From the IMG/VR virus record IMGVR_UViG_3300027780_000008: a stretch of 64,000 nucleotides of DNA, one strand, 5' to 3'. Positions 1 to 64,000 of the stretch are shown piece after piece; the first letter of the stretch is position 1, and every line of letters begins with the position of its first letter. Source of the DNA: an uncultured virus (IMG/VR IMGVR_UViG_3300027780_000008). Lineage: Duplodnaviria > Heunggongvirae > Uroviricota > Caudoviricetes. A program made the translations under genes and the position numbers. The notes beneath the pieces were generated by a model. The model saw nothing but the letters and a program-made list of their open reading frames with translations, was not told the origin of the DNA and made no database searches.

Positions 1-336
1 TTTAGTAAATTTCTTTTCAATATCAAAAACATAATCACCAGAGTAACCTCTATATAATGGAGAATAAACAGTTTCACCTAAATGAGATCTATTAAATATA
101 AGGTTAATATTTGGATCACCTTTTTTATGAGCAAGTTTAGATTTCATCATTAATAAAAACATGCTTTCATAAAGTTCTTTAGAATATGTTGCATGCTTTT
201 CTTTATCATCTTTAAACGGTAATGATGAATAATGTAACTTATGAAAAACGTGATCACTCATGTTTTTAATAATTAAATCTTGCTGGGTATCTTTACCTAC
301 ATTATCGGTACCTTCTATAATAATGAATTTACTCAT
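1..336 (-). CDS. Thymidylate/dNMP kinase-like protein (runs off the window edge)
   Basis: Manual translation MSKFIIIEGTDNVGKDTQ...IFNRSHLGETVY: P-loop IEGxDxxGK and the (D/N)R motif of the TMPK family. Not in the ORF track because it is partial. Confidence 0.75.
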   Translation of the reverse strand, partial: MSKFIIIEGTDNVGKDTQQDLIIKNMSDHVFHKLHYSSLPFKDDKEKHATYSKELYESMFLLMMKSKLAHKKGDPNINLIFNRSHLGETVYSPLYRGYSGDYVFDIEKKFTK

Positions 337-354
337 TGTTTTATTTTTATATAG

Positions 355-834
355 TTAAAAGTTAGAATTGTTTATTACAATATCATAATCAGTAAACTTA
401 CCAAAATCCATTTCATCAGCATCAATCCTTCTTTCTATCTTATCATTAAGATCACCTCTTAATTTTAATCTTTCTTTTCTTATTTCTAAAGGTATGTCTA
501 AATAAATGATAGTACAGTCTTTTCTATCAATAGGATTAATTGCCTCAACACCTTTAGGGGTCATAACAAATAAGTTACATGTCTTTTTAAATTGTTCATA
601 GCTTGTACCATAAAACCAACCGTTGAATTCTACATATTCATACCAATAATTATTATCTGCAAACTTCTTAAAAACTTCTTTAGAAATAAAATAATAATCT
701 TGGCCATCAATTTCACCATCCCTAGGAGGTCTGGTTGTATAAGATGTACCGTATGTAAAACCTCTACCTTCTAAAACCTTTCTCATATGATCTTTTCCAG
801 CAGCGGCCTTTCCTATTAATATGATTTTATTCAT
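355..834 (-). CDS. gmk: Guanylate kinase
   Basis: GKAAAGKD P-loop, SYTTRPPRDGEIDGQDYYFIS signature, FYGTS. Confidence 0.9.
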   Translation of the reverse strand: MNKIILIGKAAAGKDHMRKVLEGRGFTYGTSYTTRPPRDGEIDGQDYYFISKEVFKKFADNNYWYEYVEFNGWFYGTSYEQFKKTCNLFVMTPKGVEAINPIDRKDCTIIYLDIPLEIRKERLKLRGDLNDKIERRIDADEMDFGKFTDYDIVINNSNF

Positions 835-1054
835 CCGCTCCTGCTTCTGCTATTTCAAAATTTCTTTTTAATGTTTCTAAACAATCGTCAGCCTCTGCTA
901 ATGATCTAGTTAATGTTTGCATTTCTTCAATATGCTGAGGATGTTCTCCTATACCTACAGGATTAGTCATATAGATTGTTAATGTTGCTAATGCAAGTTG
1001 CCTCTGTGCCTCGAATTGTGCCTTAAGCGCTTCGTAAATTATATTTTTATTCAT
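827..1054 (-). CDS. Hypothetical small phage protein
   Basis: 75-aa ORF containing NPVGIGEHP; overlaps the gmk start. Confidence 0.6.
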   Translation of the reverse strand: MNKNIIYEALKAQFEAQRQLALATLTIYMTNPVGIGEHPQHIEEMQTLTRSLAEADDCLETLKRNFEIAEAGADE

Positions 1055-1055
1055 A

Positions 1056-1283
1056 TTAGTCTGTTATTAATTGTGTATGTTCAAAATTATTTTTAATTTG
1101 TTCGTTAAAGAATTTACCAATAGATTCTGCTTTACATAAGTTATCATATAACTCAGGTTCTACATTAGAATATTCATATAATGCTCCACCTGTAAATTCA
1201 ACCTTAAGAGATTTAGTGGCAAAGTTATAAACGTATTTGTTAATCATTGATGAATCAACTGTTGATGATTGTTCTTGTATCAT
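1056..1283 (-). CDS. KTSC domain protein
   Basis: VDSSMI..Y......L.VEF..G..YEY.NV....Y..L..AESIGKFFN.QIK pattern. Confidence 0.85.
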   Translation of the reverse strand: MIQEQSSTVDSSMINKYVYNFATKSLKVEFTGGALYEYSNVEPELYDNLCKAESIGKFFNEQIKNNFEHTQLITD

Positions 1284-1290
1284 TTTTATT

Positions 1291-1437
1291 TTATTTTAAT
1301 TTAATTTTATAAAGTTTTTTTACTTGATCTACTGTGAGGTTCTTGGTCTTTGCTAGCCATGACCATGCATCTGTTTCGCTATTTGCTGAGCATGCTATTC
1401 TTTTATCGTCATTTACTAAAAATTGGTAAGTCTCCAT
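1291..1437 (-). CDS. Small hypothetical protein (48 aa)
   Basis: Manual translation METYQFLVNDDKRIACSANSETDAWSWLAKTKNLTVDQVKKLYKIKLK; fills the gap and follows a class-M promoter motif. Confidence 0.55.
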   Translation of the reverse strand: METYQFLVNDDKRIACSANSETDAWSWLAKTKNLTVDQVKKLYKIKLK

Positions 1438-1477
1438 AGTTATTGATTTATATTTATATGTTGTTTTTAAAAAAAGT

Positions 1478-2824
1478 TTACTTAATTGATAACTTTAATT
1501 TTTTAAGATCTTCTAAGTACATTGTCTTAGGATCAGTTGCCTTTAACATCTTGAGTGCAATAATACACTCTTCTTTTTCTAATAACAATTTTTCATATCT
1601 TTCCTTTGTTAAAGAATGAATAGCCATTGATAAAAGATAATCATATGAACCATGAACAGTATCATATGCATTAGTTTTTAAATAAGTTACAATCTTTTCT
1701 TTAAGTACATTATTAATTTTTAATTTATTGTCAATAATATCTTTAATGAACCTTGCTTTATTTGTTACTAATGATAATTGCTTTTCTGTTTTATCAATTA
1801 AATAATCTTTTCGTGTTTGATACCATGATAACCTTACACCAACAAAATGTTTTACAATATCTTCGGCTTTATTAAAAATCTTTAATTCACCATTTTCATC
1901 TATCGTTGTTAAATTTTCAGTTTCTTGTGTGTTTAACCTAAGTGCATTATCTAACTTACCTTTTGAAACTAAGTCATTTAATATTGACCTTCTGAATTTT
2001 AATATGTACTCAATCGTTTCAGAAGAATTATCATCATAGCTTGTGATTACACCCTTTTCCATTAAAAGATTTAAAATCTCTTCATATCTTTCATAAGTAT
2101 AATTTGGAGGTATTGCAGTTATCTTTACTGTTGTTGTATTAATAATTTTATACTCTCCTTTTATTTTCCAAGTTTTAGGATTTTCTAAATCTCTAGTAAA
2201 AGTACCTTTAAATTCATGTATCCAAGGTGCTAATACTTTCATTCTTTTATTATTTAGAGTGGCAATACATGCATCTACTACATCTTTAGGGTTTCTATTT
2301 AAAATATTAGTAGCAAAACCAACAGCAATACCAGATGTTCCATTTAATATAACAGTTGGTACAATTGGTAAAAAGAATGCTGGTTCAATTTTTTCTCCTT
2401 CTTCTATTTTGTTTTCTAATAAATCAAAATCTTGATATAATAATCTAAAATTAGGATGTAACTTTGCACTTATATAACGCGGTGCACCTGCTGCTGGGCT
2501 TCTTAAAGAACCAAACTGACCTACACCTTCTAATAATGGTAATGAATTTTTAAACTTCTGTGCCATTCCAACCATTGAAGATTCTAGTGAAGTATTACCA
2601 TGATGATAAAATGCCTCAGCTGCTACCCTACCTGCAAGTTGAAAAAGCTTCATTGGTTTTTCATTACCAGTTTTCCATATCTTATTTGCAATATAAACAA
2701 CTTTTCTCTGTGTAGGTTTAAGACCGTCTATACAACTTGGTATAGCCCTGTTCTCTACAACGTATCTTGCATACTCTAAGTATTCTTTATCAAAAAAGGA
2801 TGTTACTGTTCTATTGCTCTTCAT
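1478..2824 (-). CDS. gp52: Type II DNA topoisomerase, GyrA/ParC-like subunit (T4 gp52-like)
   Basis: RAIPSCIDGLKPTQRK, YHHGNTSL, active-site APRYI. Confidence 0.95.
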   Translation of the reverse strand: MKSNRTVTSFFDKEYLEYARYVVENRAIPSCIDGLKPTQRKVVYIANKIWKTGNEKPMKLFQLAGRVAAEAFYHHGNTSLESSMVGMAQKFKNSLPLLEGVGQFGSLRSPAAGAPRYISAKLHPNFRLLYQDFDLLENKIEEGEKIEPAFFLPIVPTVILNGTSGIAVGFATNILNRNPKDVVDACIATLNNKRMKVLAPWIHEFKGTFTRDLENPKTWKIKGEYKIINTTTVKITAIPPNYTYERYEEILNLLMEKGVITSYDDNSSETIEYILKFRRSILNDLVSKGKLDNALRLNTQETENLTTIDENGELKIFNKAEDIVKHFVGVRLSWYQTRKDYLIDKTEKQLSLVTNKARFIKDIIDNKLKINNVLKEKIVTYLKTNAYDTVHGSYDYLLSMAIHSLTKERYEKLLLEKEECIIALKMLKATDPKTMYLEDLKKLKLSIK

Positions 2825-4699
2825 CTAAAATAATGATTTATTGTTTTTAATTATTATTTCTTCGCCTAATATCTTGCCTTTACGAGGATTAGAATCTTTC
2901 GAGAACCATATATCTAAAGTATTGTTAAATCCGTTGTCCTTTGTAAGCGTGAATGTTCTCGGGCTTCTAATGATCTCCTTATATTCTGCATCTTCTAGTG
3001 CGGCTAAACCTTTTTTGTATTCTATTGACCAGCTATTAAGATTTCTTTGTTTAGATTCCCATACCTTATAATCATCATCAGAATAAAAGTTTAATGATTC
3101 TTTACCTTTCTTTGCAACCATAAGAGGTGTTTCTACTTTAAGAATCCTACCTTCACTAAATAATTCTGGCCAATATTTACCTAAGAAATTAATTAGTAAT
3201 GCCGCAATGGAGTTACCGTCTACATCTGCATCCGTATATAAAAGTATTTTACCATACCTTAGATCTTTAGGTTCATGACCGATCTTTAAACCCATAGCAG
3301 CCATCATTGATTGTACCTCTTTATTCTGTACAACCTTAGATGCTGGTAATTCTCTAACATTAATAAACTTACCTCTTAGTGGAAATGCTCCTTGGTATTG
3401 TGGTTCTCTGTATCTTCTAAATGCTGATGATGCAGAATCACCTTCAAATATTGCAAGTGTACATTTTGCTCTATCACCTCTTTTCTTTGCATCTATTAAT
3501 TTAAGAACTTTAGTTTTATCTAAACCTTTATTTAATTTTCTAAGCTTTGCTCTTTCATCAGCTTCTTGTTTTCTATTAATCCAATCTAAAACGGATTCTA
3601 TAATTTCAGAATTTAAAACCTGTCTTAAGACTTTTTCACTTAATACATGACTTGTACCAAAATCCTTTGGAGGAGTTATTAATTTTTCTTTAGTTTGAGA
3701 AGAGAATGATGGATTAATAACAGTACAATTTATAAACAAATATAAATGTTGTCTTAATTCAGAAGGTTTTACATCTACACGGTATTTTCTTTTAATCTTG
3801 TCTCTAAGATAAGATGTAATTTGCCAGTCTATATTATTAACATGAGTACCGCCATCTTTAGTTTCAACAGAATTAACAAATGATATTGCTTTAAAGCCAG
3901 TTTTTGAATGACCAATTCCAATTTTCCAATGTTCTGATTGATCATAAAATATTGGAGTTACATAACGATTTGCATAATCTTTAAAAGTTTTAAAGGCAAT
4001 CGGTTTATCATTTAAAAATATTTTAAGAGTTGGGTTACATGCAGCAATATCAATAAGTCTTTTAGTTATCATTAAATAATGATTCTTATTAATACCATTT
4101 AAACCAAATCTTTTAAAATCAGTAAGATATGTTATTTTTGTATATGCAGTTTTCTTTTTGGTGATTTTAGCCTTAGTCCTTTCAGACATATTATTTTTAA
4201 AGGTTTGTGCAAAGTGTTTTTGACCATCACAAGTTTCAATTATAAATTCTTTACTAAATATATTTGTTAATGTACTACCTACACCATTTGTTCCAACAAC
4301 AACCCTATCTTCAGTATCATCAAAATTACTACCTGCCTTTAAATTAGAAAATATCATTTCTGGTACCCACTCATCATACTCTTTATGAATCTTTACAGGT
4401 ATACCTCCATTATCCCATATAGAAATTAAACCAGTAGACATATCTATATCTACCTTAACTTTATTCAGCTTAGTATTTCTTTTATGTTCATCAACAGAGT
4501 TAGAAACTATTTCATCAAACAGTTTTAGGAATCCAGGATTATAAGTTACTTCAGTAAGTTGAAATTGATCTTTACCTTTCATAGGTAAAAATACTTCTTC
4601 GGTATGTGGCTTAATAGATCCAACATACATACCAGGTCTTAACAATACATGTTCTGTGTCTGTTAATTTTTGGTATTTCTTTTCAATGCTTACTGCCAT
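2825..4699 (-). CDS. gp39: Type II DNA topoisomerase, ATPase+TOPRIM subunit (gp39+gp60 in one ORF)
   Basis: EHVLLRPGMYVGS, EIVSNSVDE, GTNGVGS, EGDSA, PLRGK, TDADVDG, YKKGLAAL. Confidence 0.95.
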   Translation of the reverse strand: MAVSIEKKYQKLTDTEHVLLRPGMYVGSIKPHTEEVFLPMKGKDQFQLTEVTYNPGFLKLFDEIVSNSVDEHKRNTKLNKVKVDIDMSTGLISIWDNGGIPVKIHKEYDEWVPEMIFSNLKAGSNFDDTEDRVVVGTNGVGSTLTNIFSKEFIIETCDGQKHFAQTFKNNMSERTKAKITKKKTAYTKITYLTDFKRFGLNGINKNHYLMITKRLIDIAACNPTLKIFLNDKPIAFKTFKDYANRYVTPIFYDQSEHWKIGIGHSKTGFKAISFVNSVETKDGGTHVNNIDWQITSYLRDKIKRKYRVDVKPSELRQHLYLFINCTVINPSFSSQTKEKLITPPKDFGTSHVLSEKVLRQVLNSEIIESVLDWINRKQEADERAKLRKLNKGLDKTKVLKLIDAKKRGDRAKCTLAIFEGDSASSAFRRYREPQYQGAFPLRGKFINVRELPASKVVQNKEVQSMMAAMGLKIGHEPKDLRYGKILLYTDADVDGNSIAALLINFLGKYWPELFSEGRILKVETPLMVAKKGKESLNFYSDDDYKVWESKQRNLNSWSIEYKKGLAALEDAEYKEIIRSPRTFTLTKDNGFNNTLDIWFSKDSNPRKGKILGEEIIIKNNKSLF

Positions 4700-4736
4700 G
4701 TATTTTTATTTTTATATGGTCAAAATTAAATTTTGT

Positions 4737-4928
4737 TTACCTGAATGATCTTTTGAGATTAATATTAAGAGAATGCAAATAAACATCAAATATATTTTTA
4801 CTATATTCAGTAGATCCATTCCACTTAGTTACCCAAAGGTCTATTAAGTTTCTAACAGCAGGATAATGTATTAGTTTATTATTATCGTTTCTTATTACTT
4901 GGATTACATATTCATAATCTTTTTTCAT
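4737..4928 (-). CDS. Hypothetical protein
   Basis: 63-aa ORF with ATGA overlap to the upstream small ORF. Confidence 0.5.
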   Translation of the reverse strand: MKKDYEYVIQVIRNDNNKLIHYPAVRNLIDLWVTKWNGSTEYSKNIFDVYLHSLNINLKRSFR

Positions 4929-5071
4929 ATTGATCTGTTTCTTCTTGCATTATCCCATAGTACCTTTTTAGTACCGCCTAGTATTCTATACTTAGATACT
5001 TTACTATTAAACGAATTCCTTGCAGTATTTAATTGCTCGTTTCCGTTATTTGATTGTTGATTTGTTGTCAT
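4925..5071 (-). CDS. Small hypothetical protein (48 aa)
   Basis: Manual translation MTTNQQSNNGNEQLNTARNSFNSKVSKYRILGGTKKVLWDNARRNRSI; tiles exactly between neighbours. Confidence 0.5.
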   Translation of the reverse strand: MTTNQQSNNGNEQLNTARNSFNSKVSKYRILGGTKKVLWDNARRNRSI

Positions 5072-5074
5072 TAC

Positions 5075-5380
5075 TTATTTAACTGATTTTATTTTCTTCT
5101 CTAAATGAGTTACTTGCTCCTTATATCCTTCTTGCGTCCATCCATCATTATATGGGGATGTTGAATTAATTTTAGCATTCATTAATTGTACTTCTAAATT
5201 GTCTTGTTTCGGTTGTTTACGTACTTCTAAATTGTCTTGTTCTGGTTGTCCATGCCTAGCATAGTAACCTGGATAATTTTCTTCTCTTTGTTTTTTGTTA
5301 CTATAAAAAATATTCCAAACTAGCAAAACAACATAAACACTAAATATTGATGCCCCTACTATAAACATTGCTATATTCAT
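5075..5380 (-). CDS. Hypothetical membrane-anchored protein
   Basis: N-terminal hydrophobic helix; internal 11-aa duplication (QP.QDNLEV). Confidence 0.55.
   Translation of the reverse strand: MNIAMFIVGASIFSVYVVLLVWNIFYSNKKQREENYPGYYARHGQPEQDNLEVRKQPKQDNLEVQLMNAKINSTSPYNDGWTQEGYKEQVTHLEKKIKSVK
5188..5241. repeat. 33-bp-period direct repeat within a CDS
   Basis: gtacttctaaattgtcttgtt at 5188-5208 and 5221-5241. Confidence 0.8.
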
Positions 5381-5547
5381 CTACCTCGTCTTTGTCTGAT
5401 TGCTATAGCAAATAGTAAAATTGTTCCTGACCAATGAGCTGAGTATTGGGCTTCTTCTGTTAATCCAAATAATCCTAATCCAATTGAATATAACATTGCT
5501 GTGAATGCTATGATGATTGGATACCATGTACTTAAAAACTTCTTCAT
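5377..5547 (-). CDS. Small two-helix membrane protein (56 aa)
   Basis: Manual translation MKKFLSTWYPIIIAFTAMLYSIGLGLFGLTEEAQYSAHWSGTILLFAIAIRQRRGR; ATGA overlap with the next gene. Confidence 0.6.
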   Translation of the reverse strand: MKKFLSTWYPIIIAFTAMLYSIGLGLFGLTEEAQYSAHWSGTILLFAIAIRQRRGR

Positions 5548-5574
5548 AATCTATATATTTAATTTTAATTGTTG

Positions 5575-5648
5575 TGGAGAATATCGGAGTCGAACCGATG
5601 ACCTCCTGCGTGCAAGGCAGGCGCTCTAGCCAGCTGAGCTAATTCCCC
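5575..5648 (-). tRNA. tRNA-Ala(TGC)
   Basis: GGGGAATTAGCTCAGCTGGCTAGAGCGCCTGCCTTGCACGCAGGAGGTCATCGGTTCGACTCCGATATTCTCCA; cloverleaf, G3:U70, no encoded CCA. Confidence 0.95.
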
Positions 5649-5662
5649 TTTTAATAATATTG

Positions 5663-5735
5663 AGCGAAAGACGGGATTCGAACCCGCGACCCTCAGCTTG
5701 GTAAACTGATGCTCTACCGACTGAGCTACTTTCGC
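5663..5735 (-). tRNA. tRNA-Gly(ACC)
   Basis: GCGAAAGTAGCTCAGTCGGTAGAGCATCAGT-TTACCAA-GCTGAGGGTCGCGGGTTCGAATCCCGTCTTTCGCT; Gly identity elements G1-C72, C2-G71, U73, C35C36; anticodon ACC. Confidence 0.9.
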
Positions 5736-5739
5736 ATTG

Positions 5740-6083
5740 TGGAGGTGGTGGGATTCGAACCCACGTCCAATAAGTATCCTTAAAAACATTTCTTACAGCT
5801 TAGGATAAGTTTCTTTAAACTTCCAAAATCAGATTTTGATGTTCCATGGCCACAAAATCATAAAGGCTCTATTGGTTGCAATGTTTAACGGGTACATTGC
5901 TAAACCACATCTTGCTTCCTTTTACATCTCGATTATTTACAAGCATACTAATAATATGATGAGCACTACTTACCTACTTAGGCAGCCATTGCTAACTCAG
6001 CGTTGTCGGCTAAGATTGATGGAGGTCATCACCCAGTACTGTAGTTTTTATCTCAATCTAATTGTCAAAAACCGGTCACCCCC
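5740..6083 (-). ncRNA. ssrA: tmRNA
   Basis: 5' GGGGGTGACCGGTTTTTGAC pairs with 3' GGACGTGGGTTCGAATCCCACCACCTCCA (G3:U70, T arm); internal tag frame 6010-5978 encodes ADNAELAMAA-stop. Confidence 0.93.
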
Positions 6084-6111
6084 AATAAATCAAAGAACGT
6101 AATTATAATCT

Positions 6112-6441
6112 TTATATATTATACTCAATCTTTGGATGCAAATGGAATGCTCTTTTTAATTCATCATATCCTTTCTTTGATCCAAATCTATTACCTGAGC
6201 CTATATGCCATGTAACCTTTTCAACTTTATCATATTCACGATATTCTTTAAAATCATAAATAGTAAAAGGAGTACCATCTTCAGTTTGCATCTCCCATTC
6301 ATTTTGAGTCCTTTCAGTAATATCAGAATCAGTGTACATTACTGCGCCACATACTTTTTCTATATCTTCTATTGCTGCTTCAAATGCATGGTTATGAAAT
6401 CCTAAATCCGTTGCTAGGCTGGCATTTTCTAATCTATTCAT
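6112..6441 (-). CDS. Hypothetical phage protein
   Basis: 109-aa ORF with EW....DG..FTIYDFK.......WHIG pattern, preceded by a class-E motif. Confidence 0.65.
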   Translation of the reverse strand: MNRLENASLATDLGFHNHAFEAAIEDIEKVCGAVMYTDSDITERTQNEWEMQTEDGTPFTIYDFKEYREYDKVEKVTWHIGSGNRFGSKKGYDELKRAFHLHPKIEYNI

Positions 6442-6463
6442 CTTATCTTTGTGTTTAGTATAT

Positions 6464-6496
6464 TATAATAATAACAAATCTTTTCTATTTCTGAAA
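6464..6496 (-). promoter_or_regulatory. Class-E motif TTTCAG-N12-TTTGTTATTATTATA (copy 1)
   Basis: Same motif and spacing at 23828-23860; both copies lie shortly upstream of a start codon. Confidence 0.55.
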
Positions 6497-6498
6497 GA

Positions 6499-7302
6499 TT
6501 AATATGGCATTTCTATATTTTTATTTTCTTCAGCTTTAAACTTAGCAATTAATTTAGTTAATATAATCTTAAGCTCTTTAGAAAATTCACCTTTTTCAAT
6601 TATCCATGAAAGATAGTTAAAATCATTTTCAAATATTTCTCTAAAAGGTTTTCCTTTATGCTTGCCAAAATTAAATATAATAGTTCTTTTACCATCTACA
6701 TCAGCAAATTTTAATTTACCACCTAAATCAACTTGATCAGCTCTACGAGTATTTACCTCCTTATCTATTTCTTCTGCAGTATCAGCCATTTGGTATACTT
6801 CTCTTTGTTTTTGAAATATTTCCATTGTAGCTCTAACATCAGCCTCAGCTCTATGTGCACCTTCTAAATCTTTACCAGTATATTTTTTATAAGTACTAGT
6901 TAAATCTCTCTTTTCATAATTACTATAAATAAGGAAAGGATCCATTACTGCTCGACCTCTATGGTTAAATGCTATACCACATCTCATGAATTCCTCACAT
7001 AAAAATGGTACATCAAAGAATAAGGCATTATACCCTCCTAAGTCGCAATCACCAATAAAATCGTTTATTTCAGATGCTATCATTTCAAAGGTAGGTTTAT
7101 CCTTTAACATCTCTAGAGAAATGCCATGCTTTTCTTCAGCTTCGGCTCTCATCTCTACATTACCTGGGTTTACTAATTGATTATAAGTCTCAATCTCATT
7201 ACCGTCAAAGTCGGTTTTAATCATGCATATCTCTATGATACGATCTGATGATGTACTTATTCCTGTGGTTTCTAAATCAAACCAAACTATATTTTTCTTC
7301 AT
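6499..7302 (-). CDS. DEDDh 3'-5' exonuclease (DnaQ/Pol III epsilon-like)
   Basis: WFDLETTG, GYNALFFDVPFL, HRAEADV; C-terminal FNFGKHKG module. Confidence 0.9.
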   Translation of the reverse strand: MKKNIVWFDLETTGISTSSDRIIEICMIKTDFDGNEIETYNQLVNPGNVEMRAEAEEKHGISLEMLKDKPTFEMIASEINDFIGDCDLGGYNALFFDVPFLCEEFMRCGIAFNHRGRAVMDPFLIYSNYEKRDLTSTYKKYTGKDLEGAHRAEADVRATMEIFQKQREVYQMADTAEEIDKEVNTRRADQVDLGGKLKFADVDGKRTIIFNFGKHKGKPFREIFENDFNYLSWIIEKGEFSKELKIILTKLIAKFKAEENKNIEMPY

Positions 7303-7334
7303 ACTATACTTTTTTACCTTAACTGTTATATAAT

Positions 7335-7361
7335 TTATATAGCTAAAGTTAAAGTTAGTTT
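7335..7361 (-). promoter_or_regulatory. Class-M bipartite promoter AAAC-N16/17-RTATAA (representative of 13 copies)
   Basis: Copies at 347-373, 1454-1479, 4712-4738, 7335-7361, 22539-22565, 24974-25000, 34278-34304, 41882-41908, 43415-43440, 44835-44861, 45691-45716, 51249-51274 and 62391-62417, all upstream of non-structural genes. Confidence 0.75.
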
Positions 7362-7371
7362 TAAGAAATTG

Positions 7372-7824
7372 TTAAGTAAGTGAAATAATTATATTATTAA
7401 CAGTATCGCCTTCTGCAATCTGCTCAATTAATTCCATTCCATCAATAACATGACCAAATGTTGTATGACCTGGATCTAAATGTTGAGTTCCTCTTCTACT
7501 TAAACAAATAAAGAATGCACCCATTGAAGTATGTGGTGATCCAGTATTAGCAGCACTTAAAACGCCATAAGCATGAAAATTATTATTCTTTTTTCTTCGA
7601 GGTGTTTCTAATTCATCATATAAGTATGGATGACCACCTTCTTGTTCCTTTGGTCCTAACTGCACCATGAAGCCTGGTATAACCCTATCAAAACTTTGGC
7701 CATCATAATTACCGGCTTCTGCTTTAATAATAAAATTTCCAGTGTTTATTGGAGTTTCATCATAAAGACGAAAAGTAATATCTCCTTTATCCATTTTAAA
7801 AGTAGCAGTGTATTTGGTATTCAT
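7372..7824 (-). CDS. Cyclophilin-type peptidyl-prolyl cis-trans isomerase
   Basis: TPINTGNF, YDGQSFDRVIPGFMVQ, FFI, HLDPGHTTFGHVIDGME. Confidence 0.9.
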   Translation of the reverse strand: MNTKYTATFKMDKGDITFRLYDETPINTGNFIIKAEAGNYDGQSFDRVIPGFMVQLGPKEQEGGHPYLYDELETPRRKKNNNFHAYGVLSAANTGSPHTSMGAFFICLSRRGTQHLDPGHTTFGHVIDGMELIEQIAEGDTVNNIIISLT

Positions 7825-7847
7825 ATTTATTTGTTTATTAATTAATA

Positions 7848-10745
7848 TTAGTCATCACTTAAGTTGGAAATACCAGTAGTTATACTTACCGGTAATTGTT
7901 TCATTGTAGAATTCAATGCTATTAATGTAGTATTTAATTTTCTAAAGTCGGATTTCATTGAATCATTAGATCTAGGTTTTGGGGTATTACCTGTTAATGC
8001 ATCTACACCTCGACCTATTAATCCTCCAATACCACCTCCACCACCAGAGCTTTCAGACATTATATCTCTAATTTCTTCAACTGCTTTTGCTAAAGCTACA
8101 TATCCATCTCTTCTTCTAGGTAACTCAGAACCAGATTTAAATAGATCACCAAAGGCTACTGTTTTATCGATATCAATTTTATTAATAGAATCTGCAATTT
8201 TTGAAATTCCATCAGCCGCCTTTTCTAATTGACCTTTTTCTGCAACATCTCCTAAGGTTACAATAAATGATTTAAAATCATCTAACTCTTCAGACATTTC
8301 AGGATTAGCTGTATAAAGATCACTAAAGGCAGTTCCTATAGAAGTTAATAATTTACCTACTGATGTAGAAACAGCTTCTGGTTCAAAATCACCACTAAAA
8401 GCCTTAAGACCTTTTGCAATATCAGTTAATGCTGCACCTGCACCGTCAACAGCTTCAATACCTTTTTGTACTTTATTTTCATCCCATGATATTCCAAACA
8501 ATCCAGTATCAGTTTCTTCCATACCACCAATAGAAGCAAATGCTTGTCCTACTAATCCTAATGTCACTTTAATTTTTTCAGCAATTGCTGTAGGATTTTC
8601 AATACCTGAAAATGTAGATAGTGCTGTAGCTATTTTACTTAATTCATCACCAGCACCTTGTACTGATTGTATACCTTCTTGTACTTTATTCTTTTTAATT
8701 CCAAATAAGGATCCAAAGAAACCACCAGCTGCTACATTACCTTCAGATGCAACAGCAGAGAATGCTTCTTGCACAAAACCAATTGATTTAGATATAGCAG
8801 CACCAACTACATCAAAATCTACCTTAGAGTCAACTAATTTTTGAAATTCAGTTAAACCAATTGCAATATCTTTTAAAGCTTTACCTGACCCTTGTACTGA
8901 TTCTAAACCTTCAGCTACCTTATTCTTTTTAATTCCAAATAAAGATCCAAAGAATCCACCTGCCTCAACATTACCCTCTTCAGCAACCGCAGCAAATGCT
9001 CTTTGTATAAATCCAACTGTTTTAGCTATAGCATCTCCTAATACGACAAAGTCTACTTTACTATCTACTAATTTTTGAAATTCAGTTAAACCTCCTGCTA
9101 TATTAGTTAAGGCTTTACCTGCATCCATTACAGAACTAATACCTTTCTTAGTGGCATTAGGACTAAATGCGTTTCCAAATACTTTTCCAAATATACCTGT
9201 TGGTGTTGCAGCTTCACCACCTGCTTGAGCAAATGCTGTACTGATTCCTGATAATACTGTTGCTAATTGTAAACTTTGATCAGAAGTCCAACTTAATTTT
9301 TGGTATGCTTTTAAACCTTTTGATAATACTATTAATGATAATCCTGCTGCACCAAATCCTGCAGCAGCTGCTATCATTTTAACAGAATCAACTGCTCCAG
9401 TTAAAGCTCCACCAATAGAACTAAAGAATCCACCAACACCACCCCCGCTAGGCGGTCCTATAAATGCTGCTTTTACACCAGCTAATGTTGTTGTTAATTT
9501 AAGAGCATCATCTTCAGTAAAGTCAACCTTTTTAATTGCTACCAATCCTGGGGCAAGCGCCAATAATGCAACACCTATAGCGGCAAATGCAGCGGCACCT
9601 GGTATAATAGCTACTGCGCCAAAACCGGCAGCAGCAAACAATAATCCCATTGCTGTTAATAATGCAGATTGTATCCCAATATCTTCTAATGTAACATCTT
9701 TAGTTGCATGTGCAAATGGTATATAACCTAAACCAAATACTAATAAACCTATACCCATAGAAGCTAATGAAGCCGCCCCTTGAATAATTAAACCGAATAG
9801 AGAACCTAGTAAAGCAGTTACAACACCAATACCTACTAATACCCCTGCTTGTATAGCTATACCTTCAAGTGTTGGTGCAGTGCTAGCAACGGCAAATGCA
9901 AATAGAGCATACCCTAAACCAAACACTAATAAACCTACTCCCATGAATGCCAAAGCCATGGAACCCTTTTTTATCTGTTTATCAAATAATCCTAATATAG
10001 CAACAGCACCACCTATTAAAACTAACGTGGCAACCATTCCTAATAATATAGCAGGCTGCATTAAAATAAAGAATGTAGTTAATGCAAACACAGCTAAGCC
10101 TACTGCAAATGATTTTAAAGCATCACCTATATTATCTAATGACTTCGCACCTTTCGCTATTGGCTTTTCTGCCATTCCTAATATTAAAAATAAAGGTGTT
10201 ATTAGAGCAACTGCTATGTATAATAACGGAAGACCTATTGCTGCAGGTATTAATAAAAGAGCTGATAGTGCTAATGCTTTAGAAAAGTTAAGTATAGAAT
10301 TACCCATAGCCATCATTGCCTTTGCACCTTTATCCATTTTCTTTGGATCAGACTTAGACCACATTTCTATTTGGGTTCTTACAAAGTCATTAAATTTATT
10401 AATAGTCTTTGTAGGGACTAACGTAAATATTAATAAACCTTTAGCCATAGCTGCAGTACCAGCACCTAACATTTTAAATGCATTACCACCAGCAGCCATT
10501 CCGCCAGTTCCTTTACCTTTACCACCACCCATTAATCCAGCAAGACCACCGCCTTTTTGCTGTTCCATTAACTTGGTTTGTATTTTTAATTCTTTTAGAA
10601 TTTGCTCTTGTACTGCACCACCAGATGATTGGCCAGTAGTACCAACAGCAACAGTTAGCGCGTCTATTGATGCTGCAGTGGATTCTGTCGCAGCCTGGAT
10701 CTTAGTTAAAGGATCCATTAAGTCTTTTAAAGTTACAACAGCCAT
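7848..10745 (-). CDS. Tape measure protein-like
   Basis: 965 aa, Ala/Gly-rich and helical, with hydrophobic stretches and 78-aa repeats; lies downstream of sheath, tube and chaperone genes. Confidence 0.7.
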   Translation of the reverse strand: MAVVTLKDLMDPLTKIQAATESTAASIDALTVAVGTTGQSSGGAVQEQILKELKIQTKLMEQQKGGGLAGLMGGGKGKGTGGMAAGGNAFKMLGAGTAAMAKGLLIFTLVPTKTINKFNDFVRTQIEMWSKSDPKKMDKGAKAMMAMGNSILNFSKALALSALLLIPAAIGLPLLYIAVALITPLFLILGMAEKPIAKGAKSLDNIGDALKSFAVGLAVFALTTFFILMQPAILLGMVATLVLIGGAVAILGLFDKQIKKGSMALAFMGVGLLVFGLGYALFAFAVASTAPTLEGIAIQAGVLVGIGVVTALLGSLFGLIIQGAASLASMGIGLLVFGLGYIPFAHATKDVTLEDIGIQSALLTAMGLLFAAAGFGAVAIIPGAAAFAAIGVALLALAPGLVAIKKVDFTEDDALKLTTTLAGVKAAFIGPPSGGGVGGFFSSIGGALTGAVDSVKMIAAAAGFGAAGLSLIVLSKGLKAYQKLSWTSDQSLQLATVLSGISTAFAQAGGEAATPTGIFGKVFGNAFSPNATKKGISSVMDAGKALTNIAGGLTEFQKLVDSKVDFVVLGDAIAKTVGFIQRAFAAVAEEGNVEAGGFFGSLFGIKKNKVAEGLESVQGSGKALKDIAIGLTEFQKLVDSKVDFDVVGAAISKSIGFVQEAFSAVASEGNVAAGGFFGSLFGIKKNKVQEGIQSVQGAGDELSKIATALSTFSGIENPTAIAEKIKVTLGLVGQAFASIGGMEETDTGLFGISWDENKVQKGIEAVDGAGAALTDIAKGLKAFSGDFEPEAVSTSVGKLLTSIGTAFSDLYTANPEMSEELDDFKSFIVTLGDVAEKGQLEKAADGISKIADSINKIDIDKTVAFGDLFKSGSELPRRRDGYVALAKAVEEIRDIMSESSGGGGGIGGLIGRGVDALTGNTPKPRSNDSMKSDFRKLNTTLIALNSTMKQLPVSITTGISNLSDD
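8655..9150. repeat. 234-bp (78-aa) tandem repeat in the tape measure gene
   Basis: GLTEFQKLVDSKVDF...GGFFGSLFGIKKNKV occurs twice; ttctttttaattccaaataa at 8689 and 8923. Confidence 0.8.
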
Positions 10746-10758
10746 TTAGATTTTATTT

Positions 10759-10962
10759 TTAAAATTTAGGCATGGAGATTTTTGGCATTGTAGGGGTTTT
10801 AAATTTACTAGCCATCCCATCCATATTGTATTTATCGTTGGTGTCTTTAGTATTTTGTTGCTCTTGCTTATTGCGCTCTTTCAATAAGTCATTATAGATT
10901 TCTAATGTGTACTCATATTCATAGAAAGGAAGCAAATCCAACTCTGAAGGTTGGAGATGCAA
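10759..10962 (-). CDS. gp51-like/tail chaperone C-terminal module; frame open up to 11049, possibly reached by +1 frameshift
   Basis: LQPSELDLLPFYEY..LEIY..LLKE pattern; only a TTG start; the frame overlaps the end of the upstream gene. Confidence 0.6.
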   Translation of the reverse strand: MHLQPSELDLLPFYEYEYTLEIYNDLLKERNKQEQQNTKDTNDKYNMDGMASKFKTPTMPKISMPKF

Positions 10963-10987
10963 CTTTTCTAATAATAATACTCTAACT

Positions 10988-11986
10988 TTAAAGAAGTTCA
11001 GTAGAGATATCTGGAATAAGGAACAAAGCCTTGATACCGCCGGGAAACGTTAGAGGAACAGTGACCTCCTCACTGCAGCTTTTACATGGAAATACCATCT
11101 CCGGTTTAACACCGACTTTCATATCTTCAGCTAACCTGTAGACAATTGTATATTTTGTAGCATCCCAGCCTTGAAAAGATGTAATCTTAGAGAATATATC
11201 CTTTTCATTCCAACCTCTCCATTCTCTCTGTAGATAAGGTAAGATAGCTAGAGTAGATTTATCCCAGCTTTGGTTTTTCTCTTCTCTATCTCTGATATAA
11301 TCAGTTATAGCCCTCATTACACCTATTGTAGGTGGGGCCATTTTAATAATACCATAATTTTTTGTTGCGACTGAATAACATTTATCAGCATCATCATAGT
11401 ATTTTTCAAATCTCTCTACAACAGAATTAAACTGTAAATTATCTGTTCTTAATTCTACAGATTCTTGAGAGTTACAACTAGAAGTCTTGCATGATTTTCT
11501 ACTTATAGGCATCATTAATGTTTGCTCACCAGTTTTGAAAGTTAATTCTCTAATTGATAGTATTAAATAAATTCTATCTTCTTCAAGAATATCTTTATAA
11601 GATCCTCTCTGTGTACCATACGTTACTTTAGAACATGCTACTACAATGTTATTTAAACCTTCATCTACTTCCTTTAGGTTATTTTCATCAATAGTAGAAA
11701 AGTTTCTAACCTCAGCAACCTTTGCAGGTCTAATATGAATTTCAAAATCTTCTCTATAAAATTTACCTTTTGATGGAAAGCTGTTAAGATCCAAACGAGT
11801 ATAGCCTATCATTGCATTTAATCGCTGAACTTCAGGATCATCATTAGTAACTTTATTCATTTGTCTAGCAACATCAACCTTTCCTAAACCTGTAACTACA
11901 TCTCTAGGAGTTTCTGTAGCTTCTACTGGTATACCTTCGGCTGCTGCAAATTCCTTCTTAATATTTTCTTCGTGCTCGTTTGACAT
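10988..11986 (-). CDS. Baseplate hub/tail assembly chaperone (T4 gp26-like)
   Basis: FPSKGKFY, IRPAKVAE, DRIYLILSIRELT, two Cys pairs, MAPPTIG; lies between the tube and tape measure genes. Confidence 0.65.
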   Translation of the reverse strand: MSNEHEENIKKEFAAAEGIPVEATETPRDVVTGLGKVDVARQMNKVTNDDPEVQRLNAMIGYTRLDLNSFPSKGKFYREDFEIHIRPAKVAEVRNFSTIDENNLKEVDEGLNNIVVACSKVTYGTQRGSYKDILEEDRIYLILSIRELTFKTGEQTLMMPISRKSCKTSSCNSQESVELRTDNLQFNSVVERFEKYYDDADKCYSVATKNYGIIKMAPPTIGVMRAITDYIRDREEKNQSWDKSTLAILPYLQREWRGWNEKDIFSKITSFQGWDATKYTIVYRLAEDMKVGVKPEMVFPCKSCSEEVTVPLTFPGGIKALFLIPDISTELL

Positions 11987-11989
11987 TAT

Positions 11990-12460
11990 TTAGTTATTTT
12001 TTATTAATTTTTTCTCTGTGGTTGTTTCTTCAACTATATGCTCTACAATTAATTGTCTAACGTATCTTGAAATGGCAACAGGTTTAATTCTGTTTTCCAT
12101 TGATTTTTGTATAATAATTGCATTAAGACTATCTTCATCACTAGGAGTTAATAATACTTGCAATTTTTTAGTTAATCTTTTCTTTTGTGGAATAAGTTCC
12201 TGTACAGTTTCATTAAAACCATATTTAGGATTATCAGATTTAAATTTATTAATCCAATACTCTACTCTTTTTAAAACATCACTTAACGATTCATCAGCTT
12301 TAAAGACTTCCATAACTTCTCGCTTAAATGCTTTAGTTCCAAAATCCTTTACTGCTCGTTTAATGTATTTTCCTGTGCCAAAGTTGTTTGGGTTATCATT
12401 TACTGAATAACCTACATAAACCTTGTTTGTTTTTTCTTGTTGTAATTTATAGATAATCAT
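11990..12460 (-). CDS. GIY-YIG (Seg-like) domain fused to a putative ribbon-helix-helix domain
   Basis: IIYKL...KVYVG, GTG..IKRA..DFG...FKRE, YGFN; C-terminal KKLQVLL..helix..ISRYVRQLI. Confidence 0.7.
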   Translation of the reverse strand: MIIYKLQQEKTNKVYVGYSVNDNPNNFGTGKYIKRAVKDFGTKAFKREVMEVFKADESLSDVLKRVEYWINKFKSDNPKYGFNETVQELIPQKKRLTKKLQVLLTPSDEDSLNAIIIQKSMENRIKPVAISRYVRQLIVEHIVEETTTEKKLIKNN

Positions 12461-12503
12461 GTTTCTATATTATATAATTTATATTATATATTGAGAAGAA
12501 GGT

Positions 12504-12539
12504 AAAAAAACTGGGATAGCTATAAAACAATCCCAGTTT
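12504..12539 (-). terminator. Intrinsic terminator after the tail tube gene
   Basis: aaactgggat/atcccagttt stem, followed by a U7 run on the minus strand. Confidence 0.75.
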
Positions 12540-12557
12540 ATGTTAAATTAATTTATA

Positions 12558-13112
12558 TTACGATCCTACGTTCTCTTCAACCCAATGATCACAACGATAA
12601 GTCATTGTTAAATCAACTGCGTCTGGAGTAGTATAATTTAGTTCATCCACAAAATCCATCTGACCAGTTGGGAATACATCTTTAAATGTAATCTTTCTGA
12701 AGATATCACCTGCTCGGTTATATTGAACAACAATCATACTTCCTACGTAATCTTTCTTTAATCCCATTTCACCAGTTAATGGATCATAGATTATATTAGT
12801 CCAATTACGGAATGTATTATAGATGTAGTTTTCATTAGCTTCATTCAAGTTAAGACTGAAGTTAAGAGCTAGATCAACAAATGTTTGACCTGGCATACTT
12901 GCAAATGATCTATCTGCAAATTTGTACTTTTGTCCAATTGCATCAATTGATGGATTTAAGTTATTTAAACCTCCAATTGAATTTACCTGTTCTAAGATAA
13001 GACCAGTATCATCCCCTAATGGAGAAAATATAGTCACCTCAAAAAGGTTAGGTTGAACTGGTTCGTACCTTTGGCTACTGGCCCTTGACTGGGTATAATG
13101 TGGTAACGGCAT
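12558..13112 (-). CDS. gp19: Tail tube protein (gp19-like)
   Basis: PNLFEV, FRNW.NIIYDPLTG.MGLKKDY, FKDVFPT, L.Y.......L.MTY.CDHW; follows the sheath gene. Confidence 0.85.
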   Translation of the reverse strand: MPLPHYTQSRASSQRYEPVQPNLFEVTIFSPLGDDTGLILEQVNSIGGLNNLNPSIDAIGQKYKFADRSFASMPGQTFVDLALNFSLNLNEANENYIYNTFRNWTNIIYDPLTGEMGLKKDYVGSMIVVQYNRAGDIFRKITFKDVFPTGQMDFVDELNYTTPDAVDLTMTYRCDHWVEENVGS

Positions 13113-13129
13113 AATTTATTTTGTTTTTT

Positions 13130-13137
13130 TATATATT
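13130..13137 (-). promoter_or_regulatory. Class-L (late-type) promoter RATAWATA (representative copy)
   Basis: Copies shortly upstream of starts at 5552, 6113, 12485, 13130, 16434, 19138, 21447, 25008(+), 27340, 31151, 32843, 36255, 37316, 51572 and 60411; analogous to the T4 late promoter TATAAATA. Confidence 0.65.
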
Positions 13138-13153
13138 CGTCTTAGCTAACCTC

Positions 13154-16100
13154 TTATTGGAAGTTTCCTGTACTAATTGCACCGGTTCTTAGAATAGTTG
13201 TTCTTTGTACAAGAATTTCCATTCCTCTTACTGGTTCAATATATGTATCTAGGATACCTACATTCTGATCAATAACTTCTGGTGTATTATTAGTTTCATC
13301 CATTATATTTCTATAATCAAAAACCCCATCATCATTTTGAACAGTTGATAAGAAATTATCAGCTAATGTTTTTATTTCTAATCTTGTTTGAGCTGTATTA
13401 AATTCAAATAAGTAGTTTTTAAGAATTGCATCTATACCATCTTGAATATAAATTACAACCTCTCTAACGTTAATAGAACTTAAAGCAGATTTTGGAACCT
13501 GTTGTGCGGTTTTATTTGCAAATATAGTTGGTCCTGTTCCACTTTGGAATACAATTGGATTTAATCCGAATGGTTCCAAAAAGTTACGATCAGTTGTATC
13601 AAGATTTATTTCTAAACCTACAACCCCATTTCCACCAATAACTCCACGTCTTACACCAGCCACGATTGACCAAGGTAATGCGTTTTCATATTTAAGTATA
13701 AAATTATTAGATACGTTTGCAGCAGGAGGTACATTTATATTCTTACCTAAATCTCTAACTGTTACAAATGGATAATAATATCCACCATAAGAACCATCGC
13801 TCGTTGCTGATGGTAATGAATATCTAATCGTTGGGTTTTTACTAAGATCTCCACCTTCTGCAATAAACTTAGAAGATAGTTGGCCAGTTATTGTTGTAAA
13901 CGTTGGATCTATATTAGTTCTAAAATCTTTCGCTGATGGTGCATTAACAATTGCAAATGCATTTTTCCTTGCTCCACATAATTTAGTAAATATAGATTTA
14001 CAATTTGCCTCTATACCATTTCCAAAAGTATCTACTAAATAACGGAAGTTAATAGTTTCTCTATCAGTTAAGGCATTAGCTAATTGTGTACCTAATAAAA
14101 TTGGACTTAATATTTCATTTTGTCTTGAATTAGTACCATTTGGTAATTTAGTTAATGGATATGCATATCCAGGTAATTCAAAGATATTTAAAAAATCTAT
14201 CCATCTGTCAATTGGTCTATATAGTTCTACGAATGTTGTAGCTTGACCTACTGGCTTGTTAGTATCAATTTCTGATTGAGTTGTTACTAATACACCAGAT
14301 CCATTTGCAGGAATTGATAATGGAAACTCAGCAGGAGTTGCTGTTCTTACAGAATTAATTCTTGTTAATCTTGATGGCGCCGTTGAGCTACCTTCAGAAT
14401 GTACTAAGTAATTTCCTACGATTACTTTTGCAATTTGAGGATTTGTTGAATCTATTACAACTTGATTAGGTAGTATACCAGCTTCTGAAGCATTATCACC
14501 TAAAATAGCTATTGTTAAATTATTTGATCCTTTTAATGTTTGTACGTTTAAAGTATTTGCTGCTACTGCAACTGCCTTAGATGTTAGGAATAATCCTGTG
14601 CCATCTAAAGTAAAATTAGCATGATCTTGTAAAACTGTAAAATCAGCATCTTGATAAGGTATTATTCTTACGGCAGATGGGAAATAAGCTGAATCAGATA
14701 TTGCATAAGGTGTTCCTGCTGGTGTTCCTGTTGGAGCAGCATTTGGAATAAAACCATATGTTGTAGAAACAAATCTTAAGAATGATGTTTGTTGAATTCC
14801 ACCTACATTGTAAACTGCTTCATCTCCATCAGTTAAAGTTCCTAAAGCAAATGCAGCTAATGCAGTAGATCCGTATCCACCTATAATACCAGCTGTTGCG
14901 TTTGATAATGGAAATTCATCAGCTATAAAGTCAATTGCAGATTCATTTACAAATGTATATGATGCTTTAAGCATTATTGCAGGTGTTATACCTCCAACTG
15001 CAGAAACTTGTATACTTGTAATATTACCACCTGCGGCAGCTGGTGTAACTAAAGTAACTGGAACCCAAAATACCGTAGTTCCTACTGTTCCTTGTATAAA
15101 TGATCCTACTGTTGTAGCAGTATTTGCTGTCATTGCTTTCATTGCAGTAAATATTGCATCTTTAGCAGCATTTGCATTTGTTGCTACTATTTGTACGTCG
15201 GTTCCACCAGATATTACTGATGTTGTCATAGTACTAGTTGTAACAGCAGCTACAGTTCCAGCTTCTACTTGTCTACCATAAGCCAAGTCAGAAACAATTG
15301 TTCCACTATATGATAACATATTAATATCAGTTTGACTACTAGTGGTTTGAGCGTATTCAAGATTATGTCCTACTAGATCAATTCCACCAGAAACACCATC
15401 GATAAGTATATCTCCACTAAATAAATCTTCATTTACAGTACAGAATAATCCAGTAGATGCAGTATCAGCATTAATAACTTTTTCAACAAAAAGGTTATTA
15501 CCTAATAGATCTACAAAATCAGGAATTAAACATGCAGTATAAGTTGCAACTAAGTTTACTTCCGGTTCATTAAAAAATTGTGCGATTTTTGTATCAGTAG
15601 CATCGGCATCTAATACTCTTCTTTGTAATCCTTCTGTTGCATTAAAATATTGTTGGAATGTTGGATCTGATTCGAATCTTTTATAAGGTTCTATATCTTC
15701 AAATTTACCACCAAAGTTACCGTCTATCACAAAGACGTCAACGAAGAAGTCAGATATTAAACTATCTTTATCTAAAAATCCTGGTACATTAGCAGAACCA
15801 TACCATTCTTCAACTGTTACTTGGTAAGGTAAAACATTTCCAGGTGCAGATTTTTTTGCAATTACAGATATAGGATTTTGTCCTAAATTAACAATATCAA
15901 AGAAATCATTTACACTAGCAGAATTCAATACGCTAGTATTAGCGCCCATTGCAATTAAAAATGAATTAGTATCTGGATACCAAAATTTGTCTGTATTATA
16001 AAACTTACTAAATTCATAACCATCTGTGCTAGCAGCATATCCTAAGTTACGCTGAGCATCTGGTGTAGCTGATGTTGCAAACCTATTAGCATATACTAAA

Positions 16101-16399
16101 TCAGTTGAAGTTAATGTAAGTAAATTTAGTGCAAGAATTGGTCCTCTTTCCAATGCTGTCAAGCAGCTTCTGTGGAAAAAAGAATCTTTTCTTTCTAAGG
16201 TTCTGTCTATATCACCATATACTTGCTTAAAAAAAGCTGTATCTGGAATAAAGACAGGAGTATTAAACGGGCCTGTCCTAGAGAAACCGACTATAAGTCG
16301 TGTTTGGTTTGCGGGAATACTTACTACTTGACTTTTGTCAAATTCGAAACGATATGTACCTGCAGCTTTAAGAGAAGCGATTTTTGGATCTAGTGCCAT
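13154..16399 (-). CDS. gp18: Tail sheath protein (gp18-like), enlarged
   Basis: VGFSRTGPFNTP, FKQVYG, PWSIVAGVRRG, LNPIV, NKT......ALSSINVR, LFEFNTAQTR, MDETNNTPEVID. Confidence 0.93.
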   Translation of the reverse strand: MALDPKIASLKAAGTYRFEFDKSQVVSIPANQTRLIVGFSRTGPFNTPVFIPDTAFFKQVYGDIDRTLERKDSFFHRSCLTALERGPILALNLLTLTSTDLVYANRFATSATPDAQRNLGYAASTDGYEFSKFYNTDKFWYPDTNSFLIAMGANTSVLNSASVNDFFDIVNLGQNPISVIAKKSAPGNVLPYQVTVEEWYGSANVPGFLDKDSLISDFFVDVFVIDGNFGGKFEDIEPYKRFESDPTFQQYFNATEGLQRRVLDADATDTKIAQFFNEPEVNLVATYTACLIPDFVDLLGNNLFVEKVINADTASTGLFCTVNEDLFSGDILIDGVSGGIDLVGHNLEYAQTTSSQTDINMLSYSGTIVSDLAYGRQVEAGTVAAVTTSTMTTSVISGGTDVQIVATNANAAKDAIFTAMKAMTANTATTVGSFIQGTVGTTVFWVPVTLVTPAAAGGNITSIQVSAVGGITPAIMLKASYTFVNESAIDFIADEFPLSNATAGIIGGYGSTALAAFALGTLTDGDEAVYNVGGIQQTSFLRFVSTTYGFIPNAAPTGTPAGTPYAISDSAYFPSAVRIIPYQDADFTVLQDHANFTLDGTGLFLTSKAVAVAANTLNVQTLKGSNNLTIAILGDNASEAGILPNQVVIDSTNPQIAKVIVGNYLVHSEGSSTAPSRLTRINSVRTATPAEFPLSIPANGSGVLVTTQSEIDTNKPVGQATTFVELYRPIDRWIDFLNIFELPGYAYPLTKLPNGTNSRQNEILSPILLGTQLANALTDRETINFRYLVDTFGNGIEANCKSIFTKLCGARKNAFAIVNAPSAKDFRTNIDPTFTTITGQLSSKFIAEGGDLSKNPTIRYSLPSATSDGSYGGYYYPFVTVRDLGKNINVPPAANVSNNFILKYENALPWSIVAGVRRGVIGGNGVVGLEINLDTTDRNFLEPFGLNPIVFQSGTGPTIFANKTAQQVPKSALSSINVREVVIYIQDGIDAILKNYLFEFNTAQTRLEIKTLADNFLSTVQNDDGVFDYRNIMDETNNTPEVIDQNVGILDTYIEPVRGMEILVQRTTILRTGAISTGNFQ

Positions 16400-16458
16400 C
16401 TTGTATTATATTTTTTTTGTTTATTAGTTTTTTTATATATCTACTAAGTATCTACTTT

Positions 16459-18273
16459 TTATACTAAGTCATAGATATCAAAATTTAGATTCCCACCCTT
16501 TGAATCTTTTTCTAGAATTTCTTCGATTTTAATTTGTATGCCTGGATCTATTACATCATAAATCTCCTCAACAAAATCAGAGAAATCTAAAGTAGTGAAG
16601 AACTCTGAACTGTTTATACAAGTCATAATTAAATCATCATTACCTAATTGCCCTGCATATGAACCATTAGGTAGCTTTCCAAAAGTAGAAGATTCTTTTA
16701 CAGTTTCTTTATCAAATATTTGAATTTTGTTTTGAGAAATGTATTTTTTAAAATTTTGACAAAAAATTGGTTTATTGTCTTTCTTTACTTTAAGGCCAAA
16801 CTGTTTTATCTTAGCATCTACTCTGTGTTTAAATTTAACGATTGATTCTTCATCAAATTCATTTCTTTGAGGAAATACAGTTTCCATTCTTTTTATTAAT
16901 TCACCACCAAACATATTCCATTCTATAATTAGTTTTACATTTTCTGAGAAAAATAAATCGAATGATAAAATATACAATGATTTTGCAAATTCTTCAATAG
17001 TATGAGAATTACTCCTAAACCTACCTACTTGACTTATACCAAAAAAGTCAACAAAACTTCCTGGTGTTGTTACACCACCCCAATCTTTTAAATCTAGCAT
17101 TTTTATTTGAAATATATTAATAACAGAATAATCACCGCCTACACCTTCTGCAATATCTACAGAGAATACCCAATAATTATAATCTTCTTCAATTTCATCT
17201 AAATTAAAACCTGGCTTCCACAATAAACCAGAGTAATCAATTTCAGCATCATCAAATTCTGGTATTTCTTTATGTTCAAATTCTATTTGGTTTTCAGTAA
17301 GCTTTTTTAAACTAGCAGCCCCTAATAATAAAGAAGAGCCTGCTATAAATTGATTTCCGTATTGTCTATTAAAAGCTTCATCACTACCTAAATTAGCAAC
17401 TTCTTGCTGTGCCCATTTATCATCTCTCCCTGGAACATCCCACCAATCAACTCGGAATGGTGTATATTCACTTAATCCTTTATCAGCGGCAGTATAAATA
17501 TCATAGAACTTGTTAAAGCCATTAGGTGTGCTAGTAATTATTACTTTAGAATTAGTTGATGCTGAAACTGTAGGATATACATTTTCATAAAAAGTATCTA
17601 CAAAATTGGCAGGTATATGGGCAAACTCATCCATAAATAATAAATGAATAGTAAAACCAATTGCTGCTTTCTTAGTTGTAGTTTGGCCTATGATCCTACA
17701 ACCATTATCAAACTTAGAGTTAAACACATCCCATTTAAGAGTACCAGGCTTTATAAAGAAGGGTAAATGTTCTAATATAGTTTTACCTTTATCAATAATT
17801 TCTCTTGTTGTAGCACCCTTATTTGAAAGTATTAGCGAATTTTTATCAAAGTTAAATACTGAATACCATGCAATAAAAATAGATGAACATATAGTTTTAC
17901 CAACTTGCCTACTTGCAAGACAAACATTAAATCGCTCTGCTTGAAATTGCCTTAACATTTCTTCTTGATAAGGCCTTAGATTAATTGTCTGTAAACCATG
18001 ATCTGTCATTACAGTACAATAGGTATTAGCAAAGTATACAATATCCTTTGCGCACTTTTTAATTTCTCTTAATTCATCTGGTGTATAATTAAATACAATG
18101 TTTCCTTTTCTTAAATTAGGATTACCTTCGTAGAATGGCGTGGACTTAGGCTTATAACCTTCATCAATAGCTAGCATTAACTGCTCCACTTTCTTTGAAG
18201 TCCATGAAAATTGTTCTTGGCCTTTAGATATCTTTAGTTCAAATCCTGCTGATTCTGCTTGTGGTTTAGCCAT
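16459..18273 (-). CDS. gp17: Terminase large subunit
   Basis: LRPYQ, ASRQVGKT (Walker A), LLFMDEFAH (Walker B), ITSTPNG, SVDIAEGVGGDYS, NDDLIM. Confidence 0.96.
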   Translation of the reverse strand: MAKPQAESAGFELKISKGQEQFSWTSKKVEQLMLAIDEGYKPKSTPFYEGNPNLRKGNIVFNYTPDELREIKKCAKDIVYFANTYCTVMTDHGLQTINLRPYQEEMLRQFQAERFNVCLASRQVGKTICSSIFIAWYSVFNFDKNSLILSNKGATTREIIDKGKTILEHLPFFIKPGTLKWDVFNSKFDNGCRIIGQTTTKKAAIGFTIHLLFMDEFAHIPANFVDTFYENVYPTVSASTNSKVIITSTPNGFNKFYDIYTAADKGLSEYTPFRVDWWDVPGRDDKWAQQEVANLGSDEAFNRQYGNQFIAGSSLLLGAASLKKLTENQIEFEHKEIPEFDDAEIDYSGLLWKPGFNLDEIEEDYNYWVFSVDIAEGVGGDYSVINIFQIKMLDLKDWGGVTTPGSFVDFFGISQVGRFRSNSHTIEEFAKSLYILSFDLFFSENVKLIIEWNMFGGELIKRMETVFPQRNEFDEESIVKFKHRVDAKIKQFGLKVKKDNKPIFCQNFKKYISQNKIQIFDKETVKESSTFGKLPNGSYAGQLGNDDLIMTCINSSEFFTTLDFSDFVEEIYDVIDPGIQIKIEEILEKDSKGGNLNFDIYDLV

Positions 18274-18532
18274 CGTTTTCCTCTAGTATAGCAATAATTT
18301 CATTAATGTGGATTATCTCGTATTCGATATCATCCAATGTTGTTATTGTACCATTACCTATATTTTTTAAAATAACATCACCTTCTTTTAAATGCTCAGC
18401 TTTACCAGCATTAATAACCCTAGCCTTTCGGTTATGTTTTTCATTAGGTATAATAATACCCGATGATGTTTTTTGTTCTTGCTGTTCAATTTCTTGAATT
18501 AGCAAATAATTATTCTTCATTTTCATTTCCAT
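18266..18532 (-). CDS. groES: Co-chaperonin GroES (Cpn10)
   Basis: KTSSGIII mobile loop, V...G, LKEGDVIL, EIIAIL. Confidence 0.8.
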   Translation of the reverse strand: MEMKMKNNYLLIQEIEQQEQKTSSGIIIPNEKHNRKARVINAGKAEHLKEGDVILKNIGNGTITTLDDIEYEIIHINEIIAILEENDG

Positions 18533-19121
18533 CGACGTCTTGTATATCTTCTTCGTTAATTGTATCTTGTAAAGCTCTCATTAAATCTTTTGTCCCTCGA
18601 GATTTAATACCACTTTGTTTATTGGATGATGAGGAGCTTTCGGTATTATGGTAAATATCAACATCACGTGATATCTTTTTGGCGTTTTCTTCAATTGCCA
18701 CCATATACATTGTTTGACTTTTAATAATATCCAAAAGAGTTCTTTGTAAATCACTAAGTACTTCAAACATCCTCGGTGAAACATCACCTTCATGTATAGT
18801 TTCCATTAATAAGGTAATTGCTGTTTCACTATTTTGCATTTGTCTTATTAACATAGATAAAGCAGATTCATCTAATTGAGCTTTAGCTCTAATATATTCA
18901 TGCTCTGCGATAATCTCTTCACTTAAATAAAAAGTTAATAGACTATTCATTACCTTTTCAGCTTTATTCTTAGCTCTAACTAATTGAGCGCCTTGTCCAC
19001 TATCACTACTGACAGGCTTGAGGTCTAATTGGTTTTCTCCTAATCCTTCTACCTCATCAGGTAAATCATTTAAGAGATCTCCTAAACTATCACGAAACTT
19101 GTCTTTCGATGTTTCTTTCAT
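18510..19121 (-). CDS. gp16: Terminase small subunit (gp16-like)
   Basis: SPRMFEVLSDL resembles the gp16 PRAYEV motif; upstream of terL, with a late-type motif. Confidence 0.65.
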   Translation of the reverse strand: MKETSKDKFRDSLGDLLNDLPDEVEGLGENQLDLKPVSSDSGQGAQLVRAKNKAEKVMNSLLTFYLSEEIIAEHEYIRAKAQLDESALSMLIRQMQNSETAITLLMETIHEGDVSPRMFEVLSDLQRTLLDIIKSQTMYMVAIEENAKKISRDVDIYHNTESSSSSNKQSGIKSRGTKDLMRALQDTINEEDIQDVDGNENEE

Positions 19122-19150
19122 ATAACTAAATTTATAATATATATTCCAAG

Positions 19151-21166
19151 TTACCTTGGGTTAGTAACGATTGGTAGTAATAATTCTGGTGAAGCATTAT
19201 CTAATAATAAAGCTAAATGAGAATCTTTTACTACATATTGACTTAAAATTAATTCTTGTAATCCTTCTTCTATTGGTTGGCTCCATATTCTAATGTTAGT
19301 TAAATCAGTTTCACAACCTATTAATTTCCATGCATAACCATCAACCATTCCTGTTGCTGGTATTGTTTTAGTCTCAGAAAAAATCCTTGTAAGATCAGAT
19401 GTTTTTTCTGGATTAATTGAACCTGCAACGTCTACTGTATTATATAAGAATAATGATAATTGTTTTGCTAGGTTATTTAAATTAACAGTAGCAGCATACC
19501 ATTCACCTTTATTTAATGTTACTGGATTTGGTGGTTGAGATAAATCATATTTATAATAAGTGTTAACTCCTGAATCATTTAAAGTAATTATAAACCAGTT
19601 TACAGTATATGTAAAGCTTGTTAATATTTGTACAGGATCTAGATCTGTATCATATTGTAAAAAAGTATTACTTACTTCTTTAGCAAATTTTGCAGTGGTA
19701 GCTATAGTTCCATCTATATAAGGAGTATCTAAAGTTAAAGTGTTAGTAGCTGCATTGACTGATTTGACTTTTTGTATACCGTTATAAGAATTAGTCCCTC
19801 TTACATTAATCCAATCACCTGTTTTTATTACATCGGATACTGGTCCTACTGGTAAGCCTGGTGTAGTGATCATAGGATAGGCTGCACTATTACTTATTTG
19901 AGTTATACGTACATTCTTCTGTACTGGTGCTTTATATTGAGGCCTAAACCAAAATGTAAAAGCTCTATTATCAGTATTCGCCCATCCACCTTTGTAACGA
20001 TATTTAACAGCAACTGATGGGATTGTATTATATGAATTAGTTAATGTTCCTAGAGCATAATGATATTTAGAAATGATTGTCCATTGATTATAGACATTCT
20101 CTTCTGTAATTGTCATCTTTTTATTTAAAGCTCTTCTTACATAATCATTTGCTTGACTACCTATAGTATTATATTCATTAGGTTTTCTAACATCTTTAAA
20201 TTCATTTTCTCGTTCAACTCTAAACTTTTCTTCAACATTTGAAACTAAGGCTTCAGTAGAAGCTTCAGCTGCATCTCCTAATACAGTATCTTCATAACCA
20301 ACATTAGTTCTTTGTTGATATGTAACTAAACTTACTCTCCAATAAGATCCAGTATACATAAAATCATCAGCTTCTGCTATTGCATCAACTTCATACATTC
20401 TATTCATAAATTGTTTAAAATATAAATAGTCTCTCATTTGCGGTTTAGAACCTATCCCAAAGATTGCTTCAAATGCAGACTTAACAATATGAATTTCAAA
20501 TTGAACAGGAAAATCCATCATTAATGGATTAAATGCAATATCCCTAGTAGGTAATTCATTATCAGGAATTAATATCTTAACTTCACCTTCTTTTATAACA
20601 TCGAATAGTGAATATTCTTTTAAAATAACATCTCTACTTCTTTGATCTGCTTTAGTTTTATAATAATCAACACAAAAACCGAATAAATTAGATGCCATTG
20701 CAGATAACTGAGTATACATTTGACCAGCTCTAGATATGTCATATGGATTCCAACCAGCATCACAACAATCAAACGCTAAGTTTAATGCGCCTGAGCAACC
20801 GTCAACACCACCACAATCAATTTGAGGTATTTTACATATTACCCCACCATCAGTTACAATCTCTAAAGCAATCGAAACAAAAGTTAATGTACAATCACCA
20901 ACTTGTGTATATCTATATTCAATCCAAAATTTATTAGCTGGGTTTAATACTAAAGACTCTAGATTAGCATCTGTTAATGTAACCCAATCAGAATAAGTTA
21001 CGCCGTCAATACCCCATCTATAATCCTTGTTATAATAACAAGAAGTATCTTCACCTGTAATAGTATCAGTAAATCCTAATACTTCGGTTACATTTTCATA
21101 AGGTGTCTTAAGACTAACTAATAGTTGATCCCCGTTAGCATCTGTTGATGATCCTGTTACTGCCAT
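19151..21166 (-). CDS. Neck/head-closure protein (gp14-like core) with extra N- and C-terminal domains
   Basis: FG..VDYY......RDVILKE, FE..FG...P..RDYLYF....RMYEV; beta-rich LamG-like C-terminus (FTFWFRP, GEWYAA.V, NIRIWS). Confidence 0.6.
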   Translation of the reverse strand: MAVTGSSTDANGDQLLVSLKTPYENVTEVLGFTDTITGEDTSCYYNKDYRWGIDGVTYSDWVTLTDANLESLVLNPANKFWIEYRYTQVGDCTLTFVSIALEIVTDGGVICKIPQIDCGGVDGCSGALNLAFDCCDAGWNPYDISRAGQMYTQLSAMASNLFGFCVDYYKTKADQRSRDVILKEYSLFDVIKEGEVKILIPDNELPTRDIAFNPLMMDFPVQFEIHIVKSAFEAIFGIGSKPQMRDYLYFKQFMNRMYEVDAIAEADDFMYTGSYWRVSLVTYQQRTNVGYEDTVLGDAAEASTEALVSNVEEKFRVERENEFKDVRKPNEYNTIGSQANDYVRRALNKKMTITEENVYNQWTIISKYHYALGTLTNSYNTIPSVAVKYRYKGGWANTDNRAFTFWFRPQYKAPVQKNVRITQISNSAAYPMITTPGLPVGPVSDVIKTGDWINVRGTNSYNGIQKVKSVNAATNTLTLDTPYIDGTIATTAKFAKEVSNTFLQYDTDLDPVQILTSFTYTVNWFIITLNDSGVNTYYKYDLSQPPNPVTLNKGEWYAATVNLNNLAKQLSLFLYNTVDVAGSINPEKTSDLTRIFSETKTIPATGMVDGYAWKLIGCETDLTNIRIWSQPIEEGLQELILSQYVVKDSHLALLLDNASPELLLPIVTNPR

Positions 21167-21167
21167 G

Positions 21168-21434
21168 TTATGAGTTTATTTGTTGATCTTCTGATTTATC
21201 AATTTTCTTGGCCCATATTTTATCAGCAGAAGCTAATCCTAAACCACCAATACATATTGCAGCTACAGCATTTATTAAAGCTGGCTCTACTGGTTGTTCA
21301 GTATAAAGGTTAATGAAAAGTGCTACGCATAAAGATAAGCCTGCAGTTATTCCTATAAATCTTTTTGAAGAAGGTGTACCCTTTTCATCTCTTAAAAGGC
21401 CACTAATCCAATTTATTATCTTTTTCATATACAA
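21168..21434 (-). CDS. Small two-TM membrane protein (holin-like)
   Basis: LLRDEKGTPSSKRFIG followed by two hydrophobic helices and a charged tail; late-type motif upstream. Confidence 0.5.
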   Translation of the reverse strand: MYMKKIINWISGLLRDEKGTPSSKRFIGITAGLSLCVALFINLYTEQPVEPALINAVAAICIGGLGLASADKIWAKKIDKSEDQQINS

Positions 21435-21460
21435 ACATTATTTGTTTATATATTCATGTT

Positions 21461-22132
21461 CTAATACGGTGTATAATCAGTCTTAACTAATAAAATAGGA
21501 TTATCTTCTTCTATTTTAGGATCTACTGAAGTAATAATTTCAAATGTATCTACTTTATTAGATTCATCCATTTCAGCAAGGATGTCAAACAAAGTAACTG
21601 CATGGATATAAAAATAAGGATTTCTTTCTAAATATTTATTGTTTATTATACCAACATCTATAAAGCCTTTATTAAAAATATCTAATTGTTCTCTATCTAA
21701 TATTTTAGTTAAGTCAAAAAGACCTTCTATAATATTAAAATGAAAACTTACAATTTCATGTCCACTTTCAATTTTTATTAATCTAGAAAAATCCTTTTCA
21801 TCTGATATTTTAAATGTAATCTTTTCAAGGTTTGATAACCTTTTTATAATAGATTGTAAAAAGAAAATGGAATTAGGCTTAAAGTTAGGATTAGGTAATA
21901 AGTCTTGTTCTACTGTTTTTTGTAGCTGTGCACGTAAAAATGTAGAGGTTTGTATTGCCCTTTCAAATTGATCTAATGAAACGATAAACTCTTCTAGTTT
22001 ATTAGATTCATTTTTACACTCTTTTTTTACTCTAGATATAATCAGATTATCAATGTAATCATTCTTATATAAAGTAAATGCAATATGGGTTGGTATTTCT
22101 AATTCAAATTTATTATCAATTAACATCATCAC
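21461..22132 (-). CDS. Hypothetical protein
   Basis: 223-aa ORF overlapping the upstream gene; no recognised motif. Confidence 0.6.
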   Translation of the reverse strand: MMMLIDNKFELEIPTHIAFTLYKNDYIDNLIISRVKKECKNESNKLEEFIVSLDQFERAIQTSTFLRAQLQKTVEQDLLPNPNFKPNSIFFLQSIIKRLSNLEKITFKISDEKDFSRLIKIESGHEIVSFHFNIIEGLFDLTKILDREQLDIFNKGFIDVGIINNKYLERNPYFYIHAVTLFDILAEMDESNKVDTFEIITSVDPKIEEDNPILLVKTDYTPY

Positions 22133-22526
22133 TCATCTGTTTTTCTAATACATTTATTGCATTCTTAATTTCAGATGGGTGGTGCTTCATTGCTTCCTTA
22201 AAATCGCGTTCACCTATTTCATTAATCTTTAAATACAGATCTAATGCTTTAGGATTAGGGTCCCACGCTTTTACTTTTTTAGGTGCCTTGGTTTTAGTAT
22301 AAATAAATCCAGGTACTCTATTAAATTTTGATGCAACCATTCTCCACGCTTCTGCTTGACCTACTGGATCAATCTTCAGTGCATTAAACATATTTGCTTG
22401 AATGGGAAATTTAATACTCATAAATCTATTTGTCATAAATGAATTTTTAGATTTATCGTATCCTTTTAATTTTTCCCACTGTGGATCTCGACCAAACAAG
22501 ACCTTTATGTAATCAAATAACTTCAT
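22116..22526 (-). CDS. gp62: Clamp loader small subunit (gp62-like)
   Basis: LFDYI...NSFMTNRFMS pattern; close to gp44. Confidence 0.6.
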   Translation of the reverse strand: MKLFDYIKVLFGRDPQWEKLKGYDKSKNSFMTNRFMSIKFPIQANMFNALKIDPVGQAEAWRMVASKFNRVPGFIYTKTKAPKKVKAWDPNPKALDLYLKINEIGERDFKEAMKHHPSEIKNAINVLEKQMSDDVN

Positions 22527-22573
22527 TACTTTTATTATTTATACGACTTATTGATACAATTGTTTTCTAGTTT

Positions 22574-23812
22574 TTAGAAAATCTTTCCTTTGGATTTTTT
22601 ATTAGTAATAAATGACATATCATTGTTATCATCGTCTTTATCACCTTTAAAGAAACTTGCCTTAAATGCAGAGTTATCATCACCATCATACTCTGTACCT
22701 TCTACTATTTTTTTCATAGTTGATACATTAGGTAATTTTAATTCATTAATGTTTATTTTAGATTCTACTGATTTAAACATTTCATCCAAAATACCTTCTG
22801 GTATAGTATGAGAACTAAGTACCATTAGATTAACATTGGATTTAAGATTAGTTATAATCTGTTCTCTGCTCATATGTTTAGCTTTCATATGTCTAATAGT
22901 TATGTTTGCTAAATCAGTGATATAACCGTCTTCATATAAATACATATGAGATAAGGTGCCATGCTTTTGTTTAAATTCATTTATAATAGCAGTTGCTTTA
23001 CCTTCACTAATACCATATCTTCTTGATTTTCCATTTTTAGGAGTAGAGATATGCCAATAAGCAGGTGGAACATTATCACCTGAATCACCAGTTAGAACTT
23101 TACGAAAACGGAATTCCTCTGGATCTACTTCTATTACAGAAACTTTCTTTTTAGCAATTATTGATGATAATAATTTTTTAGATTGGGCTTCTGGTGTAGA
23201 TGAAGATTTTAATACATCAAATATATCTTTAGAGGTTTCTTCTTCTTTAGTAGTAAGCCATTCAGAAAAACCTTGATAGGTATACATTTTTTTATGAGCT
23301 GGTGAAAATAAAATTGTATGAGTACTGTTTGTTTTACTTCTGTTTACTAATTGAACTAAATCTCTATCACCAGTAAACATAATAACTGATTTGTCATTTG
23401 CTAATGATTCAGTATTCCATGCATACATAAGATCATCTCCTTCTGCGCCATCTATTTTAGAATAGATAACACCTTGTTTAATAAGTAGCTGAGTAAATTC
23501 TTCTGTAACTTTAGAAAAGTTTTTCCAATTAATTGAACTATCCTGTTTACGATTACCTTTATATTCTGCATCTGGATAAAAATCTTTTCTCCATGACCTT
23601 GAATCAATAGTCCATACTACCTTATCTATAAGTCCTTCGAATAATCTAATCTGATATGCAAAGTCAGTTGCTAGCTTTCTCATAAAAACGATTGCGTCTT
23701 CATCAGTACCTAGCATTTCTTCTTTTTTGGATTTTCTTGGTAAAACGTATAATGTTCTAAAAAGAAAATAATTACCGTCTATTACGAATGTATGCCTTCC
23801 TGTTTTTCTCAT
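22574..23812 (-). CDS. rnh: 5'-3' exonuclease / T4 RNase H
   Basis: VIDGNY, SWRKDFYP.AEYKGNR, EGDDL, TGDRDLVQL, LTGDSGDNVP. Confidence 0.92.
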   Translation of the reverse strand: MRKTGRHTFVIDGNYFLFRTLYVLPRKSKKEEMLGTDEDAIVFMRKLATDFAYQIRLFEGLIDKVVWTIDSRSWRKDFYPDAEYKGNRKQDSSINWKNFSKVTEEFTQLLIKQGVIYSKIDGAEGDDLMYAWNTESLANDKSVIMFTGDRDLVQLVNRSKTNSTHTILFSPAHKKMYTYQGFSEWLTTKEEETSKDIFDVLKSSSTPEAQSKKLLSSIIAKKKVSVIEVDPEEFRFRKVLTGDSGDNVPPAYWHISTPKNGKSRRYGISEGKATAIINEFKQKHGTLSHMYLYEDGYITDLANITIRHMKAKHMSREQIITNLKSNVNLMVLSSHTIPEGILDEMFKSVESKININELKLPNVSTMKKIVEGTEYDGDDNSAFKASFFKGDKDDDNNDMSFITNKKSKGKIF

Positions 23813-23827
23813 TGTATTAGTATTTAA

Positions 23828-23860
23828 TATAATAATAACAAATTTTAGTTATTACTGAAA
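23828..23860 (-). promoter_or_regulatory. Class-E motif (copy 2)
   Basis: TTTCAG-N12-TTTGTTATTATTATA upstream of rnh. Confidence 0.55.
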
Positions 23861-24000
23861 GTAGATTTTAATGTTTTTTCTTCGCAGCACTGTTTATCAT
23901 AACCCTTTTGTCTAAGATTATAATAATAGCTAACCGCTGCTCCTAATTGATAATGATTAGGATATGTTTTAATTAATTTTTCTAAGAATTGCGCTCTCAT
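23845..24000 (-). CDS. Small hypothetical protein (51 aa)
   Basis: Manual translation MRAQFLEKLIKTYPNHYQLGAAVSYYYNLRQKGYDKQCCEEKTLKSTFSNN; ATGA overlap with the gp44 stop. Confidence 0.55.
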   Translation of the reverse strand: MRAQFLEKLIKTYPNHYQLGAAVSYYYNLRQKGYDKQCCEEKTLKSTFSNN

Positions 24001-24959
24001 GCTCCATTTAATATTGATTGCAGTTCATAAATACATGCAAGCATTGATACTGCAGGATCTATTACTTGTTGTCTTTGTGATTGATATTTTGCTACTGTAA
24101 TAATTATTTGTGGTATAAATTGAACATATGATTGTCTTTCTTGTTGAACAAATTCTATAAACTCTGCACCTAGAGAAGATAAAACATCATCAGATCTATT
24201 TGCATAATTTGATAACATATATTGATAATTTTTTACAGGATCTGTTCCGTCTATAACTAAATCATAAATATCTTTATAAACTGAACTAAATTGTTTTATA
24301 TCATCAACAGTTATTGTATCTTTACCTTGTGATTGAAAACCTTGTAACTGATTAAGCATATTTCTTAAATCAGGAAATTTTCTTTTTACTAATTCTACAG
24401 CTGCATGTTTATCAATACCAATACTTTCATCTTTACAGATTTTTAGAATCCTCATAATGTAATGTTTCATTATTTCAGTTTCTTCATCTTTAGAAAAATC
24501 AAAATCAATCATCTCAAACCTTGATTGAATTGGATCTGGTACTTTATTAATATAATTACATGTTGCTACAAATCTTGCATTAGTTGCAAACTGATCCATT
24601 GTAGCTCTTAATGCTTTAAAGAATTGATCAGATACTCCATCGATCTCATCTAATATAATTACTTTCATTTTTCCTGGCTCATCCATTATAGAACGATTAG
24701 CACAAAAGTCAGTTATTCTATTTCTTACAACATCTACAGAAGTATCGGTTGATGCATTGATATAAAGATACGGGTGTTTAAAATGTTTTACTAAAACTTT
24801 AGCAGCAGATGTCTTACCTGTACCTGGACTACCATGTAATAATAAATGTTGATAAACGCCCTTACTTAATTTCTCACCTACTCTTTTAGGTGTTATTAAA
24901 TCTTCTAATGCCTTTGGGCGATATTTCTCTGTAAGTAAAATGTTTTGTATATTGCGCAT
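23997..24959 (-). CDS. gp44: Clamp loader large subunit (RFC-like AAA+)
   Basis: TEKYRPK, GSPGTGKTS, IILDEID, PIQSRF, FPDLR. Confidence 0.95.
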   Translation of the reverse strand: MRNIQNILLTEKYRPKALEDLITPKRVGEKLSKGVYQHLLLHGSPGTGKTSAAKVLVKHFKHPYLYINASTDTSVDVVRNRITDFCANRSIMDEPGKMKVIILDEIDGVSDQFFKALRATMDQFATNARFVATCNYINKVPDPIQSRFEMIDFDFSKDEETEIMKHYIMRILKICKDESIGIDKHAAVELVKRKFPDLRNMLNQLQGFQSQGKDTITVDDIKQFSSVYKDIYDLVIDGTDPVKNYQYMLSNYANRSDDVLSSLGAEFIEFVQQERQSYVQFIPQIIITVAKYQSQRQQVIDPAVSMLACIYELQSILNGA

Positions 24960-25032
24960 GAATTGATTTATTTTTATATGGTAAAGATAGTGAGTTGTTT
25001 ACACTGAAATAAATATAAAAATAGCAAACTTA

Positions 25033-25857
25033 ATGCAAAGGAATAGAAGGTCTATTAAAAGGATTATACAAGAGCCAAGAGCAATACAGCATAATAGCAA
25101 TGTTAATCGTAGAGAAATTATAAATCATCCTACCAAACCTGTATCTACACCACATACTCATCTAAACAAACCTAGGCATGTAATACCTGTACCAAATTCA
25201 TCTAATAAAAAAATAACATATAATAGTATTCCTAGGAAATTTGAAGGAGAAACTATTTATTTAATTGGGGGTGGGCCATCTTTAAGAGATTTTGACTTTA
25301 ATTTATTAAACGGATCAAAAACTATTGCAATCAATAAAGCAATTCTTTTTTATCCAAATGCTAATGTTTTATTCTGGACAGATACAAGATTTTATAATTG
25401 GCATAAAAATGAAGTAGATAATTATAAAGGTTTAAAGTTTACACTTAGACCTAGTAGTCAATATACTGAAGATATTAATTTATTAAAGAAAGGTAAGCCT
25501 CATGGGTTGGAATTAGATAATCAAACACTAGCTCATGGTAATAATAGTGGATATGCTGCAATTAATCTAGCTTTTCATCTAGGAGCAAGACGTATAATTT
25601 TATTAGGATTTGATATGGGTAATCATATGGAGAATAATAAATTAATTACTCACTTTCATGATGGCTATCCTTCAAAGGCTGCACCTGATCACGTTTACCA
25701 AGATAAGTTTTTACCAGGTTTCCAAGAATTAAAATCAGAACTTAATGATTTTAGTAATTCAAAAGGTTTAGGAATAACTGTATTAAATGCATCTCCTTAT
25801 AGTAAATTAAATGTATTTCCTAAGATTACAATAGAGCAAGCGTTAAGCTTTAGATGA
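25033..25857 (+). CDS. MptE/DUF115/Maf-like putative glycosyltransferase
   Basis: LIGGGPSL, TIAINK, NSGYAAINLAFHLGARRIILLGFDM, VLNAS; the only credible plus-strand gene. Confidence 0.7.
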   Translation: MQRNRRSIKRIIQEPRAIQHNSNVNRREIINHPTKPVSTPHTHLNKPRHVIPVPNSSNKKITYNSIPRKFEGETIYLIGGGPSLRDFDFNLLNGSKTIAINKAILFYPNANVLFWTDTRFYNWHKNEVDNYKGLKFTLRPSSQYTEDINLLKKGKPHGLELDNQTLAHGNNSGYAAINLAFHLGARRIILLGFDMGNHMENNKLITHFHDGYPSKAAPDHVYQDKFLPGFQELKSELNDFSNSKGLGITVLNASPYSKLNVFPKITIEQALSFR

Positions 25858-26334
25858 TTTCTTTGCATAAGTCATAAACTCTCTCTGTTCTTTCTTAAGG
25901 AGGTGTTTACAGTGTTTAGTAAATTTGATAGATGTATCTATAATTCTACCGTCAACGCTTCTGTTCCGTGAGTTATGGGCCTTAGTACATTTGCTACAAA
26001 CAAAATTTTCTACTTTCTTAGAATCCATTCTAGATTTAATAGGAACTTTACATATTCCACAATTCCATGCAATAAGATCTGCTGACTTTTCTAATTCTTT
26101 AAGAGTAGTAAAAGTTTCTCTAAAAGGATTCCATATAGCTTTATTAACATTCTTTTCATGACCATTCATATCCTCTACTTTAAATATAACTTCAAAAGCT
26201 TGAGTATCAGAATCTAACCATTTCATATGACGGTTATTTAAAAGCAATTTTTGCTTCAAAGGCGGAAGGTTTTCTAGAAGAATACCATACCGCCTTTTAT
26301 ACCATCCAAAGTTTATTTTACGAACTTTATACAT
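25843..26334 (-). CDS. Hypothetical zinc-ribbon protein
   Basis: WNCGIC...FVCSKC; basic. Confidence 0.6.
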   Translation of the reverse strand: MYKVRKINFGWYKRRYGILLENLPPLKQKLLLNNRHMKWLDSDTQAFEVIFKVEDMNGHEKNVNKAIWNPFRETFTTLKELEKSADLIAWNCGICKVPIKSRMDSKKVENFVCSKCTKAHNSRNRSVDGRIIDTSIKFTKHCKHLLKKEQREFMTYAKKSSKA

Positions 26335-26345
26335 AGAGTTTTAAT

Positions 26346-27314
26346 TTACAGGTTTGGTCTTAATCTTGCAAACTTTTCAGATACAGATTCTACTAACGGT
26401 GTAACAGATTCACCTATTGCTGATAGTTTCTTTTTAGCATCAGTCTCTTTTTTCTTTAGTTCAGCAATATCTTCTTTACTATCTTCTAACTTTTTCATTA
26501 TTACCTGAACCTGCTCATCAGATACTCTACCTAATTTCTGATCTCTTTTAGCCTGATCTAAATCTTTCATTGATTTAGTCATTGAAGCTCTTTCATCTTC
26601 GATAGATTTATTATAAGCTTTAATATCAGCTTCTATTTTTGCACTACCGTCATCCTTTCTTTCTTCTTTGGATTTCTCACCAGCAGCTTTAGCATCTGCC
26701 ATTTCTTTATCCGCTGCTTTGCTAGCCTTATCTTCTATATCTTTATTAGTATTATCTGCTTTAGCAACAGGAGTTTCTTTAGCAACAGGAGTTTCTTTAG
26801 TTGCAGGAGTTTCTTTAGTTTCTTTATCTTTTACTGGCTCTTCTTTTTTAGCAGCAGTAGATTCAAAATCCTTTATACCACCAGCTAAGTTAGTTGCTTT
26901 TTTATTTAATTCTGTTTGTTTTACTTTTAATTGTTTAGCCTCTTCACCAGTAGCAGACTTAAGTATAGTTTTATTAGCAGCAACAGAAGCCTTTACTTTT
27001 GCGAGAGACGAAACCTTTTTTAATATAGGTGATGTAGCTAAACTATCCATTCTATCAATCACGCCTTTGGCAGTATCCTTGAGTGCATCATTCTTTGCAG
27101 CATTAGCCTTTGTTAACACAGCATTCTTCTCAGGATCTTTTACTGTAGATTTTTGTTTCTTTTTCTCAAAATTAACATCATTAAGAGCAACTGCCACTTT
27201 AGCCTTAACTAGCTTTTTAGCATTATTCTTAATCTTTACGTATTTAATAGGAGTTTTAATTACATCCATTATTCCTTCATTTATAAACTCAGAATATGTT
27301 TTTAATTTTGCCAT
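26346..27314 (-). CDS. Putative internal head protein (Lys/Ala/Glu-rich)
   Basis: N-terminus MAKLKTYSEFINE resembles the T4 capsid-targeting sequence MKTYQEFIAE; follows gp23; late-type motif upstream. Confidence 0.6.
   Translation of the reverse strand: MAKLKTYSEFINEGIMDVIKTPIKYVKIKNNAKKLVKAKVAVALNDVNFEKKKQKSTVKDPEKNAVLTKANAAKNDALKDTAKGVIDRMDSLATSPILKKVSSLAKVKASVAANKTILKSATGEEAKQLKVKQTELNKKATNLAGGIKDFESTAAKKEEPVKDKETKETPATKETPVAKETPVAKADNTNKDIEDKASKAADKEMADAKAAGEKSKEERKDDGSAKIEADIKAYNKSIEDERASMTKSMKDLDQAKRDQKLGRVSDEQVQVIMKKLEDSKEDIAELKKKETDAKKKLSAIGESVTPLVESVSEKFARLRPNL
26760..26822. repeat. 18-bp tandem repeat (KETPVA/KETPAT, about 3.5 copies)
   Basis: tttagcaacaggagtttc twice, then tttagttgcaggagtttc, then a partial copy. 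Confidence 0.85.
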
Positions 27315-27361
27315 GATCTATTATTGTTTTTAGTTGTTTTATATATTCAAGCTATAAGAAC

Positions 27362-27390
27362 AAAAAAGCCACTCCGAAGAGTGGCTTTTT
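27362..27390 (-). terminator. Intrinsic terminator with cUUCGg tetraloop after the major capsid gene
   Basis: Minus strand AAGCCACTC-TTCG-GAGTGGCTTTTTT. Confidence 0.92.
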
Positions 27391-27416
27391 ATATAAAATA
27401 TTACTATTGGTTCAAA

Positions 27417-29309
27417 TTATACAATCTGAGCACCACCAGCGAACGTAAAGTTCATTGTGTAATACATTAATTCAGGATTAAATCCAGCATCTACTAAAGC
27501 GAATCTTGATTTAACTGCAATTTTAGGAGCCATAGTTCCTTCAGCAATTGTTTCAACTGATTCAGCCATTAAGTAAGGCATAAATACAATACCAGGAGAA
27601 TTACCATCACCTTTACGTCCTACACAAATTGTATAGTCATTAAAAGCTCTGTTAGGATCTACATAAATTGTTACCCCAGCAATCGCACCGATTGGATATA
27701 AAGATCCACCAGCTTGGTTAACTGTATTAGATAACGGATATGCAATAAATCCAGCTACAGATTGAAGAGCAGTTGCCATTTCTCCACCTGTTACTGCAAA
27801 CGTTGCAGGTCCTCTTCTTCCTCTAGTAGCAATTAAGTTACTTGCAGCAAGAATTTTAGTATAGATTCTACGTTGTAGAGTTCCTTGTGTATTACCACCA
27901 CCAGCAGTTACAGCACCTAATACAGCAACAGTTGCAATTGCATTGTTGACGTTGTTAGGTCCTAAAGGTAGGGCAGCATTCGCGACAGGTGCAGCAGCAG
28001 CAGTAAATGCTTCTGATAAAACAGTACCTGAGACAGCTTGAGTATTAACAGCGTTTGTTACACCGTTTCTAAATATTCTGTCTAGAATGTATTTGTTAAT
28101 AGATTGAGTTAACTCATTTACCAATACTGCTTCAACTTGAGCTACAGCATCAATACCGAATTGCTTCAGATCTTGAACTTGTTCTCTAGTTACACCAGCA
28201 GCTACTTGGAAAGTATCAGCGGCAACAGATTTGTTAAATAAAGTTAATCCCATGATGTTATCAACAGTAGACTCACCTACACCTCTAAGGTAAGGATCGT
28301 TTCCGTTCATATTCTCAGTTGCAAAACCAGGAGCACCAGCAGCAGGGTTGTTAGTTGGTTGAAAAGCATTACCAGAAAAACCAGTAATATGATCTTCTAA
28401 CGCTTTAACATGTCCTAAACCAGAACCACCATTAGCGGCAGTTTGGAAAGTACCAGCGATTCCCATAGTTGCAGAACCTACACCACCCGTTTGAGTAGCA
28501 CCAGCAAAACCAGCTTGAGCAGCACGAGTTGCACCAGCAGCAGGAGCAGCAGGCCAACCAGCAGCACCAGCTCTAAAGAAGTTACCACCTTGTACAATTG
28601 CTACGTAAATAGATTCAGCAGCACCTTCTCCACCTTGTGTGAACGTGTTAGCGATTCCATTGAATCCTGCAGCGTTAATAGCAGCAGTTGATGATCTTAC
28701 TCTAAAAATTGATAAACCATCGATTCTAGAATAACCTACAAAAGTTAATTCGTAAGAAGCACCATTAGTTGCAACTACACCAGATGCAGTACAATAGATG
28801 ATGTCATTTACTGTAAAGTTAGAACTAACACCATTAGCGTCAATTGCATTAACTTTAATTAGTAAAGAAGTACCTACTACATCTTGACCTCCAGTTAGTG
28901 GAGCTCCAGTTGTTCTACCTCCACCATAAACAAAGTCTAGGTAAGTTAAAACGCCCATTGGGCCTTGCATTGGTACTACAGGAACTAAGTCTAAACCTAC
29001 AGTCTGTGCTGCTACTTGCATTGCAAGTGGTAACAAAGAAAAAGGTCTGTCACCAGATCCAGTTACTTGTGCAGGGAATGCATTCATTGATCCAGGATTT
29101 CCTGGTAATGTTGCGTTACCCATACTTTGAACATTCATGTTCGGGTTAAGGTGTACAGTATTGTAAACACTTTCATTAAGGTTATGGTAATGGCAATACT
29201 TAGACATCCAAGCTAACTTAGATTTTTCAGTAATTCCAGTACTTTCCTCAATAACAGGTCCCCAAGTCTTTTGAACCTCAGCCTCATTGATTAATTGATT
29301 TGCGTACAT
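27417..29309 (-). CDS. gp23: Major capsid protein
   Basis: DLVPVVPMQGPMG, EQVQDLK, L.NELTQSINK.I, IATRGRRG, VYVDP-like IYVDP, PGIVFMPY, PKIAVKSRFAL. Confidence 0.95.
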   Translation of the reverse strand: MYANQLINEAEVQKTWGPVIEESTGITEKSKLAWMSKYCHYHNLNESVYNTVHLNPNMNVQSMGNATLPGNPGSMNAFPAQVTGSGDRPFSLLPLAMQVAAQTVGLDLVPVVPMQGPMGVLTYLDFVYGGGRTTGAPLTGGQDVVGTSLLIKVNAIDANGVSSNFTVNDIIYCTASGVVATNGASYELTFVGYSRIDGLSIFRVRSSTAAINAAGFNGIANTFTQGGEGAAESIYVAIVQGGNFFRAGAAGWPAAPAAGATRAAQAGFAGATQTGGVGSATMGIAGTFQTAANGGSGLGHVKALEDHITGFSGNAFQPTNNPAAGAPGFATENMNGNDPYLRGVGESTVDNIMGLTLFNKSVAADTFQVAAGVTREQVQDLKQFGIDAVAQVEAVLVNELTQSINKYILDRIFRNGVTNAVNTQAVSGTVLSEAFTAAAAPVANAALPLGPNNVNNAIATVAVLGAVTAGGGNTQGTLQRRIYTKILAASNLIATRGRRGPATFAVTGGEMATALQSVAGFIAYPLSNTVNQAGGSLYPIGAIAGVTIYVDPNRAFNDYTICVGRKGDGNSPGIVFMPYLMAESVETIAEGTMAPKIAVKSRFALVDAGFNPELMYYTMNFTFAGGAQIV

Positions 29310-29416
29310 TATTTAAAATTATTTTTCGCATTTGTGAAACATATCTTTTATGTTTCGTTTTATAATCGCCTGAGCTCTTTTCTTCTTAGCTATTCGATTA
29401 ATATTGTTAGATTAAG

Positions 29417-31129
29417 TTATCTACCTAATCTGAATTTCATTTTGTTGATTAAATCTGCAGAGAAGCTTTCATTTAATAATGGTTCAGCTTTTACAGAAGC
29501 AGATTCAGCAGCAGTTTTACTTTCATTGATTGATTCTAAACTCATTTGAGTATTTCTTAGATCTCTTGTTTGCCAGAAATTGTTAATAGCATAAGGAGTA
29601 CCTAAAGAATGAAATTTAGCTTCAGCAATAATTTGTTCTTTTCTATTTTCTGAAAGAGAATTCCATTTATCAGAATATTTTGATGGCATATCATTAATAA
29701 AGTTAATTTCTTTTCTTTCAGTAATAAAACATGATTCCCAAACGTTTTCAGCTTGCACAGTTGACATAATAGAATCTTTGTTCATTGATTCAACTAATAA
29801 AGCTTTTTTGTTATCTTCTAAAGAATCAAATTGATTTTTTTTAGATTCTGATAGGAAATTCATAAAGTGCATTTCAGAAAGATTTTTAGTTTCTGCTTTA
29901 GAAATTAAGTTTTCTAATTTTTCACTAATAGTATCTTTATAAGATTTAGTATCTTTAACAGTTTCAACTGATTCATTAATAGATTCTTCAATTGTTGCTT
30001 CAGATGATTCTTCGTTAATTAATGTTCCATCAACAGTAGTTGCATTTTCAGCAATATACTCAGAGTATTTAATAGATTTGTCTAAACCTTCTCCAAGATA
30101 TTCAGAATAAGCAATATTTTGATCTACCTTTTCAGCAACATACTCAGAATATTCGATTCCTTTTTCTAAAGATTCTCCTAAATAATTAGAATATTGAATT
30201 CCTTTATCTGCTTGTTCAGCAACATGTTCAGAATATTGAATAGTCTTATCTAGTTCTTCACCTAAGTAAGAAGAGTAATTTTTAATTTTATCTACATTCT
30301 CTGCTAAGTAATCAGAGTAAGAGATACTTTTGTCAAGGTTTTCTGATAAGTATTCAGTATAATCAGTTACCTGATTTACTTTCTCTGCAATATGCTCAGT
30401 ATAATTAACCAATTTTTGAATTAGTTCATCACTGTTTGAATTTGCAGATTCCTTAACACCATCTAATGTATTCTTTACATATTCGGTGTACTTATTGAAA
30501 TCCTCAACGGTTACAAAGTTTCCTGAGTTATTTTCCATTGTTAGATCTGTTTTATTTGTTTTATTTATTTCATCTTCAGTTTCAGCCATTTCATAAATGT
30601 ATAAACCTTCAGTATCTCCGAAGCCATAAGATTCATTTACTTTAGATAACTCAGCATTTTCAAATCCTGGATCAGCAACTAAATCATATGTAAAGAATTT
30701 TTTAATCTTAACTTTACCAGCCTCATCAACAGTACCAGCAGCTCTACTTGAAATATGCAATGGTATACCATCTTCTATTAATGCTTGAGCCTCTTTACCT
30801 TTTGACGTATTGAGTAATCTTATTCTTCCTAATACTTGTTTCTTTCCTTCATCGTATTTTAAATCTTCGATAACATGAGATACATTTGATAAACTAATAT
30901 CAAAATCCTTAGGGTGGTCAAGTTCACCTAACAGTTTGTTAGTTTTTACTTTTTCCTGTAATTCTTTAATATGAGGAAGTACTTCAGCTTCTTCATAAAT
31001 TCTATTATTTTTATTCTTTACTCCGATCTCAGTAAATACTCCTTCAAGTACCACAGAGCCATCGGCATCTTTAGTCATACTTAAATTAGACTTAGATCTT
31101 TCTAGAATTAAAAGTTTCTTATTAGACAT
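29417..31129 (-). CDS. gp21: Prohead protease (gp21) fused to a scaffold domain
   Basis: LEGVF....KNKNNRIY, LGELDHP, ISSRAAG, YDLVADPGF; C-terminal acidic coiled coil with 14-aa YSEY(L/I/V)xE repeats. Confidence 0.92.
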   Translation of the reverse strand: MSNKKLLILERSKSNLSMTKDADGSVVLEGVFTEIGVKNKNNRIYEEAEVLPHIKELQEKVKTNKLLGELDHPKDFDISLSNVSHVIEDLKYDEGKKQVLGRIRLLNTSKGKEAQALIEDGIPLHISSRAAGTVDEAGKVKIKKFFTYDLVADPGFENAELSKVNESYGFGDTEGLYIYEMAETEDEINKTNKTDLTMENNSGNFVTVEDFNKYTEYVKNTLDGVKESANSNSDELIQKLVNYTEHIAEKVNQVTDYTEYLSENLDKSISYSDYLAENVDKIKNYSSYLGEELDKTIQYSEHVAEQADKGIQYSNYLGESLEKGIEYSEYVAEKVDQNIAYSEYLGEGLDKSIKYSEYIAENATTVDGTLINEESSEATIEESINESVETVKDTKSYKDTISEKLENLISKAETKNLSEMHFMNFLSESKKNQFDSLEDNKKALLVESMNKDSIMSTVQAENVWESCFITERKEINFINDMPSKYSDKWNSLSENRKEQIIAEAKFHSLGTPYAINNFWQTRDLRNTQMSLESINESKTAAESASVKAEPLLNESFSADLINKMKFRLGR

Positions 31130-31175
31130 CTTTCTAGTATTAATTTGATTTATATATTACAACTCTTAATAGTTT

Positions 31176-32822
31176 TTAGATATCAGCTAATGGATCATCA
31201 TCTATACCATCACTTTTTTCCTCAGGCTTAAAATCATCTTTATTCGCACCTAAAAGGATCTTTTCAATATCTTCCTCTTTATAACCTGCTGTTGAAAGTT
31301 CTTCACGTTCTTTTGCTCGGGCATTTGCTTTAATATCATCACGTGTAAATCCACCATATCTCTTAATTAAGAATCCTAAATCAAAGTATGGTATTTCTTC
31401 CATTTCAGCATTCATTGTGCTTAATTGAGTTTTTAGATTACCAATAAAATCAACACGTTTTGTTTGGAGTTCCATTTCTTTCATTTCTTCGAATACATTA
31501 TCCTTTATAAAATCTAAACCTAAACCAGCTTTAAATGCAATATCATTTTTTAATTCAGGATGGTTAAGACACATTTGAAGATATACAGGCTTAACTAATA
31601 TTTCTTGGAATATTGATCTTAGTCTTGATATAAACCTTCCAAACTTAATTTCATCCCTTAACATACCACTTGCCTCCATATCATATGTATTACCACCTTC
31701 TCTATCAAATCTAGAAAATGGTATCTTAGATGCAAGTTGTAATTTATCAGAAAAGTATTTTAAAGATTCAGTATCACCTAAATCTGGTCCGTCACCACCA
31801 ATTGTTTGAATCTCTGGTGATTCGCCATCCTTTGATGGTAACCAATATTCTTTATTAAACGGCATCATTGGTTTACCGTTAGTTTGTATTTCACCGCTTT
31901 CAAAATTAAAATCTACAACCTCTCGGTATGAATTCATTAATGTTGATAGCGATTGTTTTGCTCTAGTTTTAGATTTACCACCAACTGGGATAGTAAATTG
32001 AGTTTTAAATGAAGCATTTGACACAGCCCAAATAATTCTACTATGTTCCATTATTCTTAATAAATTAAATGATCTAATTAATCTTTCAACATATGATATT
32101 CTCATTGGAGAATTAACTTGTGAATATGAAATGTATATTATTTGTGAATCCCATAATTGTCTTTCCTTTCCACCTTCACCTTTATATTGAATCCAGACTT
32201 TTTTACCATCTTCATTATCAATACCTGGCATTAATGATATTGGATCTAATTCTTTAAATCCTATAATTTCAGTTTGTTTATCATTATAAACTATCTCAAA
32301 TGCAAGATAACCATCAATTAACCATTTTCTAAAATAGTTCCAAGGCTGTACTGCATCATTAAAACCAATATAATTGTAGATATTATTATATACATCGCTA
32401 ATTTCTTCTTCTATAGATTCGCCAATATGACCATTAAATTCAGCATAAGCCATAAAATTTGATTCATCAAATACAATAGCCTCATCAGTTAATACATCTA
32501 AAATATCTTCAATCTCATCTTGTACTGCAAACGTTCTAAGTTGATCTCTTTTTCTAGTATAGTCTTGATCGAAAAATGCAATATTTTTCTTTAATGTAGT
32601 ATCTGTTAATGATAGCGCAGCAAATGCACCATACATATCATCACTATCAGATCCCATAGGATTAAATGAATAACCCATTTGATTTTCAGTAAATCCTACT
32701 GCACGAGAATTACGAATGATCATATCATCATAAGCCATTCCTAAATTAGAAAGATCTTTAAGGATCTTTCTTACTGGATTACCTGTACTTAAAGGACCTC
32801 TTCTATCTGTAAAACCTGCCAT
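31176..32822 (-). CDS. gp20: Portal protein
   Basis: EIEDI...L.DEAIV, FRKWLIDG, SYVER..R.FN.LRIME, EYWLP.KDG...EIQT..G, IPFSR, RDEIKF.RFI.RLR..F. Confidence 0.95.
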   Translation of the reverse strand: MAGFTDRRGPLSTGNPVRKILKDLSNLGMAYDDMIIRNSRAVGFTENQMGYSFNPMGSDSDDMYGAFAALSLTDTTLKKNIAFFDQDYTRKRDQLRTFAVQDEIEDILDVLTDEAIVFDESNFMAYAEFNGHIGESIEEEISDVYNNIYNYIGFNDAVQPWNYFRKWLIDGYLAFEIVYNDKQTEIIGFKELDPISLMPGIDNEDGKKVWIQYKGEGGKERQLWDSQIIYISYSQVNSPMRISYVERLIRSFNLLRIMEHSRIIWAVSNASFKTQFTIPVGGKSKTRAKQSLSTLMNSYREVVDFNFESGEIQTNGKPMMPFNKEYWLPSKDGESPEIQTIGGDGPDLGDTESLKYFSDKLQLASKIPFSRFDREGGNTYDMEASGMLRDEIKFGRFISRLRSIFQEILVKPVYLQMCLNHPELKNDIAFKAGLGLDFIKDNVFEEMKEMELQTKRVDFIGNLKTQLSTMNAEMEEIPYFDLGFLIKRYGGFTRDDIKANARAKEREELSTAGYKEEDIEKILLGANKDDFKPEEKSDGIDDDPLADI

Positions 32823-32841
32823 ATTGTTATTTTTTATTATT

Positions 32842-33408
32842 TTATATATTCTTGTAGTATAATGATTGTGCTTGGTTTATATTTCCACCAAAAAATTGAT
32901 CTTCATTATTTACTGCTCCAATGTACCAATTACCATATCCTATCACATAAGGATTTTTCATTCTGTCCATTCTATACTGTCTTACACAGTATGTTAAATT
33001 ATATTTTTTACCTAGTGCTCTTTTTAAAAATTTCCATTGAAAGGTTGGAATAGGATCTTCTTTTAATGGATCTTCTTGTTTCTTACCTTGTATTTGAGTA
33101 AATAAAGTTTTAGTTAATTCAGTTAAAAATGGAATTCTAGCTTCATACGGCATATAATGTAAATTAATACCTAATTGGTGGCCATCATCAGATTCACCTA
33201 AACCTATTACTAAGGGTTTTGTATCATAAAACAATTCTTCTGTTGTGTAATAATTAAAACAATACATCTTACCTGGTAGTAAAGAACCTGAGCTTTTAGC
33301 ACCTATTAATTTAATATCATCAATTGATCTTTTGGATGCACCAGTCCTACCTTTACTTTCAGTAAGGTAAATATTAAGGTCATTTGTAAATCTATGTTCT
33401 AATGCCAT
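32842..33408 (-). CDS. gp2: DNA end protector protein (gp2-like)
   Basis: PGKMY.F.Y, FYD..PLVI, GINLHYMP...R, CVRQY. Confidence 0.8.
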   Translation of the reverse strand: MALEHRFTNDLNIYLTESKGRTGASKRSIDDIKLIGAKSSGSLLPGKMYCFNYYTTEELFYDTKPLVIGLGESDDGHQLGINLHYMPYEARIPFLTELTKTLFTQIQGKKQEDPLKEDPIPTFQWKFLKRALGKKYNLTYCVRQYRMDRMKNPYVIGYGNWYIGAVNNEDQFFGGNINQAQSLYYKNI

Positions 33409-33884
33409 TAAAATAAATTTGATTCTTCTGTTAGTAACATTACTTTACAATTTCTTTCTTTTGCCATTTTATTTAAAGCATTAGTTTTACATAAATTTCT
33501 AACATATGATTCATATGCATATTTAAAATTTTTTAATGCCTTTGCTGTTTTTCTCTTAGGTTCTTTTGGTTTTTGTAACTGAGCCTTAGGTTTTATTTCA
33601 ACAACGTATTCTTGTGTAGTATCTCCCTTTTTCATCTTAAAGAAAAAGTCAGGATAATACTTATGCCATCTATTATCTAGTAAATTAAAATAAGGAATAG
33701 AGAAAGGTTCAGAGATCCAATAAATAACATCTTCATTATAATCACACCAATGGCAAAACTTTCTTTCCCAACTACTTCTGTATATAATAGGATCTCCTCC
33801 TCTATACTTCTGAGGAAACTTCGGTTTATAATAACCTTGTTTAAATCCAGATTTAGATGTAGGTTTTACCTTTTTTATACTCAT
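33408..33884 (-). CDS. gp4: Head completion nuclease (gp4-like, TnsA fold)
   Basis: QG.YKPK.PQKYRG, IIYRSSWERKF, W.SE...IPY, HKYYPDF, VEIKP..Q. Confidence 0.92.
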   Translation of the reverse strand: MSIKKVKPTSKSGFKQGYYKPKFPQKYRGGDPIIYRSSWERKFCHWCDYNEDVIYWISEPFSIPYFNLLDNRWHKYYPDFFFKMKKGDTTQEYVVEIKPKAQLQKPKEPKRKTAKALKNFKYAYESYVRNLCKTNALNKMAKERNCKVMLLTEESNLF

Positions 33885-33890
33885 ACAACT

Positions 33891-34256
33891 TTATATCGTA
33901 TATATGCCTTCGCTGTCAGCACTACCATTAATTGAAACGGTACCGTGATATTTTTTAGGATGTAATTTATTCCAACCTTTTGCAAAACCTCTTTTAGCTA
34001 TCTCAGTAAAATAAGCAAATGCATTTGTACTTTTTTCTGGATTAAAATTTCTCCAATATCTATAAAGATCCATATAAGCATAAGCAATACAATCTTGCCT
34101 ATCTTCTGGGTTTCTATATGTTAGCTTCATAGAACATTTGTCTGCCAATAGCATTAAGAATTCTAAGGCCTTTGGTGTGAGCTCATCCAATTCTTTAGAT
34201 AATACTATCTGATCTAGGAGGTCTCTGTTGTTTAGATAATTTCTTTTTCTTGCCAT
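33891..34256 (-). CDS. gp55: Late transcription sigma factor (gp55-like)
   Basis: NYLNNRDLL, YWRNFNPEKSTNAFAYFTEI. Confidence 0.85.
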   Translation of the reverse strand: MARKRNYLNNRDLLDQIVLSKELDELTPKALEFLMLLADKCSMKLTYRNPEDRQDCIAYAYMDLYRYWRNFNPEKSTNAFAYFTEIAKRGFAKGWNKLHPKKYHGTVSINGSADSEGIYTI

Positions 34257-34287
34257 TAACTTTGATTTATTTATTATTTATATACAA

Positions 34288-34323
34288 GAATGAACCGATT
34301 GTTTAAATTCAATCGGTTCATTC
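34288..34323. promoter_or_regulatory. 14-bp perfect inverted repeat (terminator and/or operator)
   Basis: gaatgaaccgattg-tttaaatt-caatcggttcattc; overlaps the class-M promoter of gp55. Confidence 0.65.
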
Positions 34324-34351
34324 AATATATTATTATAGTTAGGCTTGTTTA

Positions 34352-36232
34352 TTAGATACTTACAGAAAGATCAGACTTAGGAACTACTACACCTTTGCCG
34401 TTTTTAGGAATAATAATACTTAACATATCATCATCTCCTAGAGAAGCATACTCTTCAGCACTTACTAAAACTTCTTGGCCTTTTTTTAGACCTTGTCCGC
34501 TCTTTTTGACTGTTGCTTCTACGAAACCGTCGTTCAAATAGTCAGTCTTACTTTTTTTTTCAGTAATATAACTATCAGCTAATTCCTTTTCCTTAGCTTT
34601 ATGCTCTTCAGCTAAAAGATTTAAAGCTTCAGATAATTCATCAGTTGCACCTAATTTTTTAATTGCAGCTTCTACTTCAGATTTCTTTTCTTCTAAAAAG
34701 GTAAGAGTATCAGAAAGTTCTTTTCTTTTATTTTCAATGATAGCCTTTTCATTATTTTCTGAAATTAGTTTTTCAGAAAGAATTGGAGAAATATCAAAAT
34801 TAATAAATTCCATTACCGCATCAACAGTTTCTGTTGCAGTATTAAGCTTTATCATTTCATTTAATTGCATACCAGGATTTACTTTATTAATATAGATACC
34901 TTCATCTACACTAATCATAGTTAAAAATACATCTGCAAATTCTTGATTTTGTATTGTAGTAAAATCATCTAGTTCACAAACTAAATCAACGCTTTCAAAG
35001 AATTTACAAATTTTATCATTTTGCCATTGGTTTTTATAACCTGAAAAGTTAGTTGCCAATAATGTTTCTTTTAGTTCGATTATACTTACATTAGATAAAT
35101 TAATTTTACCCATGCTTAAAGTTCCTTCAGTAATGTCGTAAGTTAATGTTTTACCATTATCTCCATGTAGTGAAAGAATATCTCCACTTCGTGTAAACAT
35201 TTTTAATCCTTCAGATACATCGAAGAATCTTGTATCAGTTACATTAGCTTCAACAATAGATTTTCCATTAAAAGTATAATTCTTGTTATGTAATTGAAAA
35301 GTTAAACCATTTTCAGATTCTAAAACTGGAGAAAGAATTTTTACAATTTTTCCGTTTGCAGTAGATGCTACTTTTTGATCTTCAGCATTCATTTCATTTA
35401 CGATTTGCTTAACATCAACTGACCAAGGATTCTTAGCAGCAATTGCAGCAAATTTAGATTTAACATCTGATTCATTTAATAAAGAAACTAAATCATTATT
35501 TAATGATTCAATTAATTTACCCTTTTTCATTGATGTTCTTTCAACAGATTCACTGATTCTAAATTGCCATTTAGCATTATTATAAGATTCCATTATATAC
35601 TCTCTTAATTCAGAAATTGGATTTAACCAAGTTGACTGAGATAGTTTAGTATACAGGTTTCTTGCAATTTTAAATTTAAGATTAGGGTCAGTAGAATTTT
35701 CTAATTCTTCGCTGATTGCAGAAAGGTCAGCATTTTTTAATTTCATAGGGAATGCATTTAATGCTTCCTCTAAAACAGTTAAGGATTCTTTAACAGAATA
35801 TGAAACTCTGGAATTATCATTATCCATTGCTTTCAATCCGTTAATACTATCCATAACGTTCTCATACAGATCGGTAATTGTAAAGTTCATATTGTTATGA
35901 TTTTTTTGATTATTATTTTCAGTGTATATATCGGATGGGGCTTGTTGCTGTTCTCGATATTTTGCTATTGTTGAAATTCCCATTTGCTGAGGGATTCCCA
36001 TTCCAACCAAAATAGCTAATACTTGTTCATCTGTCATTGGGCCTTCAGTTAAAACTTTACCTTTACCATCTGGTTTAGTTTTACCACTTTGACTGAATAA
36101 CACATGGATTATATCCATTAGCTGTTGCCTTGGCTTGTTTAAGTAGGGAGCATCAGTATCAATACCTGCTTGGGGATTTATTCCACCATCGGTATATACC
36201 TGAGTTTGTCCTTCGTTCATTGTGTTTTTCAT
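34352..36232 (-). CDS. Putative prohead core/scaffold-like virion protein
   Basis: 626 aa with many (I/L/V)-x-E sites typical of gp21 substrates; C-terminal coiled coil; late-type motifs. Confidence 0.5.
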   Translation of the reverse strand: MKNTMNEGQTQVYTDGGINPQAGIDTDAPYLNKPRQQLMDIIHVLFSQSGKTKPDGKGKVLTEGPMTDEQVLAILVGMGIPQQMGISTIAKYREQQQAPSDIYTENNNQKNHNNMNFTITDLYENVMDSINGLKAMDNDNSRVSYSVKESLTVLEEALNAFPMKLKNADLSAISEELENSTDPNLKFKIARNLYTKLSQSTWLNPISELREYIMESYNNAKWQFRISESVERTSMKKGKLIESLNNDLVSLLNESDVKSKFAAIAAKNPWSVDVKQIVNEMNAEDQKVASTANGKIVKILSPVLESENGLTFQLHNKNYTFNGKSIVEANVTDTRFFDVSEGLKMFTRSGDILSLHGDNGKTLTYDITEGTLSMGKINLSNVSIIELKETLLATNFSGYKNQWQNDKICKFFESVDLVCELDDFTTIQNQEFADVFLTMISVDEGIYINKVNPGMQLNEMIKLNTATETVDAVMEFINFDISPILSEKLISENNEKAIIENKRKELSDTLTFLEEKKSEVEAAIKKLGATDELSEALNLLAEEHKAKEKELADSYITEKKSKTDYLNDGFVEATVKKSGQGLKKGQEVLVSAEEYASLGDDDMLSIIIPKNGKGVVVPKSDLSVSI

Positions 36233-36287
36233 ATTACACTTATTTGATTTGTTTTATATATTCTAAGTCTTGACTGTTAATTGCTTA

Positions 36288-37289
36288 TCACTTTCCAAAG
36301 CCATCATCTACACTTCCTAAGCCTGATTCATCTACTTTTGGTATTGCATCTGCGTTTCTATAATTTAAGCTTTCTAATGATTCAGGTACTATTGGGGCTG
36401 ATGTTAATATTGTTTCTGAATAAGGACCACCTGTTTGAATAGAATCTGGGTTAATGTATCCTTTATTACTAAAAGTTCCACTAGGCTGTACTTTTAATAA
36501 GCTTTCTTGTGACATTTCAAATTTTTGGAATAATCCACCAAAGTAAATACCTATTTCATTATCAATACCTGATCTTAGCATACCTACACCTTGTGCAGTA
36601 GGGTTAGCTTTAATTGCAGCCTTAGTCATAAGACTAACTTCAGGTATTAAAATACCCTGTTCAAACACTGGCATAAATGAAGAAACTTCTATTGGAAAAG
36701 TTACACTCCATTCTTTTTTATCATTTAATTGGAATTCAAATAATCTATTTTGTGTATAATCCTCAGGGACTGCAAAAGATGCCTGTACCCTCATCATACC
36801 TAAATCTACTTGAAACAAATTATTTTTATATAATTTGCTCATAAGTGATTCAGTTACTTTTAACATTTCTAAATTGGATGAACATACTATTGTACAATCA
36901 AAAGCCATATTTAATGGTAAGAAATTTGTTTCTAAAGAAAATGTTTTTAATACACCTTCCCACTCTTGAACAAATTCACCTCTAGCAAACTTATTTGTTT
37001 GATTACCCGAATCTATGGATATACCTTGTAATTGTATTATACCTCTTGGAACTGTCTCATAATCACCTATAGCTTTACCGTTAGCTTCTGCATCAAAAAG
37101 GAAATTATCCATTAAAAATCTACCATCTCCTGTTATTGAATAAAAGAAAGGGACTGGTATTTTCTTTAAAGTATCTTCATCTATTTGATTATAATAGTAA
37201 ACTTTATCTTTCAGATCTGCTAAAAGAGCTACTATCATATAACGTAAGATTGTGTTGTCCTTATTATATTCCTGATTATATGCTGACAT
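36288..37289 (-). CDS. Tail sheath stabiliser/terminator (gp15-like)
   Basis: ILR..IVAL, IPVPF.Y, VPRG.I....I..D, PLN..F; late-type motif upstream. Confidence 0.6.
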   Translation of the reverse strand: MSAYNQEYNKDNTILRYMIVALLADLKDKVYYYNQIDEDTLKKIPVPFFYSITGDGRFLMDNFLFDAEANGKAIGDYETVPRGIIQLQGISIDSGNQTNKFARGEFVQEWEGVLKTFSLETNFLPLNMAFDCTIVCSSNLEMLKVTESLMSKLYKNNLFQVDLGMMRVQASFAVPEDYTQNRLFEFQLNDKKEWSVTFPIEVSSFMPVFEQGILIPEVSLMTKAAIKANPTAQGVGMLRSGIDNEIGIYFGGLFQKFEMSQESLLKVQPSGTFSNKGYINPDSIQTGGPYSETILTSAPIVPESLESLNYRNADAIPKVDESGLGSVDDGFGK

Positions 37290-37318
37290 CTATGATATTA
37301 ATTTTTCTTGTAGTATAT

Positions 37319-38989
37319 TTATCCAATAGATTCAATTGTAAATTCGCTAAATCCACCATCTTTTGTAATTTCTAATTTTTTATCAAAGTATTCACTAGGT
37401 AATACCGTATGATTAATAACAAATGTATTAAGCCCAATATCTTGAATTGTATTATGAAGTATGTTAACTATATGATGTACACCATCTGAATCAATAGAAG
37501 AAAAGATTTCATCTAAGAATAAAATATTAAGAGATGGAAATCTAACTTTAATCATTTTCATTAATGCCATGATAATTACAAAATCTACTTTTTTCTTTTC
37601 ACCAGTACTTAATGTCTTCGGACTTATCTCTGTTCCTAGATGATGTAATGTACAAAAGAATTTTTCATTAAATCGTATACCAAAAGGAATTCCCATTTCC
37701 CTACCCATTAAAAGAATATGATTATTAAATGATGGAAGAATAGATCTTACTGCTAGATTTTTAATACCATCCTCACCCATTAAATTTTCTAAGATAGTTA
37801 AATAATAATCTTCTCCTTCGCTTTTTAACTTATCTGTTGTCTTTTCTGTTTTACGAGTATTAAAATCTTTTACTAAATGTTTTAAATCAGATGAAGAATC
37901 AGATTCATCTTTATCTGCTAATTCAATTAACTTAGATTTAATATTTTCCATAGAAACTTCTAATTGTCCAGCTTTTACATGAATCTGTCTACCTTTAATT
38001 CTCAAGTCATGTAATTTACTAACAGAATCTTCATAATCTTTTTTGACAATTTTATATTGGCTACTTAATGTTATTAAAGAACCTTCTTTTTCTTTTTTAA
38101 TTTCCAAATGAAAATCAGAAGTCAGTGGTGCAGTACACGTAGGGCATGTTGAATTTTCAAACAATTTTAAATCTTGCTTAATATTAGAAATTTTATTAGT
38201 CAAGGTAGAATGCTCTGATGACTTATCCCTAGATTCTTTATCTAAAGACTCTAGTTTTGTTTTAGTTAATTCAGTAAAGTTATTTAATTTTTTTCGGTTT
38301 TCATTCAATGCAATTAAATCCATCTTTAATTTTTTAACTTTAGAAGCATCTTTTTCTGCTGTTAACAATTCTATTTGTTCTATTTTATCATATACTGAAC
38401 CTATAGATTCATTAAGAGTTCTTATTTCATCTTCATAAGTCCTAATTTCTCCAATAATACCTCTACGCTTTTCTTTTATAGCCTCAGCCATTTCATTAAT
38501 AATAGAAAAACCAAATATCTTATCTATAATTCTTTTCTTATCATAAGGAGACATTGTTATAAATGATTTAAAATCATTAACAGATAAAATAATTACATTC
38601 TTAAAAACATGATAAGGTATTTCATATATCTCTGTTTCTAAAAAATCTTGTAAATTTACTTTACCAGCAACATCATAATCTTCACCATTAATTTTTACAT
38701 TAAATATTCCTGGGTTAATTCCACGTTCTATTTCAATTGCATTACCTTTAGATTCTAGCCAAATCTTTCCATACAGTGCACCATTAACTCTATTTGGTAA
38801 ATCTTTTAAAGAACTACCTTCTACTTTACCATAACATAAGTATGTAATTACCTTTGCCAAAGTACTCTTACCAGCCCCATTACCACCTAAGACTAAATAT
38901 AAATTACTTTTTTCTTTTTCAAAGTCTATTACTTGCAATCTGTTACCATAACTTGCAAAATTCTTAAACTCTACTTTTTTAATCTTCAT
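37319..38989 (-). CDS. gp46: Recombination endonuclease ATPase subunit (Rad50/SbcC-like)
   Basis: FKNFASYGN, GGNGAGKST, CPTC zinc hook, LSTGEKK, LFLDEIFSSID. Confidence 0.95.
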   Translation of the reverse strand: MKIKKVEFKNFASYGNRLQVIDFEKEKSNLYLVLGGNGAGKSTLAKVITYLCYGKVEGSSLKDLPNRVNGALYGKIWLESKGNAIEIERGINPGIFNVKINGEDYDVAGKVNLQDFLETEIYEIPYHVFKNVIILSVNDFKSFITMSPYDKKRIIDKIFGFSIINEMAEAIKEKRRGIIGEIRTYEDEIRTLNESIGSVYDKIEQIELLTAEKDASKVKKLKMDLIALNENRKKLNNFTELTKTKLESLDKESRDKSSEHSTLTNKISNIKQDLKLFENSTCPTCTAPLTSDFHLEIKKEKEGSLITLSSQYKIVKKDYEDSVSKLHDLRIKGRQIHVKAGQLEVSMENIKSKLIELADKDESDSSSDLKHLVKDFNTRKTEKTTDKLKSEGEDYYLTILENLMGEDGIKNLAVRSILPSFNNHILLMGREMGIPFGIRFNEKFFCTLHHLGTEISPKTLSTGEKKKVDFVIIMALMKMIKVRFPSLNILFLDEIFSSIDSDGVHHIVNILHNTIQDIGLNTFVINHTVLPSEYFDKKLEITKDGGFSEFTIESIG

Positions 38990-40067
38990 AGTTAGGAGAT
39001 AACGTTCTTTTATATAATTCTTGTACTGATACTTTTAGTCTTTCTTTTAAATCATTATCATAATCTAAAGAATTAATATGCTCTGCTGCTATATTCATTA
39101 AATTTAACTCTCCATTAAAATCTGACATTTCACCATCTTCTCTATCATAAGGATTCTCTTCATCATAAATTCTTGGTTCTAATTTTCTAGCCAAGCCGTC
39201 TAAATAATCCATAAACATATTAATGTTATACTTACCTAATACATTTGATGGTATAAAAATATCAACAAAGTTATTTTTGATTTCATTTTCAATTTCTTCC
39301 ATTCTCATTTCCAAAATTTCATTAATATAATATCTAATAAAAACAGGGCTTATATGATTCTCAAAAAATGTATGATTACCTGATTCTAAATCTAATAAGT
39401 AAATTCCTTTTTGATTATCCCTATCTGATCTTGTCATTTGATATGGATTACCGACTAATACAAAATTTTCTTTGTCTTGTCTATAATGAATATGTCCTGA
39501 GTATACTCTCTTAAATCTTTTAAAGATAGTTACTTCATTTCCACTATCATGTAAATGCTTTGTACTTGGACTAGTTTGAACACCACGCGTTTCAGTATGA
39601 CAAAACATATAATCAATATTATCCTTAATATTATCTAAGGTTTCTTGTTCATGTTCATGATTTCTTCTCCATGGCATTAATAAACAAGTTGCATTTTTAT
39701 ATTTTAAAACTTTAGGTTCTTTTAATACAGTTACATTAGGAAGATATTTAAGACAATCAACAGATGATATTTCATTTGAATTCTTTCTCATTATATCATG
39801 ATTACCAACAATGATATGAATATCTGGAAATATCTTTCCTAATTCTTCAAATATTCTAATTGCTAAATCCTGTGCTGCTAGATTTACACTTTGTCTGTTA
39901 TCAAATACATCTCCTAAATGATAAAGAACATCACCTTCTTTATATTCTTTCTTAACTAATGGAATAAAAAATTTAAAAAAATAATCTTCAATAATTTGGA
40001 GCCACAAAACAGAGTTTGATCTACAGCCTAAGTGCGAATCGGACACCATCCATATTCTCTTTGCCAT
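38979..40067 (-). CDS. gp47: Recombination endonuclease nuclease subunit (Mre11/SbcD-like)
   Basis: SDSHLG, LGDVFDNR, VGNHD, YSGHIH, GNPYQ. Confidence 0.95.
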   Translation of the reverse strand: MAKRIWMVSDSHLGCRSNSVLWLQIIEDYFFKFFIPLVKKEYKEGDVLYHLGDVFDNRQSVNLAAQDLAIRIFEELGKIFPDIHIIVGNHDIMRKNSNEISSVDCLKYLPNVTVLKEPKVLKYKNATCLLMPWRRNHEHEQETLDNIKDNIDYMFCHTETRGVQTSPSTKHLHDSGNEVTIFKRFKRVYSGHIHYRQDKENFVLVGNPYQMTRSDRDNQKGIYLLDLESGNHTFFENHISPVFIRYYINEILEMRMEEIENEIKNNFVDIFIPSNVLGKYNINMFMDYLDGLARKLEPRIYDEENPYDREDGEMSDFNGELNLMNIAAEHINSLDYDNDLKERLKVSVQELYKRTLSPNYED

Positions 40068-40068
40068 A

Positions 40069-40563
40069 TTAAAATAATTTTCTGATTTTTCTTTTTTCTA
40101 GGATATTATATTTTTTATCTAATTCATTAATTAATTCATCCTTAAATTTATTTGACAACGAATTATAGAATTTATTTGGAAATACATCAAAATAATCTGA
40201 AAGAACACTAAATAAATCTATTCTTGTATATGAAGAACCTGTTTTTTCTATAAGATAAAAGAATACCTTATTAATTTGTACTTTATTTAATTTTTTAATA
40301 ACACCATCTGGGGTTGCTTCATTAAGATGTTCAAATTCACTACCTTTAATTAACGCATCAACGCGTTCAAATAAAGAATCATAGTGTTGCTTATCATCAG
40401 GATCCATTCCATCTAACCAAGATGCAGAAACTGTAAAGTTTATTTTACCTTGAGATAAATCTTGTTCACCGTATGTATTATTAAATATTTTATCTTTTTC
40501 AACATGGCCTGATTTTTTATCATCCTCACCTTTAGTTAAAACCTTTTTCTTTTTTCCCCACAT
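40069..40563 (-). CDS. Putative late transcription co-activator (gp33-like)
   Basis: C-terminal pattern ID-x10-V-x8-LS-x3-KDEL-x2-E-x5-NIL-x6-KLF parallels gp33 of T4-like phages (from memory, no search run). Confidence 0.45.
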   Translation of the reverse strand: MWGKKKKVLTKGEDDKKSGHVEKDKIFNNTYGEQDLSQGKINFTVSASWLDGMDPDDKQHYDSLFERVDALIKGSEFEHLNEATPDGVIKKLNKVQINKVFFYLIEKTGSSYTRIDLFSVLSDYFDVFPNKFYNSLSNKFKDELINELDKKYNILEKRKIRKLF

Positions 40564-40582
40564 ATTGTTTTATTTTATTTTA

Positions 40583-41869
40583 TTATGCTGATATATCATC
40601 AGTTTCAGTTAATCTCATATGTTCATAATCAATATCAAATCTACATCGAGATCCTTTACCTTGACCATCTCTAATTTTTAAAACCTTTAACCAATATTCT
40701 CGCTCAGCGTGCATTACAGAATCTTGTATTAATGCATACATTACATCAGCAGTATGCGCAAGACCTGCAGATTCAGCAATGTTTTCCATTCGTACTTCAG
40801 TTGCATCCCACGCGCCACGATTAATTTGTGTTGCTGATATAACTAACATATCCCTTTTAACTGCCAATGCCCTAAGATCCTCTGCTATTTGTTTAATCTT
40901 CATATAAGTATTCTCAGTATTAGGATTTCTATAATTTGCAAGAATATTAATATAATCTACAACTAATACATTTACCTTATGATCTTGATTTTCTTCTAAA
41001 TCTTTTAAGTATGCTTCTATGTCTGGTATAGTACCTTGTGATGTTGGATATTCTTTAACAAATAATTTTCCTGGTGGTAATAAACCTCGAGATACTTTTT
41101 CTAATCTTCTTTTCATGTAATCTCTATTATTTGAATTTTTATCATATTCACTCATTGGAATATGTAAAAGATTAGATCCTATTCTTTTTAATACCTTTTG
41201 TGCTGACATCTCTGCTGTTATAAAAACTACATTATGACCCATCCTTACAAAATTAGCTGCATCGTTTGCTAACCAAATTGATTTACCAATATTTTGTTCT
41301 CCTGCATAAACAATTAATGATTTAGTATCATAACCTCCACCAGATACTCTATCAACAAAACTCCATCCTGTTTCTATTTTCTTTGATGTTCTTTGTATGT
41401 GAGATTCAGGATTAAAGAAATCTAAACCTACATCAGTATCAAAATTAATTGAACCATCAGTAGATATCATGCCTATTGCACGCTGTACTACATCCTCTAC
41501 ATTTTCTGGAGAAACGTCTTGAGTTTTTACGTATTCAATTGTTCTTACTAATTGTTTATCAAAATGTTTCCACTTAACCCATGCTTCACCGGTTCTCTTT
41601 AACCAATCCTGATCATACTCCTTAATATTAATATCATAAACAGAGTTTACAATATCACCAGAAATTTCATTAGGATCATCTTTAACTAAAGCATTCATCT
41701 GTTGTTTAGATGGGCTTTCACCAAACTTTAAATAAAAATCTTTTGATAACTTTGCAATTTGATCTAAATCTCTATTTGCAAAAAAACCATTACTTGTCCC
41801 TTTTAAGTAATGTGGCTTTGTTAAAAAATAGTTAAAGAAAATCTTTTCGTGATCTATGCTTGATTTCAT
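40583..41869 (-). CDS. gp41: Replicative DnaB-like helicase
   Basis: GEQNIGKS, FITAEM, VKEYPT, VVDYINIL, IAEDLRALA, SATQINR, AESAGL. Confidence 0.95.
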   Translation of the reverse strand: MKSSIDHEKIFFNYFLTKPHYLKGTSNGFFANRDLDQIAKLSKDFYLKFGESPSKQQMNALVKDDPNEISGDIVNSVYDINIKEYDQDWLKRTGEAWVKWKHFDKQLVRTIEYVKTQDVSPENVEDVVQRAIGMISTDGSINFDTDVGLDFFNPESHIQRTSKKIETGWSFVDRVSGGGYDTKSLIVYAGEQNIGKSIWLANDAANFVRMGHNVVFITAEMSAQKVLKRIGSNLLHIPMSEYDKNSNNRDYMKRRLEKVSRGLLPPGKLFVKEYPTSQGTIPDIEAYLKDLEENQDHKVNVLVVDYINILANYRNPNTENTYMKIKQIAEDLRALAVKRDMLVISATQINRGAWDATEVRMENIAESAGLAHTADVMYALIQDSVMHAEREYWLKVLKIRDGQGKGSRCRFDIDYEHMRLTETDDISA

Positions 41870-41907
41870 GTATTTTTATTTTTATATGCTAAAAAACATA
41901 ATTAGTT

Positions 41908-42207
41908 TTATTCGTACGGATTATAAATTACTTCATATGTAGTATATGCAGAATTTTGTAATGAAATATTAACAATCTTATGTTTAAGCAATGTAGTTAA
42001 AATAATATTACACTGTTCCTTTGTAAGACTCCATCTTTTTGCCATAGAGATATCTGTAAATTTAATCTCCTTTGCAACCTTAGCACAGTAATCACGTATT
42101 AATTCAAAAATAACATCTTCTGCATCAGGATATGAATGCAACGTGGTATGATTTCCTAATACGTACTTTACCTTAAGCTTTGCCGTATTAAGAGTTTTCG
42201 GTAACAT
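41908..42207 (-). CDS. Hypothetical protein, possible winged helix
   Basis: 99-aa ORF between uvsX and gp41. Confidence 0.5.
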   Translation of the reverse strand: MLPKTLNTAKLKVKYVLGNHTTLHSYPDAEDVIFELIRDYCAKVAKEIKFTDISMAKRWSLTKEQCNIILTTLLKHKIVNISLQNSAYTTYEVIYNPYE

Positions 42208-43396
42208 CGTCTACTGTTGTTTCAGTAATTATATCGGATAATTCCTCTTGCTCCAATTCATCACCATAAGTAAATTTTGCTGCTACTGTTGGTTCTAATA
42301 ATTTTAATACATCATCAGTTAAAACTTGAGGGGTATATAATTGATTAAGATCAACTGCATCATTTAAATGTTTTACACAAATTTTACGTGCGGTTGGTGA
42401 TGGCTGAAAATATACAGTAATATCTTTACCTTCTTTTTTAAATTTATGAATTCTGCATTCTGCTTTACCTGGATCTGGTAATTTACCAAATGCACCTTCA
42501 GTAATAAACCTACCTCTTTCAATACCACAGATATCCCAGCCAATGTATTCTTCTAAACCTACATAAGGATTCATACCTTTATTAAAAGATATATGAAACT
42601 TAATTGGTGTTGGTTTTGCAAAACGATTCTTATTTGGTTTAGCTGTTACAATAATTCCAGTTTGTTCTATACCTTCTTTAAGTTTTGCTTTACCTAAGAA
42701 AAGAATAATTGATGCTGCATATTCTGGACCAGTTCCACCACCACCTACTTGTCTTGAAAATAGATCTTGTGTTTGGTATGTATGATTTGTAAATAAGAAA
42801 GGTATTTTACATATACCAAATTGAGTCATAATGATTCTAAAGGTAGACTTAAGTAATTTAGCTCTTGTCATATCAGCTTTACTACTTCCTGTTTTTGCAT
42901 CATCGATTTCTTTTTGAGTTGCAAGATTACCTGCAGAATCTAAGACTACCATGATTTTTGGTAATTTTATACCTTTTTTCTTTTGTTCTATTAATACATC
43001 AGTAATAGCAGTTACTGAACTTCTAAATTCTTGAACAGTATTACATGGTTCATATCTGAATGTTTTAGGATCAATTCCAAATTTTTCTACTAATGATTTA
43101 TCTACAGCATTTTCAGAATCATAAAATACAATACTGTATCCTTGTTTTTGTGCTTGTTTAATTGCATTAAGAATAAGATAAGTTTTACCAGTACCTGATG
43201 GTCCTGCTAATGCAACTGCTCTGTTATTTGGATAACCACCAAACAAAGATCCAGTTAAACATGCATTAAGATGAAAATTCCCAGTTGGAATATAATGATC
43301 AATTTCTGAGATTGTTGATTTGTCTAAAGTTTCTCCGTATTCGGATATCTTTGACATTTCCTTGTTTAAATCTGCGAATGAAAATTCTTTTGCCAT
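42188..43396 (-). CDS. uvsX: RecA-like recombinase UvsX
   Basis: AGPSGTGKT, FYDSE, VLDSAGNL, ADMTRAK, FTNHTY, GGGTGPEYAAS. Confidence 0.95.
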   Translation of the reverse strand: MAKEFSFADLNKEMSKISEYGETLDKSTISEIDHYIPTGNFHLNACLTGSLFGGYPNNRAVALAGPSGTGKTYLILNAIKQAQKQGYSIVFYDSENAVDKSLVEKFGIDPKTFRYEPCNTVQEFRSSVTAITDVLIEQKKKGIKLPKIMVVLDSAGNLATQKEIDDAKTGSSKADMTRAKLLKSTFRIIMTQFGICKIPFLFTNHTYQTQDLFSRQVGGGGTGPEYAASIILFLGKAKLKEGIEQTGIIVTAKPNKNRFAKPTPIKFHISFNKGMNPYVGLEEYIGWDICGIERGRFITEGAFGKLPDPGKAECRIHKFKKEGKDITVYFQPSPTARKICVKHLNDAVDLNQLYTPQVLTDDVLKLLEPTVAAKFTYGDELEQEELSDIITETTVDDVTENS

Positions 43397-43442
43397 ATTA
43401 GTTTTTGTTTATTATTATATTGTTTTTTTTCTTTTTGTTTAC

Positions 43443-44567
43443 TTAGAATAAGCTTGTAGTATAGATCAAGTTTCGATTAAATCCTTTAAATCCCATTGCT
43501 GTTACTACACGATTTATTGGATCTAATATTGTTTTTTCAAATTGTCTATCATGATCGATCTGTGGTGCAAACTCATAAGGATATTCTCCTGGAGCAAACG
43601 CAAATACCTCACATGATTTATCAGTTGAAAAATACATTTTACATTTTTCACCATTTCCTAAAGGTTGATATTTACCTTTAGATGTAGAATTGTTTAATAA
43701 GTAATTATGATAACCTGCAGATCTTACGCCGATTGGGCATCTTGATGCAAATTCAAAAGTTTCATAATCATTAACAATATACTTTTGATAATTATTTACT
43801 TTTCTTGAGAAACATATTTGATCTACATTTGCTAATTTAAATTGCCTTTTAATATCTTTAAGTAATGAAGCAAAATCTTTCATATCTAGTTTTTCAACAG
43901 AAAAGATGTATGTTAATAGCTCTTTTAGTTTTTCTCTAGCAAATATTGGAGTTGAAGATTGAATAATTTCAAATCCTTTAGAACTAATTTTAGATAAATC
44001 TTCATAATGAATATCTGGATCTTTCCATACAATATTTTGCATGTACTTTTTCTTTGCTAACCATATTGCATTTTTAGCAATACTTTCTAGTTCAAAAGAC
44101 AAGAAGTTTTCAGAATTATTGTCATCTGCGTATCTTTGGAGAATCTTTTCTAAATAACCATTTACTCTAACTTTATATAACTTTAAAATAAATTCTTTAT
44201 CATCTCCGTCAAAACCTTCTGATTTTGCTATTACTTCATCAAACTTAACATAAACTGAATCTGTATCGATATAAATACCTACTGGGTTTTCTATTCTACC
44301 AGTTACAGTAATTCCCATTTCTTTATGAGCAGCAAGATCTTTGTGCCAATATTGACTGAAGTATCTATTTAACAATTCCTCGGTATAAAGAATTGCATCT
44401 TTACCTTGTAATGTTATTGTTTCTGCAATGTCTATATTAAAGAAATAGAAATAAGGATTACCGAATGCACCATAAATAGAGTTAAGCATTAACTTAACAG
44501 CTTGTTCATAATTGTAAAACTTACTAGCTTCTTTGTTTATTTGTTGTAACTCAGTTAGTTCATTCAT
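43443..44567 (-). CDS. gp43: Family B DNA polymerase, C-terminal half (distal fingers, palm, thumb)
   Basis: Motif B KLMLNSIYGAFGN, motif C IYIDTDSVY, KKKY, KGFEII.SSTP. Confidence 0.93.
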   Translation of the reverse strand: MNELTELQQINKEASKFYNYEQAVKLMLNSIYGAFGNPYFYFFNIDIAETITLQGKDAILYTEELLNRYFSQYWHKDLAAHKEMGITVTGRIENPVGIYIDTDSVYVKFDEVIAKSEGFDGDDKEFILKLYKVRVNGYLEKILQRYADDNNSENFLSFELESIAKNAIWLAKKKYMQNIVWKDPDIHYEDLSKISSKGFEIIQSSTPIFAREKLKELLTYIFSVEKLDMKDFASLLKDIKRQFKLANVDQICFSRKVNNYQKYIVNDYETFEFASRCPIGVRSAGYHNYLLNNSTSKGKYQPLGNGEKCKMYFSTDKSCEVFAFAPGEYPYEFAPQIDHDRQFEKTILDPINRVVTAMGFKGFNRNLIYTTSLF

Positions 44568-44818
44568 TATGATAAGAGTAGAAGTTCTGCTGATATGACT
44601 GCGAATTCTTCATCAATTACTAGATTACTCATTTCTCCAAAGACAAGAACTGTTTTTGAATTATCAAATAAACCTGTAACAGGATTAAAATATTCAACTG
44701 CAAATTGAACTAAAGATTGTTGATAAGTAACAGTAGTTTCTATAAATTCTATAGTTTCTGTTCCGTTCTTGGTTATTACATTTGGCTTTAAGCCAGGTTT
44801 TGAGATAAATGTTGCCAT
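44567..44818 (-). CDS. Hypothetical protein
   Basis: 83-aa ORF coupled (TAATG) to the polymerase C-half; class-M promoter upstream. Confidence 0.55.
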   Translation of the reverse strand: MATFISKPGLKPNVITKNGTETIEFIETTVTYQQSLVQFAVEYFNPVTGLFDNSKTVLVFGEMSNLVIDEEFAVISAELLLLS

Positions 44819-44864
44819 AGATTATATTTTATTTTTATATAGCTAAAAAGATAAAAAGTTTAAG

Positions 44865-44895
44865 AAAAAAGGCGCCTCGATTAAGAAGCGCCTTT
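44865..44895 (-). terminator. Intrinsic terminator after the sliding clamp gene
   Basis: aaaggcgc/gcgccttt stem with a U run on the minus strand. Confidence 0.7.
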
Positions 44896-44918
44896 GTTTT
44901 AATTAAGGATAGTGTTAA

Positions 44919-45668
44919 TTAATCCTCGTCAGTAATTGCAACAGCAACAGTTAAGTGAGTATTAGTATCTAAAGATCTAAACACAACTTTATTACTACAA
45001 ACTACAACCTTATAATTTTCTTTATCTAAAAGATTAATATATTTTTTGTAGATTACAACCTTTTCTCCTACTGCATTGTCTCCTTCGTATGAATGCGCTA
45101 GAGTAGCATCGTATGATGGCCCTTGAACAGCAACACCTTTATCTGTTACAGCTAATGTAAATGTATCTTCTTCTCTTTCCAAGTTAAATAAAGATTTCAT
45201 TTTATCTACATGAGTTGTAAGAAGATCAAATTGAAATATACTTCCTTCAACACTAAATGCACGATCTGTTTCATCTTTACTCATTTCCATAAAAGATAAA
45301 GATGGATCTGCACATGCTAAATTGATCTTAAGATCAGAATTCTCAATAGTAAAATCACTTGCCATTAATTCTCCATCAATTTCAGAATATTTAATCTTTC
45401 CTTGAATATCACCATTGAAATGAGATAATGCATCTATAACTTTTGTACCATTGTAAAAACTTACCTTTACTGAATCTGTAATATCTGTATCAAAAATATC
45501 AGATGTTGGTGTTGATACAAGTTTTACTGCGTCCCTCTCAGGAAAGTATACAGATGAAACCGTTCCTTCTTGACCAATCTTCATAAATATGAATTTATCA
45601 ATTGGTAAGAGTTTTTTGACGAAGGTACTTAATTCGTAGCCATCGATCTTTTTAATTTTTGCTTCCAT
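44919..45668 (-). CDS. gp45: Sliding clamp (gp45-like)
   Basis: 249 aa, acidic, two-domain clamp-like pattern (CADPSL linker, NLL..ENYKV); replication gene context. Confidence 0.7.
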   Translation of the reverse strand: MEAKIKKIDGYELSTFVKKLLPIDKFIFMKIGQEGTVSSVYFPERDAVKLVSTPTSDIFDTDITDSVKVSFYNGTKVIDALSHFNGDIQGKIKYSEIDGELMASDFTIENSDLKINLACADPSLSFMEMSKDETDRAFSVEGSIFQFDLLTTHVDKMKSLFNLEREEDTFTLAVTDKGVAVQGPSYDATLAHSYEGDNAVGEKVVIYKKYINLLDKENYKVVVCSNKVVFRSLDTNTHLTVAVAITDED

Positions 45669-45715
45669 TAATTTTTGTATTTGTTTATTATTATATGTAA
45701 AAATTTAATTTAGTT

Positions 45716-46984
45716 TTAAAAAGTACTATTAACTTTATACTTTTTCTTTGGTGTTGCGCCAAGTTCTTCAGTTACTAATATTTTATGAGTAGTATTATCT
45801 TGCTTCATGAATTTAAAGTTTGTCATTTTAGCATTACCTTCACAAAACTTCTTAACCTCAACTGCCATATCCATTGCAGTAGTTGCTGGTACATTTTGAG
45901 CAATATGATTAACTTGCCTTGCATCTTTAATACCAAAGTCCAATGGTAATCCCATAAGATGTAACATTTCTCTAATATTTAAATACCTATTTTCCGTTGG
46001 GTGTACACCATTAAACATATTTCTACCAATAAGAGCTGAAAAGCTTTCATTAAAGAAGTGTGGAGATGCATCCCAATAACCCATCCCTTGGCCTGTTTTA
46101 AATTTTTGATGTTCTAACATATCACTAAAGGATTTTGTTGATTTTTTATTAGAAAAACCTTGCTTATGATATTTCTTATCTAACCATTGTATACATTCAT
46201 CCAATAATTCATTCTTTTCTAAGTATTGTGCAATTGTACCTTTACCAAATTTCTTAGCAAAATCAGCATGATTTAATCCTTCTTTTTCTAAAACAAATTC
46301 ATAAGGTTTATAATGATCAGTTACTTTACCCTCAACCATAAACATATCTTGTAATGTTGCATCTTCTGGTACTTCTGCAAGATAATCTATAAGATGTTTC
46401 TTTTCTCTAAACTTCCATCCTAGCATAGGTACTGTTGGAGTATTCCAAAAGAAATAAAATGTTCTTATTCTTCTTTGTGGTATTCCATGCAATTCAGTAT
46501 TAGTTTTAATTAAAGAAAAACTATAACCATATTTTTCACCGATAGCTTTAAGGTTATCAACTACACCTTCTCCCATTTTAGTAAAAAGCCCTGGTGCATT
46601 TTCTCCCCATAATACTTTAGGTTTAACATTCTCTAAAACATATTCTGCTGAATTATACATCCATTGATTTTGGACTGCGTCAGATCCTCTAGATGATGCA
46701 CTACCACTAGCAGAATTTAATTGTGACAAACCTGCACAAGGGCAAACAGAATTTACAAAATCTACTTGTTCAAATGTTTTATTAGGAATATCTAATTCTT
46801 CATGGTCTATTCTATACATAGGTACATCTGGCCAATAATCTTCTATATGACTTTCATTTGCTGCAAATGCTTCATAGCTTAAATGAAATGCTGGTAAATT
46901 ACCTGTTGCTTTATTACAACCTATTGCACTACCTCCAATTAATGGAATCATAGTACCCCATTTTAATTCTTTTTCTTTGCTCAT
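45716..46984 (-). CDS. DNA cytosine-C5 methyltransferase-fold protein (divergent)
   Basis: Motif IV CPCAGLS, motif VI ENAPGL, motif VIII PQRRIR, motif IX HPTENRYLNIRE..HLMGLP; atypical motifs I and X. Confidence 0.85.
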   Translation of the reverse strand: MSKEKELKWGTMIPLIGGSAIGCNKATGNLPAFHLSYEAFAANESHIEDYWPDVPMYRIDHEELDIPNKTFEQVDFVNSVCPCAGLSQLNSASGSASSRGSDAVQNQWMYNSAEYVLENVKPKVLWGENAPGLFTKMGEGVVDNLKAIGEKYGYSFSLIKTNTELHGIPQRRIRTFYFFWNTPTVPMLGWKFREKKHLIDYLAEVPEDATLQDMFMVEGKVTDHYKPYEFVLEKEGLNHADFAKKFGKGTIAQYLEKNELLDECIQWLDKKYHKQGFSNKKSTKSFSDMLEHQKFKTGQGMGYWDASPHFFNESFSALIGRNMFNGVHPTENRYLNIREMLHLMGLPLDFGIKDARQVNHIAQNVPATTAMDMAVEVKKFCEGNAKMTNFKFMKQDNTTHKILVTEELGATPKKKYKVNSTF

Positions 46985-48000
46985 ATTTTTACTTTTTCAA
47001 TTTCTAAATCTTCCATAAATGTGGAAGGGTTAATATTACCTTCGTTTACTTCATTTTCTAAATACACTATTGTTTCCTTTATTGTATCAGTTATATCTTT
47101 CTTAGGCTCCCATCCCATAGATTTTGCCTTTGAGATATCACCATAAGAATTTAATGCTTCCCCAGCTATAGCATCATAATGATCAAAATCAGTTGTTACA
47201 CCCATTATGTCTGCAATCATATCTTTAAGATCCATTAGGTTAGTCATTTTACCAGTTCCTAAATTAAATGTTTGGTTTGCAGTATCTTCATTTTCCATAC
47301 AAAGGATATGAAATGCATTAACATCTGATACATCAATATAATCTCTAGCTTTCATATAATCTCCAAAGACAATAGGATTACGTTCTCCCATTATTCTTAA
47401 TATAAAACCAGCAAATACTGGAGGTATAGTTCTTTCATAATCTTGTAAAGGTCCTGCTACATTGAAGTATCTCAGTGCAGTATAATTCAATCCTTTTGTT
47501 CTACTATAAGATTCTGCTAATAGAGCAAGACATGCTTTTGTAGTAGAATAAATTGTAGTAGGATCTGATTGAGTTTCATTAAATCCAGCTTTAGGCATTT
47601 TGCAATTTTCATATACAGCTGAAGTTTCACTAAAGATAATTCTTTTTACATTTGCTTTAATACAACCATTCATTACATTTATACTTCCTAAGATATTGTT
47701 ATCTACTGCTTCGTATACATTTTCATGGCAGTCATAAATAGAAACTAAACCTGCAAAATGATAAACATAGTCAGGTGCAAATTTTTCAATAATAGTTTCT
47801 ACATATTGATTTCTAATATCAACTTTATGAAAATTTGTTATTTTATCATGTACCTTAGGTATATATGTTCCATGCTCCATATTATCAATAATAGCAATAC
47901 ATTCGGCATCATGTCCTCGATTTAATAAATCATTGATGAAATTTGTTCCAACAAACCCAGCACCACCAGTGACTAGGATTTTTGTGTTTGAATTATACAT
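46981..48000 (-). CDS. NAD-dependent nucleotide-sugar epimerase/dehydratase
   Basis: VTGGAGFVG, YSTTK (YxxxK), LRYFNVAGP, RDYIDVSDV, FNLGTG. Confidence 0.93.
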   Translation of the reverse strand: MYNSNTKILVTGGAGFVGTNFINDLLNRGHDAECIAIIDNMEHGTYIPKVHDKITNFHKVDIRNQYVETIIEKFAPDYVYHFAGLVSIYDCHENVYEAVDNNILGSINVMNGCIKANVKRIIFSETSAVYENCKMPKAGFNETQSDPTTIYSTTKACLALLAESYSRTKGLNYTALRYFNVAGPLQDYERTIPPVFAGFILRIMGERNPIVFGDYMKARDYIDVSDVNAFHILCMENEDTANQTFNLGTGKMTNLMDLKDMIADIMGVTTDFDHYDAIAGEALNSYGDISKAKSMGWEPKKDITDTIKETIVYLENEVNEGNINPSTFMEDLEIEKVKI

Positions 48001-48008
48001 AGTTTATT

Positions 48009-49252
48009 TTAATTTGTTATTTTGTTATAAGCTTCCCAGATTTTATTATCTACGTGCTCTCCACTATAATAAGAATCTTTTAAATATTTTTCTTGAAGAT
48101 TATAGAATAGTTTTTTATAATGATCTGGGTTTGCATTTAAAAATTCTACTTTCTTTTTTAAATCTTCTGGAGATTTACATCTAATGAAATGACCATCGGA
48201 AATACATTAAATTCTGTATCATAAGATGGGTGTAAGAACGGTATAATACCATAGTGTAACATTTCAGCATACTTAGAAGTTACCATTCCTTCTTTAATAG
48301 GTACACAGAATGTATATTTAGTAGAAAGTAATTCATCGGTCATTGACTCAATTCTTTTTTCACCTTTAAACCATTGTGGATATTCTTTTTTTAGTTCCTC
48401 ATCCCATTTTCCATAAATATCAGTCTTTATATCATTATTTACAATATACTCTTTAACAGGATCCCATCGGTCCATTCCACCAGTTCCTTTACCTTGATTC
48501 TGTAACATCATAAATGAATTAGTCTTTTTCATTTCAAACAATTCATCAGTTTTATATCTAGTCTTATCTAAAAGAAATACAGTTTCAATACCAGAATATT
48601 CATATGTTGATGTAATTGTTTTAACATCTCTTAGTGGTGGATTACAAAAATACTGTTCTTCTTTTGTAAAATTATTTTGTGCTAAGTAATATGTTGGTCT
48701 ATTATTATTACTCCAATCTTTACAAGCTAATACATATCGGTTATCTACAAGCAAACCAACAATTGGAACTTTCTTTTCCAATTCATTCATTGCTTGTATT
48801 ATTGGAGCTGCATAATATTTAAAAAAGTCTAAAGATTTAACTTGCCCTGTTCCATCTACTTTATTAATAAATCCTGGAATGTTAACAGTACTTGATGGTC
48901 CGGTGTAAAAGAAAATAAAATCTAAATCTAATTCTTTTATAAATTTAACAGTTTCATCAGCAGATTTTCTGTTCTCCATTTTAGAATGGAACTCATGAAT
49001 ATTAACCTCAGCTGCTAATTCTGCTTTAACTGGATCTCCAAATAATGACTGAACTGCTGGTTTTTCTTTTGCTCTTACTCTTCCTAAATCATTTGGACTT
49101 AATATCCAATACTCAATATTAGGATTTCTTTTTGCAATTGCATTAATTAATTGCTTAGGTTCACAATCTCCACCGATTGCTCCCCAACTGTTTTCATTAA
49201 ACTTAATCGCTTTACCAAGTTTAAAGAAACCTACTCTTTTAACATTTTTCAT
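48009..49252 (-). CDS. GT-B-fold glycosyltransferase, interrupted by a 1-nt frameshift near 48198
   Basis: SWGAIGGD, IYGKW, TKYTFCVP, VTSKYAEMLHYGIIPFLHPSYD; the -1 frame continues DGHFIRCKSPEDLKKKVEFLNANPDHY... to a stop at 48009. Confidence 0.7.
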
Positions 49253-49957
49253 TTAACACGTTTTAATTAGATCTTCTATTACTGCTTTATCATTTTCATA
49301 TGTTAGATCATACCAACATATATTTAATTCCTCAAACTTTAAATTATTCATTGAATTAATAAGATGGGTAATTTCATATTCATTTCTATTTGACATTTTA
49401 ATACTGTCAAGATTATTAAATGCTTCTTTTGAAAATATCATATAACCACAGAAGTATCTTCCTGAAACAATTCCATGCGGTTTTTCTATAACAACATTTT
49501 CTAATATAGAAGCTAATTGTAAATTTCTTGCACGAGTTCCATAATCTTTATAAGTAACTACTGTACTATTTGGGTCATGATATTCTAATCCTATATTTCC
49601 TTGATAATAGTTATCACCAAATAAACACAAGAATGCTTCATTAAATTTACCTGACCAAACCTTTATAGCTGCACCTGGTCCATATTCATCATCCTTTTGA
49701 AATTCATAAAATATATTAATTTCTTTTTTATACTTATTTAGTTTTTCAATAATAGGGTGAGCTAGTTTTTCATTATTCTTAAAAAAGAAATCAGCTTTAC
49801 TAATTGTTACGTAACAATCTTCTATTCCATTTTCAATACAAAACTCTATACAATACTCTATTGTAGATTTTCCTAAGATAGGATCTACTAATTTATTTTT
49901 ACCGTACCTAGTTGATTTACCAGCTGCTAATATAATTGCTTTATTTACTCTTTTCAT
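49253..49957 (-). CDS. Sugar-1-phosphate nucleotidyltransferase (RmlA-like)
   Basis: AIILAAGKSTRYG.NK, LFGDN, IEKP, SNRNEYEIT, WYD. Confidence 0.88.
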   Translation of the reverse strand: MKRVNKAIILAAGKSTRYGKNKLVDPILGKSTIEYCIEFCIENGIEDCYVTISKADFFFKNNEKLAHPIIEKLNKYKKEINIFYEFQKDDEYGPGAAIKVWSGKFNEAFLCLFGDNYYQGNIGLEYHDPNSTVVTYKDYGTRARNLQLASILENVVIEKPHGIVSGRYFCGYMIFSKEAFNNLDSIKMSNRNEYEITHLINSMNNLKFEELNICWYDLTYENDKAVIEDLIKTC

Positions 49958-50700
49958 TTTGTATATTTAATTTCCAATTCATCAAATAATTCATGGCCTT
50001 TTTTAAGAAAGGTTCCTGCTAATTCATATCTTTCATTTAATTCAAAGAAAGGTACTGCTCCTAATAAATGAACAGCTAAAAAGAATTTTAATTGATATTC
50101 ATCACACCATTCATACATTATCTTTTCTGCGCCTTTGCAGAAAGTACTGTATTTTTTATTAGGGTTATTGTATATATGGGACTCATACTCCATAACAAAA
50201 GATTGCATCAATTTTCCATAATCATAATAATCCTGTTCTTCTGTACCTCTTGGATCAATAAACAAAAAATCATTATCATGTAAAATATTACTTACTGTTA
50301 AATCACCATGTACAAAACCCCATGAAGATGTAGCGTCAAACTTACCTTCATAAGTATAACCAGTCCTTAATTGTAATTTATCAAAATAAGATTGAGTTTT
50401 AACATTTGATCCTATATTATCAAATTTTCCAATAATTGATATTAAATCTTCTAATTGATCAAATGATGATGTTAAAGGTTGTTCTAATATTTTATCATAC
50501 CAAGTTGGAAATCTCTTCATTTCAAAACTGGTTTCTGATAATGGTTTAATCTCAATAAAATTAGGATGATCACAACACATTAAGAAATCCATTTGTTGTT
50601 TAAACTTTTCTGGATAATGTCCTGCTTCTTTTATAACTTTATTACCTTGGAGAAATACCTTATCTCCACTATTTCCTATTAAAATTTTACTATTATACAT
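49954..50700 (-). CDS. APH/choline kinase-like phosphotransferase
   Basis: GNSG, HGDLTVSNIL, FIDPRG, YDYGKL.QS. Confidence 0.85.
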   Translation of the reverse strand: MYNSKILIGNSGDKVFLQGNKVIKEAGHYPEKFKQQMDFLMCCDHPNFIEIKPLSETSFEMKRFPTWYDKILEQPLTSSFDQLEDLISIIGKFDNIGSNVKTQSYFDKLQLRTGYTYEGKFDATSSWGFVHGDLTVSNILHDNDFLFIDPRGTEEQDYYDYGKLMQSFVMEYESHIYNNPNKKYSTFCKGAEKIMYEWCDEYQLKFFLAVHLLGAVPFFELNERYELAGTFLKKGHELFDELEIKYTK

Positions 50701-51230
50701 TTTATTCCTAGTTTACGTGCAAAAGTTAAATCAACATCAGAATCTCCTACCATTAAGAAATCTGCAAAATCATATTGTGGAAACTTTTCCATTATTAATC
50801 GCCCCATATCTGGTGCTGGTTTTTTATTCGGTACATCTTCTCTAGTATATATGTAATCAAATAAAGAAGGATCTATTTGATGATAACTCATAATTCTATC
50901 TACATTTTCTCTAGATGAATTAGATGCTATTACTAAATTTTTAAATACTTTGCTCTTACACATATACAAAAGTAATTCATTTATCTTTGTCTTATGTAAG
51001 TTTTTTGAAAATATTTGTTTTTTGTATTTTTGTGCTAATTTACTTTCCTTAGGAGTTAATTGATATTTTTCTAATAGAACATCCATTCCATAATTAATAT
51101 CAGCAAGAATAGCTGATAGAGGTATTTCTATATTTAGAACTTTCTCTAATGCCTTTCTCCATGAATCAGCGTGAATCTCTATAGTTTTAACTAGAGTATC
51201 ATCAAAGTCTAACATTAAACATTTTTCCAT
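50679..51230 (-). CDS. HAD-family phosphatase/phosphomutase
   Basis: LDFDDTLV, ASNS, KKPAPD, MVGDSDVD. Confidence 0.9.
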   Translation of the reverse strand: MEKCLMLDFDDTLVKTIEIHADSWRKALEKVLNIEIPLSAILADINYGMDVLLEKYQLTPKESKLAQKYKKQIFSKNLHKTKINELLLYMCKSKVFKNLVIASNSSRENVDRIMSYHQIDPSLFDYIYTREDVPNKKPAPDMGRLIMEKFPQYDFADFLMVGDSDVDLTFARKLGIKCIIVKF

Positions 51231-51359
51231 ATAAATTGCGATTTATTATTATATGTAAAAATAAACAAATGTTTTAAGAGTGCTAGAGATATTTTTTAAG
51301 ACAAAAAAAGACCACCAATTAAGGTAGCCTTTTTATTTGTTAATAAAGTAATTTATATG

Positions 51360-51536
51360 TTATAGACTGTTCTTAGTCTCTTGTACATGTAATCTTACTT
51401 CTTGTGCTAGATTTTTAACATCTTGCATAGTTTTACGAATTCTTACTGCAGCAGCTTTATTTCCTTTTACATAAAACTTATCTACATCTTCAGTACACGC
51501 TTCGATTAACGCTTTAATCTCTTCAAATTTTTCCAT
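51360..51536 (-). CDS. Histone H1-like (Hc1-type) small basic protein
   Basis: Manual translation MEKFEEIKALIEACTEDVDKFYVKGNKAAAVRIRKTMQDVKNLAQEVRLHVQETKNSL; KF..GNKAA..R.RK pattern; late-type motif at 51572. Confidence 0.75.
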   Translation of the reverse strand: MEKFEEIKALIEACTEDVDKFYVKGNKAAAVRIRKTMQDVKNLAQEVRLHVQETKNSL

Positions 51537-51584
51537 AATTGTTTGTTTTAATTGTTATTAGTTATTTAATCTATATATTCATCA

Positions 51585-52490
51585 CTAGAACTTGCCTTCA
51601 CGATTTCTGTAAAAGCTTGTTGTTTTAGGAATGTACATATAATTTTTATTCTTGTTACGAACATTGTTCATAACTCTTTTAAACATGTCCCAATCTGCTG
51701 GTAAAACTCCACCTGATCCAGTTGGAGCACCTTTTAATTTAGGAGCAGTGTTTTTCTGTTGGTCTGGATTTCTATATGTTAAATTTCCAGTTATACTTGG
51801 TCTCCACGAAACAGCCGAATGGGAAGTATCATTAGGACCATAACCTTTATTGTTTAATTTTAATTCATAATCTTTTTGCGGCTGCATAAATATTTTCTTA
51901 TCTGTATTCCTAGCAGTTACTTTCTTTTTACTTCTGGTAAATACAAAACCTAAATCAGGAAATTGAGAATATGCTTTAGCTATTAACTCTAGGTGATTAG
52001 GGGCCCATTTATCATCATGGTCTATTCTAACGATATAATCACAACCATCTTTCTTAGCCATGCTTAGTGAGTCATTAAGTGCACCACAGCCTGCAGTAAA
52101 GCGGATCTGTTTAGTAGACCATTTTTTATTATCTCTTTCACCGGGTGTTGATCTATTTTTATATTGTATTTGATTATCAGGAATAATATCTTTAATTACT
52201 GACTTAATCTCTTCATCATTATCATACTTATCAGCAGTTAAGTAAATTTTCCAATTTTTAAACTTTTGAGCTTTAACTGAATTAAGAGCTTCTTTTAATA
52301 CACCAGGAGTAGTCATATGTTCAGCTCTAGTTTTATTTGCTCTACCATCAGTCATATCATGAGTAGCCATTACTATTCCAAATTTAATGTCTTTATTAAT
52401 CTTTGATCCTAAATTCTTTTCAAGTAATATCTGAAAGTTATCAGAGCCTATAAAAGATTCTAATAAACTATATTCTTCAAATGTTATCAT
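51585..52490 (-). CDS. Family 2 (GT-A) glycosyltransferase
   Basis: IVMATH, ALNSVKAQ...NW, GALN, RIDHDDKW.PNHLE, ADWDMF.R. Confidence 0.85.
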   Translation of the reverse strand: MITFEEYSLLESFIGSDNFQILLEKNLGSKINKDIKFGIVMATHDMTDGRANKTRAEHMTTPGVLKEALNSVKAQKFKNWKIYLTADKYDNDEEIKSVIKDIIPDNQIQYKNRSTPGERDNKKWSTKQIRFTAGCGALNDSLSMAKKDGCDYIVRIDHDDKWAPNHLELIAKAYSQFPDLGFVFTRSKKKVTARNTDKKIFMQPQKDYELKLNNKGYGPNDTSHSAVSWRPSITGNLTYRNPDQQKNTAPKLKGAPTGSGGVLPADWDMFKRVMNNVRNKNKNYMYIPKTTSFYRNREGKF

Positions 52491-53602
52491 TTCTTAAAAA
52501 ATGTTTTTATTGACTTTATTATTCTTTTCATATCTTGTTTTGTTAGATCTGAGCCTGAAGGTAAACATATACCTTGTAGGAATAATAAAGAACTATTTCC
52601 ATTTATATATTTTGTATAGCTTTTCATAACTGGTTGCTCATGCATTGGCTTCCATAATCTACGAGCTTCAATGTTATCTTTTTCTAAATGAGCTATTAAA
52701 TCTTCAGGTTTATCTTCACCTTTCATTAGTGCACAAGTTAACCACATATTAGATCTATCAGTTTCTCTCTCTTCTTGAAAAGAATAGAATAAATCACCTA
52801 CTTCTTTTCTATAAATTTGATTAACTTCTCTTGTTCTTTTTATTCTTTCTTCTATATCTTCCATTTGACCTACACCGATTGCAGCAAGAACATTACTCAT
52901 TCTATAATTGTATCCTATTTCAGTATGATGATAAAAAGGTTTACTATCTTTAGCCTGTGTTGAAAGAAATTTCATATAATCGGCATGTTTTTTGTCATTG
53001 GTTACAATAACCCCACCACCGGAAGTAGATAGTAGCTTATTTCCATTAAAAGAATAAACACCAATAGGACCAAAGGTTCCTGTGTGCTTATCATTAAAAG
53101 TAGATCCCAAGCTTTCAGCGGCATCTTCAATAATAGGTATGTCATATTCATCTGATAATTTTTTAATTGCATCCATATTACAAGGTACTCCGAATATATG
53201 GACTGGTATAATTGCTTTTGGTTTTTTACCTAAGGCTGTAGAATTAAGGATTGCTTTTTCTAATAGGATAGGATCCATATTCCAACTACCTTCCTCTGAA
53301 TCAATAAAAATAGGTTCTGCTCCACAGTATATAATTGGACTAACGGTAGCAACAAATGTTAATGATTGACATATAACATAATCACCAGGCTCTACTTTTA
53401 ATGCTCTAAGTGCTAAATGAATTCCTGCTGTACATGAAGTAACAGCTACAGCATATTTAGAATTTGTATATTCTTTAACTTTTTCCTCAAACATATTTAA
53501 GTGAGGGCCTATTGGAGCAATCCAATTATCTTTAAATACATCTTTAATATATTGTAATTCCTTGCCTGACATATGAGGCGGTGATAAGTAAATCTTTTTC
53601 AT
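52487..53602 (-). CDS. DegT/DnrJ/EryC1/StrS sugar aminotransferase (PglE/EpsN-like)
   Basis: IYLSPPHM, IIEDAAESLGS, YSFNGNKLLSTSGGG, GYNYRMSNVLAAIG, R.LWKPMH.QP, CLPSGS. Confidence 0.93.
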   Translation of the reverse strand: MKKIYLSPPHMSGKELQYIKDVFKDNWIAPIGPHLNMFEEKVKEYTNSKYAVAVTSCTAGIHLALRALKVEPGDYVICQSLTFVATVSPIIYCGAEPIFIDSEEGSWNMDPILLEKAILNSTALGKKPKAIIPVHIFGVPCNMDAIKKLSDEYDIPIIEDAAESLGSTFNDKHTGTFGPIGVYSFNGNKLLSTSGGGVIVTNDKKHADYMKFLSTQAKDSKPFYHHTEIGYNYRMSNVLAAIGVGQMEDIEERIKRTREVNQIYRKEVGDLFYSFQEERETDRSNMWLTCALMKGEDKPEDLIAHLEKDNIEARRLWKPMHEQPVMKSYTKYINGNSSLLFLQGICLPSGSDLTKQDMKRIIKSIKTFFKK

Positions 53603-53603
53603 A

Positions 53604-54155
53604 TTATTTAATTTTAGCAGGATTACCGTATGCTGTTGAATTATCAGGAATATTTTTAGTTACAACTGATCCTGCACCAATCATACAATTTTTTCCAATT
53701 TTAATATAAGGTAATACTGTTGCATTAGCACCAATAAAACTACATTCGCCAACCTCAACACCACCACACAAGGTTGCATTAGGACCAATAAAAGTAAAGT
53801 CTTCCAATACACAATCATGGTCAATTGATGCTGCTGTATTAATTATACAATGTTTTCCTATTTTAGTACCAACTTGAATTACTGAACCATGTAATATTTG
53901 AGAACCTGTACCAATTGAGTCTGTATTACAAATAGCAGTATGGTGTATTACAATTTTAAATTCTTTATCTTTTAGCTTATTTGCTATTGCTTTCCTATCT
54001 TTATTATTACCTATTGCAATTATCCAAGGATCCATTACAGTGTCATCAAAATCATCATCATTATAATCTTCAACAAACTGAGGATTTTTTGTATGGTTAA
54101 CTATAGCATCTGTAACTACTCTTGCATGGCCGCCTTTTCCGTAAATATTAATCAT
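53604..54155 (-). CDS. Sugar N-acetyltransferase (PglD/NeuD-like)
   Basis: IYGKGGHARVV, IAIGNNKDR, INTAASIDHDC, hexapeptide repeats, YGNPAK; start moved to the second Met. Confidence 0.9.
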   Translation of the reverse strand: MINIYGKGGHARVVTDAIVNHTKNPQFVEDYNDDDFDDTVMDPWIIAIGNNKDRKAIANKLKDKEFKIVIHHTAICNTDSIGTGSQILHGSVIQVGTKIGKHCIINTAASIDHDCVLEDFTFIGPNATLCGGVEVGECSFIGANATVLPYIKIGKNCMIGAGSVVTKNIPDNSTAYGNPAKIK

Positions 54156-55740
54156 TTTTATCTTTATTAAATTCAAATAAACCTGCTTCCCATAATATGT
54201 CACCAAAACTTAAATGATTAAATGATTCATTAAAGTTATAATTAATAGAATCTTTTAAAGAATTATAATGATTTGCATTTAATATACCACTTGTTAATAT
54301 ATTATATAACTCATCAGCTGTTTTAAAGAAAAGCATTCCTTTCGTATCAAAAGTTTCCCATTGCTTAGTATTAGACTGCCCCCAAATAATAGGTACAGTA
54401 CCAGTTAACATACAATCTAAATGTTTTTCAGTTAAAAAATAAGGAAATTCATTTTCTACTACAATTTCATACCTATAATCTTTTAAACCATCAACCTTAC
54501 TAATTGGATTATTCCAATCAACTGTATGTTTAAGTTTAGACTTAATATGATCTCTGGTTGTGTGTCTTAATGCATGACCTTCCATGCCATAGTTCTTTTG
54601 AGACCATATAGCAGTTACATTTTTTGATTTTGGATAAACTTGCCTATCATTACTGTTAATAAATGTACGAGATCCTGCTATATAATATCTATATTTTTCT
54701 GGATATTTACCAGTACCTTTCCATGCAGGATAATGAACAAATATTAAATCAAAAAGATCTTCATTGGCTGCAATCCAATCAGTAAGAGCTATGTTAAAAG
54801 TATAAGGTTCCATTTGAACCATTACCTTATATTTATGTTTAGAATTTTTAACGATTGTTTCTAAATTATTTAATGAACCATCATAGTCAACAAAAATACC
54901 AATATCAGTAGGATCGTTTGTATATTCAATATATTTACTTGCAGTTGATGGATGTTGGCCTGCTCTTTCCTCTGGTCCAAAATTCCACTTGTCCCAGTAT
55001 AAATTAACTTTTGTTTTTTCTGATAGCATAATATCTTTAAATTTGTTTTTAATATGATTGTGTACATTTGTCCCTGAAGGGTTAGTGTGTCTTAAAATTA
55101 CTTGTCTTGGAGGGATGATCCCATCCACAGGTAATCTATTTTCTCTGGTTGGTACATCGTAATAAATACCAGCATTAAGATGCACACCATCAAGGGAATA
55201 CCAATCCCAGTTAGACGGACCATAAACTTTTGGTATATCATAATACAATGTTTTAAAAATAATATCAGTTTGAGAACACATTTGTTTTAAATAATCATTA
55301 AAAAAACAAGTTATTTTATTTCTTTCATCTACTGTTTTAAAACTTTCTCTTAATTGTACTCCTTGGCGGCCTTCATCTGGTCCTGACGCAATAGGCCCCC
55401 ATACACCTACATTATAACCTAATTTTTTTATCTTAATGATAGTTTGTAAATATCGATTTACACAGATCTCTACTGCTTCTTTATATGTAATATTATTTTT
55501 TTCTGATTGAAATCCTATATGAGATCTAATATCAATTTCACCTGGGGTAAAGAAAATATAATCATTTTTCTTATTAATATTATTATTATCTAAATAATTA
55601 ATTATTTCTGGTACTTGTTTAGTAAGATTATAGGCAAGAACTCCACCTAAATGTTTTACTTTAAATGTGTTACCAAAATCAATATGATCAAAGCATTCTG
55701 CATGACTATCACCTATAATATGTATTGTATTATTTTTCAT
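54148..55740 (-). CDS. SGNH-like domain fused to a GT10 (fucosyltransferase-like) domain
   Basis: N-terminal IIGDSH, GEIDIR.H, DGVHL; C-terminal K...L.DYRYEIVVEN...FLTEK..DC..TGTVPI.WG. Confidence 0.7.
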   Translation of the reverse strand: MKNNTIHIIGDSHAECFDHIDFGNTFKVKHLGGVLAYNLTKQVPEIINYLDNNNINKKNDYIFFTPGEIDIRSHIGFQSEKNNITYKEAVEICVNRYLQTIIKIKKLGYNVGVWGPIASGPDEGRQGVQLRESFKTVDERNKITCFFNDYLKQMCSQTDIIFKTLYYDIPKVYGPSNWDWYSLDGVHLNAGIYYDVPTRENRLPVDGIIPPRQVILRHTNPSGTNVHNHIKNKFKDIMLSEKTKVNLYWDKWNFGPEERAGQHPSTASKYIEYTNDPTDIGIFVDYDGSLNNLETIVKNSKHKYKVMVQMEPYTFNIALTDWIAANEDLFDLIFVHYPAWKGTGKYPEKYRYYIAGSRTFINSNDRQVYPKSKNVTAIWSQKNYGMEGHALRHTTRDHIKSKLKHTVDWNNPISKVDGLKDYRYEIVVENEFPYFLTEKHLDCMLTGTVPIIWGQSNTKQWETFDTKGMLFFKTADELYNILTSGILNANHYNSLKDSINYNFNESFNHLSFGDILWEAGLFEFNKDKND

Positions 55741-56794
55741 AATTTTCTCTTTTAAATTCAGGAACAATACTTTTAACTAATAAGATGATTTTATAAAAAT
55801 CATTTGACCTTAATTTTGATAATTTTTCTATTTTTGGAATTATACTTTTAAAGTCATAATCTTCATGATTTAATTTCATAATATGCTTATCATTGGTAAT
55901 TATCATATTTTCCCCATCACATAATAATTCTTCATATAATTTTTCACCAGGTCTTAAACCAATATATTTAATTTCTGCTTTACTCTCAAAGTGTTTAATT
56001 AAATTTTTTGCTAGATCATTAATAGAAACAGGTTCTCCCATATCAAATAAAAATACCTCGCCACCTTTACCTAATACACTAGCTTGTAATACCAATTGGC
56101 ATGCTTCTGGTATGGTCATAAAATATCTAATGACTTCTTTGTGAGTTACACTAACAGGACCGCCTCCTTTTATTTGTTTTATAAATGTTGGAATTACAGA
56201 ACCTTCAGATCCTAAAACATTACCAAATCTTGTAACTATAAATGATGTTGATGATTTGGTTTCTAAAAATTGAGTATATAATTCTGCTATTCTTTTAGTT
56301 GCACCCATTATGTTTGTAGGATTAACTGCTTTATCAGTTGATACCATTACAAATTTATCCACTTCATTCATGAAAGAAATATCAGCAACATTTTTTGTAC
56401 CTAATACGTTTGTTTTAATTGCTTCTATTGGATTTAACTCCATCATAGGAACATGTTTATATGCAGCTGCATGAAATACCACTTCTGGTTTAAAACTTTC
56501 AAATACTTCTTCTAATCTATACTTATCTCTTACATCTCCTATAACATATTTAATATGAGACTTAGGATAATCTTTACTAATTTCTTGTTCTAGATGAAAC
56601 ATTGATGCTTCTGCATTATCAAAGACAGTTACAGATGATGCATTAAATTTAACAAGCTGCCTTACTATTTCACTACCTATAGACCCAGCCCCACCTGTAA
56701 CCATAATACGTTTTCCATTAACAAAATCTTTAATGGTTTCAGTATCTGTAAAAATAGGTTTACGATTTAATAGCTTAGTATAGTCTAGATTCAT
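55730..56794 (-). CDS. UDP-GlcNAc 4,6-dehydratase (PglF/CapD catalytic domain)
   Basis: VTGGAGSIGSE, FHAAAYKHVP, STDKAVNPTNIMGATKR, RFGNVLGS.GSV, LRPGEKLYEEL. Confidence 0.93.
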   Translation of the reverse strand: MNLDYTKLLNRKPIFTDTETIKDFVNGKRIMVTGGAGSIGSEIVRQLVKFNASSVTVFDNAEASMFHLEQEISKDYPKSHIKYVIGDVRDKYRLEEVFESFKPEVVFHAAAYKHVPMMELNPIEAIKTNVLGTKNVADISFMNEVDKFVMVSTDKAVNPTNIMGATKRIAELYTQFLETKSSTSFIVTRFGNVLGSEGSVIPTFIKQIKGGGPVSVTHKEVIRYFMTIPEACQLVLQASVLGKGGEVFLFDMGEPVSINDLAKNLIKHFESKAEIKYIGLRPGEKLYEELLCDGENMIITNDKHIMKLNHEDYDFKSIIPKIEKLSKLRSNDFYKIILLVKSIVPEFKRENYEK

Positions 56795-57537
56795 ATAATA
56801 TTTATTTGAGACACTAACCAGTCTAATTCAACCTGGCTTTCAGAATCAGAAATTGCATTACTAGGATCAGGGTGAGTTTCAATAAATACACCATCATATT
56901 CAAATATCTTAGCTGCTTGTGCATATTGTTTTGCTAATTTGCGACTGCCTCTAGTTATACCTTCTCCAGCCATTTGAGTTGAGTGAGTACAATCTAAAAT
57001 AACCTTATCTGCAAATTCTTTCATTACATCAACTCCTCTAAAGTCTACAATTAATCTGTCATAGCCAAAATTAGAACCCCTTTCAGTTATCCACACTTCA
57101 CAATTAGGATCAACTTCTTTAATTTTTGCAACTGCGTGTTTCATTGCATCTGCAGATAACCATTGTCCTTTCTTAATATTAATTATATTAAAGTTTTTTG
57201 CACATGCAACTAAAAGATCAGTTTGTCTACATAAGAATGCTGGTATTTGAATAACATCTACTACATCCGAAAGTGGTAATGCTTGGTTAGGTTCGTGTAT
57301 ATCAGTTACAATTTTAATATTAGGATAAGCTTCTTTGATACTTTGCATAATCCTAATACCTTCATCTAAACCAGGACCTCTATCAGAATGTATAGAAGTT
57401 CTATTAGCTTTATCAAAAGAACCTTTTAAGTACCAATCTTTACCTCCCATATAACCATTTAATGTTTTGGCTACTTCTAAAAAGTTATCCTCATTTTCAA
57501 TACTACAAGGACCTAGTATATATGTATAGTTTTCCAT
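56791..57537 (-). CDS. kdsA: KDO 8-phosphate synthase (metal-dependent type)
   Basis: GPCSIE, SFDKANRTS, QIPAFLCRQTDLL, NIKKGQ, ERGSNFGY, DCTHSTQ, ETHPDP.NAISD. Confidence 0.92.
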   Translation of the reverse strand: MENYTYILGPCSIENEDNFLEVAKTLNGYMGGKDWYLKGSFDKANRTSIHSDRGPGLDEGIRIMQSIKEAYPNIKIVTDIHEPNQALPLSDVVDVIQIPAFLCRQTDLLVACAKNFNIINIKKGQWLSADAMKHAVAKIKEVDPNCEVWITERGSNFGYDRLIVDFRGVDVMKEFADKVILDCTHSTQMAGEGITRGSRKLAKQYAQAAKIFEYDGVFIETHPDPSNAISDSESQVELDWLVSQINII

Positions 57538-57545
57538 AACTTATT

Positions 57546-59321
57546 TTATCCGTCACAACTAATACAGTCTTCCATTGCCTTTGCAGCAATATCTCCTCTT
57601 AATACAGATTCAGTTCTCATATAATATAAAGTTTTAATACCTTGCTTCCATGCCTCTAAGTGGACTTGGTTAATCCATTTAGGAGTAGCCTCTTTAGGGA
57701 ATGCTAAATTTAAACTTACTGCTTGGTCAACGTACTGTTGTCTTACACCTGCTTGTTTAACTAATTCCAATTGATTTATTTCTTTAAAGGTTTTGAATAC
57801 ATCTTTAAAAGGAACGCCTTCATGGAATTCTGGTACATCTTTACATTTCATTAAGATACCTTTTACAAAACACCATTCATCTAAGAATTTAATTCCTTGA
57901 ACAGAACCACCATCAGCCATTATCTTATCCCATACCTTTTTATTATCATGTCCTATTTTATCAAGATAACCTTCCAATTGTTTATTCTTTCTAATAAAAG
58001 TACCCTTTGCTGATTGATCGGTCCATATATTTGCAGGGACTGGTTCGATACCGGCAGATATTCCACCTGCTAATTTTGAATTAGAAACTGTTGGAGCAAC
58101 TGCTCTTAAGTGAGTATTTCTAAATCCAGTATCTCTACACCATAAAGGTTCTCCGTATGTCTCGGCAAGATCGCGACTAGCCTTTTCACTTTCAATTTTG
58201 ATTTGAGAAAATATATTACGAGTTTCATACTGTGCTTCTAATCCCTCAAAGGCGATTCCTCGCTGCTGTAAATAAGTATGCCATCCTAATACGCCTAAAC
58301 CTAATGCTCTACCTTTTTCTGCTGTCCTTACTGAATTTTCAAAACCTTTTCTATATTTAGCCTTTTGTATAAATTCCTCAAGTACACCATCTAAAAACCA
58401 CGTAGCATCATAAATAAGATTAGTATTTTTCCATTCATCATATCTAGAAAGATTAAGAGAACTTAAACAGCAAACAAAAGAATGATTTTCATCTGTATGT
58501 AAAACAATCTCAGAACAAATATTAGTCATAAATACTTTAAGACCATTTTTCTTATATGCATCAGGATTTTGTTTATTAACATTTCCTCTATACATTATAT
58601 AAGGTTGACCAGTTTGCCTACGCTTTCTTTGTACTGCTGCGTATCTTTTTCTAGACTCAGGATCACCTTCCATTACATTCCTCATAAATTTATCAGAAAT
58701 ACTAACACATTGATTTATATTTAAACATTGTCTATTAACATCGCCTTTAGGTTCTCTTATTTCTAGCCATTCCCAAAAATCGCCATGCTCAATACTCAAG
58801 TTAGTACTTGCTGCCCCTCTTCTTACTGCTCCTTGGTTAGTTGCAAGAATTGTAGAATCATTCATTTTTATAAAAGGTACTACACCATCACTTGTTCCAT
58901 TATCAGTTATATTAGCACCTGCTGGTCTAATTTGATTATGACCAATTCCTACACCACCACCATGCTTTGCTAATAACATTAATTCTAAGTTCTTACCACC
59001 AATATCTTGGATTGAATCTGCTACATCTACACCAAAACATGAAATAGGTAACCCTCTCTCAGATCCTGTATTGGATAAAACAGGCGATGCTAAATTTAAC
59101 CACCCGTTCCAAATGTATTTCATAAACTTGTCTGCCATTTCTGGTTTCTTTAGTCTATTTGCTACAGTTGTTGATACTCTCCAGTATGCATCTTTTGGAG
59201 TTTCACCTGGTAAACAATATCCTCTTGATATTGTATTAAGGTAAACATCAGTATGGCCCCATTCAGGATAATCAATACCACGTTCCCAGTTTAATTCTTT
59301 TTCTATTTGATCTGCTGTCAT
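57546..59321 (-). CDS. nrdA: Ribonucleotide reductase class I alpha subunit
   Basis: ASPVLSN, PISCF, TNICSEI, CCLSSLN, APTVSNS, KTLYY, C-terminal CISCDG. Confidence 0.96.
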   Translation of the reverse strand: MTADQIEKELNWERGIDYPEWGHTDVYLNTISRGYCLPGETPKDAYWRVSTTVANRLKKPEMADKFMKYIWNGWLNLASPVLSNTGSERGLPISCFGVDVADSIQDIGGKNLELMLLAKHGGGVGIGHNQIRPAGANITDNGTSDGVVPFIKMNDSTILATNQGAVRRGAASTNLSIEHGDFWEWLEIREPKGDVNRQCLNINQCVSISDKFMRNVMEGDPESRKRYAAVQRKRRQTGQPYIMYRGNVNKQNPDAYKKNGLKVFMTNICSEIVLHTDENHSFVCCLSSLNLSRYDEWKNTNLIYDATWFLDGVLEEFIQKAKYRKGFENSVRTAEKGRALGLGVLGWHTYLQQRGIAFEGLEAQYETRNIFSQIKIESEKASRDLAETYGEPLWCRDTGFRNTHLRAVAPTVSNSKLAGGISAGIEPVPANIWTDQSAKGTFIRKNKQLEGYLDKIGHDNKKVWDKIMADGGSVQGIKFLDEWCFVKGILMKCKDVPEFHEGVPFKDVFKTFKEINQLELVKQAGVRQQYVDQAVSLNLAFPKEATPKWINQVHLEAWKQGIKTLYYMRTESVLRGDIAAKAMEDCISCDG

Positions 59322-59340
59322 TGTTTTTGTTTTTTAATTA

Positions 59341-60336
59341 TTACCAAATATCATCCCAATCATCACCTTCACCTGCTTTTGCATAATCAGTTGGTCTGAT
59401 TGCAAAAAAGTCAGTATGAGTATGTCCTCCTGTTAAATGATAAAACCAATCTAAAGCATCAGCTGATTTTTCATCATATTCAAATACTGGATCTAATCCT
59501 AGTTCTTGTAATTTTTCGTTTGTTCTTCTGTAAATAAAATTCTTTAAATCATACGCTTTTAAATTCTCAATATCACCCATTTCAAAAATCTTATCAATAT
59601 AATCATGTTCCATGTCTACCATTAACTTTGCAGCTTCATAAATAGATTCTTTAACATCATCTCTTAATTCTTTATCCTCAGAACACATATGATTAAATAA
59701 CCTACAGCCCATTTTAGAATGTAATGATTCATCTCTCACAGACCATTTCATCTGTTGCCCAATTCCTTTTAAAAGATTTCTCATTTGAAAACTATATAGA
59801 ACAGCAAAAGAACTATACAGAGATACACCTTCAGCAAATGCGGAGAATATTGCAAGACTTCTTGCTACTTCTTTTCTTGCATCTTTACTTTTTAATAAAT
59901 CCTTATCAGTATAATCAGCATTTGTTGACATTAAGAAGTCAAATTTACCAGCCATTGAAGGTTCATGTAAAAATGCAGTATAATCTTCAAGACCTAATGT
60001 TTCATTTAAATAACTATAAGCAACTGCATGAATAGTTTCTTGTGAACCAAACATCATTGCCATTTGTCTTATCTCGTGCTTAGGAAACCATTTTGTAACC
60101 ATTCCAGTCCAATAATCAGATACTGCGCATTCAGTTTGAGCAAATCCTAAAAGAATATTTCCTACTAAGTTTTTTTCATGCGGTTTTATATTTTCATTCC
60201 AATCCTTTAAGTCTCCTTGCATTGAAATTTCAGTATGTAACCAAAATGCTTGTGCTTGTGGTAACCAACCATCCAAATAATATTCTGGATATTCAAAAGG
60301 TTTGTATTCAATTCTGTTGGTAAAAAGTTTGCTCAT
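59341..60336 (-). CDS. nrdB: Ribonucleotide reductase class I beta subunit
   Basis: YKPFEYP, QETIHAVAY, AEGVSLYSSF, SVRDESLH, DFFA.R.TDY. Confidence 0.96.
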   Translation of the reverse strand: MSKLFTNRIEYKPFEYPEYYLDGWLPQAQAFWLHTEISMQGDLKDWNENIKPHEKNLVGNILLGFAQTECAVSDYWTGMVTKWFPKHEIRQMAMMFGSQETIHAVAYSYLNETLGLEDYTAFLHEPSMAGKFDFLMSTNADYTDKDLLKSKDARKEVARSLAIFSAFAEGVSLYSSFAVLYSFQMRNLLKGIGQQMKWSVRDESLHSKMGCRLFNHMCSEDKELRDDVKESIYEAAKLMVDMEHDYIDKIFEMGDIENLKAYDLKNFIYRRTNEKLQELGLDPVFEYDEKSADALDWFYHLTGGHTHTDFFAIRPTDYAKAGEGDDWDDIW

Positions 60337-60359
60337 AGTTTTTTATTATTTTAGACTAA

Positions 60360-60392
60360 ACATGCAACTCATAGAGAAATGGTTGCATGCCT
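60360..60392 (-). promoter_or_regulatory. Stem-loop between polymerase N-half and nrdB
   Basis: catgcaac...gttgcatg arms; short U run on the minus strand. Confidence 0.5.
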
Positions 60393-60437
60393 TAAATTAT
60401 TATTGTTTTTTATTTATTCTAGTTAAGACATTAGATT

Positions 60438-61853
60438 TTAAACTTTATCGGTATTTTTTAACTCTTGTTCTAAATCATATGCTTTTTGTTGTAACCTAAA
60501 CGACTCTTTCTTATATTCTTTTCTTTGACTATATAGTCTACTTAATACATCTTTCAGTATTGATCTCTCTGTACTATAAACAGCACCTGTTACAGATACA
60601 ATTCTATCATCACCTATTTCCTTTTCTCTATTCTCTGGTTTTACCTTTTTAATAAAACTTTCTGGTGATACATTTAATTGTCTCATAATTGAAGGATATA
60701 GAGAAGCAAAATCAAAAGCAGCTACAGCATTATGCATTCCCGTTTTTGGTTCTTTTACAAAAGCTCCTTCAAATCCTTCTCTTTTTGCAGGTCTTGCTTT
60801 TGGATCTTTTGCCATTACTAGATCTCTAGTTAAAAATTCTTTAGCTAATAGTGCTTCTGTAATTGCAACTGGTGATGCAGCTTTGAATATACTTATTTCT
60901 GTCATATGAGCAATTGTTAAAGCAATTTCCATTGTCTTAATCTTTTCATGAATTAAATAAACTAAAGCAGTATCTACAACATTATAAAATATGTACTTAG
61001 GATAATCTTTTTCAAACATATCTTGTATAGTACCTTCATATTTAATTTTACGAATTCCTACAACTGCCTCACCTACAGTATCTAATTTTAAATCTTCTTT
61101 AATATCAACCGTCCTATCCCATTTTGCATAAATATCTAAATAATCCATTACACCTACATGGCATGGAAATTCATGCTTTCCAAAAGTTCTTCCAATAGGT
61201 GATGATATAGAAGGATCAATACCTAATTTTTTACATCTATTAATAATATACTGCCAATCAAATTGAATATAATTCCAACCTGTCATCATTGAGAATTTTT
61301 TAACAAAAGTATCTAAGAAAGTATACAACATGTCATATTCATTATCAAAGCATTTAAAGATAAATGAAAATTCTTCACCTATTGCTTTAAAGTGTTCATC
61401 AATTTGTTTTTGTATTTTTAATTGTATTTTCTTTTCTAAATTTTTAGTAGCTAAAACAATACATTGTTTTTCTGGAGTTACAATACAGATTGCAGTTACT
61501 GGATTTGGTGCTTTACTTGGCTCTGGGAATGAATCAGTTACTTCTACTTCAATATCAACAAAGAATGTTCTTGGAAAGTTATAACCAAATATTAATTCTC
61601 TGTCTGAAAAGGATAATTGTTCCATGTATTCTAGAACTCTATACTTATTCAGCCATCTAGATTTTACCTTTTTAACAGGGCGGCCATCCCAGTTTTTAAT
61701 TTTAGAATCTGCCTTAGTATCGCGATCATCGCATACTTCCCAGTTAAACATATCTTCTGGTTGAAGATCATAAGTTTTAAATCTAGTTTTTCCGTCAAGA
61801 TTAAAATAAGATACCCATAATTGACGATCTTCTTGTGTTATATCTAATAGCAT
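60438..61853 (-). CDS. gp43: Family B DNA polymerase, N-terminal half (3'-5' exonuclease, motif A, first fingers helix)
   Basis: FVDIEV (ExoI), TGWN..QFDW.Y (ExoII), YNVVD (ExoIII), GAFVKEP, FDFASLYPSI..QLNVSPE. Confidence 0.93.
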   Translation of the reverse strand: MLLDITQEDRQLWVSYFNLDGKTRFKTYDLQPEDMFNWEVCDDRDTKADSKIKNWDGRPVKKVKSRWLNKYRVLEYMEQLSFSDRELIFGYNFPRTFFVDIEVEVTDSFPEPSKAPNPVTAICIVTPEKQCIVLATKNLEKKIQLKIQKQIDEHFKAIGEEFSFIFKCFDNEYDMLYTFLDTFVKKFSMMTGWNYIQFDWQYIINRCKKLGIDPSISSPIGRTFGKHEFPCHVGVMDYLDIYAKWDRTVDIKEDLKLDTVGEAVVGIRKIKYEGTIQDMFEKDYPKYIFYNVVDTALVYLIHEKIKTMEIALTIAHMTEISIFKAASPVAITEALLAKEFLTRDLVMAKDPKARPAKREGFEGAFVKEPKTGMHNAVAAFDFASLYPSIMRQLNVSPESFIKKVKPENREKEIGDDRIVSVTGAVYSTERSILKDVLSRLYSQRKEYKKESFRLQQKAYDLEQELKNTDKV

Positions 61854-61877
61854 ATTTTATTTTTTATAGGTATATAA

Positions 61878-62372
61878 TTAATAATTGTTTTCTTGCCTGT
61901 TCCAATTCTCTTCATTCTTTGAAAGATAATAATTATAGAATTCTTTAGGTGTAACCCCAACCGCTAAACCTGCATTAAATACGAAATGCATTACATCAAT
62001 AAATTCCATTTTTAATTCTTTTAAATCACCTGGTGTTAAATCAGAAAGTTTTTGTTTCCTTATCTCAGGATTTTTAGATTTCCAAGGTTTCCATGCAGCA
62101 TTACCAGCACCATCTTCGATACCTCCAACGGCATCTACCATCTCATGTAGTTCATCGATTATTGCATGATTAGTAACCATTAAAAAATCTATAACATCAC
62201 CTATACTGAATTCTGAAAAAGGTTTCTTTCCTTGCTTCTCAAAATACATACTTTGTGTTTTTTGTTGAAGATTATATAAATCCTCTAGAGAATTTTCAGT
62301 AATATCATAAAGTTTTTCTGAGTAATAATCTCTTACCTCGAGATCTTTACATTTGTTATCAGTATTTGCCAT
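61878..62372 (-). CDS. All-alpha dUTPase/dCTPase (T4 gp56-like)
   Basis: DELHE, WKPWK, EFIDVMHF, Y..KNEEN..RQ...Y. Confidence 0.85.
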   Translation of the reverse strand: MANTDNKCKDLEVRDYYSEKLYDITENSLEDLYNLQQKTQSMYFEKQGKKPFSEFSIGDVIDFLMVTNHAIIDELHEMVDAVGGIEDGAGNAAWKPWKSKNPEIRKQKLSDLTPGDLKELKMEFIDVMHFVFNAGLAVGVTPKEFYNYYLSKNEENWNRQENNY

Positions 62373-62416
62373 ATAAATTTTTATTTATTTTTATATAGCT
62401 AAAAAGCTTTTTTGTT

Positions 62417-63256
62417 TTACTTTTTAATTAGGTTGTTTTCAATCATTTTTAAATAACTGTTATACCACTTTGGATCAAACCAAAACCTTCTTCCGTTTTT
62501 ATCCTTGCACCATGCCATAGCTGAATTGTTATAGCATTTTATAAACTTTTCAATTTTTTCTTTATCAGTCTTAAATGGGTTTTCCCAATCTTTTAATTGC
62601 CCACCACCTAATGCATATGCCTTTCTTGGAATCTCAGTACATAGATCTATTAACTCAGGGCAGTTATCAATAACTTCTCTTGCATTAATAAAAGGATTAA
62701 CTTGAGGAAGTCTATATAATATCTCAGCTCTAAGATAATTACCTATACCATTAAAATATTGTTGATTCATTAAAATTTCATGAATAGGGCGATCAAATGC
62801 TCTTTTATCTAAGTGTTTATATATATTGTATTTAAATTCATCAACCTCTGTGGTAGGGTCTGGTCCTCTGTTAGCACTCCATGTTTCACCTGATTTCCAT
62901 TTACCAAATCTTCTAACATCTACAAAAGATAATGTAGTCCCATCCTTTCTGTGAAATTTTAAATGAGCATGCTTTGATTCTTGGCCAGAATTAGTTAATT
63001 CAAAATGACCACTCATTCCCATTGACATCCTAAGAGGTGTAATTGTATCACCTTCTTTAATGTATAAGATTAATTCTTTTCCTCTACTCTCCGCAGATAA
63101 ACTGAAATAACCTTTTGGGCTTTTAGGTGTTATGCAATGAGTTCCTTTATGAGCTGGGTTTTTTTCAATTGTTGTATAATGAATTCCTGGTCCTTCACCG
63201 TGACTACATTTATTAATATAATCTGCTGTTAATCTAAGTTCTGCTAATTCTGGCAT
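62417..63256 (-). CDS. Fpg/Nei DNA glycosylase, NEIL1-like
   Basis: N-terminal MPE, RGKEL, GMSG, FVDVRRFG, H2TH motif FNGIGNYLRAEILY, zincless finger DKNGRRFWF. Confidence 0.92.
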   Translation of the reverse strand: MPELAELRLTADYINKCSHGEGPGIHYTTIEKNPAHKGTHCITPKSPKGYFSLSAESRGKELILYIKEGDTITPLRMSMGMSGHFELTNSGQESKHAHLKFHRKDGTTLSFVDVRRFGKWKSGETWSANRGPDPTTEVDEFKYNIYKHLDKRAFDRPIHEILMNQQYFNGIGNYLRAEILYRLPQVNPFINAREVIDNCPELIDLCTEIPRKAYALGGGQLKDWENPFKTDKEKIEKFIKCYNNSAMAWCKDKNGRRFWFDPKWYNSYLKMIENNLIKK

Positions 63257-63259
63257 ATG

Positions 63260-63772
63260 TTAATTATTAAATCCTTTTATATGGATATTTAGGTTTGTTA
63301 AAAGTTCAGGTGTTCTTATCCCACTACGATTAATACTATCAAGTATTTTTTGCTCAGATTTTAAAATCCATGCTATCTTAAAATTATCTACTAGTATTTT
63401 ATAGATAGGTAATACAAGATCTAGATCATCTAGTCCATAAAGCTTTTTTGCTATTTGAGATATAGGAATAATATGTTCTAAATGAAATATACCATTTTTT
63501 CTACCAATATCTTTTAAACCGCTTTTATTTGTTTGTTCTCTCCATGTAATCCACTTTAGCTTTTCTTCAGGATCATTTATATCTAGTTTAATAGCTTCTT
63601 GTAGAGCGGCGCTCGAGTACATATAAGGGAGTCCTAATTCTTTAGGGGTATTACTATAAAACCTGATAAGTCTTGTTACAGTGTACTTAATCTCTTTGTC
63701 ATCAGGATTATCTTTAAGCCATTTCAATAAAGGTTGTAATGTTTTTGCGTATAAAATTATTTTTTGAATCAT
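63260..63772 (-). CDS. Hypothetical protein with an HNH-like HLEHIIP motif
   Basis: FHLEHIIPI; otherwise unrecognised. Confidence 0.5.
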   Translation of the reverse strand: MIQKIILYAKTLQPLLKWLKDNPDDKEIKYTVTRLIRFYSNTPKELGLPYMYSSAALQEAIKLDINDPEEKLKWITWREQTNKSGLKDIGRKNGIFHLEHIIPISQIAKKLYGLDDLDLVLPIYKILVDNFKIAWILKSEQKILDSINRSGIRTPELLTNLNIHIKGFNN

Positions 63773-63773
63773 A

Positions 63774-63998
63774 TTAACCTTTCATAATTTTAATTGCATT
63801 ACGAATAGTTCCGTTTACTGATTGAACTGTAATTTTTAATTGTTTTGCAATTTCAATAGTTTTCATTTCATTACAACCAATACCAAATTTCATTTTAATA
63901 ATTTCTTGTTGTCTTGGTTTAAGTTTACCCATTAAGTTTTCTATCTTATATTTTAAATGAGATTCTTCATGTATAGTTTCAATCTCAGATTCATAAGT
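63774..63998 (-). CDS. Sigma-70 family factor, region 4 (N-terminus outside the window)
   Basis: Manual translation ...LKPRQQEIIKMKFGIGCNEMKTIEIAKQLKITVQSVNGTIRNAIKIMKG; RpoD/RpoS-type region 4 HTH. Confidence 0.85.
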   Translation of the reverse strand, partial: TYESEIETIHEESHLKYKIENLMGKLKPRQQEIIKMKFGIGCNEMKTIEIAKQLKITVQSVNGTIRNAIKIMKG

Positions 63999-64000
63999 AC

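What the first reader, a model, noticed from the sequence alone, without database searches (positions are those of the whole stretch)
45716..51274. Candidate novel DNA hypermodification operon: altered-cofactor C5-MTase fold plus glycosyltransferase and sugar activation, with no TET or hydroxymethylase in view
Seen: one class-M (replication-type) promoter motif at 51249-51274 heads six abutting genes. They are a HAD phosphatase, an APH-like kinase, a nucleotidyltransferase, a GT-B glycosyltransferase, an NDP-sugar epimerase and a C5-MTase-fold gene, directly upstream of the sliding clamp and polymerase. The MTase keeps its catalytic motifs (PC, ENA, QxRxR). Both SAM-pocket motifs deviate: motif I reads IPLIGG rather than FxGxGG, and motif X reads HIAQNVP rather than xxGNAV. 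Established: phages glycosylate 5hmC that is made either by a dCMP hydroxymethylase or by C5-MTase plus TET/JBP; SAM-free C5-MTases can add aldehydes to cytosine C5 in vitro. Inference: the operon makes an unusual NDP-sugar and attaches it to a C5-modified cytosine. The MTase-fold enzyme may use a non-SAM donor or provide the acceptor hydroxyl itself. The missing enzyme could simply lie outside this window.
Basis: partly seen in the sequence, partly recalled or inferred. Interest (0 to 1): 0.85.

Follow-up and report, generated by a model that had tools for sequence, protein, structure and literature searches.

The report
Phage DNA sugar-coating operon, copepod-shared methylase
A marine T4-like phage carries an operon that most likely activates its own sugar and attaches it to hydroxymethylcytosine made by a classical enzyme encoded just outside the window, a variant of known phage DNA camouflage; the open puzzle is its oddly rebuilt cytosine methylase, whose close relatives also turn up in copepod transcriptomes.

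Summary
The six genes are real and in conserved order (33 of 33 related loci). The glycosyltransferase carries a 1-base deletion that is an assembly error. The 'missing' enzyme exists. A record 99.993% identical to the window encodes a dCMP hydroxymethylase-type protein 451 bases past the left edge. The window holds part of its dNMP kinase and a dCTPase-like gene. The transferase family matches T4 beta-glucosyltransferase best. Kinase, HAD and nucleotidyltransferase parallel the published RB69/DLP3/HY126 sugar activation. So the operon most likely glycosylates pre-made 5hmC with a self-made sugar. The C5-methylase fold has intact catalytic residues and a conserved, rewritten cofactor pocket. 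It accompanies dCMP-type synthases (26 of 29 distant loci), not this transferase, and is not CmoX. Its reaction is untested; methylation of leftover cytosine is my leading guess (45%). Also seen: 50-56% identical homologues with the same pocket, some with zinc-finger tails, in copepod-labelled transcriptomes, nested beside this phage clade. The scan reported this operon before on other DNA with the same reading; the visible notes do not mention copepods.

The parts
51305..51334 (-). Terminator-like hairpin ending the upstream unit
   Evidence: 12 pairs, T tail; 6 found in the region against 1.5 in shuffles
51248..51277 (-). Promoter-like site (TTAAAA-18-TATAAT) heading the operon; the same element recurs at 45690-45719 before the clamp
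   Evidence: consensus match only
50679..51230 (-). HAD phosphatase, 183 aa (DxD, KPxP, GDxxxD present); inferred sugar-bisphosphate phosphatase
   Evidence: (PF13419 4.7e-24); role by analogy to AfhF
49954..50700 (-). APH-like kinase, 248 aa (HGDL, IDP, DYGK); weakly related to the kinase half of phage NTase-kinase fusions; inferred sugar-phosphate kinase
   Evidence: E 0.025; E 3e-7 pairwise
49253..49957 (-). Sugar-1-phosphate nucleotidyltransferase, 234 aa
   Evidence: 2ggo E 8.7e-12
48009..49252 (-). T4 beta-glucosyltransferase-like GT-B enzyme, 414 aa in relatives; the window copy is frameshifted at 48197 by an assembly error; invariant D170 in a DxR motif
46981..48000 (-). NAD-dependent NDP-sugar epimerase/dehydratase (GalE-like), 339 aa, GxxGxxG and YxxxK intact
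45716..46984 (-). C5-cytosine methyltransferase fold, 422 aa, catalytic residues intact, cofactor pocket rewritten; C-terminal tail resembles the polymerase tail
44919..45668 (-). Probable sliding clamp (by position), with its own copy of the promoter element
   Evidence: (weak, unnamed PHROG)
43443..44567 (-). C-terminal half of a split family B DNA polymerase (other half 60438-61853)
61878..62372 (-). dCTPase-like protein (T4 gp56 role inferred)
   Evidence: feature score 0.96 to dCTP pyrophosphatase clusters; no Pfam, NCBIfam or PDB hit
1..336 (-). 5' part of a 203-aa dNMP kinase; the next gene, starting 451 bases past the window edge (G001 26778-27659, minus), is the dCMP hydroxymethylase-type protein

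Best explanation
The phage replaces cytosine with 5-hydroxymethylcytosine before replication (dCMP hydroxymethylase, dNMP kinase, dCTPase), as T4 does. The operon makes an activated sugar (kinase adds a 1-phosphate, HAD removes the distal phosphate, nucleotidyltransferase forms the NDP-sugar, epimerase changes its stereochemistry), and the BGT-like enzyme transfers it to the 5hmC hydroxyl in DNA to block host nucleases. The sugar is unknown; an arabinose-5-phosphate-derived pentose is one candidate (about 40%). The MTase fold is an accessory of hmC-type phages rather than the source of the hydroxyl. My split for its reaction: SAM-dependent methylation of leftover plain cytosine near the fork 45%; action on hmC already in DNA (removal or substitution) 25%; another C5 group or SAM-free hydroxymethylation 20%; non-catalytic base flipping 10%. 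Shown: genes, folds, motifs, gene order, linkage. Inferred: every chemical step.
For: G001 equals window 1-29086 at 99.993% and encodes a TS-fold protein whose best PDB hits are MilA and T4 dCMP hydroxymethylase (E 1e-24 to 1e-23; true thymidylate synthases 3e-12 or weaker). It has Asp at the ThyA 143, 169 and 177 positions, the published pattern of a hydroxymethylase and not of a 5hoC synthase (PMC13326640). G002 has a separate true ThyA. A 113-sequence GT profile hits T4 BGT at 2e-8 and 1e-7, and only one other PDB sequence, at 0.003. The model (pLDDT 95.5) ranks BGT first in Foldseek (ranks 1-6) and VIA (Z 22.0, rmsd 3.6, 312 aligned; next 20.3). HAD plus kinase plus NTase is the published UDP-arabinose route, and G001 has an arabinose-5-phosphate isomerase homologue (3etn E 3e-74). 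The same GT sits beside synthase, HAD and NTase-kinase in cultured phages XG4, 9183 and Planchet. For methylation by the MTase: catalytic C, E, R, R invariant where aligned; an aromatic residue after motif II and the motif III Asp are mostly kept; the same pocket occurs in copepod-labelled proteins, whose cells have no phage nucleotide pool (inference); it is the only PF00145 gene found in S-TIM5, whose DNA I recall as methylated at purine-C (paper not held).
Against: No chemistry was tested. The GT's lead over non-DNA GT-B enzymes is modest (Z 22.0 against 20.3, 12% identity), and the phage carries many other glycan genes, so the sugar module or the isomerase could feed KdsA or a surface glycan instead. 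The kinase match is weak. The dCTPase call rests on one feature search. If hmC replacement is complete, a methylase has little substrate, yet it is strictly conserved and follows the synthase in 26 of 29 distant loci, which fits a role on hmC equally well. The ribose-binding acid is Ser/Thr and the motif X Asn is Gln throughout. S-TIM5 also has a D177-type synthase three genes away, so its methylcytosine need not come from this gene.
Confidence: 0.78

Rival explanations
1. The pathway is as above, but the MTase fold does non-methyl chemistry: through its Cys-C6 adduct it acts on hmC in DNA (removes the hydroxymethyl group or swaps the hydroxyl for a nucleophile), or it adds a non-methyl group to leftover cytosine from formaldehyde or an altered adenosyl cofactor.
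For: Three cofactor-contact sites are changed and fixed: motif I IPLxGG, Ser/Thr at the ribose-binding acid, Gln at the position where CmoX has its donor-selecting Arg. The family follows dCMP-type synthases across lineages whose tailoring enzymes differ: BGT-like, AGT-like, or 5-hmdU-kinase-like with inositol synthase. SAM-free aldehyde addition and hydroxymethyl removal by C5-MTases are recalled; one search found no paper on them.
Against: Copepod-labelled homologues and a prophage in a genome with no PF00303 hit (L114) keep the pocket motifs that could be aligned, without a synthase. S-TIM5 purine-C methylation (recalled) has no other candidate C5-MTase. The GT module occurs without the gene.
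Confidence: 0.4
2. One reading: the MTase fold is the only source of the acceptor hydroxyl and the six genes are a self-sufficient new pathway.
For: Tight, conserved operon; no TET/JBP hit in 5 records, though that search had no positive control.
Against: Hydroxymethylase-type gene, kinase and dCTPase-like gene in the same phage; GT module without MTase in two complete genomes; MTase without this GT in a complete record G017 and in S-TIM5.
Confidence: 0.07
3. The sugar genes and the GT decorate virion proteins or the host surface, and the MTase is an independent orphan methylase placed beside them.
For: The phage has PglF/DegT/PglD-like genes, GT2, KdsA and many LPS-type transferases. Those upstream genes vary between relatives.
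Against: T4 BGT is the top sequence and fold match. The six-gene block is constant while the other glycan genes turn over. In other lineages the GT lies in one cluster with the synthase.
Confidence: 0.1
4. The synthase makes 5-hydroxycytosine and the product is arabinosyl-5hoC, as in RB69, DLP3 and HY126.
For: Analogous sugar-activation trio and an A5P isomerase homologue.
Against: The D169N signature is absent; HY126 synthase entries match far more weakly (9iqu, 9iqc E 1e-7; I take these to be the HY126 enzyme, the call names them only thymidylate synthase) than T4 gp42 (1e-23); the HY126 transferase ranks low.
Confidence: 0.05

Closest known systems
T4 glucosyl-5hmC system (gp42 dCMP hydroxymethylase, gp1 kinase, gp56 dCTPase, beta-glucosyltransferase)
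   Same: Hydroxymethylase-type synthase, dNMP kinase, dCTPase-like gene and BGT-fold transferase with a DxR acid.
   Different: Own kinase, HAD, NTase and epimerase instead of host UDP-glucose; GT only 11-13% identical to BGT; added C5-MTase fold; synthase about 46 kb from the operon.
Arabinosyl-5-hydroxycytosine pathways of RB69, DLP3, HY126 (PMC13326640)
   Same: HAD, APH-like kinase, nucleotidyltransferase and A5P isomerase logic for a self-made NDP-sugar.
   Different: Synthase lacks D169N, so hmC rather than hoC; kinase and NTase are separate genes; extra epimerase; BGT-like transferase; MTase fold.
Phage C5-MT + TET/5mYOX + GT clusters (PMC8256090; bioRxiv 2023.12.21.572611)
   Same: C5-MT, GT-B and epimerase clustered; the latter paper also lists ThyS-linked GT-B clusters near methyltransferases, clamp, epimerase and APH in bulk counts.
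   Different: No TET/JBP found (inconclusive search); hmC comes from a synthase; MTase pocket rewritten.
CmoX cytosine C5-carboxymethyltransferase (PDB 8yf3, PMC12783734)
   Same: Phage C5-MTase fold; tied for top structural match (Z 24.4, rmsd 3.4, 286 aligned); precedent for a changed donor.
   Different: Gln, not Arg, at the HhaI N304 position; no SPPC motif; CmoX keeps the ribose-binding Glu.
Cultured phages Pseudoalteromonas XG4, Enterococcus 9183/Planchet/TJE4, cyanophage S-TIM5
   Same: XG4 has synthase, HAD, NTase-kinase, this GT, this MTase and the dCTPase-like gene in one cluster; 9183 has all but the MTase (with a gene annotated as dUTPase); S-TIM5 has the MTase and a D177 synthase.
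   Different: 28-34% identity; I found no chemical analysis of the modified base for XG4 or 9183 (for 9183; XG4 not searched).

Membership tests
dCMP hydroxymethylase (T4 gp42 type), gene in G001 | TS fold with catalytic Cys and Asp at ThyA 177 | tested here: met
   criterion from PMC13326640
dCMP hydroxymethylase (T4 gp42 type), gene in G001 | Acid at ThyA 143 (non-methyl product) and Asp kept at 169 (not 5hoC synthase) | tested here: met
   KDFVC and RSND; criteria
dCMP hydroxymethylase (T4 gp42 type), gene in G001 | Makes 5hmdCMP | not testable with these tools
   needs LC-MS
T4 beta-glucosyltransferase-like DNA GT | GT-B fold closest to T4 BGT | tested here: met
T4 beta-glucosyltransferase-like DNA GT | Catalytic Asp equivalent to D100 | tested here: inconclusive
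   D170 invariant in 113 of 113 rows, in a DxR motif like BGT D100-x-R102; the HMMER alignment is out of register there and no residue-level superposition was seen
T4 beta-glucosyltransferase-like DNA GT | Transfers glucose from UDP-glucose to hmC-DNA | not testable with these tools
   donor probably differs
Canonical C5-cytosine MTase (PF00145) | Fold and catalytic motifs IV, VI, VIII | tested here: met
Canonical C5-cytosine MTase (PF00145) | SAM motifs FxGxGG, acidic motif II, GN motif X | tested here: not met
   IPLxGG, Ser/Thr36, A/C/S-Q-N-V-P across 120 rows; motif X register; motif I and II registers inferred from recalled consensus
Canonical C5-cytosine MTase (PF00145) | SAM-dependent 5mC formation | not testable with these tools
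   only the recalled S-TIM5 phenotype bears on it
CmoX carboxymethyltransferase | Arg at the HhaI N304 position and SPPC motif | tested here: not met
   Q363 in 69 of 69 phage/other rows; VCPC
CmoX carboxymethyltransferase | Linked CmoA | not tested
   no dedicated search; Pfam scans show only generic class I methyltransferases
C5-MT + TET hypermodification clusters | TET/JBP gene in the cluster or genome | tested here: inconclusive
   0 of 5 records, no control rang, records partial; none among 118 G002 and 39 G001 ORFs scanned; two generic 2OG-Fe(II) genes in G002
Arabinosyl-5hoC pathway | D169N synthase | tested here: not met
Arabinosyl-5hoC pathway | HAD, kinase, NTase and A5P isomerase | tested here: met
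   the isomerase lies in another cluster and may serve KdsA

The most novel reading that the evidence does not exclude
The IPLxGG/QNVP family is an undescribed class of cytosine-modifying enzyme with a rebuilt cofactor pocket. It edits or completes hmC DNA at the replication fork in many phage lineages, and it passed from a phage close to this clade into calanoid copepods. There it expanded, gained zinc-finger or CXXC tails, and may stand in for the DNMT3 that calanoids are reported to lack, which would explain their extreme CpG depletion.
Probability: 0.2. Interest if true: 0.88.

Novelty: new variant of a known kind. Interest (0 to 1): 0.55.

Why it matters
The operon probably adds a new sugar-on-hmC combination, in a marine phage found in runs of many studies, to a growing published catalogue: useful but incremental. 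The methylase matters more. It is an untested family (2578 hits, not all checked for the pocket) with a fixed, rewritten cofactor site, testable in three cultured phages (XG4 with the GT and MTase, 9183 without the MTase, S-TIM5 without this GT). If the copepod homologues are true animal genes, this would be a phage-to-animal transfer of a DNA-cytosine modifier and a direct candidate for de novo methylation in animals reported to lack DNMT3.

Tried and rejected
Whole genome: none held; G001 and G002 (18% and 65% complete) stood in. TET/JBP search was uninformative, no control rang. CpG-target idea: window, G001 and G002 are CpG-poor (0.34-0.42), but same-family phages with another MTase subtype are too (0.49-0.66, six loci) and other carriers are not (up to 1.09). 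C-to-T change at CpG was only slightly higher (207 of 356, 0.58) than at CA (0.50) and CC (0.51) in nine triplets. The same kind of test showed no purine-C signal in S-TIM5 against S-TIM54, so it lacks power; no conclusion drawn. My note placed N364 at HhaI N304; the alignment puts Q363 there, and the report uses that. Clamp-tail binding could not be modelled: the queue was full, so it stays untested. Kinase had no PDB or cultured-phage hit. The dCTPase-like gene had no Pfam, NCBIfam or PDB hit. The metagenome scan for copepod-type genes gave three transcript-like contigs among 80 loci; the rest I did not examine one by one, and none showed a genomic context with introns. The first careful tree did not finish. 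Literature: the S-TIM5 paper is not held and searches gave no passage on its methylation; searches listed no paper on this MTase family or a phage-derived copepod DNMT (listings only; the library lacks most subscription papers); two gave nothing useful. No supplements were read; those of the two bioRxiv papers and of PMC13326640 might list related contigs.
Full report
Setting. The window is part of a large, 30.5% GC T4-like phage with a gp23-type capsid, tail sheath and split family B polymerase. It is found in marine runs of many studies (14 of 24 listed runs hold half or more of the sampled words). An Hc1 histone-like gene lies just upstream of the operon; from recall this type is common in Bacteroidota, a weak hint at the host. 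No assembly is held.

The observation. The six ORFs are present and overlap or abut, except GT and epimerase. That gap is an artefact. The window lacks one base at 48197 against a 97% identical relative, the downstream frame carries the rest of the protein to a stop at 48009, and in all four runs laid the whole depth at that place shows the extra base. Among 80 viral loci fetched, the 33 with an MTase at least 68% identical and at least 7 kb of upstream DNA all show HAD-kinase-NTase-GT-epimerase-MTase in order, with a GT of 414-421 aa (near duplicates included, small insertions allowed). Genes further upstream vary. A terminator-like hairpin and a promoter-like site bound the block, and the same element recurs before the clamp; these are consensus matches only.

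The missing enzyme. The window ends inside a dNMP kinase gene. Record G001 matches window 1-29086 at 99.993% and continues 28 kb further. Its next gene, 451 bases past the edge, is a 293-aa TS-fold protein. Its best solved relatives are the CMP hydroxymethylase MilA and T4 dCMP hydroxymethylase. It has Asp at the positions of ThyA L143, D169 and N177. By the criteria in PMC13326640 (abstract, introduction and sections 24, 25, 27, 28, 29 read) this means dCMP substrate, non-methyl product, and not a 5-hydroxycytosine synthase. The same gene was found in 6 of the 10 records searched (G001-G005, G007); the four without it are fragments 15-25% complete. G002 has a separate true ThyA. Window 61878-62372 scores 0.96 against dCTP pyrophosphatase clusters, without support from Pfam, NCBIfam or PDB. 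TET/JBP was not found, but the search had no working control.

The transferase and sugar module. A profile of 113 GT sequences finds T4 beta-glucosyltransferase at 2e-8 and 1e-7 and one fucosyltransferase at 0.003. The model of the intact relative ranks BGT first in both fold searches, by a modest margin. D170 is invariant and sits in a DxR motif like BGT D100 (equivalence inferred). Kinase, HAD and NTase repeat the logic published for UDP-arabinose in RB69, DLP3 and HY126. G001 has a homologue of the isomerase that starts that route, but in another glycan cluster, and the window's KdsA could be its customer. The epimerase is GalE-like; epimerase-dependent phage DNA GTs are published (bioRxiv 2023.12.21.572611, passages). 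The sugar cannot be named from sequence. In cultured phages this GT lies in one cluster with the synthase, HAD and an NTase-kinase fusion (XG4; 9183 and Planchet).

The MTase fold. The model (pLDDT 90.7) is a C5-MTase; a prophage MTase, CmoX, DNMT1 and HaeIII tie at Z 24. Over 120 aligned rows the catalytic Cys, Glu and two Arg are invariant where aligned, and so are the deviations: P14, Ser/Thr36, and Q363 (Glu in 2 rows). By the HaeIII alignment Q363 stands where HhaI has N304, the site at which CmoX has its donor-selecting Arg (PMC12783734, passages). So the donor site is changed but not to the carboxy-SAM pattern. An aromatic residue after motif II and the motif III Asp are mostly kept, which suggests (inference) that an adenosyl cofactor still binds. 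The constant partner is the synthase. Of 29 loci outside the window's phage family, 25 carry a D177-type synthase within the fetched DNA (duplicates included; the profile was built from these hits, the motif check is separate). L095 adds one that my ORF filter hid, L110's genome bin has one on another contig, L108 ends just after the MTase, and L114's genome has none. Seven loci of the window's own family with other MTase subtypes were left out of this count; of three records searched, one has the synthase. Tailoring partners change: BGT-like, AGT-like, or 5-hmdU-kinase-like with inositol synthase. Two complete Enterococcus phages have the GT module without the MTase; a complete record and S-TIM5 have the MTase without this GT. 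The MTase is therefore neither required for this glycosylation scheme nor its hydroxyl source. Its tail (KVNSTF) resembles the polymerase tail (YTTSLF); 9 of 64 minus-strand ORFs end in Phe, and binding was not tested. The lead came from note e1-6059613.

Eukaryote-labelled homologues. The homologue search returned many 570-710 aa proteins at 46-56% identity. Two clusters are labelled Neocalanus flemingeri transcriptome, with 6 and 4 members. They keep the same pocket and add Cys/His tails; one has a CXXC finger. Three transcript-like contigs have single ORFs with short flanks and GC3 of 0.53-0.62 against 0.16 for the phage gene. In a 28-row maximum-likelihood tree (subset of the 120 rows; outlying phage rows such as S-TIM5 and XG4 left out; midpoint root) eight such rows form a clade (100/99) inside a 15-row group (100/99) that also holds the window clade and phage L082; a 120-row FastTree agrees. 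This fits phage-to-copepod transfer but does not prove it: no genomic contig with introns was seen, and no clade test with a root was run. Calanoids are reported to lack DNMT3 (PMC8821070, passages), and one has extreme CpG depletion with DNMT1 and DNMT2 only (PMC11706791, passages); I did not show that this species has the gene. For function, the presence of the same pocket outside hmC phages favours a common cofactor and plain cytosine (inference). So does S-TIM5, where this is the only PF00145 gene and purine-C methylation is recalled from a paper not held. Against that, S-TIM5 has its own D177 synthase with Cys at 143; such enzymes can make 5mdCMP (bioRxiv 2024.12.05.627091, passages). Composition tests were inconclusive.

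Verdict. The operon is a new variant of T-even-type hmC glycosylation with RB69-type sugar activation (0.78). The MTase family is real, conserved and unexplained, and its copepod branch is the most surprising lead. At least eight earlier notes of this scan reached the same reading of the operon on other DNA; they are not independent evidence. A word search for a copepod link returned none. Other papers seen: PMC8256090 (passages), PMC10087341 (one passage), PMC10452541 (passages).

Noticed in passing
P0042, P0083, P0058, P0071; L129, L192, L194: Copepod-labelled and other transcript-like homologues of the MTase, with the same rewritten pocket and zinc-finger or CXXC tails, nested beside the window clade; possible phage-to-animal transfer.
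   Followed up: partly
L033:6763-7599 (S-TIM5): The gene annotated ThyA has Asp at position 177 and Cys at 143, so it may act on dCMP; the phage also has ThyX.
   Followed up: partly
window 51360-51536 (-): 58-aa histone H1-like Hc1 gene (PF07432, 1.8e-23) between the GT2 gene and the operon.
   Followed up: partly
window 51585-57537 (-): KdsA, PglF-like dehydratase, acetyltransferase, DegT aminotransferase and GT2: a second, variable sugar cluster; target unknown.
   Followed up: no
window 43443-44567 and 60438-61853: Family B DNA polymerase split into two genes 16 kb apart.
   Followed up: partly
L007-L024 and others, e.g. L009:11272-12288: A 330-338 aa gene without Pfam or NCBIfam hit lies between MTase and clamp in many relatives, absent from the window; it also ends in a polymerase-like tail.
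   Followed up: partly
L090, L101, L103: Two tandem MTase paralogues follow two GT-like genes (one AGT-like), beside synthase and sugar module.
   Followed up: no
L085, L093, L095, L107, L113: MTase and synthase clustered with inositol-1-phosphate synthase and, in four of the five, a 5-hmdU-kinase-like gene.
   Followed up: no
L114:3018-4229: MTase family member in a prophage of a genome with no PF00303 hit; the locus is GpC-poor (0.68).
   Followed up: partly
G001 1-28000 (L052, L053): Dense cluster of LPS-type glycosyltransferases, GDP-mannose dehydratase and an arabinose-5-phosphate isomerase homologue in the same phage.
   Followed up: partly
window 62417-63256 (-): Fpg/MutM-like DNA glycosylase gene just upstream of the dCTPase-like gene.
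   Followed up: no
window, intergenic sites such as 13138, 21455, 27348, 32851, 51580: A recurring GAATATATA element upstream of structural and other genes, distinct from the operon's promoter element.
   Followed up: no
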